Source: Takakia lepidozioides
Lineage: Eukaryota; Plantae; Bryophyta
Direction of reading: 5' to 3'
Assembly: GCA_030704615.1 (NCBI GenBank)
Contig: CM060731.1
Location: 6,758,001 to 6,822,000 of the forward strand
Length of the DNA: 64,000 nucleotides
Position 1 is the first letter of the stretch. Each line of letters begins with the position of its first letter. Position numbers and translations under genes: made by a program. Below the pieces are notes generated by a model that did no database searches, was not told the origin of the DNA, and worked only from the letters and a program-made list of their open reading frames with translations. This document shows positions 1 through 64,000 of the stretch, piece after piece.

Positions 1-210
1 CTACCAAAGGGAATTCCTCTAGGCCCAAATAGGTGGAGGGTTTAGTGGGAAGCGAAGGGGGGACCGTTATGTCCCGGTGAGCAGCCGAAGCTCCAAGTTG
101 GTCCGGCGGCCAGGTTGGGAGTCAGGCGCGCGCATCAAAGCGAGTAACTATGACTTGAAGGGGAGCTTACCGAAGTGAGGTACGCGATCGTCTTTGGGAT
201 TGGCCTCATC

Positions 211-3200
211 ATGGGGTCGGGCAAGCCGAAGCGAAAGCGGAACGGCCCAAAAGATGATGATCCCAGTGAGCCCGATGGGGGCGACGTGTCACCGAGGCGG
301 CCGTTTGAGGAAGCGATGCATGTTTCCGAAAACGAGGGCGCTCAAGAGCGGGAGGAATCCGAGGAGTCGGAGCCCGAGGAATCCTTGAGAGCTCCGACAA
401 ACCAAGAGATGCCTCCCATGCCGGCAGCCTTTTGGGAAGGGTTGTTGGCGCAGTTTGGCGGGACGTTGAAAGACGTGTTGAAGGCGGCTAATGCCACTTC
501 CACTAAGGCAAAGTTTAAGGTGAAGCCTAAGGAACCCGGCACCTTCGAGGGCGTCCGAAATCGGAAGGCACTCAACACCTGGCTCTTGGAGCTGGAGCAG
601 TACTTCCGGGCGGCCAAGTTGAGTGACGAGGATCGCGTGGAAGTGGCTCCCACCTATTTGAGGGGCTATGCTCAACAATGGTGGCAAAAACGCCTTCACG
701 ACCGAGGTCCAAGTCCGGAAACCTTGAACTGGAGTGGGTTCAAGGAATTGATGAAGAGACAGTTTGTGCCCCTCAACGCGTCCTGGCTTGCCCGAGACAA
801 GATGAGGAATTTGAAGCAAACAGATGACATTCGGGGGTATGTCCAAGCTTTCAATGTGCTGTTGCTCGAAGTCGCGGACATGGCAGAACCAGAAATGGTC
901 TTCAACTTTGTGGCGGGACTGGCCCCGTGGGCCAGGCGGAAGTTGGAGGAGAAGCCACCCAAGACTTTGAACGAGGCAATTGAGAGGGCTGAATGTTTCT
1001 CGGATGTCCCTAGGGGTGAGAGACAAGGCCGTACGGAGCTGAACCACAAGAAGACCCGGCGGGAAGGTGACTCCTTCCGACCGGAAAAGAAGTGGGATAG
1101 GCCACGCGGCGACAATGGCACGTGGAAATCGAAGGGAGGGCCTTCACACGTCAAGGCAGCACCCGGTGCTTCGAAAGGAAAAGCGGGTGGAGCGGCTTAT
1201 GGCGGACAGAAGGCGACCTTTGATGGAGTGTGTTTCAATTGCGGGGAGCCCGGGCACATGGCCAAGAAGTGCACGAAGCCCCGGCAATTGAACATGACTC
1301 GGGCGACCACGGAGCTGTCGGAAGATACCATCAGTCGCTTGGTGGAAGTGGTGGTCGCCAGGACTTGCAAGGTAGGCAAATTTTCTTGTGAGTTGTATCA
1401 GGAAACTGGCGCCTTACGAAAAGGGAGTCAGTTATTGTTCGTGGATGGGATAATATCCGGAACTAATGTGTCGTTGTTGGTGGACACAGGAGCGTCGCAC
1501 TCCTTCATGACACCGGCAACGGCACAAAAGCTGGGACTCCCGACAAGTGACGTGGGGGCCTCTATTGAGGTGCGTTCTGCCAAAGGAGAACCACAGTTGG
1601 CGACGAGGTTGGCGTTTGATGTTCTTCTTCAACTGGGGAGTTGGGAGGGACGTGAGAACTTCACCATCTGCGAGATCGATGGAGTAGATCTCATTTTGGG
1701 GATGACCTTTTTGAGCAAATCCGGAGCGTTCATAGATGGCCGCAAGAGAGTAGTCACGCTGCCATGTGGGAATGGTGGCAAGGTCTTACGAGTGTCGGAA
1801 ACGCCCAAATCCGTGGGAGGGCGAATAAACCTTCTGTCAGCAAGGGAGTGGGCCGTGGAGGAGGCACACGAACCCCAGTTTTTGCTTTACGTTAGAGAAG
1901 TGAAGGGAGAAGGCGATGGGGAGCCGAGCCCAGATTGGATCAAGGGGATTTTGGAGAAATACCAGGATGTGATGCCGGAGGATTTACCAAGCGGCTTGCC
2001 ACCGCGAAGAGGAGTTGACCACAAGATTGAGGTGATACCGGGAACGGAACCGCTTGCCAAGGCACCCTACCGGTTGAGCCACAGGGAGTTGGTCGAGCTG
2101 AAGACTCAGCTCAAGGATCTAATGTCAAAGGGGTACATCCGGCCGAGTAAGTCACCTTACGGAGCCCCGGTGCTATTCGCAGACAAGAAGGATGGGACGC
2201 TGCGGATGTGTGTCGATTACAGGGCTCTGAATAAGGTGACTATCAAAAACCGGTACCCTTTGCCAAGGATCGACGACCTCTTCGATCGGTTGGCAGGAAC
2301 GAAGTATTTCAGCCGGATCGATTTGCGCTCCGGCTATCATCAAATTCGGGTGGCGGAAGGAGATGAGGAGAAGACCGCGTGCAGGACAAGGTATGGTTCA
2401 TATGAGTTCTTGGTGATGCCTTTTGGGCTCACCAATGCACCAGCGACATTTAGCACGCTGATGAACAGCCTTTTTCAGGAGTGGTTGGATGACTTTGTGA
2501 TCGTGTACATCGACGACTCTTGGTGTACTCGAAAACAAAGGAGGAGCACCTGGAGCACCTCAAAAGGGTGTTCCAAAAATTGCGAGAAGGGAAGGTGTAT
2601 GCCAAAGCTTCAAAGTGCGAATTCGGGGTCACGAAAGTGGAGTTCTTGGGGCATGTGATTACACAGGATGGGATCAAAATGGATGACAGAAAGGTGAGGG
2701 CGATCTTGGACTGGGAGCCTCCGACTTCGGTCCCGGGAGTGCGATCCTTCCTAGGACTCGCCTCCTATTACCGGAAGTATGTGAGAAATTTTGCCAAGAT
2801 CGCGGGGCCGCTGTCGGACCTTCTGTGTAAATCTAAAGTCTGGGCATGGAACACCTTTTGTGGCCAAGCTTTTGCTGAATTGAAGCAGCGGATGGCGGAA
2901 GCTCCAGTCTTGCAAATCCCGGAGTTCGATCGTCCGTTCGAGATACATACAGATGCGTCGGACTTCGCGATTGGGGGTGTACTGATGCAAGATGGACGTC
3001 CAGTGGCTTACGAAAGTAAGAAACTGAATGAAGTGGAGCGACGGTGGCCGACGCACGAGAAAGAGATGAAGGCGGTGGTGCACTGTCTTGAGCTTTGGCG
3101 CCACTATGTTGGTTCCAACCCAGTGAAGGTGTTCACGGACAATGTCACGGTGAAGTATTTTGCCACGCAGCCCAAGTTGTCCCCAAAACAACTTAGGTGG

Positions 3201-4772
3201 CAGGATACTTTGGCGGTGTTCGACGTGGATATCCAGTACAAACCGGGACGAGACAACGTGGTGGCCGATGCTTTAAGTAGAAAGCAGCAGCTCTTGTTGG
3301 TGTACAAAGGCGAGACCGCGCTCCAAAGGAAGATCTGGAAGGCTTGCCGGAAGGATGAGCTGGCAAAGTCCGTGATGCAAGACTTGAGAATGGGGGTTAA
3401 ATCGCAGTTCCACTTGCAAAATGGGTTGCTCCGGTATAAGCAAAAGCGTCTCTACGTGCCGAAGGGAGGGATCAGAGATAGCCTCTTGAGAGAATGCCAT
3501 GATAGCCCGCTTGCGGGCCACGGCGGAGCCAAGCGCACTGCGGCACTCTTGAAGAAAGGGTATTTCTGGCCCAAACTGAGGGAGGAGGCAGAGGAGTATG
3601 TCAAGACATGCACCACATGCCAACAAAACCGGAGCGAGTACAAAAAGCAAGCGGGGCTGTTACAACCCTTGCCGATTCCAGAGGGGACTTGGGAAAGCGT
3701 CTCGATGGATTTCATGACTGCTATGCCGCTGTCAAAAGGATTTGATGCAATCATGGTGGTGGTGGATAGGTTCAGTAAAATGGGCCATTTCATCCCCACC
3801 AAGGAGACGACAACGGCGCAAGAGACAGGGCGACTTTACTTCGCCCATGTCTTAAAGCATCATGGAGTCTCGAAGGATATTGTCTCGGACCGCGATCCAA
3901 AGTTTACGAGTAAATTTTGGAGGGCACTTTGGAAGAAGATGGGGACGAGGCTGAAGATGAGCACCGCCTTCCGACCTCCGACCGACGGCCAAACAGAAAG
4001 AGTGAATTCCGTAGTGAAGCAGATCTTGCGGAATTATGTGTCGGCAGACAAAACAGACTGGGTGGAACACTTAGACGCGGCAGAGTTCTGTTATAATAAC
4101 ACAGAACATTCCGCAACGGGAGTTTCCCCTTTCGTATTGGTCTATGGAAAAGCACCTCTGGTGCCGACAAGTTGGGCCGCCCAGGCCGTTGAGGAACCGG
4201 CAGTAGCGGCGGTACTGAAAGAACGCGAGCGTTTGTTGAAGCTCGCAAAGTACAACATCGCCAAAGCTAGGAAACGGTATGAAAGGCAGGCGAATCGGAA
4301 ACGGAGGGAGGTGAAGTTTGAGGCAGGCACAGAGGTCTGGTTGAACATCAAGAATTTCCGACTACCTCCGGAAGTGAGTCCGAAGTTCGTACCTCCGTAT
4401 GCGGGTCCCTTTCGCATTCGGAAGGTTATGAATGAGGATGTGTATGAATTGGAGCTACCGGCAAACAGCAAGGTGCACCCAGTATTCCATGTCTCCCTTT
4501 TGAAGCCTTACTTCAAAGATGAAGCACGTCCGAATCGGCATCAAGTGTTGCGTCCGCCACCTATGCTGTTGGATCATAAAAATGAACCTGAGTACGAGGT
4601 AGAGGCAATACTTAAGTCGAGGAGGTTTAAGAACCGAGAAACGGAGTATCTCGTCAAATGGAAGGGCTATCATCATGTGGAGGCATCTTGGGTGCGTGCC
4701 TCAGAAATGGGAAACGCATCCGAGGCGGTTGCAGCTTTCGAAGGGCGACCTCAAAAGCGGAAGAAGCGTTGA
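211..4772 (+). CDS. gag-pol: Gag-Pol polyprotein (Gag, CCHC knuckle, protease, RT, RNase H, integrase, chromodomain), split by one 1-bp deletion near 2518
   Basis: Motifs [50 protein letters not shown] and YEVEAIL...YLVKWKGY. ORFs 175-2658 and 2520-4772 join if the A present in copies B and C (gacgacAtcttg) is restored. Confidence 0.95.
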
Positions 4773-5676
4773 TGGGGACATCAACCTTGGAGCGTGGGGG
4801 AGGAAATGCATGCTTAGCCCGGTTTAGCTAGCTTAGGAATCCGATTGCAAAAACTTGTATTGTACAAAATGTGCTATAAATGAAATGGATTCCAAATGTT
4901 ATGCTTCCTATTTCGTTTGGAATGGTGATGCATGGTATGGTTGGCTAGTGTGTAGAATGCATGCTAGCTTATAAAAGTGGGAGAGGTAGATTGGGTTAAT
5001 CGTGTGTTTGCGTAGTGCCGAAATCGGGTGACCCCATCCAAGGGGCAAGGAAACTTGCGCCTTCTTTGGGAGTTCACGTGCTAGTGCGCACCTGGCGCGT
5101 GCGCGTACTATAATTGCGCTACCGAGGGGGTTGCCTTGTAGTGCGGGCTAACGCGGAAGCTACGTGCTTCCGTTCACGTACTATAATCGTGTAGCCTCGG
5201 GACGAAGTCGTAGTGCGGCTTCGGCGTGTTCCCGTACCTGAGGCCAGCATTCCAAGGCGGACCCAATTGTAGTGATTGGGGCGCACGGTTGGTTCAAGGT
5301 TATCTTCCTAGTCAAAGAGGGTTCCAGGTGAACCCTTGCTCAAGGTGATGCCAAAAGCGGCATCATGAGCGATCGCAAGCAATGTTGTTGCAATAAGGCG
5401 ATTCGATCCTCGGGGAGGATCGTTCCTTGGCCTTGAAGTAGGCCAAGAAGAGTGCACTGGGAGGAGCTGGGGAGGCTCCACCCTTGGCCGGGACTTGGAG
5501 GAAGTCGGCCGAACTAGCTAGTGGAGAGTAGAGTCAAGTGTGGGGTTTGGTTCTTTGCCATGGGACACCATGGTACGGAAACAAACTCCTTGATGTGGGA
5601 CGCCACAACTTGGATGTTCGTTTCTACAAAATGGACAAGTCGATGAGGACATCGACTCCCTGTTGGTAGGGGTGTG

Positions 5677-6402
5677 TGTCGCGGCCCTTTGCCTTGAGGG
5701 CAGGGGGTCGGGACACATGAGGGGCTGCCCCTGTGGTGGGGGCAGCGGCAGCGATAGGTATGGGGGGCTGAAGCACCCTTGAGTGCCCAAGGCACTCAGG
5801 GAAGCGGAGGCGCTCACTAGGTGGAGCCCCGCACACCGGGTTGCGGTGGGGGTGGCTCCACAAGGGGTGGTGGTAGCTTAGCGGGACTTAGTGGGGGTGG
5901 CATAGGACTCACCATGGGGGCGGAGACCTCGTGGTGGGAGCCGTGGGGAGTCTTGGGACTCATCACGGTCCATAGGGGCCGTGGTGAGCGGGCCAAGACT
6001 CACCGTGACTCATCACCGGGAGTCGAGGGTTTTCGTGGTGGTTCGCCATAAAATGGCATGGCTGGTTGTGAAACCCCTGCGGATAGCTACATAAGTATAT
6101 ATAGGGAGTAGTAACCCCGAGAACGGTGCAAGCCCGTTGGTGACCAAAAACTAGTGAGTAAGCGAGCGAGCCGGAAAGCGACCAAAGAGTGGGGAGCTGT
6201 TCCGGACTGCTATCTACCAAAGGGAATTCCTCTAGGCCCAAATAGGTGGAGGGTTTAGTGGGAAGCGAAGGGGGGACCGTTATGTCCCGGTGAGCAGCCG
6301 AAGCTCCAAGTTGGCCCGGCGGCCAGGTTGGGAGTCAGGCGCGCGCATCAAAGCGAGTAACTATGACTTGAAGGGGAGCTTACCGAAGTGAGGTGCGCGA
6401 CA
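5677..6402 (+). repeat. 3' LTR of family-1 copy A (726 bp)
   Basis: TG...CA ends with a short inverted repeat, TATA-like gtatatataggg near 6095, and homology to the other family-1 LTRs. Confidence 0.95.
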
Positions 6403-7667
6403 CATTCTCATTTTCTTCATTGGCAAGTATATCATGAACATGAATTCTTCGCTCAAAGTGTTGACGTAATTGTCAACAACAGATCATTTACATCTTCTTT
6501 TAGTCCGGATCGAAACTGACTGATGAGGTTTTTTTCATTCCAATCGAGGTCGTACGCAAGTTGTCGGAATTCGACAACGTAAATAGAAGCAGGACGTGCT
6601 CTCTGCTGTAGATTTCGCATTTTTGTCTCTGCCACTCGTTTTCTATCGTTCTCTCCGAATGTTGCAGTGAACTCTGACATGAATGCTTCAAAATTGTTTA
6701 GTAAGTGTGAATTGTTTTCCAATAGAGGTGCGAACTAGGATAGAGCAGCGCCTGATAGTTCAGGGTGCCCACGAATCCAACTTAAATACCTTAATTGGGA
6801 TAACGTTGTGGATGTAGTCGTAAAAATAGTCGTATATGTTGAACGAACCCGCGAAACTTTGATCTCGTCTCATCAAATTGTTCAGGCATACTACTATTTG
6901 GTTCTCTCATCGTTTGTTGATGATGTATAGAAGGCATTGTAGTAGAAGCTTGTATTGATGGAAACTCATTGTTTGAATCCTTCAACTCCGAAATTTGTTG
7001 CTGCAAGTTGATTAGTGCGTTGCCGATGTCTTAGGATTGATCGGCTTGTAATTGGGCGGTAGTGTTGCGAACTAGTTCTTGCATCTGGACTTGAAGACTC
7101 TGCAAGGTAGTGACAATCTCTACAAATGTGTCTTCCATCTTGACTAACTAGAAAACAACTCAGTCTCGTCAAACTGTTAATGACAAGAGAGTAATTGACT
7201 CGAACACAATGTACAAGACTAACTGGGCAATGAGACCGATGGGGTCTGAGCAAGACACGATGCATAAGCAAAAATCAAGATGAATTTTATAAAACAAGAA
7301 AATACATTATCAAGACCAAGCGTAAAGTTTATTTGTACCTCAAGATTTTTGTTGGTGAGACTGGGGAGTTCCCACCTGCTATATAAACTAGCTACCTAGG
7401 AACTTTCTTAGGAAGTTTCTCCAACCAAAGGTTGTTTCTTGAGAAGCTACTTTAGTTAAGGGATGTTTCTTAAGAAGCTTCATCACCGCCATAGAGCCAT
7501 CTAGATGAATCGGATTTCTAGAAGGTTCAGGAAGGTTCCTGGAATGTCCTGGGAAATACTTGAATATTAAATGGAATATTTTGAAATGTTCTAGAATGTT
7601 CTGGATCTTGGAAGTTTCTAGAAGTTCTTGGGCTCTTGCTAGATGTTTTTGGGCTATGTCCGTGACA
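6403..7667 (-). mobile_element. Family-2 (Tf1/Tcn1-like) gypsy fragment: 5' LTR 7175-7667 plus degenerate gag
   Basis: Gag-like ORFs 6453-7006 (PEQFDETRSKFRGF, LISQFRSGL). The LTR is homologous to 13575-14069. Confidence 0.85.
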
Positions 7668-7945
7668 CCAATGATGAAGCTTCTTAAGGAACATCCATTG
7701 GTTGAAGAAGCTTCTCAAGAAACATCCTTTGATTGGAGAAACTCCCTAAGAAAGTTCCTAGATAACTAATATAGGGGAGGCGAGACTGGGTACACCTCAG
7801 TCTCGCCAACACAAGTCTTGAGGTATAATTTAGACTTTGCAGTACCTGGCCTTGGTCAAGTACTCTGTTATTCTATATAAAGTTCATCTTTGATTCTTGC
7901 TCATGCATCGTATCTTGCTCCGACCACGTCGGTCTCATTGCCCAT
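7668..7945 (+). repeat. Partial family-2 LTR
   Basis: Matches the middle and 3' part of the LTR at 13575-14069 (gatgaagcttctt...ggcgagactggg...ctcattgccc). Confidence 0.75.
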
Positions 7946-8089
7946 CTATATTAGAAGAATGAAACGCACAATGGATACATGGGATTGCAAATGACCCTCC
8001 ACACGGTCTGTATTCATTGGAAGAGAGTGACGAATTTTGTTCTTGGAGATAGGAATAAAAACGACTATTCTACTCAATTTTATATCCAA

Positions 8090-8816
8090 TGTCGCGCACT
8101 TCACTTGATAAACTCTCCTTTAAGTCATAGTTACTCGCTTTGATACGCGCACCTAACTCCCAAGCTGGCCGTCGGGCCGACTCGGAGCTTCGGTTGCTCA
8201 CCAGGGCATAACGGTCCCCCTTGCTCCCCCATGAGGCCCTCGAACTATCGGGCCCAGTGGAAATTCCCTTTGGTTGTTGGCAGTCCGGAACAGCTCATCA
8301 CACCTTGGTCGCTTTCAGGCTCGCTTGGTTACTCACTAGCTTTTGGTCACATAACGGGCTTGCACCATTCTCTGGGTTATTACTCCCCTATATATACTTA
8401 TGTAGGTGTCGGTGGGGGTCTCATAAACAACCAAGTCCTCTATGGTGAACCACCACCAAGACCCTCGATTCCCTGTCATGAGTCGCGGTCTTGGCCCACC
8501 TACCACGGCCCCAAGTGGACCGTGGTGAGCCCCAAGACTCCCCACGACTCCCACCACACGGCTTCAGCCCCGTGGTGAGTCCTATATCACCTCCACTACG
8601 ACTCCCTAAGCTACCACCACCCCCACGTGGAGCCCCCCACCGCAACCCTGTTTGAGGGGCTCCACCTAGTGAGCGCCTCCACCTCCTTGAGTGCCTTCGG
8701 CACTCAAGGGTGCCTCAGCCTCCTTTCCTACTGCTGCCGCTGCCCCCACCACAGGGGCAACTCCTCTTGTGTCCCGACCCCCCCTCCCACCCTCAAGGCA
8801 TTAAAGGGCCGCAACA
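8090..8816 (-). repeat. Solo LTR, family 1, diverged, no TSD
   Basis: Reverse complement of 5677-6402 with both termini. Flanks tccaa and tcatg do not match. Confidence 0.9.
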
Positions 8817-9149
8817 TCATGCAAGCTCATGTCGAGCTGAAGCCTAGAATGCGGACAGCTCCAAAGAGCAAACACCTTCTTAACCTTTCATGTCTGCACC
8901 ATGTCATCGCATGTTATCATTTCTTTGTGTGGTTGCACCACATTTTGCATGTTTACCACAATCTAGATATGTTTCATATAGGCTGAATATTGTGCTTACA
9001 TACTACCAGGACTTCATGAATAATGATGACATCTTCTTACATCAACATGTCCATGAGGTATCACTGTTGCTATGGTCCAAAGGACAAACATACCAACAAA
9101 GTGAATGTGACGGGTCCCAAAGTGAAGTGATGAGGATTTGACGTTGGAG

Positions 9150-9960
9150 CTGGAACGAGTAAACATCACAAAGGGCTAAGAGAAAGAAATGTGAATATGG
9201 AAAATTAATTAAATCATACAATCGCGGTTGCCTCTGTTGCTTCAAAGTCCAGCAATGTTATCTTGCGCCAAATATTGAGGTCATCACATTATATTATAAT
9301 AAGATGAAGCACCTTGATATCGTAGGAAAACCCTCACATGGCGGATATGCACAGTTCCACTTCACACGATATGCATATGTTTCACATATTAACGATGAGC
9401 TGAAACAATGGATCATGGAATGCATATGCCGAGGGTTGTCTGTGACGCAAGTTATGATTAAACATAAAGAGCACACCATTATGAACAACTCGGACTTCGG
9501 AGAGGCATGGACACGCGATGATTTCATACTCAAGCAAGGCGTTCGTAACTCTGCTGACAAGCGAGCATTACAACTTTCAAGAAACACGTTGATGATGCTG
9601 AATTTGTTTGTATGTAAGAGACCAAAATTCAGACTCTGTCATCTTCTACAAAAATGAATCGTGTCTTCTACACTTCAGCATTTTGATGGAGATTTGATCA
9701 TCACCATTGGGATCGAGACTCCTTGGTTGAAGAAGGGAATGTTGGAATTAGGCCATGCATGCATGGTTGTTTACGATGCAACATTCGCCACTAATCATCA
9801 AAAGGTCTACCATATTTGATTATATGGAGTTATGGAAGCATGATAGCATAGTACTTTGTCGATGTAGTCATTGCATGTCCTCAGATAGATTCGGGTCTTC
9901 TCCCTTGGTTGGTAGACCTTTTTGTTGTCTACATTCCTGTCAGACACTGTACCAGTAAAC
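9150..9960 (+). pseudogene. Degenerate MULE/SWIM-type transposase-like gene
   Basis: Fragments RGCLCCFKV, KHLDIVGKPSHG, GLSVTQVMIKH, TRDDFIL, IGIETPW and YDATFATN resemble plant SWIM-zinc-finger/MULE-derived proteins. Broken by stops and frameshifts. Assignment is from motif recall only. Confidence 0.6.
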
Positions 9961-10159
9961 CTTGTGTTTACACATATTATTCCTGTGTCCATCTTTGCAT
10001 TTCCAACCTTTAATGGTCCATTGCACAAAAGTCGTTTGTTTCGCTGGTTCTTTGATGTTCGATTGACATTTTATGCAGTTCCCGTTGTACACGTTGATGG
10101 TGTTCCACCAATGGTTAATGAACGATATTCCAGTCGCTTATATCTTGTCAACCCACAAT

Positions 10160-13100
10160 CAAAGAAATTATCGGCCCCTGTTGAAGTCATCAATGTACGA
10201 CTGTTAGCATCAGGTAACGTTGACCACGAAACTCGACCACTCAAGGTAAAGCTTGTAGATCAAGTATCGCAAATTATTTTCAACGTCATTCAGTCTCCAA
10301 CGAATCCTTAGACTTCCCTGGTTTGTACTCTATAACCCTGACATTGACTGACGATTGCGGAAACAGAAATGCAAAAATATCAAGAGTATTCGACCTCTGT
10401 TTTTGGGATCTAAAGCCTTCATGAGAGCAACAAAAAAGGACGCGACATTTGCACTTATGCAACTCCGATCAAGACTACAACAAACAAATGTACTCAAACA
10501 CTACCCACTCAATATCAAGATTTGAAAGATATTTTTGAGAAGAAAAATGTAGACATATTACCGAAACATAATTTTTATAATTGTGCAATTGAATTAGAAA
10601 AAGAACAAAAACCAACAGAGTGAAGTCGTCATCCGTATCATATTAAGAAAATACAACGTCATGTGCAAAGTCTGATGCATCTGCTTCCAAGAAAAATGGT
10701 TTGAATGGGTCTGCATGTACGAGAATATGGGCCGTTGTAATAGCATGTTTCAATGAAGTCGTCCTTGAATTCGAATTCATTCGTAATATGTGGATTTTTT
10801 CGAGGTCGATTCAGTTGACTTCATAGCGTCTTGGCAAATGGATCATTCTCCAGTGCTCGCTGAATGTTCTTTATGATCGACGTATTATCATAGGTGATCA
10901 TGGACAGCGTATTGAGTTGGAGATTTATCGTTTTCAACATAATAGATTTTCGTTGGTTGAAAAAGTTCTCCCATTCTTTTGGTGCAAGATACGATCATCA
11001 AGAAAGAGCATCTGGTTTTCCTTGAAGATGTTTGGGGCGGTAGATAATAACAAAATCAAACCTCGTTATGACATACTCCACCTGGCTTGGCGACGATTCA
11101 AAACGGAGCACTCATAGAATACCCGAGGTTTTTGTGGTCGGTGTAGATAGTGACATGATGTTTAGCTCCTTCCAATAAATCGTCACTCCTCAAAAGTATC
11201 GATATTTTGTTAGAAATTCTTTGTCATAGATTTCATAATTGATTTCTGCAACAGAGAATTATCATCATTCGGCCCAATTTATAACTTATCTCAGACGGAG
11301 TTGGCTGCAAATACATTAATGACAATTTGTCGGAGAACTTCATCCGACATTCGAAATTACATGTAGGGGTGCCTATCTTGTTTGTGTAAAATAAGAACGG
11401 ATCTTTACGCATGTGTGTAGATTATAACGCCCTCAACAGGGTCATAATTAAGAATTGTTATCTGTTACCGCTACTTTTTGGATTTTTCGAACAAATTGGA
11501 CAAGCAAAAGTTTTCACAAAAATCAACTTAAGAGGAGCATATCGTCTTGTACGGATAAAATAAGGAGATGAATGAAAAACAAATTTTCGAACAAGGTATG
11601 GACATTTTGAATGCAATCTTATGTCATTCGGTCTTACAAATGCTCCAACAATTTTCCAACATGTGATGAATGACATTTTTGAGAAATTTCTAGACGATTT
11701 TTGTGGTCATTTATTTGGATGACATCTTGATATTCTCACAAAACGAAGAGGAACGTGGCCGCCATCTGCATTTGGTCCTTGATAAACTACAAGAAAAAAA
11801 AATTATATGTCAAGTTGGAGAAATGTTATTTCCATCGACCCGAAGTAGAATTTTTAGGTTACATTTCAAAGGACTTTTCTATGTATCTCCAGGATCTATA
11901 CGACTCCGAGTTCTTCAAACACGTCACGATCTTCCGGCTGTAGAACATTTTGGCTTCAATGAAACAATCGAGTTGGTATCCAGAGATTATTGGTGGTCGC
12001 AAATGTGGAAACTAGTGAAAGAATTTATAAACTCTTACGACACGTGTGCTAGAGCGAAGGCACCACGACACCGATCTTACGACCTTCTTCAACATCGTTT
12101 AACAAAAATGACACACTTCGTTTCATGTAACAAGACAGTTATAGGCGAGGAGACTATTAAACTCTTCTTCGATAACATCTACTGCATTCATGGACTCCCG
12201 GACGACATCGTATCTGATCGAGGACCACAATTCATATCAAATTTTTGGAGAGAGTTATTTCGTACATTATTTCAACATCTCTATAACTCATCACCCACAG
12301 ACTGATGGTCAAACCGAACGCGTAAATCAAATTTTGAGGCAATATCTTCGTTGTTGATAATTTGGATGAATCTTATGTCATTGGCCAAGTTTGCCTACAA
12401 CAACACCATACATTCGTCAACCAAGCAGACTTTATTTTTCTCTAATTATGATCATTATCCTCGAGCAAACCCTCTCCACATGAAGACTGTCGGAAGCCCT
12501 GCTGCAGAAAAACTACCCAAATTCAAGGTCGGAGATAGTGTGTGTATGGCTCTTTCAATGGAATATACAAACAACACGACCATCAAGGAAGTTGGACTAT
12601 CAACGCCCAATGCTATTTAAAATTACTCATCAAGTTAATCCGGTCGATTTTTGCCTTGAACTTCCATGTAGTATGTGCATCTATCCAGTCTTTCATGTCT
12701 TATTATTAGAGCTATGTCATCACTCGAGTATCACCGGGAGAGCTTTCGCACCACCTCTCCCAATCGAAGTCAATCATGAAGTCAAATACGAAGTTGACAA
12801 AATCTTTGACTCTCGCATCAAGCATGAACGACTCGAATATTTTATACATTAAAAATGCTATGACACTAACGAACGAACGTGAGAACCGTTATCCAACCGT
12901 TCCAATGCACCTGACATCAAAGTCCAAGAGTTCCACCAACGTCATTCTCAGAAACGAAAGTCCACACGTCAATAGGACGTCATGACGATGATATCAGCCA
13001 AATTAGCTTCAAGGTGAAGACTGGTGCACCTGATACACGCTGAAAGGGGAGGGGGGGAGGGGGGCACCACACATCATAAGTATATATAGCTTTACTTCGA

Positions 13101-14069
13101 GCACCCTTGCATCTTGTATTGGCAACATGGAGTCACAAGAATCTGATTCGCATGAGGAGTTGTCCCTTACACAACTACCAGACTTGTCATTCTGATTCTC
13201 TCAACCTTTGACATTACGACGACGTCCTCGAGACAACGGGTCTCCGGTGCGACGTACACTTCCTCGTCTAAACCCCGTATGACGGTAAGTGGAACTTACT
13301 CGATGTCTGATAATTTTGTTGGAGGTTGAGGTTTCAAATCCCGAGGGATAACGAGATTATGTTTGAGCTGACAGTTTTGAAGATGAGAATGCTCAAATCA
13401 CTGCGTGGTCTCGATTCCCAAGTTCATGGCATTGCAGGGACCTATGAATCATTGAGTTAAGAATGAAGAGTAGAATACTTGGCAAGTATCATTTGCCAAA
13501 TTTTGGACTTCCTTCAACTCTAAGCAAGTCCAAGATTTTACCGCTCCTCGAGAAACTCGCTAGAGGAGGGGTGATGTCATGGACATAGCCCAAAAACATC
13601 TAGCAAGAGCCTACAAACTTCTAGAAACTTCCAAAATATTTTAGAACCTTCCAGAACATTTCATCTAATATTCAAGTATTTCCCAGGACATTCTAAGAAC
13701 TTTTTGGAACCTTCTAAGAATCCGAACTATCTAGAGGGCTCCATGGCGGTGATGAAGCTTCTTATGAAACATCTCTTAACTAGAGAAGCTTATCAAGAAA
13801 CAACATTTGGTTGGAAAAACTTCCTAAGAAAGTTCCTAGATAGCTAGTATATATAGGAGGTGAGACTGGGAACTCCTCATTCTCCCCAACACAAGTCTTG
13901 CTCGGTACAAGTAGACTCTACGCTTGGTCTTGATCATGTATTTTCTTATTTTATAAAGTCCATCTTCATTCTTGTTTATGCATCGTGTCTTGCTCGGACC
14001 CCATTGATCTCATTGCCCAGTCTAGTCTTATTCATTGTATTCGAATCAGTTAATCATTTGTCCTTGACA
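10160..14069 (+). mobile_element. Degenerate family-2 gypsy copy (PR-RT-IN-chromo remnants, PPT, 3' LTR 13575-14069)
   Basis: YLDDILI, SDRGPQF and YEVDKI fragments. PPT agaggaggggtga precedes TGTCAT at 13575, and the LTR ends TGACA at 14069. Confidence 0.9.
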
Positions 14070-15525
14070 CTATGGAGCCTTCAGATTTCTAGAAGTTTCT
14101 GGAATGTTCTGGAAGGTTCTAGAGATTTTGGAAAATACTGGAAGTTTATGGATGGTTGTGGATTTTAACAGTTTTTAGAAGGTTCCTTGATTCTGCTAGA
14201 TGTTTGTGGGCTATGTCCGTGACCTCACCCCTCCTTGAGCGTCGAGGAGCGGTAACATTCTTGGACTTGCTTAGAGTTGAAGGAAATCCAAAATTCGACG
14301 AATGGTACTTGTCAAATATTATGTTATTTGATCTTGACTTAAATGATTCATAGGTCTACGCAACCAAGGATAGTGTCCAACACCATGAACTTGGGACCAC
14401 GCAGTGATTTGAACATTTTGACTTTTAAACTACATTCAAATATGCATGATTTTGTTGCCCTTAGGGTTTGAAGCCTCAACCTCCAACAATATTATCAGAC
14501 ATCGAGTATGTTCCATTTGCATTCGCACGGGATCTAGACGAGGAAATATGCATCGCATTGGAGATCCATCATTTTGAGGACGTCGTCGTGATATCGAAGG
14601 TTGTGAGAGTCAGTATGGCTGGTTTGGTAGTTGTGTAAACGACAGCTCTTATGAATTTAATTCTTGTGACTTCATGCTGCCAATGCAATACAAGATGCAA
14701 CGCTACTCGAAGTATAACTATAATGTGTGGTGTTCCTTATCTTTAACGTGTGTCAGGTGCACCGAATGTGAAGTCTTTATCTTGAAGCTAACTTTGCTGA
14801 CATCATAGTCATGATGCCTTATTAACATGTGGATTTTAGCTTATGTGGATGGTGTTGGTGAAACTCTTGAACTTTGTCAGGTGTATTGGTAAGATTAGAT
14901 GACGGTTCCCACGGTCGTTCACTAATATCATAACGTTTCTAGTATATAAGATAATTGGGGGGTCCACTCTTCATAGAAATATACCTATCACGTGCGTTCA
15001 TCACCTAATTAAAAATACCCCTGCATATAAGTTGTTTAATGATTTTAACGCATATCTATATTCTAAAAGACTCTAATGTACAGATATATAAACTTATAGT
15101 TACAAAATAAATTAATCTTTTTTATATATATATAATTTTTTCTACTATTAAAAAATACCATTATATGTAAATTATAATTATAATAGGGCAGGGATGGGAA
15201 TAGCGCAGACAAAAACGCAGAAAGGGATGGCGGTGACCCGCAAGGGATTTTAATTTTGACAAAAAAATTGTTGATTGAAGATTGAACCCACAACCTATTA
15301 CTTATCAATCACACTCCTTATCAATGTAAAAGGTCCTCAACTCTCGCATCAAACATGGACGGCTCGAGTATTTTATCCTGGGGATCCACTCACCCAATTT
15401 GTACCAGCCATGTGCGTGCACAGAAGGAGGATTTTTAAAACCCCTCCATATACATATTATACATACATGAAGAGATTTTCGCTCTTTTGTAAAATAAAAA
15501 TCTTTCATACAATAGATATATAAAT

Positions 15526-16370
15526 GCTTCTCATTGTTTGATAATTGGGACTTGAATGCGGGCACGTGTGGTTGTGGCGGGGCCCGCAGGTGGCACAGGG
15601 GGTCGCGCAGGGTGGGGCGACCCCTACCCGGCGGGTTTAGTCTGCTCGGGTGAGCCGCCCCGGGGCGCGCGCAGTGGAAGCGAGTCTGTTGGGCCCACAA
15701 AACACCTGAAGATATGTAAATAAATAAATAATTATTTCAGGGGTTTGCAGAAAGCAGCGGCTAGTGTGATGGTAAAGAGCAACTTGTGACGAACATGAGG
15801 TTTGCTGTTCAAGTCCTGGCATATGACATTGTGATGGTAATGTGTGTTAATTATAAATGTATATTTTGTTTGAGGAGGGTCTGAAGGATGGAGTTAGGTG
15901 CTCACCAGTTGGAGTCCGTCGTCAGTCAGTAAGCTCGTCAATCGCCAGTCTGCTAGTGAATCCGCTCGCTAGTCTGTCGAACTGAGTCAGTCCGCTCGCC
16001 AATCGTCTGTCTGCTGGTCAGACCACTCGTCAATCGCCAGTATGCTGGTCAGTCCGTTCGTCAATCACCAGTCTGCTAGTCAGTCCCGCTCGCCAATCGT
16101 CAGTCCGCTCGCCAGTCCGCCGGTCTGTCCGCTCGCCACTCGCCACTTGCTCGCCAGTCTGCTGGTCAGTCCGCTCACCAGTTGGAGTCAGTCTGTTGAG
16201 GGTTTGGCCAGTCCGCTAGAAGGTCCGCCGCCGTTAAAGAACTAGGACTTAGAAAAAATTCAGAATCTAGACCCGGTGAAAGGGGGGTGGGTTCATGAGC
16301 TCACCCCATGGGCCGTACTGGCGGGGCCCATAGGTGCATTCAAGACCCAATTATTAAAAAAATGAGAGGC
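15526..16370. mobile_element. Non-autonomous Mutator-like element (845 bp)
   Basis: Imperfect ~34-bp TIRs (gcttctcattgtttgataattgggacttgaatgc / gcattcaagacccaattattaaaaaaatgagaggc) and an exact 9-bp TSD TATATAAAT (15517-15525 and 16371-16379). Confidence 0.85.
15905..16230 (+). repeat. Degenerate minisatellite (cagtccgctcgcca / cagtctgctg units)
   Basis: Repeated gtcagtccgctcgcc-like units inside the Mutator-like element. Confidence 0.8.
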
Positions 16371-16421
16371 TATATAAATACTGCAAGAGATTTGACTTCA
16401 TGATTGACTTCGACTAGTGGG

Positions 16422-17618
16422 TGTCACGGACATAGACCAGATGAACTTACCAAGAGCAATTACCAGAAGTTATCAAGTTATCAAAAGTTACCATGATTTA
16501 TCATGATTTACCATGAATTACCGAGATACCATAAGTTATCAAATTACTGAGAATAACACAAGAAACTGCTCAAGAAGCTTCCTTGGTTGAGAAAGCTTCT
16601 CAGGAGACTTCCATTGGCTGGGGAAGCTTTTCACTACAACAGATTGCGGTAGTTATGACTGCCAAACCGTGGTAGTCATGGTTTTCTTGACTTTGACCAT
16701 GACTGTACCATGTTTTTATATGAAATTGACATCCTGCAGTCGTTCATACAACTGTAGTCATATAAACGACTATCTAAGTAGTCGTCTGTATGACTACAAG
16801 GATCCGGAATGGACAGAAGGCTGGTCAACGGCAATTAACCAGATTTAGCTCACCATTCATAGTTATTTCCATGACTACAGTGTACATGGATGAGGTTACA
16901 TAGTCATGATGACTAGTGGGGATTTTGTAATTTGGTGTGTATAATACAATTAAAACACCAAATGATCACATGAATAACTAATGGGTGTATTGGTTAGCAG
17001 GTAGTGAACTATAACTCTTATAGTAAAGAGGTTGCAGGTTCAAACTCTTCTAAGTACAATCAAATGGATAAGATGGCCCTAGGGTTAATAGGCGAGCTAG
17101 GGACGTGGTACCCTAGATGGACTGTCACGTGGTTTTTTCATTATTATAAATGCATTATGCCACGTGGCACAATGCGGTGCGACGCGGCGTCTCACATAGT
17201 TTTTTAATTTAATTTAATTTGTTTTAATCAATTGCGTCTCGCCACGTGATGCGGCAGTGGCGACTACAGTATGGTATATATGACTGCAGTGAGAGATATC
17301 ACTTGGTTTATCTGACTGTAGTCATCCGGACCGTACCATCATGTACTCATTGTATTCACTTGGTTTGCACGACTTACAGTCATAGAAGTCATATGTACCG
17401 TTTATGACTGTAGAATAGTCATATATATACAGTCATAAATACCGCGATCTGTTGTAGTGTTTCATGAGACTTCCTTTTGTTGAGGAAGCTTCTTAGGAGA
17501 CTTCCTCTGGTTGAGGAAGTTTCTCAAGAGACTTCTCTTGGTTGGGGAAGCTTCTTATGAAACTTCCTAGTAGCTAGTATATATAGGAGGCGAGACTGGA
17601 CACTCCTCAGTCTTGCCA
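16422..17618 (+). repeat. U3 half of a family-2-related LTR, interrupted by a CACTA element
   Basis: Starts TGTCACGGACATAG, has gaagcttc/ggttg repeats and a TATA near 17578, and ends at ctcagtcttgccaa. Confidence 0.8.
16632..17459. mobile_element. Non-autonomous CACTA element (828 bp)
   Basis: TIRs CACTACAACAGA / TCTGTTGTAGTG, 3-bp TSD TTT, and many subterminal tgactgtagtca-like repeats. Confidence 0.92.
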
Positions 17619-20310
17619 AATGTCAGTACACTAAGCGAATTCATCACCCAAGTCATCGCGTGCGACAATCGTTTGTTCGAAAGACGTCAAGAAAGGCGAT
17701 CCGGATGGTCGACGACACATCATGTCGCTACTACTACGACACCAAATACCACGATCCATCAGACATCCGGTAGTGATCTTATGCAAATTGATGTTGTTCG
17801 ATTCAAGCCATTGACGCAACAAAAAAAACAAAGACGGCGCTTGAATGACTATGTCTCTATTACGGAGAAAAATATTACACAGCACTAAACTGCCCCAACA
17901 AGAGAAAATTCAAAGCTCGGGGCACAACTTCAGTGTTGGGTACGGCGAAGTCGGAAAATGAAGATGTCCAGTCACAGTAGGGACCATGCGACTGGATACC
18001 ACCAATTCCTCACTTGAAAAATGTCTTTTACTACCTCTAGACCATACACCTTGCTACACAATTCCTATAAAAATCAGAGCGCAAAATCAAGACATCTCCA
18101 TAGAAGCACGTTGGATTCAAAGGCTTCAACTTGTTTTATTGATAAAGACTTTGCGAAGCAAGACAATCTAATGTTTATAAAGCAGAAAAAAATTTCGGCT
18201 CCTGTTGAAGTCATCGAGGGACGACCACTAGCATCAGGGAACGTTGACCATGAAACTCGACCCCTCGAAGTAAAACTCGAAGATCAGGTATCGTAAATTG
18301 ATTTCAACGTCATCCAATCTCCTCCGAACCCTGTGATCCTTGGGCTCCCCTGGTTTGTGCTACACAACCCTGACATCGACTGACGATTGTGAAAAAAAAT
18401 TGTGAGACGAAAATGTAAGAACACCAAGGATGATTTTTCTTGATTTCTTGGAGCTATGGCCTTCATGAGAACAACAAAGAAGGACACGACATTTGCGATT
18501 TATGCGATTCCGATCAACACAACAACAGACCAAGGTACTTCAACATTACTCATTTAATATCAAGATTTCAAGGATGTCTTCGAGAAGAAAAATGTAGACA
18601 TGTTGTCGGAACATCGACCTTATGATTGTGCAATCGAGTTGCAAGAAGGAGCCCAACCACCATTCGGGTCAATTTCTAAATATTTATCTTAGACAGAGTC
18701 GGCTGCTTTACGTGAATACATTGATGAGAATTTGTCAAAAATTTCATCCGACATTCAAAATCACCCGCGGGAGCGCCTATCTTATTTGTGAAGAAAAAGG
18801 ACGGGTCGTCACGCATGTGCGTAGTTTATCGATGACTCAACAAAGTCACTATAAAAAATCTTTACCCGTTACTGCTGATTTCCGGACTTCTCGAACAACT
18901 TGGACGAACAAAATTATTTACAAAGATCGACTTGAGAGGAGCTTACAACCTTGTACGAATAAGGAGATAAATGGAAGACTGTTTTTCACACAATGTATGT
19001 GCATTTCAAATATAGTGTTATGCCTTTATGCTCTAGCGATTTTCCAGCATATGGCGAATGACATCTTTCGAGCATTTTTAGATGACTTTATAGTCATCTA
19101 TTTGGATGATATCTTGATATTTTCACAAGACGAAGATGACCATGACAACCATGTACGTTTGGTCCTTGATAAGCTATGAGAAAAAAGATTATATGCCAAA
19201 TTGGAGAAACGTTTTTTCCATCAACCCGAGGTGGAGTTTTGGGGCTACATTATTTCCGACAAGGGAGTTTCGATGGATCAAAAGAAAATACAAACCTTTG
19301 TCGAATGGAATAAGTCGGCATAAGTTCGAGACGTGCAATGTTTTTTGGGAATGGAGTATGTCACTAGCAAGGTTTGATTTTCTTATTACCTACTGCCCCG
19401 GACATCTTCAGGGAAAACCAGATTTTTTTTCGACGATCGTATCTGGCGCCATAAGAAGGGAATGCAACTTTCGACCAATAGAAATCCATCATCTTGAAAC
19501 CAACAAACCTCCAATTGAATACGTTATCCATGTATGTGTTAGAGCAAAAGACCACAACACTGACCTTACAGCCTTTTTCAACCGTTACCCATTCCCAAAG
19601 GTCCATGGTTATCTTTATCATTGGATTTCAGTACGGACTTTACAATCTCTAATGCAAACGATTCAATCATTGTTGATGTGGATCGCTTAACTAAAATAAT
19701 GTCATTTCATTCCATGTAAGACGACTATTACAGGTGAAAAAACTGATCATTAACAACATCTATTGTCTTCATGGACTCCCAAATGATATTGTATCTGATC
19801 GAGGACCACAATTCATATCAAACTTTTGAAGGAGATTATTGCATATATTAAATACAAAGATTAACATCTTTACAACAAATCATCCACAAACTGACGGCCA
19901 AACTGAAAGCATAAATCAAATTTTGGAGCAGTATCTTCGCTGCATAACAAATTATCAACAAGATAATTGGACAGACCTCTTGCAATTGACCGAATTTGCC
20001 TACAACAACATCATACATTCATCAACCAAAGAGACTCCCATTTTTCTCCAATTATGGTCATCATCTTCGAGCAGACCTTCTCCACATGAAGAATGTTGGA
20101 AGCTTTGCTGTAGAAGACCTCGTCACTCATCTTGTTACCATTCAAAAGGAGCTTACGTTCCAACTAGCAGAATGTCAAAATCAATATAAGAAGTATGCAG
20201 ATCGACATCGAAAACTTCAACCCAAATTCAAGGTCGAAGATCCTTTATGGCTCCTTCGACAGAACATACAAATCACGAGACCATCAAGGAAGTTGGATTA
20301 TAAACGCCTA
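17613..20310 (+). mobile_element. Degenerate family-2 gag-pol, resuming at 36159-36312 after the hAT insertion
   Basis: Fragments MQIDVVRF, YLDDILI, HPQTDGQTE and SRKLDYKRL. Sequence at 36159 (ctatgactattcaaaatt) continues the same region, as seen in the minus copy at 37260-37300. Confidence 0.88.
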
Positions 20311-20356
20311 GTAGTCGTAAGATGAAATGGTTCTTAGTTACACCGGCTTTAGTTGG

Positions 20357-20391
<35 letters not shown>

Positions 20392-20699
20392 CTCTCTCTA
20401 TTAACGCCATAGTTGCAAATTTGGACGTGACGTGGCGTTGACGCGTCAGCGTCACGTCCGACGTTAGCGACGGACGTGCGTCACGTCACGTCCTAAACCG
20501 ACGTTACTATACATAAATATCTTTATTTTTTTACTTTACTATTTATTATTTACTATGAGAACCGACGTGGCAACCGATGTGGCCTCATTACGTGGTCTTC
20601 ATTAATTATCTGTAAAATTTATATATTATGATTTATATTGTCAATCATGCGACCGTCAACAAAGGTTGGTCGGACAAATTTTATTTATTTATAAATAGG

Positions 20700-21120
20700 T
20701 GCGACCACCAGAAGGGGGTGGTCGCACATTTTTTCTTATTTTTTAAATGGGTGCGACCACCAGCAGGTGTTGGTCGCAGCATTTTCATTTTTTTTAATAG
20801 GTGCGACCACCACCAGGTGTTGGTCGCAATTTTTTCTTTTTTTTAAAATAGGTGCGACCACCAGCAGGTGGTGATCGCAACTTTTTCATTTTTTTTAAAT
20901 AGGTGCGATCACCAGCAGATGATGGTCGCACATTTTTAATTATTTTTTAAATGGGTGCAACCACCAGCAGGGGATGGTCGCACATTTTTAATTATTTTTT
21001 AAATGGGTGCGACCACCAGTAGGGGATGGTCGCACATTTTTAATTATTTTTTAAATGGGTGCGACCACCAGCCGGTGGTGGTCGCAGACTTTTTTTTTTT
21101 TGTTATTAGGTGCGACCGCT
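20700..21120. repeat. Palindrome array 1: TGCGACCACC-N7-GGTGGTCGCA, 8 full units plus a half unit
   Basis: Units start at 20700, 20752, 20802, 20853, 20904, 20956, 21008, 21060 and 21111 (half), with T-rich spacers. Confidence 0.95.
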
Positions 21121-21186
21121 CCCTTGACACGTGGCGAGGCGTGAATGGGCAGCAGATGCGGTCGCACGTCAGGCCTCTCCAGGCAG

Positions 21187-21193
21187 TATATAA
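21187..21193 (+). promoter_or_regulatory. Putative TATA box of the kinase gene
   Basis: TATATAA just after array 1, followed by a plausible 5' UTR intron (21388-21470, gtaagg...ccgtag) and the ATG at 21483. Confidence 0.6.
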
Positions 21194-21482
21194 GGGCCTA
21201 CCCCTCATTCCCAACCCACTTTTTTCCCTCTCTGAGAGTGCGGTTCTGGGGCTTCTTGGAGTTTGAACTTCGGTGGCTAGGACTGAGCGTGGGGGGGAGG
21301 AGAAAGTGGATTTGTGTGGGAGACGAGTTTCTGCCTTTTTTCCTGGGACTACAGGAGAGTTTGCTTTGGGTACTATACCAATAGAGGGTAAGGAAATTGG
21401 TCTGCTAGTATATAAGGTTATCAATAGTTTGGGTTTAGTTTTCCGTCACGAAGCCGTGTCTATTCCGTAGAGTACTTTCATC

Positions 21483-22979
21483 ATGTCCGGAAACGTTGCT
21501 TCGAACGCAGTGTCAGGGGGTTCCTCGGGAAGTGGGCATAAAGGTAGGAAGCGTAAACATGCACATGAACGAGATAGTCAGGTCAACAAAAAAGACTATC
21601 CAAGCGCAGAGGCCGCGAAGGTGGTGAAGCAAGTAGTGCTGGATTATTTGAAGGACAATGACATAATGCGTTTGAATCTTTTGTATGTCCGACATGGGAA
21701 TGAGGGGTTCCTTAGATTCCAGCACAATATGAAGATGAGAATGAGGGAGGCTTTGGCCGGGGATGAATGGGAGGAGGACATGGCGAAGTTCCAGTTCACG
21801 AAATGGATGGAGGACCGGGCCCATGATGCCACATGGAATCTGAGGCAAACCATAGACAAGTTTGTTACGAGAACACCTGTAGCTGAACTTCAGAGGAGGA
21901 GTTGTTTGTGCTTGTGGATTGGTGGACTGACATGGCAAAGGCCCACGCCAAATGACGTACAAAACCACTCCCAGAGAAGGCAGGGTCCTCGTCCATGGAT
22001 GCGGCATTGAACGTGAGATACATATCCACAAACGCACAGGTACAACAACTCGACGCGCCCAAACAGGGAGGGTATGGTACAATTCGGAGGGTTAGAATTG
22101 TTGGGGATCATTCATTCCTCCATCTTGGGAGCTAGCAAGGAAAACGCCCAGGGAAACAAATGTTGAGCTTGCCAAAGTCTAACATAACAATGAGGCGTTG
22201 GCTGTAAAGTTCCATCATTTCGGCATCATAAAGTATTTTGCGTTGCATCCACGTCGAAATGAAGGTTACACACATTAGTAGAATGGGGGGACCATACGAT
22301 CATGGTTGAGTATTGACAGGAAATGGGGGAATGATCGGGATAATAGGGAGTTAATGGAACGACGGGGGACGGAGCAGGAAATGCAGGAGATCAACCGACT
22401 GGTTCGATTCCGACAGAATCGCATCCAATTGGCATGGGCGCTTTTGCACATCATGCTCAACGTCCATAATCACCACCTCTTGCACAACGACATGTCCCCC
22501 GACAACATCTTGTTGCATTTTCTACAATGGTCTGAAGATGTGTACATCGGGGTATGTGATTAGGGGATGGCCTCCACGACGGATGACCCAAAAACCACGT
22601 TGTACATTTTCGAGAGCAGAGACAAGATGATAAAGACTCTCGCACATAGATGGTGGATTGCACCTGAAATTGCAAATTGTTCATAATGTAGCCAACAATC
22701 AGTCAGATGGCACACCTCGTAGGCCCCCTCTAACCGTGCCAATCAGAGACCTTTGCAATTGGAAAGATAGCCCAGACAATAAATGGGGGTAACACGTTCG
22801 ATGCAAGTCTGTTCAACGATATGTCTACTGGAACCTGTTTTGCTTCCGCTCTGGAAAAATTGTGTGTAGACACAGTAGAGTTGCGGTACAAACTATAAAA
22901 TGTTGTGAAGCGTTTCATGACGGGGCTATTCAATTGGCCTGAGCCCAAAAATTGCTGGAGGATGGATAGAAACTTGTAG
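21483..22979 (+). pseudogene. Transposon-borne protein kinase with an N-terminal extension carrying an NLS-like KGRKRKH; disrupted
   Basis: Gly-loop QGGYGTIRRVR (~22065), catalytic loop HNDMSPDNILL, VCD*G (DFG position), WWIAPE and SETFAIG occur in kinase order. Several stops and frameshifts. Confidence 0.85.
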
Positions 22980-23148
22980 ACCTCTGACTGTACTTCATGT
23001 TTGAATAAATGTTATTTTCAATTGTGTTTGTCTCGTACCATAATGTTTTAATGGTTTGTTACTTGGCCATGGCACCTAGGTCCATCATATGGGATAATCA
23101 AGCACCACACCCACGAATCTTGAAGAGTGACAATGTACACCGGGTCAA

Positions 23149-26100
23149 TGGGTGAACCAATCATTCCCCTGCCAAATGATTTTAGATTGATTTGAAACTT
23201 TGAGAGTGTGTTGTACATGCCCTCTTTAAGTTACTTGACAAGTATGAGGTCAATCTAAAATGGTTCTAAGGGTGAACCAATAGTTCCCATATTAAATGAT
23301 TCATGATTGAAAATTGGTTGAAAAGTTTAACGAGTCGTTCAGGGGGCAAATGATTATTTCTTCGCTTGCAACTCTGTGTACGTGATTTGTACGTACTTAA
23401 GCACATATGGACCAAAGTTGAACTACAACAAAGTTGTTTGAATTGGTTATTCAAATTCATAAGGAGAAACAACCTTTCGCTTGCACATGAATTGTTTTTA
23501 ATTCCATTTTGAAGTCGTATGCTTGATAACAACATGAAGAGTTGCATGCAAAATATCACCATAAACAGACATCGTTTGCATCCAAAACACATTTTATTCC
23601 CTCATTTGCACTCCAAGGTGAAATTATCTTCAACTACGTGCACTCTTCATAGAAAGTTCTGTAATAGTGAGCATAGAGCAAAGGATGAACGTTTTTTTCC
23701 AAACATTTTTCCTTGGTACATTTTTTGGCAAGGATGTGGTGGTGTGAGGGTTCAACTCACAGAACAAAATCAAGCCAAAAACAAAATCATTGCGCCCCAC
23801 ACTCATTGCGCCCCACAATCCTATGCCCTCTAAATCATTTTATTTAGTAAAAATGCAGTTCAATTCAAAATTGGATGAAAGGGTGAACGGAAACTTCCCC
23901 GATGAAATGATATTTTATTGCTCCGAAACTAGCAAGTGTCTTCTACATGCCCTCTTACACGTCTTTGAGAAGTATGACATCAATCTAAAATGGTTTAAAG
24001 GGTGAACCAATCGTCCCCCTACCAAATGATTTTAAATTGATTTGAAACTTTGCAAGTGTCTTGTATATGCCCTCTTACAGGTCTTTCACAAGTTTCAAAT
24101 CAATCTAAAATGGTTAAAAAGGTGGATCAATCATGAACATATCAAATGATTTTGGAGTGCTTTAAAGCTTTGCAAGTGTCTTTCACATGCCATTTTAAAG
24201 GTACCGGACAAGTATGAGGTTAGTAAAATATGGTTAAAAGGGTGAACCAATTGTTCCCCTATCAAATGATTTTACATTGCTTTGAAGCTTTGCAAGTGTC
24301 AGCCACGTGCCCTCCTACAAGTACCGGACAAGTATGACGTGAATAAAAAATGGTTGAAAGGGTGAACCAATCATTCCGCTATCAAATGATTTTATATTGC
24401 TTTGGATGTCATTGCTTTGGTAATTCTAGCCCCCCAATGGCCCATTGTAACCCTTGAATTACAATTCAAAATGCAATTCAAGCCCTTCAAATTGGTAATG
24501 TCAGTCCCTAAAATGACCAACCCCGGCCGCCCCTCAAATTGTAATTTGAGCCCTTGAAATTGTCAATTCAACCCCTCAAATTGCAATTGAAGCCCCTGAA
24601 ATTTAATTCCAACCCCTCAAATTGCATTTCTAGCCCCTGAAATGACAATTCCCGCCCCTCAAATTGCAACTGTAGTCGTGAAATGGCAATTGCTAGTGCA
24701 GCCCCTGAGATTGGCAATTGAAGCCCCTGGAATGGCAGTTTCAGCCCCTTACATTGCAAGTCCAGCCCCTCAAATTGGCAATTCGAGCCTCATAAATGAC
24801 AATTTCAGCCCCTGAAATTGGCTATGGGTGAACTAATCATTCCCTACAAAATTATTTTGGATTCATTTGAAACTTTGCGAGTGGCTTGTACATGCCCTCT
24901 TAAAGTTACTAGACAAGTGTCAATGTTAAATGGTTCAAAGGGTGAACCAAGAGTTCCCCTGTTGGATGATTCATGATTAATCGTTAACGATTGATCTCAT
25001 ATTACACTGGGACCTATCAGAGGGTACATTGAACACACTGGCCAAGTCTCAAAACGAACAAAAAATCATTTGGATGGGCAACCATCCGTCGGCTCATTGA
25101 ACGAATTTCGATTGATCTCATATTACTCTGGGGCCTCTTCCATGGCACATTGAAGATACTGGCCAAGTCTCAAAGCGAACCAAATCATCTCGATGGACAA
25201 TCATCCGTTGAGCCATCGAATGAATTTCGATTGATCTGATATTAGTCCGGGACCTGTGAGATGGCGTCTCCAACGTACTGGCAAAGTTTGGAAGCAAACA
25301 AAAATGATTTGGATGGGCAACCATGCGTTCACCCATTGAATGTATTCCACTGGATCTATTATTGCTTTGGGACCTGTTTGGACTGTGTTTCGCGTGCTCA
25401 CGATTTTTATTTTTTTTGGTTTTTGAATGGGGCGTGTAATGTAGCCATATGCAACGTGCGTGCCAAATTTGGGACCGATCATAATTCATTTGGACCCAAA
25501 ACCACAGTTTCTTCCCTGTTTTACACTCCAAACTTGATTTGTATTCAACTTCATGCACTCTTCATATAAAGTTCTGCAATAGTGAGCGAAGAAAACACTT
25601 TTTTTTTGGAACATTTTTGATTGGTCCAAATTTTGGCGGGGGAGTAGTGGTGGGATGTTGGAAGCCGCAGAACAAAATTGTGCCAAAAACAAAATCGATA
25701 CGTGCTAGAAACCCCCAATGAAAAGCAGTGCAAACCTATTTATTGGCTTAAAATTAATTTAAATTCAATTACATTATGGAATGGCTTGGTGTCGATGGGG
25801 AGGCAAATGATTCATTCGTCTGTTGTGTCTCCGCACATGTGTCGCACACATGTTCAAGCACATGCGGACAAAAGAGGGGCTTCAACCACATCCGTTCAAT
25901 GGGTGCAATAGTCGTGCACGAAGTGCATGATTTCTTTTTCGCAATGAACAAAAACCAGATGACAACTGAACGCCTCATTGGCCCATCGAACGAATTTCGA
26001 TTGATCTCATATTACATTGGGACCTATCAGAGGGTACATTGAACATACTGGCCAAGTCTCAAAATGAACAAAAAATCATTTGGATGGGCAACCATCTGTC

Positions 26101-27620
26101 AGTCCATGGAACGATTTTCGATTGATCTCATATTACTCTGGGGCCTCTTCCATGGCACATTGAAGATACTGGCCAAGTCTCAAAGCGAACCAAAATCATC
26201 TCGATGGCCAACCATCTGTTGAGCCATCGAATGAATTTCGATTGATCTGATATTAGTCCGAGACCTGTGAGAGAGCGTCTCGAACGTACTGGCAAAGTTT
26301 GGAAGCAAACAAAAATGATTTGGATGGGCAACCATGCGTTCACCCGTTGAATGTATTCCGCTGGATCTACTATTGCTTTGGGACCTGTTGGACTGTGTTT
26401 CGCATGCTCGCGATTTTTTTTTTATTCGGTTTTTGAATGGGGCGTGTAATATAGCCATATGCAACGTGCGTGCCAAATTTGGGACCGAACATAATTCATT
26501 TGGACCCAAAACCACAGTTTCTTCCTTGTTTTACACTCCAAACTTGATTTGTGTTCAACTTCATGCACTCTTCATATAAAGTTCTGCAATAGTGAGTGAA
26601 GAGAACACTTTTTTTTTGGGGCATTTTTGATTGGTCCAAATTTTTGCGGGGAAGTAGTGGTGGGATGTTGGAAGCCGCAGAACAAAATTGAGCCAAAAAA
26701 AAAATTGATACGTGCCAGAAACCCCCAATGAAAGGCAGTGCAAACCTATTTATTGGCTTAAAATTAATTTAAATTCAATTACATTATGGAATGGCTTGGT
26801 GTCGATGGGGAGGCAAATGATTTATTCGTCTGTTGTGTCTCCGCACATGTGTCGCACACATGTTCAAGCACATGCGGACAAAAGAGGGGCTTCAACCACA
26901 TCCGTTCAATGGGTGCAATAGCCGTGCACGTAGTGCATGATTTCTTTTTCGCAACGAACAAAAACCAGATGACAACTGAACGCCTCATTGGCCCATCGAT
27001 CGAATTTCGATTGATCTCATATTACACCGGGACCTATCAGAGGGTACATTGAACACACTCGCCAAGTCTCAATGCGAACGAAAATCATTTGGATTGGCAA
27101 CCATCCGTTGGCCCATTGAACGAATTTCGATTGATCTCATATTACTCTGGGGCCTCTTCCATGGTACATTGAAGATACTGACCAAGTCTCAAAGCGAACC
27201 AAAATCATTTGGAGGCAAATGATTTATGCGTCTGTTCATTTATTTGTGATTAATCGTTAATGGTGAAAAGGATAAACCAAAGGTTCATTGATCAAAAAAA
27301 ATTTGAAAGATTTGAAATTTTGCCAATATGTTCTACATGCCTCTTACATGGACCGGAAAAGTATGAGATCAATAAAAAATGGTTCACAGGAGGAACCAAT
27401 GGTTACTTGATGTGCCGATTTCTGAATGCTTTCAAACTTTGCCATTGCATTGTACATGCCCTCTTAAAGGTACCGGACAAGTATGAGTTCGATTTAAAAT
27501 ATTGCAATGGTATCTTCATTCAGCAATTTTTGATTGTTTTGAAACTTTGCCAGTATATTGTACATGCCGTCAAACAGGTACCAAACAAGTATGAGGTCAT
27601 TCAAAAATGGCTCAAAGGAT
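23149..27620. repeat. Hierarchical repeat block (~120-bp, ~21-bp, ~110-bp and 1010-bp periods)
   Basis: gggtgaaccaa-led units at 23149, 23270, 24000, 24120, 24240, 24361, 24826 and 24940. gcccctcaaattg units at 24430-24820. 1010-bp units start at 24988, 25998 and 27008. Confidence 0.9.
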
Positions 27621-27713
27621 GAACCTCGTATTTCCAAAAATTACGTAGACTATATAGTGGGTTGCACATTTAAGTTTTCGCAACCTGAGACCTTTGGCCT
27701 ACTCCCTACGTTT

Positions 27714-30289
27714 CTAGCCTTTATAGTCATCTTCATCTAGATTTATTACTTCGTTGTCGTCATCTCCAGATGTTGATGAAGATGCTCCGGGTGTAGAGGA
27801 CGTGCCTCCACCAGTACGGAGAGCTCGAGGTTGGGCTCGAGTGGTCAAAGAGGGACCCAGTGTTGTGTGGTCCACCCTTGCCATCATGCGTAGCGTTCTA
27901 AGCGAGTGCTGATTCTCTTCCAAATTTGCCAGAGCCGGGTGTGTTGCTCTTGCTACGGCGGCATGCAATTTTTCAATTAAATCCGATATGTTTGGAAGTG
28001 GCAAAAACACCTTTGGAATAGGGGCAACTTGGTCACGCCATGTGTTCTGCCAATACTTTTCCACACTCGTGATGACAGCCTTGAAATTGTCCAACACCTC
28101 ATCCTGCTGGGGGTCTCTGCGCAATTCTGGAAGAAATGGCCTATCATCCCGACGAGGCACCCAGTACGTCTCATTCATATCCTCCCAACGGATGCTAGCG
28201 GCCTCCAACTCCCTGAGAAATAGGTCTCTCCCAATCGGTTCGCGATTGTATGGGTCGTTTTCCGCTGGCACCCACGGATCCTCAGGCAGTCGAAAGAATT
28301 TTTGTCTGGTACAGCTCTAATGCCCTCCCAAGTTCCGGCAAAAAAGCTCCATTTGGACTGGGTCCCGTATGCCTCTAGCACGCACGGTTATTTCCCAGTT
28401 GGATGTCACCCGAAAGGTCACCGGATCCTTAACCCTAGTTAACGTCTTCGCATCCAAGGCGTGCATCTCTCTTTGAGCATCCCATGTCATTGTCTCCCCC
28501 TAGTGCTGCCAATTTAAAAAATCGTAAGGCGATACATCCAATGCATGTTGTACCGGTTGTACTCGTATCCCTTGGGCATATTGTCTTGCAACCCAAACAA
28601 CTCGTAGAAACGTCGATGGATTGATCCACGGCAGTCAGGGCATTGGCTGGCTTGCATGGCTGCCGATATGAGACATGTGGGATGGAACAAATGGCCACAT
28701 GAACCAAGCATATAGTCTCTCTCCGGTCCATAAGGGTTTAGGCACATTGTGCACACCGTACCATCTGTTACCCATGACGCTGGATCGCTCTGTGGTATCC
28801 ACGTCCGTTTATCCTCATTAATGTAGGATGACATTCTCGGCCTGATGTCCCACTCCTCCTCTACTTCCAAATCCCAGTTTATGCTGTTATTGGTATCGGA
28901 AATTGTATGCACACAGTGCTCAAACATGGCATGCACATCACCCCATGTGGTGAATCCAGTGTACTTCGACGTGAATACATCACGCACAGTGTCGTGCCTT
29001 TGCAAATTAGCATAGATGTTATCTATGCTTCGATTCGACAAACGTGCTGCACGTTGGAGGAACGACAACGCTTCTTCTATCCATGTTTCCCGCGATGCTA
29101 GATGGCCCGCCCATGTCACCCAATTTTGCCAATTCCCCTTCAATCATAGCCACGATCGGATTTGCATGACATTTGAGTACTGATATGCAACAGCCCTAGC
29201 TTGCTCGCGTTCCCCCACAAGCTGCTCTAATTCTTGTTCTTGGGCCGATGTAATTTGTACGGCTGAACATTCCTCAATTTCCACTACGGGGTCCTTTCCT
29301 TTTCTTGCCCTCTCCGCCGCAAGTCTTTCTTCCTCAACCCTCGTCGGGTCCAGTTCAGACGTTTGCATTTCATTCCCATGCCCGATTGAGTCAACCCCAT
29401 CGATGACGCGGTCAATGTCCATTGGTGACATATTCAAACGCGCCAATATGTCTTGCTCGTTGGTGATTGGCCTCGGGTCCAGAAGCACACCGCGTATGCT
29501 GTCGAGAGTCCCCAACCCCATTCTTTCTAGCAACTTCGCTATTTGCCACCGTTGCAAATGAACAATGTCTTGCAGGTCTTTGATGTGTTGTTCATGTGTG
29601 GCCAACTGTTCCTCCAACGGACAGCGTACCTCGCCCCCCTCCACCTCAGACGTTGAAGGCCCGGCTGCGGAGACCTGTTGCGGCATATAATTTGGAGGTT
29701 GGTCTTCATTTCCTTCTTCTTCCACATTGTCATTTCCATCCGTCTTTCCTCCTTCTTCCACCTTGTCGTTTCCATCGAACCGTATGATGTCCTGCCCCTG
29801 ACGTATATACAAGTCTAGGATATCAGAGAACATGTATAGTCTAGTACGCTATCTCGCAGTGGCAGTTTGCCAATCCACTGGTCGCAATAAAATCAACTCT
29901 GTGTACAACATGGCTGCAAATAAATACGGAACCTTGTTGTTGACGAGCGGTTGACCCCACAATGTTGTATGTAACTCCTTTGCCCTGTGGCGGAAATGCG
30001 GGTTGGCGCAGGAATGCAAGTTAGCTTGATTTTGTTTGGTTTGTGGATCATGCCTATCTCTGGGCCACAAACGATTTATGTGACACCAGTCCACAAATTT
30101 CCTGCAGTCACCAAGCAACCACCGCTGCCCCAACTTCCAAACTTCCCTACCTGGTTCCGCAAGAATGTTGGGGTCATTGTATATGTCCCAACGAAGTTCA
30201 CGCCTGGCCCCTTTTGTTTTTTTTTTTGGAGGTCCAGGTTCATTATCGTCATCCCTGGGATGACCTCCTTTGTCTTCCTCCTCCGCCAT
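27714..30289 (-). pseudogene. Transposon-borne large (~850 aa) RING-H2 protein, putative E3 ligase; disrupted
   Basis: ORFs 30289-29849, 29833-29144 and 29143-28514 are in one frame, separated only by single stops. One frameshift near 28515 leads into the frame of 28271-27714. RING-H2: CTMC...CGHLFHPTC...CPDC. NLS-like PPKKKTK and coiled-coil-like segments. Confidence 0.8.
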
Positions 30290-30716
30290 TTATGGCTTTG
30301 GCTTATCCCTACTCGACAGGTGTTTGCTAAGAAAAATGCTCTCCCAACCCTCATAAATCGTACCTAATCCTACTCCCTAATGAATCCTCCCCAAGTACTA
30401 GAGGCAGGTGTCACTCCCTCGGCAGTTCTAAGTGATATGACGCAATGTGCAATGAAAAAAACGTGGGTGCTAGGGGAGGGCTTCCCGGGAGGTACTCAGC
30501 ATCGATTTCGTAGAATCCAACGGCCCAGAATACCCCCCACCCAACCAATAGCACCCCTCTCCACTTGGACTCAATGACAAGGAATGCAACATCCCATCGC
30601 CCACCAAGTCCTGGTGTGAAAAAAAGTGAGGGAGAGAATGGCCTCCAAGGCCTTATAAGCCCCCCTCCACACTCGGGGCGCGCGCTGTCATCATGATTGC
30701 GCACGCTAGTAATAGC

Positions 30717-31640
30717 TGCGACCGCCAGCAGGAGGTGGTCGCATCTTTTTTTCTTTTCCTTATTATGTGCGACCACCAGCAGAGGGGTACTCGTAGATTT
30801 TTATTTATTTTTTATTTTTTATAGGTGCGACCACCAGCAGGAAGGTGGTCGCAGATTTGTTTATGTTTTTTAATGGGTACGACCACGAGCAGGGGGGTGG
30901 TCGCAGATTTTTTTTTTTTTTTTAATTGGTGCGACCACCAAAGGGGGGTGGTCGCAATTTTTTATTTTTTATTTTTTAATCAGCAGGGAGGTGGTTGCAT
31001 ATTTAAAAATAAATAAAAAATAGGCGCGACCACCAGCAGAAGGGTGGTCGCAGAAATTTTGTTTAAAACAAATAGGTGCGACCACCACCTACACTATTTT
31101 CTTTTTCTTTAATAGATGCAACTACCAGCAGGGGGGGTGGTCGTAGGGGGGTGGTCGCATAATTTTCCGATTTTTTAATATCTACCAACAGTCAGTAGCT
31201 CAGTTGGTTAAGTGCACTGTGTGCGACCCGGACGATTCTGGGGTCAAATCTTGCTACTTGATGGGCGCAAATAGGAATTAAAAATGTGGTCGAAGAAGCC
31301 GGGGGTGTCTGGAGAATAAAGTGGCGAGTATGTGGTATGGTTCGTGGGTGGTGCCCCATTCCTACGCCTCTTGGCGCATAAATGAAAGAGGTTATTTTCT
31401 CCTCTCACTACTAAGGGGCCTGATTTGTGAGCTGTCGCTCCCAGGTGTTTCCCAAAATAAAATAAAATAAAATATGCGACCACCAGCAGGGGTAATCAGT
31501 AAATCAGTAAATAGGTGCGACTACCAGCAGGGGGGTGGTCGCAACATTTTTCTTTTATTTTAACAGTTGCGACGACCGCTACTGGTGCTCACACAATTGT
31601 TTTTTTTTAAATAGGTGCGACCACCAGGAGGTTGGTCCCC
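30717..31640. repeat. Palindrome array 2 (internal), about 12 full or partial units
   Basis: Same 27-bp palindrome at about 30717, 30768, 30826, 30878, 30930, 31024, 31117, 31516, 31568 and 31616. A TATA-like ttataa at 30653-30658 faces the RING gene. Confidence 0.9.
31191..31260 (+). other. tRNA-like Pol III A/B-box cassette inside array 2
   Basis: TAGCTCAGTTGG (31196) and GGGTCAAATC (31241) at tRNA-like spacing. No convincing full cloverleaf. Confidence 0.55.
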
Positions 31641-31952
31641 TTGCACCTGTATGTATGTTTGGAGAGACAGATGAAAAGCACATGTATCGACTCCCCATGA
31701 ATTTGTGAAGGGGAAGATAAATGTTGGGAGCTGCACCTGGCCTTTGTGGCTTTCAAAACCATAATAGGAAATCAACAATGTAAAGGTAATGACGAAACAC
31801 AAACACACGCACAACCACCAAACCCTTTCTTGGGTACACATATTCCACCATTTTTATTTCCGTACACGTATGCATGTACCCAAACTGAAACATGGATATC
31901 CATGGAAACATACTACACATCATGTGACAAGTCACAGAAGTTATAGCTGTAC

Positions 31953-34900
31953 CTAATTCCGTCTGGCACGACGACGATGGTATGATCTCACGTCTAGTAT
32001 AAAATCGTCGTCCCCACTCACTTCACCCCCGTTCCCATGATCAGTGCTAGAATCATGATCTCCATCTGTTCTTTCGTTTCCAGAGGCAACTGGCCGTTGG
32101 ACCTGTAGTCGTCCTCGGAGTACGTTCAGTTGTCTCTCTGGTCGATTTCCACTCCTATCATGAATATCATCTAGGGTATCAGGCCTGTTCACAAGTCGGT
32201 CACCAACAAAAGGTTGCACAATTCTCTGCCGTTTCTGGGCTTGTCCCGGATTTCGTGGTGGCCTTGGAGCAGGTCTCGTATGAGGAAGGTTACTCGCACG
32301 TACATCAGAGGGGCCGACATGAGAGGAAGGGGCATGAGATGGACGAGCGAGGGTCGAGGGAGCACGGTTCACATGCGGACGTCGTCGGGCCAGATGAAAC
32401 GACAATGGCCGGTCGTCGTCATCCGATGTTTTGACTTGCAGAAGTCCCGCATCAGAAGAACCATCTCCCAGGATCGGAGTAGCGATGGAAGGAATTACAT
32501 GAGGGGGAGAGAGACTAGATGGACAGCATGGGATGGACCGGCTTGAGAAAGAGAAACATGAGATGGAGCGGGGTGAGATGAAGCACGGTTCACAGGGGCA
32601 CGATGTCGGTGAAGGAATGACAACGGCCGGTTGTCATCATCCGACGATTCGACCTCCACATCGTGGAACTCGTGGTGGGGGAGAGTTGACCTCAACTTCA
32701 TTGTTGAGAGTGTGCTCCACTGGGGGGAAGGGGGTCCGTAATTGGGATGACACCATGTTGCAGTTCATCAACAACAAGGTCATTGAAGGATGGATGCATT
32801 GCACCATCATCGTCATTAAATTCATATGGTTCATGTGGAGGATTGCCCACATCATCGGACCCATCCCAACCGTCGGAGTCGGAGTCCCTCGCGGCGTCAG
32901 TGTCATCATTGCTGCTAGATTGGACCTCTGAGGCAGATTCTTCAGACAACAGATTCTTCTCGTACCATGCAGATGCGTCACTTGCTCTCCTCTCTCGCAG
33001 TAGCCTACAATTCGTGTAGACATAAACCAATTTGTCAGCCCTGGCAGGATTCAACCTGTTGCGAATCTTGTTGTGAACAAACAAGTAACTGCTCCATTTC
33101 CGCTCACAGGACGAGGCATAGCACACTTGAGCAAGAATACGCTTTGCAATGGAAGCTAACGCTCTTGCTCTAGCTCCAATCAGATCTCACCATTCATGTG
33201 GCAACATGTTCATTGCTTTTGGATCCGACATGTCATGGAAATGATTCTGCCGATCCAAGAAGCACTGGTACTTAGACAACGCTCGCTATTCCATGTTCAA
33301 GGGCGCAAGTTGCATGATGACCCGTACAAGCCCGGCTTTGGCATCCACATCGTCTCTCAAATCCGTATTGTCCAGCAAGAATGGATTCAGCAAGGCCCCC
33401 GCATAATGCAAGTCCATGCGAACCATCCGTTTGCGGTCGTAAAATGCATCCTCAGTCCTTGTCGCCAAATCATCGTCCATAGAAAATAGAGGACGCCTCA
33501 AGGATTGCACGTGCTTCTCAAGGTTTTCCAATATCAACCATGCTTTATCCATTATTGGTTGTTTTCCATCAAACTCCCGCAAAGCAATCAACACCGGCTC
33601 CACCATATACACAAAATTTGCACATTTCGCCCAGAAATCGTCGGAGCGAATGATTGCGCGGACCCTCCGACTTTTGCTCAAAGACTTGGACTTACGAGAG
33701 TCGCGTAAGGTGCCCACATACGCATCCCATTGAGGGTCAATGATCACCTGCTCCAGACCCGCCCTCACAGTCATCAGTCGATCCACCATCAAAAAGTTTG
33801 TGGCAAAGCGGGTTTCACCCGGGTTCCTAAGGCTGTATTTGGGTTCATGCTTTCTAAACAATGCCAGAGGGATGTGATGTGTACGAATGAACGTCACAAC
33901 CGACTTTGCCCTTTTACTAGTTGTTTCATCCATGATTTTTTCCCCAATCCTCCAAAAGAAGATCAAAGATATGAGCAGCACACCCTTGGTAATATAGATG
34001 GGGATATCGTACATCAAAATATTGGAATAGATGCATTGTCCGTGCACACTTGGACAATTTTATCAGCTCCAATTTTATCGATGTAACTCGTCAACAACCC
34101 TGCTTGATAACGTGCATCTTTTCTCTCCCGCTTGTGTCAACGGATCCCAAAAATTGTTCCCCGCAGGACAGACCAGCATGACATTGAACAGTGGTCGATT
34201 AGTAACAGAACTCCAACCGTCCGCACATATAGTGCTTCCATATTTCCGGAGAGAATCACCTGTTTTTTCATTCACCTTTTGGGTGAGGTCAGACATAGCC
34301 TTTTCTAGCAATCTTGTGCGGAGATTGCGATAACTCGGAGGTGTGTATGTGGACTTGGAATCGGACGTGGCTTTGACAGCAGCCACAAACGCAGGAAGCC
34401 TCGAGACATTGAACGGAATATTGGCCTCGTAGAAAATTGGGCCCACTTCTTATCCAGAGTCCTCCTGTGCGACAAATTTAAGCCTTCTTGCATTGATTGT
34501 TGCCTCAATGGTCTGGTCCGTACAAGTGCTGGCGTACAATCGGGTGTTGCTCCTGACCCACCGGCTTCTCCACGAACAGTAGACGCCTCGCAAGAATCCC
34601 CCTGGGTACAACTCTGAGGGACAGTTTGATTCGAACCTGGAGTGTTTGGCTCAGAAGCCGCGGCCACATCAAAGAGACGGTGGGATATTGCCTCCACATT
34701 GGGCAAAGTGGGCTTTCACTCGCATGGAGGCTTTTGGGCACAAACTAACCCCTGCATTCTTCCCATCTCTGTAGCCGAGGTGATATAACATGCGATCTTT
34801 GCGACCCGCCAGCTTCAATGCACAAAGATTGCATTGAACACCGTCCTTTTTGTGCGGGTCTATGGTGAACCAAGGGATCCACTCCTCCCCATCCTCACAC
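31953..34900 (-). pseudogene. hAT transposase (BED finger, DUF659-type core, hAT dimerisation domain, long low-complexity tail); frameshifted
   Basis: WIPWF...CNLC...RMLYHL...C; ICADGWSS; VQVCTDNAS; CAAH; TRFATNF; SSCERKWS...HNKIRNRL...LVYVYTN. Confidence 0.92.
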
Positions 34901-35240
34901 CCAAAACCCTAACCACAGACTTAAGGTTGAACGAAGAACACTAGTGTACTTGGTAGATTTGTCAAGAGCAATAGAAGTTAGAACAGAATGCGATGGCCCA
35001 ACACTACGGCATCAATCCAAGTGGATCAATGCACCATGTAGTATTGTGCTTTTTGACAATTTGCTGCAGTGGCTCTGGTGGAAGCCACAACAGCAAAAAG
35101 TCCGCACCCTCCTCTTGGGCTTACACTCTTGCTCAAGGAATAAAGAACATTCACTCGCCACAAAAGTGTTTGCCACAAAAGAAGTGAGGGGCATTGGGAC
35201 CACTTTATATATCACACGCTCGACGAATCAGATCCAATGT

Positions 35241-35952
35241 TGCGACCGCTCCAGGTCGCACGAGAAGTCGCATGTTATTTTTTTTTTAAAAACTGCTGCG
35301 ACCACCCTCATGCTGGTGGTCGCACCTATTAAAAAAAAAAATGCTGCGACCACCCCCATGCTCGTGGTCACAGAGATTATTTAAAAAAAATAAAAAAATA
35401 AAAATTGCTGCGACCACCTTCCTGCTCGTGGTCGCACCTATTAAAAAATAAATAAAATTCTGCGACCACCCCCTGCTGGTGGTCGCCACCAATAAACAAA
35501 ATTTCTGCGACCACCCCCATGCTGGTGGTCGCACATATTAAAAAAAAAAAAAATGCTGCGACCACCCCATGCTCGTGGTCACAGAGAATATTTTTTAAAA
35601 ACAAAAAAAAAAAAATTCTGCGACCACCCCCCTGCTGGTGGTCGCACATATTAAAAAAACAGAAAAATGCTGCGACCACCCCATGCTGGTGGTCGCAGAT
35701 ATTAAAAAATAGAAAAATGTTGCGACCACCCCCCTGATGGTGGTTGCACCTATTACAAATACAATAAAAATTGTGCGACCACCAGTAGCGGTGGTCGCAA
35801 CTGTTTAAGAAAAGAAAAAAATGTGACCACCCCTGCTGGTGGTCGCATCTATTTTTAAAAAACAAAAAATGCTGCGACAACCCCTTTGCTGGTGGTCGCA
35901 ACTATTAAAAAAATAGATAAATTATGCGACCACCACTATTTGGAGGTCGCAC
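35241..35952. repeat. Palindrome array 3, about 13-14 units, inverted relative to array 1
   Basis: Same palindrome with A-rich spacers. A minus-strand ATATATAAA at 35204-35212 faces the transposase. Confidence 0.93.
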
Positions 35953-36312
35953 CAATTTAACAATAATGATTTAAAAATGACCTCAACTATTGGCGGACGG
36001 AGTAATTTATAAAACAATTCATTTACTTGTCAAGGTGTCGCTTGGAATACAACGTGTCCACCTACGTGGCATATTTTTCACCTAACTCATGTTTTACTGA
36101 TTTTCCGGCAAAACTGACGTGACGTGATGTCACTGACGTGTGCAACCCTGATTAACGCCTATGACTATTCAAAATTATTCTTCAAGTTAATCCGGTCAGT
36201 TTTGGCCTTGAACTTCCACACAATATGTGCATCCATCCAGTCTTGTATGTCTCCTTATTAGAGTTATATCATCACTCAAGTATCTCCGGGAGAGCTTTTA
36301 CACCATCCCCAC

Positions 36313-36515
36313 TGTCAAGGACGAGAACATGACTGAACACAAACCAGAGGTCAAGACTAGAGGTGTAAGAATAGACAAGAAGTCAAGGTCGGCATGATGG
36401 GTAAACATGAATCAAAGATGAACTTTATAATACGGACAAGAGTACAAGATACTAGAACTGGACTTGAGTACTGGACTTGAGTACTGGAATACTGGAAACT
36501 GGACTGGAGAACTTG
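36313..36515 (-). repeat. R/U5 half of the LTR whose U3 half lies at 16422-17618
   Basis: The reverse complement ends ...gtccttgaca and shares ataaagttcatctttgattc with family-2 LTRs. It is flanked by CCCAC, the reverse complement of the GTGGG preceding 16422. Confidence 0.75.
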
Positions 36516-38330
36516 GGACCATGCAGTGATTTGAGCATTCTGATTTTCGAATCTGCCTTCAAACATGATTTCGTTGCCCTCGGGGTCCGAAGCCTCAACC
36601 TCCAACAAGAGTATTAGACTTCAAATAGGCTCTACTTGTCGTCGCACGGGGTTCAGACGAGGAAGCATGCGTCGCATTGGTGGCCCGTCGTCCCGAGAAC
36701 TTCGTCGTTAAGGTTTAGAAAGTCGAAACGGCTGGTCTGGTAGTTGTGTAAGCGATAGCTCCAATGTATCCGATTCTTGTAACTCCATGTTGCTAATACA
36801 AGATGCAAGAGTGCTTGAAGTGTAGCCATATATACTGATGTGTGGTGCTTCCTCTCTTTAGCGTGTATCAAGTACACTTGAAGCTAACTTGACTGATATC
36901 ATCGTTGTGACGATTTATTGACGTGTGGCTCGAGGCTTAGCTGGATATCGTTGATGAAAGTCTTGAACTTTGTCAGGTGCATTGATAAGATTGGTTGACG
37001 GTTCCCACGTGCGTTCGCTAATGTCGTAGTCTTTTCAATGTACGAAATACACAAAACATCCATACTTGATGCGACAGTCTAGGACTTCGTCGATTTTATA
37101 CTCGATTTCATGATTGACTTCAATTGGTGGAGGTGGTACAGAAACTCTCATATGGATACTTGAGTGATGATACAACTCTAATAATGAGACATAGAAGACT
37201 TGGTGGATGCGCATACTTCGTGGGAGTTCAAGCCGAAAACTGCCCGGATTAATTTGACAAATAATTTTGAATAGTCCCAGGCGTTGATAATCCAACTTCC
37301 TTGATGGTCGTGAGGTTTGTATGTTTCGTCGAAGGAGCCATACACAATCTCCGACCTTGAACTTGGGTTGAAGTTGTCGATGTTGATCTGCATACTCCTT
37401 GTATTGTTTTTGAGCTTCGGCTAGTTGGAATGTAAGCTCATTGTGAATCATAGCAAGATAAGTAGCAAGGTTTTCTGCATCAGGGCTTCCGACAATCTCC
37501 ATGTAGAGAGGGTTGGCTCGAGGGTGATGACCATAATTGGAGAAAAATGGAGTTTGCTTCGTTGATGAATGTGTAGTGTTGTTGTAGGCAAACTCAGCCA
37601 ATGCAAAAATGTCCGTCCAATTATCCTATTGATAATTTATCGTATATCGATATTATTCCAAAATCTGATTTATGCGTTCGGTTGGACCATCAATCTGCGG
37701 ATGATAGGTTGTCGAGATATTGATCTTGATATTCAATATTTGAAATAATCATCTCTAAAAAATTGATATGAATTGTGGTCCTCGATCAAATACGATGTCA
37801 TCCGGGAGCCCATGAATGTGGTAAATGTTGTTGAGAAAGAGTTTTGTCATTTCTTCACTTGTAACCATCTTGTTACATGAAATGAAATGTGTCATCTTCG
37901 TGAAACGATCTACGATAACAAAGATTGAATCATGGGTGTTCGAAAATGGAAGGTCTGTAATAAAGTCCATTGATAAGGACAACCATTGACACTTGGGAAT
38001 GGGTAATGGTTGAAGAAGGCCGTAAAGTCGATGTCGTGGTCCCTTCGCTCTAGCACACGTGCCGCAAGATTTTATAAATTCTTTCACCAATTTCCACATT
38101 TGCGGCCACCAATAGTCCTTGAATATCAATTCGATTGTCTTATTGAAGCCAAAATGTCCCGCAGTCGGAAAATCATGACGTGTTTGAAGAATCCGAAGTC
38201 GTGTAGTCTTCTGAGGTACATAGAGAAGTCCCTTGAAATAAAGCAAATCATCTTTAAATTCGAAGTCGTTTGTAACATGAAGGTTGTCTCGAGGTCGATT
38301 TAGTTGACTTCGTAGTGTCTTAGCAAATCC
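36516..38330 (-). mobile_element. Family-2 gypsy fragment (integrase, chromodomain, 3' region)
   Basis: ORFs 37755-38246 (HHCC, SMDFITDLP) and 37035-37601 (EFAYNN, SRKLDYQRLG). Confidence 0.9.
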
Positions 38331-38537
38331 ACCTTTTGATCAATGCATCATCATCGCAGATGTATGATTTTTCATTTTCGATATATTTTCCACATTTGTG
38401 CCACCAATTAAATATCTGGATATCAATTCAATTGTTTTGTGAACCCACAAAAGTCCTACAGAGGGGGGGGGAGGGAGATCCTTGACGTGGTTTGTTGGGA
38501 ATTTCGGAAAAGTAGTAGTAGAGTAGAGTAGTGTAAA

Positions 38538-41500
38538 TGTCGCGGCCCTTTGCCTTGAGGGCGGGGGGGGGGGGGGGTGGTGGGAATCACAGGAGGGCTG
38601 CCCCTGTGGTGGGGGCGCGGCCTGGCCAGCGATAGGTTGGGGGGCTGAAGCACCCTGAGGTGTCCCAAGGCACTCAGGAGGCGGAGGCGCTCACTAGGTG
38701 GAGCCCTGCACACCGGGTTGCGGGGGGTGGCTCCAAAGGGGTGGTGGTAGCTAGCGGGTCTAGTGGGGGTGGCATAGGACTCACCATAGGGCGGAGACCT
38801 CGTGGGGGAGTCGTGGGAGTCTTGGGACTCATCACGGCCCAAGGGGTCGTGGTTGAGAGGGCCAGACCACCGCGACTCACCACCGGAGTCGAGGGTCTTC
38901 GTGGTGGTTCGCCATAAAATGACATGGCTGGTTGTGAAACCCGCGGACAGCTACAGAAGTATATATGGGAGTAGTAGTAACCCGAGACTGGTGCATGAAA
39001 GCCCGTTGGGTCACAAAAAAGAGTGAGTAAGCAAGCGAGCCCGGAAAGCGACCAAAGAGTAGGGAGCTGTTCCGGACTGCCATCTACCAAAGGGAATTCC
39101 ACTAGGCCCAATAGGTGGAGGGTCCTTTCGGGGAGCGAAGGGGGACCGTTATGTCCCGGTGAGCAGCCGAAGCTCCGAGTTGGCCCGGCGGCCAGGTTGG
39201 GAGTCAGGCGCGCGCATAAAAGTGAGTAAACTATGACTTGAAGGGGAGATTACCGAAGTGAGGTGCGCGACACTTGGTAACAGAGCCTAGAGTTCAGTAC
39301 GCGATCGTCCTTGGGATTGGCCTCATCATGGGGTCGTGCAAAGCCAAAGCGAAAGCGGAACGGCCCAAAAGATGATGACCCTGGTGAGCCCGATGGGGGC
39401 GACGTGTCACCGAGGCGGCCGTTTGCGGAAGCGATGCATGCTTCTGAAAATGAGGCCGCGCAGAGCGGGAGAAATCGAGGAGTCGGAGCCCGAGGAATCC
39501 TTGAGAGCTCCGAACAACCAACAAGATGCCCCCCATGCCGGCAGCCTTTTGGGAAGGGTTGCTGGCGCAGTTTGGCGGGACATTGAAAGACGTGTTGAAG
39601 GCGGCTAACGCCACTTCCCACTAAGGCGAAGTTTAAGGTGAAGCCTAAGGAACCCGGCACCTTGATGGCGTCCGAAATCGGAAGGCACTCAACACCTGGC
39701 TCTTGGAGAAGAGCAGTACTTTCGGGCGGCCAAGTTGAGTGACGAGGATCGGGTGGAAGTGGCTCCCACCTATTTGAGGGGCTATTGCTCAACAATGGTG
39801 GCAGAAACGCCTTCACGACCGAGGTCCAAGCCCGAGAAACCTTGAGCTGGAGTAGTGGTCAAGGAATTGATGAAGAGACAGTTTGTGCCCTCAACGCGTC
39901 CTGGCTCGCCCGGGACAAGATGAGGAATTTGAAGCAAACAGATGACATTCGGGGATATGTTCGGGCTTTCAATGTGCTGTTGCTCGAAGTCGCGGACATG
40001 GCAGAACCAGAAATGGTCTTCAACGTTTGTGGCGGGACTGGCCCCATGGGCCAGGCGGAAGTTGGAGGAGAAGCCACCCAAGACTTTGAACGAGGCTATT
40101 GAGAGGGCTGAATGTTTCTCAGATGTCCCTAGGGGTGAAAGACAAGGCCGTACGGAAGCTGAACCACAAGAAGATTGGCGGGAAGGTGACTCCTCCCGAC
40201 CGGAAAAGAAGTGGGATAGGCCACGCGGCGAAAATGGCACGTGGAAATCGAAGGGAGGCCTTCACACGTCAAGGCGGCACCCGTGCTTCAAAAGGAAAAG
40301 CGGGTGGACGGTTTGGCTTATGGCGGACAGAAGGCACCTTTGATGGAGTGTGTTTTCAATTGCAGGGAGCCCGGGCACATGGCCCAGAAGAAGGCACAAA
40401 ACCTCGACATTGAACATGACTCGGGCAACCACGGAGCTGTCGGAAGATACCATCAGTCACTTGGGGAGCGGTGGTGGTCGCCAGGACTTGCAAGGTAGGC
40501 AAAATTTTCTTGTGAGTTGTATCAGGGAACCTGGCGCCTTACGAAACGAAAAGGGAGTCAATTATTGTTCGTGGATGGGATAATATCCGGAACTAATGTG
40601 TCGTTGTTGGTGGACACAGAGACGTCGCACTCCTTCATGACACCGGCAACGGCACAAAAAGCTGGGACTCCCGACAAGTGACGTGGGGGCCTCTATTGAG
40701 GTGCGTTCTGCCAAAGGAGAACCACAGTTGGCGACAGGTTGGCGATTGATGTTCCTCTTCAAACTGGGGAGTTGGGAGGGACGTGAGAACTTCACCATCT
40801 GCGAGATCGATGGAGTGGATCTCATTTTGGGGATGACCTTTTTGAGCAAATCCGGAGCGGTCATAGATGGCCGCAAGAGGTAGTCACGCTGCCATGTGGG
40901 AATGGTGGCGAGGTTTTACGAGTGTCAGAAACGCCCAAATCCGTGGGAGGGCGAATAAACCTTCTGTCAGCAAGGGAGGGGCCGTGGAGGAGACCCACGA
41001 ATCCCAGTTTTTGCTTTACATAGAGAAGTGAAGGGAGAAGGCGATGGGGAGACCGAGCCCAGATTGGATCAAGGGGATTTTGGAGAAATACCAGGATGTG
41101 ATGCCGGAGGATTTACCAAGCGGCTTGCCACCGCGAAGAGGAGTTGACCACAAGATTGAGGTGATACCGGGAACGAAACCGCTTGCCAAGGCACCCCTAC
41201 CGTTAAGCCACAGGGAGTTGGTCGAGCTGAAGACTCAGCTCAAGGATCTAATGTCAAAGGGGTACATCCGGTCCGAGTAAGTCACCTTACGGAGCCCCGG
41301 TGCTATTCGCAGACAAGAAGGATGGGACGCTGCGGATGGTGTGTGTCGATTACAGGGCTCTGAATAAGGTGACTATCAAAAACCGGTACCCTTTGCCAAG
41401 GATCGACGACCTCTTCGATCGGTTGGCAGGAGCGAAGTATTTCAGCCGGATCGACTTGCGCTCCGGCTATCATCAAATTCGGGTGGCGGAAGGAGATGAG

Positions 41501-44500
41501 GAGAAGACCGCGTGCAGGACAAGGTATGGTTATATGAGTTCTTGGTGATGCTTTTGGGCTCACCAATGCACCAGCGACATTTAGCACGCTGATGAACAGC
41601 CTTTTCCAGGAGTGGTTGGATGACTTTGTGATCGTGTACATCGACGACATCTTGGTGTACTCGAAACAAAGGAGGAGCACCTGGAGCACCTCAAAAGGGT
41701 GTTCCAAAAATTGCGAGAAGGGAAGCTGTATGCCAAAGCTTCAAGTGCGAATTCGGGGTCACAAAAGTGGAGTTCCTGGGGCATGTGATTACACAGGATG
41801 GGATCAAAATGGATGACAGAAAGGTGAGGGCGATCTTGGACTAGGAGCCTCCGACTTCGGTCCCGGGAGTGCGATCCTTCCTAGGACTCGCCTCCTATTA
41901 CCGGAAGTATGTGAGAAATTTTGCCAAGATCGCGGGGCCGCTGTCGGACCTTCTGTGTAAATCTAAAGTCTGGGCATGGAACACCTTTGTGGCCAAGCTT
42001 TTGCTGAATTGAAGCAGCGGATGGCGGAAGCTCCAGTCTTGAAAATCCCGAGTTCGATGTCCATTTGAGATTCATACAGATGCGTCGGACTTCGCGATTG
42101 GGGGTGTACTTATGCAAGATGGACGTCCAGTGGCTTACGAAAGTAAGAAATTGAATGAAGTGGAGCGACGGTGGCCGACGCACGAAAAGAGATGAAGGCG
42201 GTGGTGCATTGCCTTGAGCTTTGGCGCCACTATGTTGGTTCCAACCAAGTGAAGGTGTTCACGGACAATGTCACAGTGAAGTATTTTGCCACGCAGCCCA
42301 AGTTGTCCCAAAAACAACTTAGGTGGCAAGATACTTTGGCGGTGTTCGACGTGGATATCCAGTACAAACGGGACGGGACAATGTGGTGGCCGATGCTTTA
42401 AGTAGAAAGCAGCAGCTCTTGTTGGTGTACAAGGGCGAGTCGGCACTCCAAAGGAAGATCCGGAAGGCTTGCCGGAAGGATGAGCTGGCGAAGTCCGTGA
42501 TGCAGGACTTGAGGATGGGGGTTAAATCGCAGTTCCACTTGCAAAATGGACTGCTCCGGTATAAGCAAAAAAAACGTCTCTACGTGCCAAAGGGAGGGAT
42601 CAGAGATAGCCTCTTGAGAGAATGTCATGATAGCCCGCTTGCGGGCACGCGGAGCCAAGCGCACTGCGGCACTCTGAAGAAGAAAGGGTATTTCTGGCCC
42701 AAACTGAGGGAGGAGGCAGAGGAGTATGTCAAGACATGCACACCACATGCCAACAAAACCGGAGCGAGTACAAAAAGCAAGCGGGGCTGTTACAAACCCT
42801 TGCCGATTCCAGAGGGGACTTGGGAAAGCGTCTCGATGGATTTCATGACTGCTATGCCGCTGTCAAAAGGATTCGATGCAATCATGGGGTGGTGGATAGG
42901 TTCAGTAAAATGGGCCATTTCATCCCCACCAAGGAGACGGCAACGGGCGCAGGAGGAGACAGGACGACTTTACTTCGCCCACGTCTTAAAGCATCATGGA
43001 GTCCCGAAGGATATTGTCTCGGATCGCGATCCAAAGTTTACGAGTAAATTTTGGAGGAGCACTTTGGAAGAAGATGGGGACGAGGCTGAAGATGAGCACC
43101 GCCTTCCGACCTACGACGGACGGCCAAACGGAAAGAGTGAATTCCGTAGTGAAGCAATTCTTGCGGAATTACGTGTCGGCAGACCAATCAGACTGGATGG
43201 AACACTTAGACGCGGCAGAGTTCTGTTATAATAACACAGAACACTCCGCAACGGAGTTTCCCCTTTCGTATTGGTCTATGGAAAAGCACCTCTGGTGCCG
43301 ACAAGTTGGGCCGCCCAGGACGTTGAGGAACCGGAAGTAGCGGCGGTACTGGAAGAACGCGAGCGTTTGTTGAAGCTCGCAAAGTACAATATTGCCAAAG
43401 CTAGGAAACGGTATGAAAGGCAGGCGAATCGGAAGCGGAGGGAAGTGAAGTTTGAGGCAGGCACAGAGGTCTGGTTGAACATCAAGAATTTCCGACTACC
43501 TCCGGAAGTGAGTCCGAAGTTCGTACCTCCGTATGCGGGACCCTTTCGCATTCGGAAGGTTATGAATGAGGATGTGTATGAATTGGAGCTGCCAAAAACA
43601 GCAAGGTGCACCAGTATTCCATGTCTCCCTTTTGAAGCCTTACTTCAAAGATGAAGCGCGTCCGAATCGGCATCAAGTGTTGCGTCCGCCACCTATGCTG
43701 TTGGATCATGAAAATGAACCTGAGTACGAGGTGGAGGCAATACTTAAGTCGAGGAGGTTCAGGAATCGAGAAACGGAGTATCTCGTCAAATGGAAGGGCT
43801 ATCATCATGTGGAGGCATCTTGGGTGCGTGCCTCAGAAATGGGAAACGCATCCGAGGCGGTTGCAGCTTTCGAAGGGCGACCTCAAAAGCGGAAGAAGCG
43901 TTGATGGGGACATCAACCTTGGAGCGTGGGGGAGGAAATGCATGCTTAGCCCGGCTTAGCTAGCTTAGGAATCCGATTGCAAAAACTTGTATTGTACAAA
44001 ACGTGCTATAAATGAAATGGATTCCAAATGTTGTGCGTCCTATTTTGTTTGGATGGTGATGCATGGTATGGTTGGCTAGTGTGTAGAATGCATGCTAGCT
44101 TATAAAGTGGGAGAGGTAAATTGGGTTAATCGTGTGTTTGCGTAGTGCCGAAATCGGGTGACCCCCATCCAAGGGGCAAGGAAACTTGCGCCTTCTTTGG
44201 GAGTTCACGTGCTAGTGCGCACCTGGCGCGTGGCCGTACTATAATTGCGCTACCGAGGGGGTTGCCTTGTAGTGCGGGCTAATGCGGAAGCTACGTGCTT
44301 CCGTTCACGTACTATAATCGTGTAGCCTCGGGACGAAGTCGTAGTGCGGCTTCGGCGTGTTCCCGTACCTGAGGCCAGCATTCCAAGGCGGACCCAATTG
44401 TAGTGATTGGGGCGCACGGTTGGTTCAAGGTTATCTTCCTAGTCAAAGAGGGTTCCAGGGAACCCTTGCTCAAGATGATGCCAAAAGCGGCATCATGAGC

Positions 44501-45528
44501 GGTCGCAAGCAATGTTGTTGTAGTAAGGCGATTTGATCCTCGGGGAGGATCGTTCCTTGGCCTTCAAGTAGGCCAAGAAGAGTGCACTGGGAGGAGCTTG
44601 AGAGGCTCCACCCTTGGCCGGGACTTGGAGGAAGCCGGCCGAACTAGCTAGTGGAGAGTAGAGTCAAGTGTGGGGTTTGGTTCTTTGCCATGGGACGCCA
44701 TGGTGCGGAAACAAACTCCTTGATGTGGGACGCCACAACTTGGATGTTCGTTTCTACAAAATGGACAAGTCGATGAGGACATCGACTCCCTGTTGGTAGG
44801 GGTGTGTGTCGCGGCCCTTTGCCTTGAGGGCAGGGGGTCGGGACACATGAGGGGCTGCCCCTGTGGTGGGGGCAGCGGCAACGATAGGTATGGGGGCTGA
44901 AGCACCCTTGAGTGCCCAAGGCACTCAGGGAGCGGAGGCGCTCACTAGGTGGAGCCCCGCACACCGGGTTGCGGTGTGGGGTGGCTCCACAAGGGGTGGT
45001 GGTAGCTTAGCGGGACTTAGTGGGGGTGGCATAGGACTCACCATGGGGGCGGAGACCCGTGGTGGGAGTCGTGGGGAGTCTTGGGACTCATCACGGCCCA
45101 ATGGGGCCGTGGTGAGAGGGCCAAGACTCACCGCGACTCACCACCGGGAGTCGAGGGTCTTCGTGGTGGTTCGCCATAAAATGGCATGGCTGGTTGTGAA
45201 ACCCCCGCGGACAGCTACAGAAGTATATATAGGGAGTAGTAACCCCGAGAACGGTGCAAGCCCGTTGTGTCCCAAAAACTAGTGAGTAAGCGAGCGAGCC
45301 GGAAAGCGACCAAAGAGTGGGGAGCTGTTCCGGACTGCCATCTACCAAAGGGAATTCCACTAGGCCCAAATAGTGGAGGGTCTTCGGGAGAGCGAAGGGG
45401 GACCGTTATGTCCCGGTGAGCAGCCGAAGCTCCGAGTTGGCCCGGCGGCCAGGTTGGGAGTCAGGCGCGCGCATCAAAGTGAGTAACTATGACTTGAAGG
45501 GGAGCTTACCGAAGTGAGGTGCGCAACA
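38538..45528 (+). mobile_element. Family-1 chromovirus copy B, full length, very indel-rich
   Basis: LTRs 38538-39272 and 44807-45528, 5-bp TSD GTAAA, PBS TGGTAACAGAGCC at 39275. Gag-pol 39328-43904 is broken by many 1-3 bp indels. Confidence 0.96.
39275..39287 (+). other. Primer-binding site, tRNA-iMet type with one mismatch
   Basis: TGGTAACAGAGCC versus the canonical TGGTATCAGAGC, 2 bp after the LTR end. Confidence 0.8.
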
Positions 45529-45533
45529 GTAAA

Positions 45534-48500
45534 TCAGGGAGGTACATACAAAAGTCATTTGAAATAGAGGCACCATCTGTATTGGAATTCATCTTTATTA
45601 CGTGGATTTTTTCGAGGTCGACTTAATTCACTTCATGGTGTCTTAGCAAATTAATCATTCTCCAGTTTCCTTCGAATGTCTCCTAGTATCAATGTATCAT
45701 CATATGTGGACATTGATAATGTATTAAATTGAAGATTTGTCAGTTTCAAAATGATGGATTTCTGTCGATCGAAAGTTGTTTCTCCTTCTTTTGAGGTAAT
45801 AACAAAATCAAACCTTGATAATGATATACTCCATCCGGTTTGACAACGATTCAAAACATGAGCACTTACAAAATACTCAAGGTTTTTATGATCGGCGTAG
45901 ACATTTGTTTTATGTTTAGCTCACTCCAATAGATGACGTCACTCCCCAAAAACATCGATGATCTTCAAAATTTCTTTGTCACGGATTTCGTGATTAATTT
46001 CTGCAGCAGAGAATTTTCGAGGCCGAAAATCAACAGGGTAAAATCAACCATTTGTACCGTATTGACAAAATATAGCGTCAATTGCAATTTACTTTGATGC
46101 ATTTACTTCCAAGAAGAATGGTTTGGATGGATCTGCATGTAGAAAAATTGAGGCGGTTGTAAGGACATGCTTCAACCTTTCAAATTGTCTGTTCAGCTTT
46201 CGCGTCCCAAACGAACTTGTCGTCATCTTTGAGTCTCGTCAATGGTGCAACAATTTTGGAATAATCTTTGATGAAGATTCTGTAGAAATTTACGAATCCC
46301 AGAAACATCGTTCGTTTCGAGCTAAGGCTGGTCTAAACCACTCGATAAATGGTTTGTGTTTTTTTTTTCTGATCCATAGAGATTCATTTGTCAGAAATAA
46401 CGTAACCCAAAAATTTGACTTGGATGATAAAAAAGATATATTTTTTAATTTGGCATATAGTTCTCTCCTAATTTATCAAAGACAAAATGCTCATGGCGCC
46501 ATGTTTTTTTTCATTGTGCCAGAATATCAAAATGTCGTCCAAAACTCCAAAGTCATCTAAAAACTCCAAAAAAAATCATTTATCATATGTTTCCGGAGCA
46601 TTTGTAAGATGGAAAAGCATAATGTTGTATTCAAAATGTCCGTACCTTATGCGAAAGGCGATTTTTCATTCGTCTCATTTTATTATCGTACAAGGTTGAA
46701 AGCTAATATCAAGTCGATCTTTGTGAAAAAATTTGCTCGTCCAAGTTATTTGAGGAGTCTGAAAAGTAGCGGTAACGAATTTTTATGTTGATTTTGTTGA
46801 GCCCGTGATAATTTCCACATATGTAATGATTTTTTTAAAAAAACCGAATAAGATAGGCACCCCTGCAGGTGATTTCGCATATTGGATGAAATTTTACGAT
46901 AAATTTTCCTTCATATGCTCGCGTGGTGTAGTCAACTCTGTCTGAGATACATTATAAATTGGGCCGAATGGTGGCTGGGCTCATTCTTGTAATTCAATTG
47001 CACAATCATGAGGACAATACTCCAGTAACATGTTTGTATTTTTTTTTCTCAAAAATATCATTAAAATCTTGATATTGAGTGGGTAGTGCTTAAGTACCTT
47101 TGTCTATTGTTGTGTTGAACAAAGTTGCATAAATTGCAAATGTAATGTCTTTCTCTTGTTGCCCTCATGAAGGCTTTAGCCCCAAGAAATAGAGGTCGAA
47201 CATCCTTGGTAGTTTTACATTTCGCCTCGCAGATATTCTTCGCGATCGCTAGTCAATATCATGATTATTTATGTAGTACAAACGAGGGGAGTGAGATATC
47301 ATGATTTTGCATTCTAATTTCTACAGGAATTGTGAAACAAGGTACAGGGTATGGAGGTAAAAGTAGATTTTGTTTTTTTGTAAGGAATTGGTTGTATCCA
47401 GCCGCATGGTCTATACTTTGACTGGACATCTTCGTTTTTCGATCGTACTGTATTGAACGCTGGAGTTGCGCCCCAAGCTTTGAATCTGCTTTTGTTAGGG
47501 CAGACTTTTACTATGTGATCGGGTTCTCCACAATACAGACACAATCTATTTGAACGTCGTCATTGTTTTTTGTTTTTTGTTTTTTGTTTTTTTTTGTTTT
47601 TTTTGCATCAATGGCTTGAATCGAGTGACATGAATTATGATCATTGTCAAGTGTATGGTTAGTTGTCACGCTTGGTATCGTGGTAATAGCAACATGGTGT
47701 GTCGTATGGATCATTTTTTTGACGTCTTTCAAACAAACGGTTATTGCATGTAATGACTTGGGCGATGAATTCGCTTATGATGTTGATATTTGGCAAGTCA
47801 GCAATAGATCTTTTACATCATCTTTTAGCCCAGATCGAAACTGACTAATGAGGTTTTTTTCATTCCAATCGAGGTCGCACGCAAGTTATCAAAATATGGC
47901 AGTGTAAATAGAAGAAGAATGTGCTCATTGTCGTAGATTTCGCATCTTCGTCTTTGTCACTCTTTCCCTATCATTCTTTCCAAATGTTGCAGTGAACTTT
48001 GACACAAATGCTTTAAAATTGTTTAGCAAGTGTGAATTGCGAATTGATAGAGCAGTCCATAATATAAAGACGCACACGAATCCAACTTGGATACCTTCAT
48101 TCAGATAACGTTGTGGATGTAATCGTAGGAACGATCATATTTGTTGAACGAATCTGTGAAACTTTGATCTCATCCCATTAAATTTCTCGGGTTTGCTGAT
48201 ATTTGGTTCTCTTGTAATCTGTTGATGATGTACAGAAACCGTTGCAGTATGAGCTTGTATTGATGAAGATCCATTGTTTGACTTTTGTAACTCTAAAATT
48301 TGTTATTGCAAATTATTTACTGCGTTGCCGAGATCTTGAGATTTTAGTTGGGCTTATAGTTGGGCAGTAATGTTGCAAAGTTCTTGCATTCGGCTGAAGA
48401 CTCTGTAAAATTTTCGACAACTTTCGCAAATGTGTCTTCCATCTTGACTAACTAGGGGACAACGTAGTCTCGCCATACTGTCATAGACAAAAGACTAATC

Positions 48501-48979
48501 GTCGAATACAACGAACAAGACTAGACTGAACAATAAGACCGTGGTCCAAGCAAGACACGGTGCATGAGCAAGAATATTCAAAGATGAACTTTATATGGAA
48601 TAACAGAGTACATGACCAAGACCAAACGTAGAGTCTAAATTGTACGAAGACTTATGTTGGCGAGCTTGAGGTGTACCCAATCTCGTCTTTTGTATATAAA
48701 TTAGCTACTTATGAAGTGTCTTAAGAAGGAGTTTCTCCAATCAAATGACGTTTCTTGAGAAGTTTCTATAACTAGGGGATGTTTCCTAAGAAGCTTCATC
48801 ACCGCTATGAAGCCTTCTAGATGATTCAGATTTCTAGAAGGTTATGAAATATTCTGGAAAGTTATGAAAAGTGCTAAAAAATATTCTGAAATGTCTGGAA
48901 GGTTCTGGAATGTTTTGGATTGTAAGGTTCTAGAAGGTTCATACATTTTGCTAGATGTTTCTGGGCTATGTCTATGACT
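45534..48979 (-). mobile_element. Degenerate family-2 gypsy copy (5' LTR 48479-48979, gag, pol), host of copy B
   Basis: CLYCGEPDHIVKVC knuckle, RT and RNase H remnants, LTR homologous to 13575-14069. Confidence 0.88.
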
Positions 48980-49124
48980 CCATCATTTGGTGTTTGCATA
49001 GATTGTCGAAATGGACATATAAGGATGCTTTCAGTTTGTCTATCGACGGTCGCTTCCATATACTCGACAGTGTAACACTATAAACATGCTTGAGAACCTA
49101 CAGTACGATTTGCAACACAATGAC

Positions 49125-52100
49125 TGTCGCGGCCCTTTGCCTTGAGGGCAGGGGGTCGGGACGCAGAGGGGCTGCCCCTGTGGTGGGGGCGGTGGCAGCA
49201 ATAGGTACAGGGGGCTGAAGCAACCTTGAGTGCCCAAGGCACTCGAGGAGGCGAAGGCACTCACTAGGTGGAGCCCCGCACACCGGGTTGCGGTGGGGTG
49301 GCTCCACAAGGGGTGGTGGTAGCTTAGTGGGACTTAGTGGGGGTGGCATAAGACTCACCATGGGGGCGGAGACCTTGTGGTGGGAGTTGTGGGGAGTCTT
49401 GGGACTCATCACGGTCCAAGGGGACCGTGGTGGGTGGGCCAAGACTCACCGCGACTCATCACCGGGAATCGAGGGTTTTCGTGGTGGTTCGCCATAAAAT
49501 GGTGGTGTTGTTTGTGAAACCCCCGCGGATAGTCACAGAAGTATATATAGGGAGTAGTAACCCCGAGAACGGTGCAAGCCCGTTGGTGTCCAAAAACTAG
49601 TGAGTAAGCGTGCGAGCCGGAAAGCGACCAAGATGTGGGGAGCTATTCCGGACTGCCATCGACCAAAAGGAATTTCCACTAGGCCCAAATTGGGAGAGGG
49701 TCTAGTGGAGGAGTAAAGGGGGACCGTTATGCCCCGGTGAGCAGCCGAAGCTCCGAGTTGGCCGAGCGGCCAGTTTGGGAGTTAGGCGCGCGCATCAAGC
49801 GAGTAACTATGACTTGAAGGGGAGCTTACCGAAGTGAGGTGTGCGACAATCGTCCTTGGGATCGGCCTCATCATGGGGTCGGGCAAGCCAAAGCGAAAGC
49901 GGAACGGCCTGAAAGATGATGATCCTGGTGAGCCCGATGGGGGCGACGTGTCACCGAAGCGGCCATTTGAGGAAGCGATGCATGCCTTTGGAAGCGAGGC
50001 CGCTCAAGGACGGGAGGAATCTGAGGAGTCGGAGCCCGAGGAATTCCTGAGAGCTCCGACAGACCAATAGATGCCTCCCATGCCAGCAACCTTTTGGGAA
50101 GGGTTGTTGGCGCAGTTTGGTGGGACAATGAAAGACGTGTTGAAGGCGACTAATGCCACTTCCACTAAGGCAAAGTTTAAGGTGAAACCTAACGAACCCG
50201 GCACCTTCGAGGGCGTCCGAAATCGGAAGGCACTCAACACCTGGCTCTTGGAGCTAGAGCAGTACTTCCGGGCGGCCAAGTTGGATGACGAGGATCGGGT
50301 GGAAGTGGCTCTCGCCTATTTGAGGGGCTATGCTCAACAATGGTGGCAGAAACGCCTTCACGATCGAGGTCCAAACCCGGAGACCTTGAACTGGAGTGGG
50401 TTCAAGGAACTCATGAAGAGACAGTTTGTGCCCCTCAACGCGTCCTGGCTCGCCCGGGACAAGATGAGGAATTTGAAGCAAACGGATGACATTCGGGGAT
50501 ATGTTCAGGCTTTCAATGTGCTGTTGCTCGAAGTCGCTGACATGGCAGAACCAAAAATGGTCTTCAATTTTGTGGCGGGACTGGCCCCATGGGCCAGACG
50601 AAAGTTGGAGGAGAAGCCACCTAAGACTTTGAACGAGGCAATTGAAAGGGCTGAATGTTTCTCGGATGTCCCTAGGGGCAAAAGACAAGGCCGTACTGAG
50701 CTGAACCACAAGAAGGTCCGGCGGGAAGGTGACTCCTTCCGACCGGAAAAGAAGTGGGATAGGCCACGCGGCGACAATGGCACATGGAAATCGAAGGGAG
50801 GGCCCTCACACGTCAAGACGACACCCAGTGCCCCGAAAGGAAAACCAGGTGCGGCGGCTTATAACGGATAGAAGGCGACCTTCGATGGAGTGTGCTTTAA
50901 TTGCGGGGAGCCCGGGCACATGGCCAAGAAGTGTATGAATCCCCGACAATTGAACATGACTCGGGCAACCACTGAGTTATCCGAAGCCTCTATCAGCCGC
51001 TTGGTGGAGGCGGTGGTCGCCAAGACTTGTAAGGTGGGCAACTACTCTTGTGAGTTGTATCAGGAAACTGGCGCCTTGCGTAAAGGGAGTCAGTTAATGT
51101 TTGTGAGTGGGATAATCTCCGGAACTAACGTATCGTTGTTGGTGGACACAGGAGCGTCGCACTCCTTCATGACACCGACAACAACACAGAAGCTGTGACT
51201 CCCGACAAGTGATGTGGTTGACCTTGATTGAGGTGCGTTCTGCTAAAGGAGAACTACAATTGGCGACGAGGTTGGCGTTCGATGTTCCTCTTCAACTGGG
51301 GAGTTGGGAGGGACGTGAGAACTTCACCATCTGCGAGATCGATGGAGTAGATCTCATTTTGGGGATGACCTTTTTGAGCAGATCCAGAGCGGTCATAGAT
51401 GGCCGCAAAAGAGTAGTCACGCTACCGTGTGGGAATGGTGGCGAAGTTTTACGAGTGTCGGAAACACCCAACCCCGTGGGAGGGCGAATAAACCTTCTGT
51501 CAGCAAGGGAGTGGGCCGTGGAGGAGCCACACGAGCCCTAGTTTTTGCTTTACGTAAGACAAGTGAAGGAAAAAGGCGATGGGGAGCCGAGCCCAGATTG
51601 GATCAAGGGGATTTTGGAGAAATATCAGGATGTGATGCCGGAGGATTTATCAAGTGGCTTGCCACCGCGAAGAGGAGTTGACCACAAAATTGAGGTGATG
51701 CCGGGATTGGAGCCGCCTGCCAAGGCACCCTACCGGTTGAGCCACAGAGAGTTGGTCGAGCTAAAGACTCAGCTCAAGGATCTAATGTCAAAGGGGTACA
51801 TTTGGCCGAGTAAGTCACCTTACGGAGCCCCGGTGCTATTCGCAGACAAGAAGGATGGGACGCTGCGGATGTGTGTCGATTACAGGGCTCTGAATAAGGT
51901 GACTATAAAAAACTGATACCCTTTGCCAAGGATCGATGACCTCTTCGATCGGTTGGCAGGAGCGAAGTATTTCAGCCGGATCGATTTGCGCTCCGGATAT
52001 CATCAAATTCGAGTGGCGGAAGGAGATGAGGAAAAGGCCGCGTGCAGGACAAGGTATGGTTCCTATGAGTTCTTGGTGATGCCCTTTGGGCTCACCAACG

Positions 52101-55100
52101 CACCCGCAACCTTTAGCACGCTAATGAACAGCCTTTTCCAGGAGTGGTTGGACGACTTTGTGATCGTGTACATCGATGACATCTTGGTGTACTCGAAAAC
52201 AAAGGAAGAGCACCTGGAGCACTTGGAGCACCTCAAATGGAAGCTGTTCTAGAAATTACGGGAATGGAAGCTGTATGCCAAAGCTTCAAAGTGCGAATTC
52301 GGGGTCACAAAAGTGGAGTTCTTGGGGCATGTGATTACACAGGATGGGATCAAAATGGATGACAGAAAGGTGAGAGCAATCTTGGACTGGGAGCCTCCGA
52401 CTTCGATCCCAGGAGTGCGATCCTTCTTAGGACTCGCCTCCAATTACTGAAAGTATGTGAGAAATTTTGCCAAGATCGCGGGGCTGCTATCAGACCTCCT
52501 GTGTAAATCCAAAGTCTGGGTATGGAACACCTTTTGTGGCCAAGCTTTTGCCGAGTTGAAGCAGCGGATGGCGGAAGCTCCAATCCTGAAAATCCCGGAG
52601 TTCGACCGCCCATTTGAGATTTATACAGATGCGTCGAACTTCGCGATTGGAGGTGTACTCATGCAGGAGGGACGTCCATTGGCTTACGAAAGTAAGAAAT
52701 TGAATGAAGTGGAGCGGTGGTGGCCAACGCACGAGAAAGAAATGAAGGCGGTGGTGCATTGCCTTGAGCTTTGGCGCCACTATATTGGCTCCAACCCGGT
52801 GAAGGTGTTCACGGACAATGTCACGGTGAAGTATTTTGCCACGCAGCCTAAGTTGTCCCTAAAACAAATTAGATGACAAGACACTTTGGCACTGTTCGAC
52901 GTGGATATCCAGTACAAACCGGGACGGGACAATGTGGTGGCCGATGCTTTAAGTAGAAAGCAGCAGCTCATGATGGTGTACAGGGGCGAGACGGCGCTCC
53001 AAAGGAAGATTCGGAAGACTTACAGGAAGGATGAGATGACGAAGTCCATGACGCGGGACTTGAGGATGGAATCGCAGTTCCACTTGCAAAATGGACTGCT
53101 CTGGTATAAGCAAAAACGTCTCTATGTGCCGATGGGAGGGATCAGAGAGAGAATGCCATGATGGCCCGCTTGCGGGCCACGGCGGAGCCAAACGCACTAT
53201 GGCACTCCTGAAGAAAGAGTATTTCTGGCCCAAACTGAGGGAGGAGGCCGAGGAGTATGTCAAGACATGCACCACATGCCAACAAAACCAGAGCGAGTAC
53301 AAAAAGCAAGCGAGGCTGTTACAACCCTTGCCGATTCCAGAGGGGTCTTGGGAAAGTGTCTCGATGGACTTCATGACTGCTATGCCGCTGTCAAAAGGAT
53401 TCGACGCAATCATGGTGGTGGTGGATAGGTTTAGTAAAATGGGTCATTTCATCCCCACCAAGGAGACGGCAACGGCGCAAGAGACGGGGCGACTTTACTT
53501 CGCCCACGTCTTCAAGCATCATGGACTCCCGAAGGATATTGTCTCGGACCGCGATCCAAAGTTTACTAGTAAATTTTGGAGGGTACTTTGGAAGAAAATG
53601 GGGACGAGGCTCAAAATGAGCACCGTCTTCTGACCTACGACGGACGGCCAAACGGAAAAGGTGAATTCCGTGGTGAAGCAGATCTTACGGAATTACGTGT
53701 CGGCAGATCAATCGGACTGGGTGGAGCACTTGGATGCGGCAGAGTTCTGTTATAATAACACAAAACATTTCGCAACAGGAGTTTCCCCTTTCGTATTGGA
53801 CTATGAAAAAGCACCTATGGTGCCGACAAGTTGGGCCGCCCAAGACGTTGAGGAACCGGCACCAGCGGTAGTGCTGGAAGAACGCGAGCGTTTGTTGAAG
53901 CTCGCAAAATACAACATTGCCAAAGCTAGAAAACAGTATGAATGGCAGGCGAATCGGAAGCGGAGGGAGGTTCAGTTTGAGGCAGGCACGGAGGTCTGGT
54001 TGAACATCAAAAAATTTCGACTACCTCCGGAAGTGAGTCCGAAGTTCGTACCTCCGTATGCGGGACCCTTTCGCATTCGGAAGGTTATGAATGAAAATGT
54101 GTATGAATTGGAGCTGCCGGCAAACAGCAAGGTGCATCCGGTATTCCACGTCTCCCTTTTGAAGCCTTACTTCAAAGATGAAGCGCGTCCGAATCGGCCT
54201 CAAGTGTTGCGTCCGCCACCTATGCTGTTGGATCATGAAAATGAACCTAAGTACGAGGTAGAGGCAGTGCTTAAGTCGAGGAGGTTCAAGAATCGAGAAA
54301 CGGAGTATCTCGTGAAATGGAAGGGCTATTATCATGTGGAGGCATCTTGGGTGCGTGCCTCAGAAATGGGAAACGCATCCGAGGCGGTTGCAGCTTTCGA
54401 AGGGCGACCTCAAAAGCGGAAGAAGCGTTGATGGGGACATCAACCTTAGAGCATGGGGGAGGAAATGCATGCTTAGCCCGGCTTAGCTAGTTCAGGAATC
54501 CAATTGCAAAAACTTGTATTGTACAAATTTTGTTATAAAAGAAATGGTTTCCAAATGTTGTGCTTCCTATTTTATTTGGAATGGTGATGCATGGTATGGT
54601 TGGCTAGTGTGTAGAATGCATGCTAAGCTTACAAAGTGGGAGAGGTAAATTGGATTATTGTGTGTTTGTGTAGTGCCGAAATCGGGTGACTCCCACCCAA
54701 AGGGCAAGGAAACTTGCACCTTCGTTGGGAGTTCACGTGCTAGTGTGCACCTGGCGCGTGCGCGTACTATAACTGCGCTACCGAGGGGGTTGCCTTGTAG
54801 TGCGGGCTAATGCGGAAGCTACGTGCTTCCGTTCACGTACTATAATCGTGTAGCCTCGGGACAAAGTCGTAGTGCGGCTTCGGCGTGTTCCCGTACCTCA
54901 GGCCAGCATTCCAAAGCAGACCCAATTGTAGTGATTGAGGCGCACGGTTGGTTCAAGGTTATTTTCCTAGTAAAAAAGGGTTCAAGGCAAACCCTTGCTC
55001 AAGGTGATGCCAAAAGCGACATCACGAGCAGTCGCAAGCAAATGTTGTTGCAGTAAGGCGATTCGATCCTCGGGGAGGATCGATCCTCGGCCCTGAAGTG

Positions 55101-56060
55101 GGTCAAGAAGAGTGCACTGGGAGGAGCTTGAGAGGCTCCACCCTTGGCCGGGACTTGGAGGAAGTCGGCGGAACTAGCTAGTGGAGAGAAGAGTCAAGTG
55201 GGGGTTTGGTTCTTAGCCATAGGACGCCATGGTGCGGAAACAAACTCCTTGATGTGGGATGCCACAACTTGGATGTTCGTTTCTACAAAATGGACAAGTC
55301 GATGAGGACATCGACTCCCTGTTGGTAGGGGTGTGTGTCGTGGCCCTTTGCCTTGAGGGCAGGGGGTCGGGTCGCAGAGGGGCTGCCCCTGTGGTGGGGG
55401 CGGTGGCAGCAATAGGTACGGGGGGCTGAAGCAACCTCGAGTGCCCAAGGCACTCGAGGAGGTGGAGGCACTCACTAGGTGGAGCCCCGCACACCGGGTT
55501 GCGGTGGGGGTGGCTCCACAAGGGGTGGTGGTAGCTTACTGGGACTTAGTGGGGGTGACATATGACTCACCATGGGGGCGGAGACCTTGTGGTGGGAGTT
55601 GTGGGGAGTCTTGGGACTCATCACGGTCCAAGGGGACCGTGGTGGGTGGGCCAAGACTCACCGCGACTCATCATCGGGAATCGAGGGTTTTCGTGGTGGT
55701 TCGCCATAAAATGGTGGTGTTGTTTGTGAAACCCCCGATGACAGTCACAGAAGTATATATAGGGAGTAGTAACCCCGAGAACGGTGCAAGCCCGTTGGTG
55801 TCCAAAAACTAGTGAGTAAGCGTGCGAGCCGGAAAGCGACCAAGATGTGGGGAGCTATTCCGGACTGCCATCGACCAAAAGGAATTTCCACTAGGCCCAA
55901 ATTGGGAGAGGGTCTAGCGGAGGAGTAAAGGGGGACCGTTATGCCCCGGTGAGCAGCCGAAGCTCCGAGTTGGCCCGACGGCCAATTTGGGAGTTAGGCG
56001 CGCGCATCAAGCGAGTAACTATGACTTGAAGGGGAGCTTACCGAAGTGAGGTGCGCGACA
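49125..56060 (+). mobile_element. Family-1 chromovirus copy C, full length, older, with premature stops
   Basis: LTRs 49125-49848 and 55336-56060, TSD ATGAC/ATAAC (one mismatch). Gag-pol 49873-54431 has multiple nonsense changes. Confidence 0.96.
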
Positions 56061-57184
56061 ATAACAATGGCAGAGGCAAATGACAACGGAAGACACATTC
56101 TTGCCAGAAGCGAGCGATGTGGCAAGCAGGCTGCGAGGGCAGAAGACGGTGCCCTAAGCACGGACTGTAGGGATGCGCATGGTGTTGGACGATTAGATGC
56201 GCACAACGTGGGCAGGTTTGCTAAGCGGACCCTGCAGATCTACTGATAGTTCCGCGGACCCGGACACCCGACAACAGGTCGGAGGGTGGATCCTTCTCCT
56301 AGCGGGGGCTGACGATGCCAACGACCGCAAGGAGACCACCCACGGGCGGGCCAGGGCATAGACAACCGCACTTACACAGTCGCGGCAGTGGACGAGAAGG
56401 CCGGCTGGGGCTAATGCTTCCACTGAAGACGATATTAAATATTAATTTAAAACGAGAGGCCATATTAATTAATTAATTAATTTATATATAAAAAAGCTAG
56501 AAATAATTTCTAAAAAAAGCTGGAGAAGTGATGTGGATGAGGGAGGGGGGAGGCGGATGGCGATGGCGATGGTGATGACGATGATGCAGGGAAGGAGGAG
56601 AAGGGGAAGGGGAAGCCACGGGAGATGGTAAGTAAGGCGGCGTGCAGCCCACGCCAGATGGGCCAACCACAAGCGTACGATGGCCATCGGACGGCGGGAG
56701 GGGCGCGTCGGCGCTCAAATTAGGGCCAGGCTGCGAGACGAGTGGTTCGTTGCAGTGTGGTCCCCCGCACGCCCACCGTTGCTAGCCCGCCTCTGCCCTG
56801 CCTCAGCCCCGCTCTGGGCGTGGCCTAATGTTTGCGCGGATCTGGTTGCAGGGCATGGAAGCCTGAAGATCAGAGGGAAGGGGGATGCCATGCAAGGTTG
56901 GGGGAGGCATGGTTGCATTCGGTGCATGCACGAGTGCAAAGGGGCTAGCTGCCCGTCGACAGGTAGGGCCTGCCAGAGGTTTGAGATTAAGGATAGGAGA
57001 GATGGCATGCATGGATTGAGTCGGGGTGTTGCAACCCGAGGTCGGTGTAGGCAGTAATGATGGCAGTTCTCTTACAACATTCTCTCTGCAGGCTTCTTCT
57101 CCTGTCGTACTTTCTTAGAGTCGTTGTTTTCCATCGTTGTGTTGTAGATTGGAGGTGCCGCGGATTCATATGTGGGGGATCTGA

Positions 57185-60100
57185 ATGGAGGGGAAGAGTG
57201 TTGGTAGCGACATGATTCCAATGTCACGACGATCACGCGAACAACGGGCTTCCAAGAATTCCAAGTCCGTGTTAGAGCCCTCTGCAAATCCTGTAGATAT
57301 TCCTTCAACATCCAAGAATCTTAAGAGTGGCGTACTTAATTCTGTAGGCACTTCTCGGACATCGAAGAATTCAAGGGCAAGGGCGGGCGGTTTGACAGAG
57401 AGTTCTCGGCCGTCAAAGAAAGCAAATGTTGGTGCCACTTTTACTGGGGACACAGGTCTTGAGCGGTCAGTCAATGCCTCCGAAGTTGATGCGAAGGGTG
57501 CTTCAACTATAACGCCTGCATCGAAGTCCCCTAAGTCATTATTGAGCAGTACTAGTGTCAACCTTACAAATCAGCATTTGAAATCTCGGGGAGTTAGCGA
57601 GGCCGTCAGCCCTGGTCAATCCCACCTAGTTAACTGCAATGGTGCTGAAACACTACCTGCAGCTGATGGTTCACGAGATGTGCCCCAAACAAGGATGGGA
57701 AGAGCACTCCGACCCCGGCATGTCACGCCGCTCAAAAAGGTAATCAAGCGCCCAAGACCCTTCCAGGAGGTGGTGTTGAGCGATTCCGATGGCCCACGGA
57801 TCTTGGGCCGGCGAATCAAGGTGTTTTGGCCTCTTGACAGTAAGTGGTATTATGGGGAAGTCAAAGCATATAACAACGCAAAAAAGCAGCACAAGATCAT
57901 CTATGACGACCGTGATGAGGAATGGCTCAAACTTCAGAGGGAACAATTCAAGCTGCAGGTGCTAGAAGGGGAAGTTTTTGGCCCGCCACTTTCAGTTCTT
58001 GCTACACATTCTACTCCTCTTAAGAACGATGCCCGCAAGTCAGCTTCTGCCAGTACAAAGCATTCTAAAGGAGAAGTGGGTGGAGATGATGGTCCTGCCA
58101 TCCCGCAGGTGGAACATTTGCCAGGTACCCATATCTCGGCTTGTGAAGTTGGCAGGCTTACAAGTGGTCCCCTTGATCAGGCCAAGTTGCTGGGTGTTGA
58201 TGATGACGGGAGGATGACTGAATTGATCACTGAAGGCGAGCCAGAATCTGTCGCTGCTGGTGAGGTGCTGGAGGCTTCAGATACAGCTCTAGCTGCAGAA
58301 AATCTTACTGTAGTTGCAGATGTGCCCGAATCACCACAGAAAGTTGCACCTCTGGAAAATATCACTTGCGAAAGTGAAAGTCAGGCAGTGGGTGCTCTTG
58401 AGAATGGCCCGAAGATTCAGCTCGAAGATGTACTTGAGAATGGCGATGGGAGCCTCAGCAATGAGGGTCACAGTTCTACCCACTTTGGAGTGGTGAATGA
58501 GGGCAAACCTGTGTTGGTCGATCATGTGGAGCTGCCTTGTGAGGCTGAACTCGTCTGTAAAAGTAGTGGAGAAGAAAGTAAGGAGGTAGAGGTCGAGGAG
58601 AAAGCAGATTGTCTTGCGGAGGAGGATGTCTCGGTGGAGACTCCTGCTGAGGCTGGAGGACACAGGTGCGCTGTGGTGATGTCTGTGGACACCGAAACAG
58701 TTTCTGCCAGTCTGCCGGGTCACTCGAAGAGGGAAACCCCAGCCAGTGACACCCATCTTTCTCCACTATTTCTGAGGGAGGGGGTATGTGACGGAAAATC
58801 AGCATCAGGAAGATTGGGTAACAAGCTGGATGATGAGGTGTTTTTGGTATCTGAATTGCCACCAGTTGTTGGGGACATCGAAGTTTCCACCCCTGGTACT
58901 GCTCTTGGGGAGGTCTGCATTGGGGAGATTGGAGGGATTAGTGAAGCTGCTCCAATACAACGAGTGGTGTCAGGGATGGATGAATCTATGGCGGTGGATG
59001 CTAGTGAACCTATTATTAGAGACTCAAATAATTTGAATGAGGTGGTGGAGGTAGCAAGTAATGAAAGGCAGCTATTTCTTGGGGAAGGGGAAAACGGAGT
59101 GCCTGAACTGCATGAACCATCTGAAGATTCTAGAGATGGTCTTGCTGAGTCTCACAGTCAGGGACCAATATATTCAAGAGCCTGTTTATTTTTGGGTGAT
59201 GTTGCGTGTAGGGGATATAATAGAAAGGTTATGCTGCAGACTAGGATGGTGGCATCTGAGCATTGTGACTTGAATACTTGTGTGGAGGATATGAGCTTTC
59301 ACCAGGTCAGGCCGCCATGTTTGATGTGGTTGATCAGGGAGAGTCGATTAATTACAAAGCATATTGCCACCAATCTTGTTGACGTATTCTGTCTGGTACC
59401 TTGGAAGCACTACAAATCCTTGAGATCAGTCTCAAATGATATCTGGAGAGGGGTTCCTCGTTTGAAACTTTCAACATATTTGGAATTTGGCAAGGATGGT
59501 TCAGGTAGCCGAGTGAGGCGAGCTGTTTTGACAACGACTCAGAAGGAAGATGTGCCATACATGGGAACATCACCCAACAACATAGTTTCTATTGGTGGAG
59601 ATGACACAGATAACTATGTCAATCCTTCCCACATCACCTTGTCATGCACCATGTCTGGTACAGGAGCAGGAGAGGAGGTGGAAGAAGAAACTTCAGCATT
59701 GCCATGGGATGGATCCTTTGTGAAGAAAAGTGAAGCCGAACCAGACTGTGAATACCAAAGTGCAACCCAGGACAGTGTTGTGGACTTCCACCTAAAGCCT
59801 GTCTTTGACGAGAAGTGGAGACTGATGAAGAGTTGTGGAGAAGTTCCTGCAGCTACTAGGGATTTAGAATCAACACCAGGGCCTCCAAGTAGATGTTTGG
59901 ACATCTTGGATCTGGATCTTACTGGCAGGGAGGAGAACAATGAAAACGGGGAGAGACCTGCGCTAGATCTTGTGAATGGAATGTTTTCTTGTGAATCTGA
60001 AATGCCTGTACAGGAGTCCAATGTTGAGTTGACCACTCTGACGAAGACACACAGCAGAAGTTTGAAGTATGCAAAGCGAGGATTTCGACAATTTGCAGGG

Positions 60101-61573
60101 GATTTAGTGGAAGGGGATAGCTCAGGGGGCGAAGGCAAAACACATGAGAGGTCTAGTAGTGATCTAGTTGACATACCCATGTCCCCTGCAAAGCGGCCCA
60201 AGGTCCAGATTGAGAGCCCCAGCACTGTCATGACAGCAGAAAATGGTGGTAGGGGTTTGCTTCCAATGGTGGATTGGGACATGAATGGGGATAGGGGTTC
60301 AAGGATTCCGGATGGTAGAGATTGTGACTCAGCTTTGCCTAGAGTCAATGTGTTGAAGCTACGGAGGTGTCCAACCAATAAAGGTCTCTGGCGCGTAGCT
60401 GGCAACTCATATGCACCAGAGCGAGGTACCAGGCCCTCTGGTGACAGTGCTGAACCCTTGACACCTTCTTCTATTTCTGATAGGAAAAGGTCTTTTGGTC
60501 ACTGTTCAGAGTCTCTACAACCAGAGAGTCCAGATGACAATGGAAACTCTGCAGCAATCCCAAGTGATTCTTGTCCTCGTGACCACAAGGAGATCATGGT
60601 ACCTGAGGTGCAGGTTGTAAGCCTCGAGGTGAAAGACATATGGCCCAATTGTGATGTATCTTCAATGCAGGATGTTATCTCTGATTCCAGAAAGCGCAGA
60701 AGAAATGATTCTAGTAGTTCAACCTCCAGTGATGATGCAGATGCCCCGTTTTCCCGGGTGGAGGAGGCAGACCAAAGAGGGACAGTAATTGAGCATTCCT
60801 TCTATAGGGAGGCCGAGTTTTTTTGTGGTGCATGCAGTGCGAATGTGCTGATTGTGCAAAACGATAGGGGGTGGCGGGAGGTAGGAGCAACTGTTGAGCT
60901 CCAATCAGGTCATGGCCAAGGATGCATATTGGCAGTAACTGTCCGAGGCGAGAGCTTGTTTGCATACAAGGCTGAGCAGTCTGTGGCATCTGGTACAACC
61001 AATCGGTACACCCATGCGATGATGTGGAAAGGTGGCAAGGGCTGGAGTTTGGAGTTTGAAGATAGGAAACAGTGGCAGGTCTTCAAAGAAATGCATGAGG
61101 AGTGCTTCCAACGGAACTCCAAGGCAGCTGCAGTGCGTCAGATCCCTATACCTGGGGTGAAGCATATTGAAGATTTTGTGCCAAAGAGTCCAGGGCCTCG
61201 TTTTGTACGTCCTATTTCCAGATATATCTGCCAGGAGGAGGGTGAAGCTGAGATGGCGCTTGCGAAGTCACGAGTGGTCTATGACATGGACAGTGAGGAT
61301 GAGCTGTGGCTAACCCAAGTCAATAGTGAGAGGGTGGGTGCTCGAGGCACGAGGTCTCGGCCCCTCATTGCTGAGGAGACCTTGGAGAGACTCATGGACA
61401 AGCTAGAGAAGGGTGTGTTCTCTGAGCAGCAGGGTGAAGTGGAACTTGTTTCAGCTGATATGGCAGCAGAGCTCTGTCATGGGCTGGCCTCGCAGGAGGT
61501 TATTAAGGCCATCCATACCCATTGGTCAGCCAAGAGGCTGCGGAAAGGCATGGCCTTGGTGCGGCATTTTCAG
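57185..61573 (+). CDS. Enhancer-of-polycomb-like protein (plant EPCR type with N-terminal Tudor-like domain), first coding exon
   Basis: Tudor-like GRRIKVFWPLDSKWYYGEV...YDDRDEEW; CSANVLIV...RGWRE; NRYTHAMMWKGG; YDMDSEDELWL. Donor cag|gtatgt at 61573/61574, phase 0. Confidence 0.9.
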
Positions 61574-62597
61574 GTATGTCCTTGTCGTAAGGTAGGTCTG
61601 AGTCATTGGTATATAGTCTTCGACAGCTTCATCCTCTGCTAAATTTGATAAGCACATACTCTCTGGTCGTTTCCTGGTGAAATCTGATAAGTGACGGAGT
61701 GATTATTCTTATTCACTGTATGTCCCCGAGTGTTTTGGCCCTACGTGCCCATAGTTTATTTTATTCATATATAAGGAAGGTGGCCAAAAATTGTATACGA
61801 ACAAGTGGAAAATAGGTTTGTCTCCAAAGGGACTTAAATAATAAAGAATTTCTAGTGTAACCAAGAGAGGGAAAGAGAAGGAACTGGAAAACAATGGAAA
61901 TTTCCTGTAAGATGATACAACCAAAGGAAAGAGACTCAAACAGTAGGGAACTTCCTCTCTGTGCAACCAAGAGAGGAAAGCAGAAGAAAAAGGTAGACAA
62001 CATTTGCATCCGGACCAGAAACCCTTGATAAACGAATCTTCTTGGGTTGCCTTCTGTACAATGACTTGTCGGAAACCTGTCTTTCTCTTATATCTACCAG
62101 GACCAATAACAGGACCAATCAGTACTATTATACTCAAGCTTTTGTGGTTGTATGTGTCAGTGATTTGGATGCAACTGTGATTCTCGGATGGTCAAGCGTG
62201 CTTGAGAAACATATGGAGTGAACATTTATTGTTGGGGCTGGGAAGATTTATCCTAAATGAGATGACCAATTTGTTTAGATATTGATAGGTGGCAATGGTG
62301 CTGGAGTGCTACATGTAGTCCGCCTGGACTACTATTTACAAGTAGTCATATAGGAGAACATGTTGTGCAGATACTGTGAAGTTAGGTCCAGTATTTCTGT
62401 TGTAAGAGGTGGTTCTTTTGTCTGTCTTTCTAATTCCGGTTGTTTTTTCTAGGTCTGGAGGAAAGTTGGAGCTTGGTGGGCTTCAACTCTGGTTAACTGT
62501 GTTCTGTAGGACAGTATGAAGCATGCTCACAGTAAGTCATGTGATAGACCAGAGTTGGATTTTGATGTGTTGTTTGGTTGCATTGTTGGGGGGGCAG

Positions 62598-62910
62598 CCA
62601 GCACCGTGGGAACAGTATCAAAAGCAGTTGCAAGCGTGGCAGCAGCAGTTTACGCAACTGCAGCAGGAGTCACCCACAGCAAGCAAACAGCAGCTTCTGC
62701 AACGATGCAAGCGGCCGCCGTTGTTTGCCTTCTGTTTACGGCCACGGGGATTGGAAGCACGGCAGAAGTTACAAAAGCAAAGATCACAACGGAAACAAGC
62801 CAATGGAAGTTCATCTCGGCACTGGGTTAGCATGGGGTTCAATGAGGGCTCCCTGGACAGCCCCTCAAAAAGGTTATGTTGCGGAGAATCCACGAATGGT
62901 TCTTCAACTG
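62598..62910 (+). CDS. EPL-like gene, next coding exon
   Basis: Acceptor gcag|ccagca. Encodes PAPWEQYQ...PPLFAFCLRPRGLE. Donor g|gtgagc, phase 1. Confidence 0.82.
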
Positions 62911-63604
62911 GTGAGCAAATCGGCTTTTTTTGCTCTCACCAAATGTTTGTCATTGTTAACGGCTTCTCACGGGTGACAGGATTGTGAATGGACCTTCAAA
63001 GGATCATATTGTTTGTTTTTTGTCTGTAAGTTGAGGTGAAACAGAAAGATGTTACTGACTTGTCATTTTTCTTAGTTCGTCTATTTCATTTCCTTCATTT
63101 CATCATTAAATGAGGGAATTTACAAGCCATTAAAGCTGCTACAACTGAAGAAATGAGGGGTTGCCTCTGTCTAGGTTCTGGTATCTGTTGACCTTGACAG
63201 CAGTGGGAGTGAGTTTAGAGCAAATTTCTGGTGGCAATAAGCATTGCTGACTATCTAGCAAAGAAGAGTAAGCCCTGTGAATAAAGAGCAGTGATAGTAC
63301 TGAAGCCGAGCCGGAGAAAAGGCTTGAAACACTGTAAATAGATTTTGCGATGTGGCTGAGCACATGTTTTCTTTCCCCTGGTTTTTGTGCCAGCTGGTTT
63401 TGCATACCGATATTGGGAACCTGTCTTGCATTTTGGATGAAGATGTGAGATGGGATGGGATGGGATGAGAGGGATCTCTATGTTCAGATGCCTGGTATTC
63501 TGACAGGCATCCAAACCACATAGTACTCTTCAGTTTCCAGTGTTTGGTCGCAGTTATGACTTTTGTACTGAGCAAAAAACAATTTGTGGATCTCTTGAGC
63601 ACAG

Positions 63605-64000
63605 GGCTGAAAAGGCATGGCCGTCCACGTCTGACAGAGGAAGCGGTAGCTTTTGACTTAGCAGAGTCCTTCAATGGGCTTGCCAGGGAGGCCAACATGT
63701 TGCGAGGAGAGGAAGCTTTGGGTGAGCCGGTGCATGAAACTCTAGCTGACTCTGAGATGGTACAGAGGAGGATTCGCAAACCCAAGAAGGTGGGCCGCAA
63801 AGCTCGCCGTCTGCGCCTGCTGGCAGCTGCACAAGAATCTCGGCGCAATCGCCTGTTGCTGCAAAATACAAGCGCATTGAAGGTAGAGCAGCCGCTTGAC
63901 GTAGCTGCGGCAGCAGTCGCAGCTCGCAGTACAGCAGAGGCAGCGCGAGCACGCGCTCAAGCCCTCTATGCAGTGGCTGATGCTGCAATGCACAAGGCTG
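63605..64000 (+). CDS. EPL-like gene, further coding exon running off the window
   Basis: Acceptor acag|gg is phase-compatible. The open frame ends ...ARARAQALYAVADAAMHKA, resembling the family's C-terminal helix. Confidence 0.72.

Follow-up and report, generated by a model that had tools for sequence, protein, structure and literature searches.

The 15,743 bp between positions 20408 and 36150 of the window, the 64,000-nucleotide stretch of DNA analyzed here, are one hAT insertion. This copy is very probably a dead, pseudogenized member of a multicopy, multigene hAT family in which the kinase, RING-H2, and transposase genes have been passed on as a set and maintained by purifying selection on active elements. 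hAT elements are textbook single-gene DNA transposons, and we found neither an accessory kinase or RING gene in a hAT element nor a published description of the present family in the literature searched.

The insertion and its three genes

The boundaries are given by the target-site duplication (TSD), the termini, and a reconstruction of the empty site. As originally predicted, an exact 8-bp TSD (ATTAACGC, at 20400 to 20407 and 36151 to 36158) and hAT-type termini enclose the element. The ends, CATAGTTGCA on the left and CAGGGTTGCA on the right (reverse strand), are of the type CA(G/T)..TG and form a 10-bp imperfect inverted repeat alike at 8 of 10 positions; both the left terminus (20408 to 20495, forward strand) and the right terminus (36110 to 36150, reverse strand) contain ACGT-rich subterminal repeats. 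Relatives share this type of end and the ACGT repeats, with terminal inverted repeats of 10 to 11 bp. With the element taken out, together with one copy of the TSD and 90 bp of inserted poly-T, the joined flanks align as a single stretch, without gaps over 462 bp (82%), to a further Gypsy integrase copy at 37587 to 37127. The empty site therefore rejoins a Gypsy integrase, which corroborates the boundaries independently.

The transposase pseudogene (34892 to 31953, reverse strand; about 980 aa) has about six frameshifts and at least four stops. It retains a BED-like finger, DUF659, the D-D-E motifs (DGW, TDNA, and SCE), and a long low-complexity tail, and tails of this kind, rich in S, T, D, and E, are also found in its relatives. 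DUF659 was detected in the window copy, and DUF659 and Dimer_Tnp_hAT both scored above the cutoff in intact relatives, so that the BED finger, DDE core, and dimerization domain of a hAT transposase are all accounted for. The element thus resembles the DUF659-type plant hATs (with Ac, Tam3, Tag1, and Hermes as models) in its 8-bp duplication, short inverted repeats starting with CAG, subterminal repeats, and transposase domains. It differs from typical hATs in its size, about 16 to 18 kb in this family compared to a few kilobases, and in its gene content. A transposase as the sole gene is typical of hATs but not defining; here, two or three further genes are conserved, and each of them has a promoter and a motif array to itself.

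The kinase pseudogene (21483 to 22979, forward strand; about 500 aa) has at least four frameshifts and five stops. It encodes a basic N-terminal cluster, a helical N-terminal domain, and a kinase fold with an HND catalytic loop and a DWG motif; such basic clusters were present in all eight kinases tested. The predicted structure is that of a protein kinase, and the G-loop, the lysine, the helix-C glutamate, the catalytic aspartate and asparagine, and the DFG-like DWG are all retained, as in eukaryotic-type protein kinases. The Pfam Pkinase score for P0001 was below the family cutoff. No kinase relatives were found in viral and prokaryotic contigs, leaving a recent horizontal origin without support.

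The RING-H2 pseudogene (30289 to 27714, reverse strand), in which we saw four stops and one frameshift, corresponds to about 860 aa, shorter than the 1,040 to 1,120 aa of its relatives. Its finger (28628 to 28753, reverse strand) has all eight zinc ligands in the C3H2C3 arrangement of RING-H2 E3 ligases. The arginine after the last cysteine is mostly present, and the tryptophan of the E2-binding helix, common in RING E3s, is absent. At the front of the protein lies a folded, unclassified domain (29798 to 30229, reverse strand), which relatives also encode as a stand-alone fourth gene. Searches of Pfam, PDB sequences, Foldseek, and VIA gave no match for it (best Z, 2.9), and none of the sequence or structure searches identified a DNA-binding fold. 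The nearest Atlas models belong to plant clusters (TM, 0.43 to 0.47); one such cluster has Transposase_32 in 23% of its members, which is a lead only. An acidic hydrophobic motif at the end of the window RING protein suggested a SUMO-targeted ligase, a reading that we rejected since six motifs were seen against 5.9 expected, in a comparison where the row for L027 was partly out of frame. The broken genes were searched as pieces, and in the computed comparisons each stop was either omitted or replaced by X. A 209-aa piece of the RING protein retrieved no homologues because of a length-limit effect; the full-length protein of a relative retrieved 14.

The prediction of a kinase gene on the forward strand and RING-H2 and transposase genes on the reverse strand was thus borne out, with all three broken, and their colinearity with intact relatives agrees with its claim that they lack introns; no spliced models were required.

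Promoter arrays and the repeat block

Each of the three genes has a TATA box with an array of one palindrome just upstream, so the extra genes do share the promoter architecture of the transposase. The first array (20649 to 21166; about 10 units spaced by 50 to 52 bp) precedes the kinase TATA box at 21187. The second (30718 to 31630), interrupted by an unrelated 280-bp insert at about 31185 to 31465, precedes that of the RING gene (about 30653), and the third (35242 to 35950; 14 units) precedes that of the transposase (about 35204). The unit in the window is GCGACCACC-n-GGTGGTCGC, the spacing across arrays is mostly 50 to 53 bp, and the whole window contains 45 such 9-mers, 41 of them inside the three arrays. 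In relatives, a GC-rich motif array precedes the TATA box of nearly every gene, and the motif is common to the genes within one element and different between families.

The 4.5-kb repeat block that was also predicted lies at 23100 to 27625 and consists of 120-bp arrays, a 21-bp array (24529 to 24822), and 2.2 tandem copies of a 1.01-kb unit (24988 to 27208). This unit is far more common in the genome than the element itself, and the block has no match in relatives. Searches with Rfam and ARAGORN gave no genuine RNA family within the element; hairpin matches from the RNA-family search were due to chance.

Dedicated genes or captured passengers

The same kinase, RING, and transposase genes are present together in intact or complete relatives from other samples. 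One of them, L009, is 15.8 kb long with CAGGGTT ends and four genes that are all open, and it was found with four different left flanks at 98 to 99.8% identity. Its own two flanks differ from each other, which we explain by several copies having been collapsed in the assembly, and they were not counted as a TSD. Another complete relative, L018 (18.5 kb), has its own perfect 8-bp duplication, TTCATCAT. Mobility as a unit is thus seen indirectly, through the four left flanks of near-identical L009-family copies and through TSDs around the gene set in two genomes. The idea of a multigene system holds in that the set recurs in relatives, but gene set and order are less fixed than had been implied: the order varies between families, and some relatives have only one extra gene within the DNA examined.

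Between families, dN/dS was 0.14 for the kinase, 0.25 for the RING gene, 0.16 for the stand-alone domain gene, and 0.23 for the transposase, with an overall span of 0.14 to 0.30. The RING and transposase trees have identical topologies over eight elements (Mantel r, 0.994), a congruence that is also expected from shared descent. Frame-intact kin of the window copy are present in the same species. In two runs that we presume, as a guess, to be RNA, the 3' half of the kinase appeared free of the frameshifts of the window copy, and promoter and spacer were absent.

These comparisons indicate, as originally proposed, that both the kinase gene and the RING gene are dedicated to the element and are not chance or Pack-type captures. 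We give almost no credence to the alternative that host kinase and RING genes were captured recently without function, or that the locus is a nest of unrelated insertions. That reading would accommodate the differing gene orders and the neutral decay of the window copy after methylation (dN/dS, 0.86 against its own family); deamination at CG and CHG sites is evident in this copy, from which we infer that the host methylates the family. However, it is largely refuted by the purifying selection between families, by open frames that persist across proteins only 25 to 50% identical, by the finding, in two genomes, that one 8-bp duplication encloses all the genes, and by sequencing depth that is even over terminus, array, kinase, and spacer. 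The best solved-structure match reached an E value of only about 3e-5, and searches found no host parent. Pack-MULEs and Pack-CACTAs carry mostly short fragments that pseudogenize (PMC13317346, PMC6431247). The present element is like them in combining terminal inverted repeats with host-like coding sequence, but its genes are full length, lineage-wide, and under purifying selection, and they have no identifiable host parent. The homologues could have turned out to be ordinary host genes, never to accompany hAT ends elsewhere, or to show a dN/dS near 1 across copies. Instead, no ordinary host locus was seen among the five independent kinase contexts that could be read, the homologues lie together with hAT transposases and ends at other loci, and dN/dS across families stays within 0.14 to 0.30.

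A possible function in escape from silencing

Quite possibly, by analogy with known systems, the kinase and RING proteins form a self-activation (antisilencing) module. An element-encoded DNA-binding part, either the BED finger of the transposase or the unclassified domain with which the RING protein begins, would dock on the family-specific arrays before the TATA box of every gene. There, the RING protein would ubiquitinate, and the kinase phosphorylate, chromatin or silencing proteins, and all promoters of the element would stay on. VANC targets are family-specific motifs in tandem arrays that diverge between families (PMC5735166), and the same pattern has been reported for the targets of Spm TnpA (10.64898/2026.08.24.746577). 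The resemblance of the arrays to both, together with the methylation of the family by its host, is consistent with antisilencing. Like VANDAL elements (VANB and VANC) and Spm (TnpA), the present elements combine dedicated accessory genes with family-specific motif arrays in noncoding regions, and it is on these arrays that the earlier analogy with VANC rests. Unlike VANDALs, they belong to another superfamily, with a hAT in place of a Mutator transposase, and their accessory genes encode a kinase and a RING-H2 protein; we detected no homologue of VANC or TnpA, and neither extra protein gave a VANC-like Pfam or structure match. On the other side, the arrays could bind the transposase alone or a host factor, the putative E3 ligase lacks the E2-binding-helix tryptophan, and its SUMO-binding motifs are not enriched.

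The kinase and RING protein might instead regulate their own transposase, with phosphorylation activating it and ubiquitination removing it, or by timing it to a cell type; the arrays would then be plain sites for the transposase or a host factor, through which the three promoters are coordinated. The close codivergence of RING and transposase and the long S-, T-, D-, and E-rich tails fit this explanation, and there are precedents in hAT BED fingers that bind subterminal palindromic repeats (PMC10368747) and in the direct binding of MURB to MURA (PMC12973397). We nevertheless consider it unlikely. Ordinary hATs need no helper proteins for transposition. It seems more improbable still that the module acts away from the element on host physiology, through DNA damage or cell cycle signaling or as a haploid-phase toxin-antidote or drive system that favors carriers. 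Kinases and E3 ligases are trans-acting enzymes, and the gene sets vary between families as modular effectors do, but this would leave the per-gene, family-specific arrays without a reason, drive is hard to reconcile with high copy numbers when most of the copies are dead, and no toxin-like fold was found.

Giant transposons with accessory genes have been described in algae, namely, Plavaka of Bostrychia (10.1101/2025.02.11.637652) and Sola1-1_Ec32 and KDZ of Ectocarpus (PMC12477816). These are also elements of 15 to 30 kb that contain tandem repeats and several conserved accessory genes and whose hosts are haploid dominant, but they have EnSpm, Sola, or KDZ transposases and methylase, SET, ParB, and oxygenase accessory domains, and no hAT, kinase, or RING was reported in them (10.1101/2025.02.11.637652, PMC12477816).

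Extending the antisilencing reading, it is conceivable, though rather doubtful, that seed-free plants harbor a lineage of giant hATs with its own kinase family and a DNA-targeted RING E3 ligase bearing a new domain, which would read the promoter arrays and overwrite silencing by phosphorylation and ubiquitination. This would be a type undescribed for DNA transposons, and the module may have been exchanged between superfamilies.

In conclusion, a hAT lineage keeps a kinase and a RING gene under the same selection as its transposase, down to 25 to 45% protein identity, and the result is transposon-encoded signaling enzymes in plants. To our knowledge, the accessory factors of plant DNA transposons have so far been DNA binders, proteases, or methylase-like proteins. 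Public assemblies contain L009-family copies that are intact and recently mobile, which makes the question of escape from silencing directly testable in a haploid-dominant plant, and an activator programmed by sequence, together with its family-specific arrays, could serve as a tool. Transposon genes may also be hidden among the orphan kinases and RING genes of bryophyte annotations.

The window element and its insertion site

All defining features tested identify the window element (20408-36150) as a hAT. An exact 8-mer, ATTAACGC, stands on both sides of it, and its termini, CATAGTTGCA and CAGGGTTGCA, lie on opposite strands; an exact 8-bp match between two fixed sites would arise by chance with a probability of about 1.5e-5. 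To the left of the element lie a decayed Gypsy integrase and then a 90-bp poly-T insert; once the element, this insert and one duplicate are removed, the flanks give a 462-bp ungapped match (82%) to a further Gypsy copy within the window. The limits of the element are corroborated because the empty site rejoins in this way, and the 8-bp target site duplication and hAT-type termini of the original prediction stand. The hAT inserted into the right-hand duplicate of the older, small poly-T insert (about 90 bp, 20311-20399), which ends in a 32-base T run, is surrounded by a 12-bp near-duplicate (20299-20310; 20399-20407 plus 36159-36161), has no match in Rfam and is probably a LINE-mediated retrocopy within the Gypsy integrase.

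The three genes of the element, a kinase (21483-22979, + strand), a RING-H2 gene (30289-27714, - strand) and a transposase (34892-31953, - strand), are all broken by stops and frameshifts, at about 6, 2 and 3 lesions per kb, respectively, by a rough count from translations. In each gene, a TATA box precedes the start by about 300-370 bp, and directly upstream of this box the palindrome GCGACCACC-n-GGTGGTCGC is repeated in an array, with units mostly 50-53 bp apart, or five helical turns; 41 of the 45 palindrome 9-mers in the window fall inside the three arrays. The common promoter architecture proposed for the three genes is therefore present, and their decay is, as proposed, similar in order. 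The middle array contains a SINE-like 280-bp insert (31185-31465) that begins like a tRNA and has an A-rich tail; ARAGORN and Rfam gave no match for it, and no duplication was found.

The interval between the kinase and RING genes holds 120-bp arrays, a 21-bp array and 2.2 tandem copies, 94-95% alike, of a 1.01-kb unit (24988-27208). In public runs this unit reaches 30-100 times the depth of the remainder of the element, and it is therefore present outside the hAT family too, possibly as a satellite derived from, or common to, another element family. It also has relatives within the element, in the 120-bp arrays and at 23560-23790.

Chromovirus-type Gypsy elements are present elsewhere in the window. 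One family of chromodomain Gypsy retrotransposons lies at 175-4772, 39000-43900 and 50071-54431 (one nearly intact, two decayed), and a second, older Gypsy family lies at 11700-12850, 18600-20310 plus 36159-36420, and 37035-38250. A tandem array of a GC-rich 31-bp unit lies at 15925-16182, beyond the element. The host gene at 57185-64000 (EPL1-Tudor) encodes Tudor and Enhancer-of-polycomb-like domains and has one open frame of 1485 codons and then more exons. The chromovirus-type elements, this gene and a Streptophyta cluster mark the window as land-plant, and probably bryophyte, DNA.

Relatives in other samples

Searching with a 93-residue piece of the kinase gave 83 clusters, whose full-length members measure 494-647 aa; nearly all of the sequences come from metagenome or read assemblies. 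The 17-kb contig L009 holds a whole 15.8-kb element with CAGGGTT ends and four open genes: a kinase (+), a 343-aa gene (-), a RING-H2 protein of 1039 aa (+) and a DUF659 hAT transposase of 966 aa (-). Copies of this family that are 98-99.8% identical have four different left flanks, and the family has therefore moved recently. L018, taken from an 880-kb contig of another sample, is a complete element with the perfect duplication TTCATCAT and the same four gene types in a decayed state; an insertion of about 3 kb lies within its transposase tail (about 14100-17100).

On further contigs, the RING gene adjoins the transposase (L014, L015, L016, L017 and L019), the kinase adjoins the transposase (L010) or a 343-aa-type gene adjoins the kinase (L013). 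L027 carries a 343-aa-type gene, a RING gene, a kinase of only 23-31% identity and a hAT-type end, with no transposase within the portion fetched. In L017 and L019, the 10 kb upstream of RING contain no kinase, and in L010 no RING gene lies closer than 4 kb to the kinase; truncation may account for some of these absences. A second related hAT transposase in L017 (1020-3960), upstream of the RING gene and in the opposite orientation, has its own CAGGGTT end and represents either a nested element or an adjacent one.

All five independent kinase contexts and every RING context read are element modules, and the genes move as a unit. The original prediction called for co-occurrence of the kinase and RING homologues with hAT ends elsewhere and for copies with different 8-bp duplications; the co-occurrence is confirmed here, L018 has a duplication of its own and L009-family copies differ in their left flanks. 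The constant gene order that it also called for was not found: the gene set is not invariant, and order and orientation vary from family to family.

Giant elements with accessory genes are already known among Mutator, EnSpm, Sola and KDZ elements, but a hAT with accessory kinase or RING genes was not found in the literature searched, with most subscription papers and Repbase entries outside it. A VANDAL element and a Pack element were rejected as identities for the window element.

Selection, encoded proteins and decay

Pairwise dN/dS against L009, with synonymous sites saturated in distant pairs, was 0.17 for the kinase, 0.20-0.30 for RING, 0.24 for the 343-aa gene and 0.21-0.29 for the transposase. 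A codon model gave 0.14, 0.25, 0.16 and 0.23, respectively, values that lean upwards because decayed copies were included. The kinase and RING genes thus lie well below 1 between families, as expected for dedicated element genes. RING and transposase trees of eight elements, the window element included, have the same topology, and their identity matrices correlate at 0.994. Shared descent alone yields such congruence, so it shows long joint inheritance of the two genes and not interaction. That the extra genes are passive, Pack-type captures is the reading we rank last and consider very improbable.

The fourth gene of the relatives, which is the 343-aa gene in L009 (L009 4701-5732; L018 4386-5567; L013 692-1777; L019 4011-4574; L027 3223-3774) is the RING protein's N-terminal domain by itself with a low-complexity tail. 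It is under purifying selection (dN/dS 0.16-0.24) and is absent from the window element. The homologous N-terminal 150 residues of the RING protein form a family of 78 clusters and fold confidently in prediction (pLDDT 90). They match nothing in Pfam and no solved structure, and among predicted models plant clusters come nearest, at a TM below 0.5. The RING finger keeps all eight ligands and sits inside a longer conserved region. The kinase combines a basic N-terminal cluster with a helical domain of some 140 residues and a kinase domain whose catalytic motifs are intact (glycine loop, lysine, helix-C glutamate, HND-x4-N and DWG). Its structure is predicted with confidence (pLDDT 85), and the model matches those of protein kinases that are 12-14% identical; the best sequence match to solved structures is weak, and no relatives were found among viral or prokaryotic contigs. 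Action of the extra proteins on host physiology ranks third and seems unlikely.

Public contigs were mapped onto window 19900-25800. In one run, 21,603 contig fragments give gap-free cover of terminus, array, kinase and spacer, and each variant site is represented by tens of distinct contigs. In a second, independent run the contigs are collapsed, their depth is even (20-30) between 20486 and 25017, and the window kinase frameshifts at 22109, 22674 and 22741 are missing. A 96% identical contig, L008, is open over 368 codons spanning the window kinase lesions. Against L008, the window kinase has a dN/dS of 0.86, and the window copy decays neutrally. C-to-T or G-to-A changes make up 27 of the 41 substitutions and affect 6% of CG, 9% of CHG and 2% of other sites, a bias that is the mark of a copy methylated by the host. 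Two presumed-RNA runs contain the kinase from about 22060 to the stop, with the promoter and most of the spacer absent, which hints that frame-intact copies are transcribed.

Promoter arrays and a possible role

In the relatives, nearly every gene is preceded by a GC-rich repeat array that stops at a TATA box about 200 bp ahead of the start, L019 being the weak case. The array core is shared by the genes of one element and differs between families: CGACCG in L009, CGGACG in L018 and L013, GACGGC in L015 and GCGACC in the window. The cis motif has thus changed in concert across several promoters, as described for the targets of VANC (PMC5735166) and of TnpA (10.64898/2026.08.24.746577). Palindromic subterminal repeats are bound by hAT BED fingers (PMC10368747), and the transposase is therefore one candidate reader of the arrays; the unclassified N-terminal domain of the RING protein is another. 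Regulation of the transposase by the extra proteins, which we rank second, is a possibility to which we give limited weight.

We tentatively place first the reading that the element activates itself against silencing. An element-encoded protein would bind the arrays, and the kinase and the RING protein would have enzyme activity and a target.
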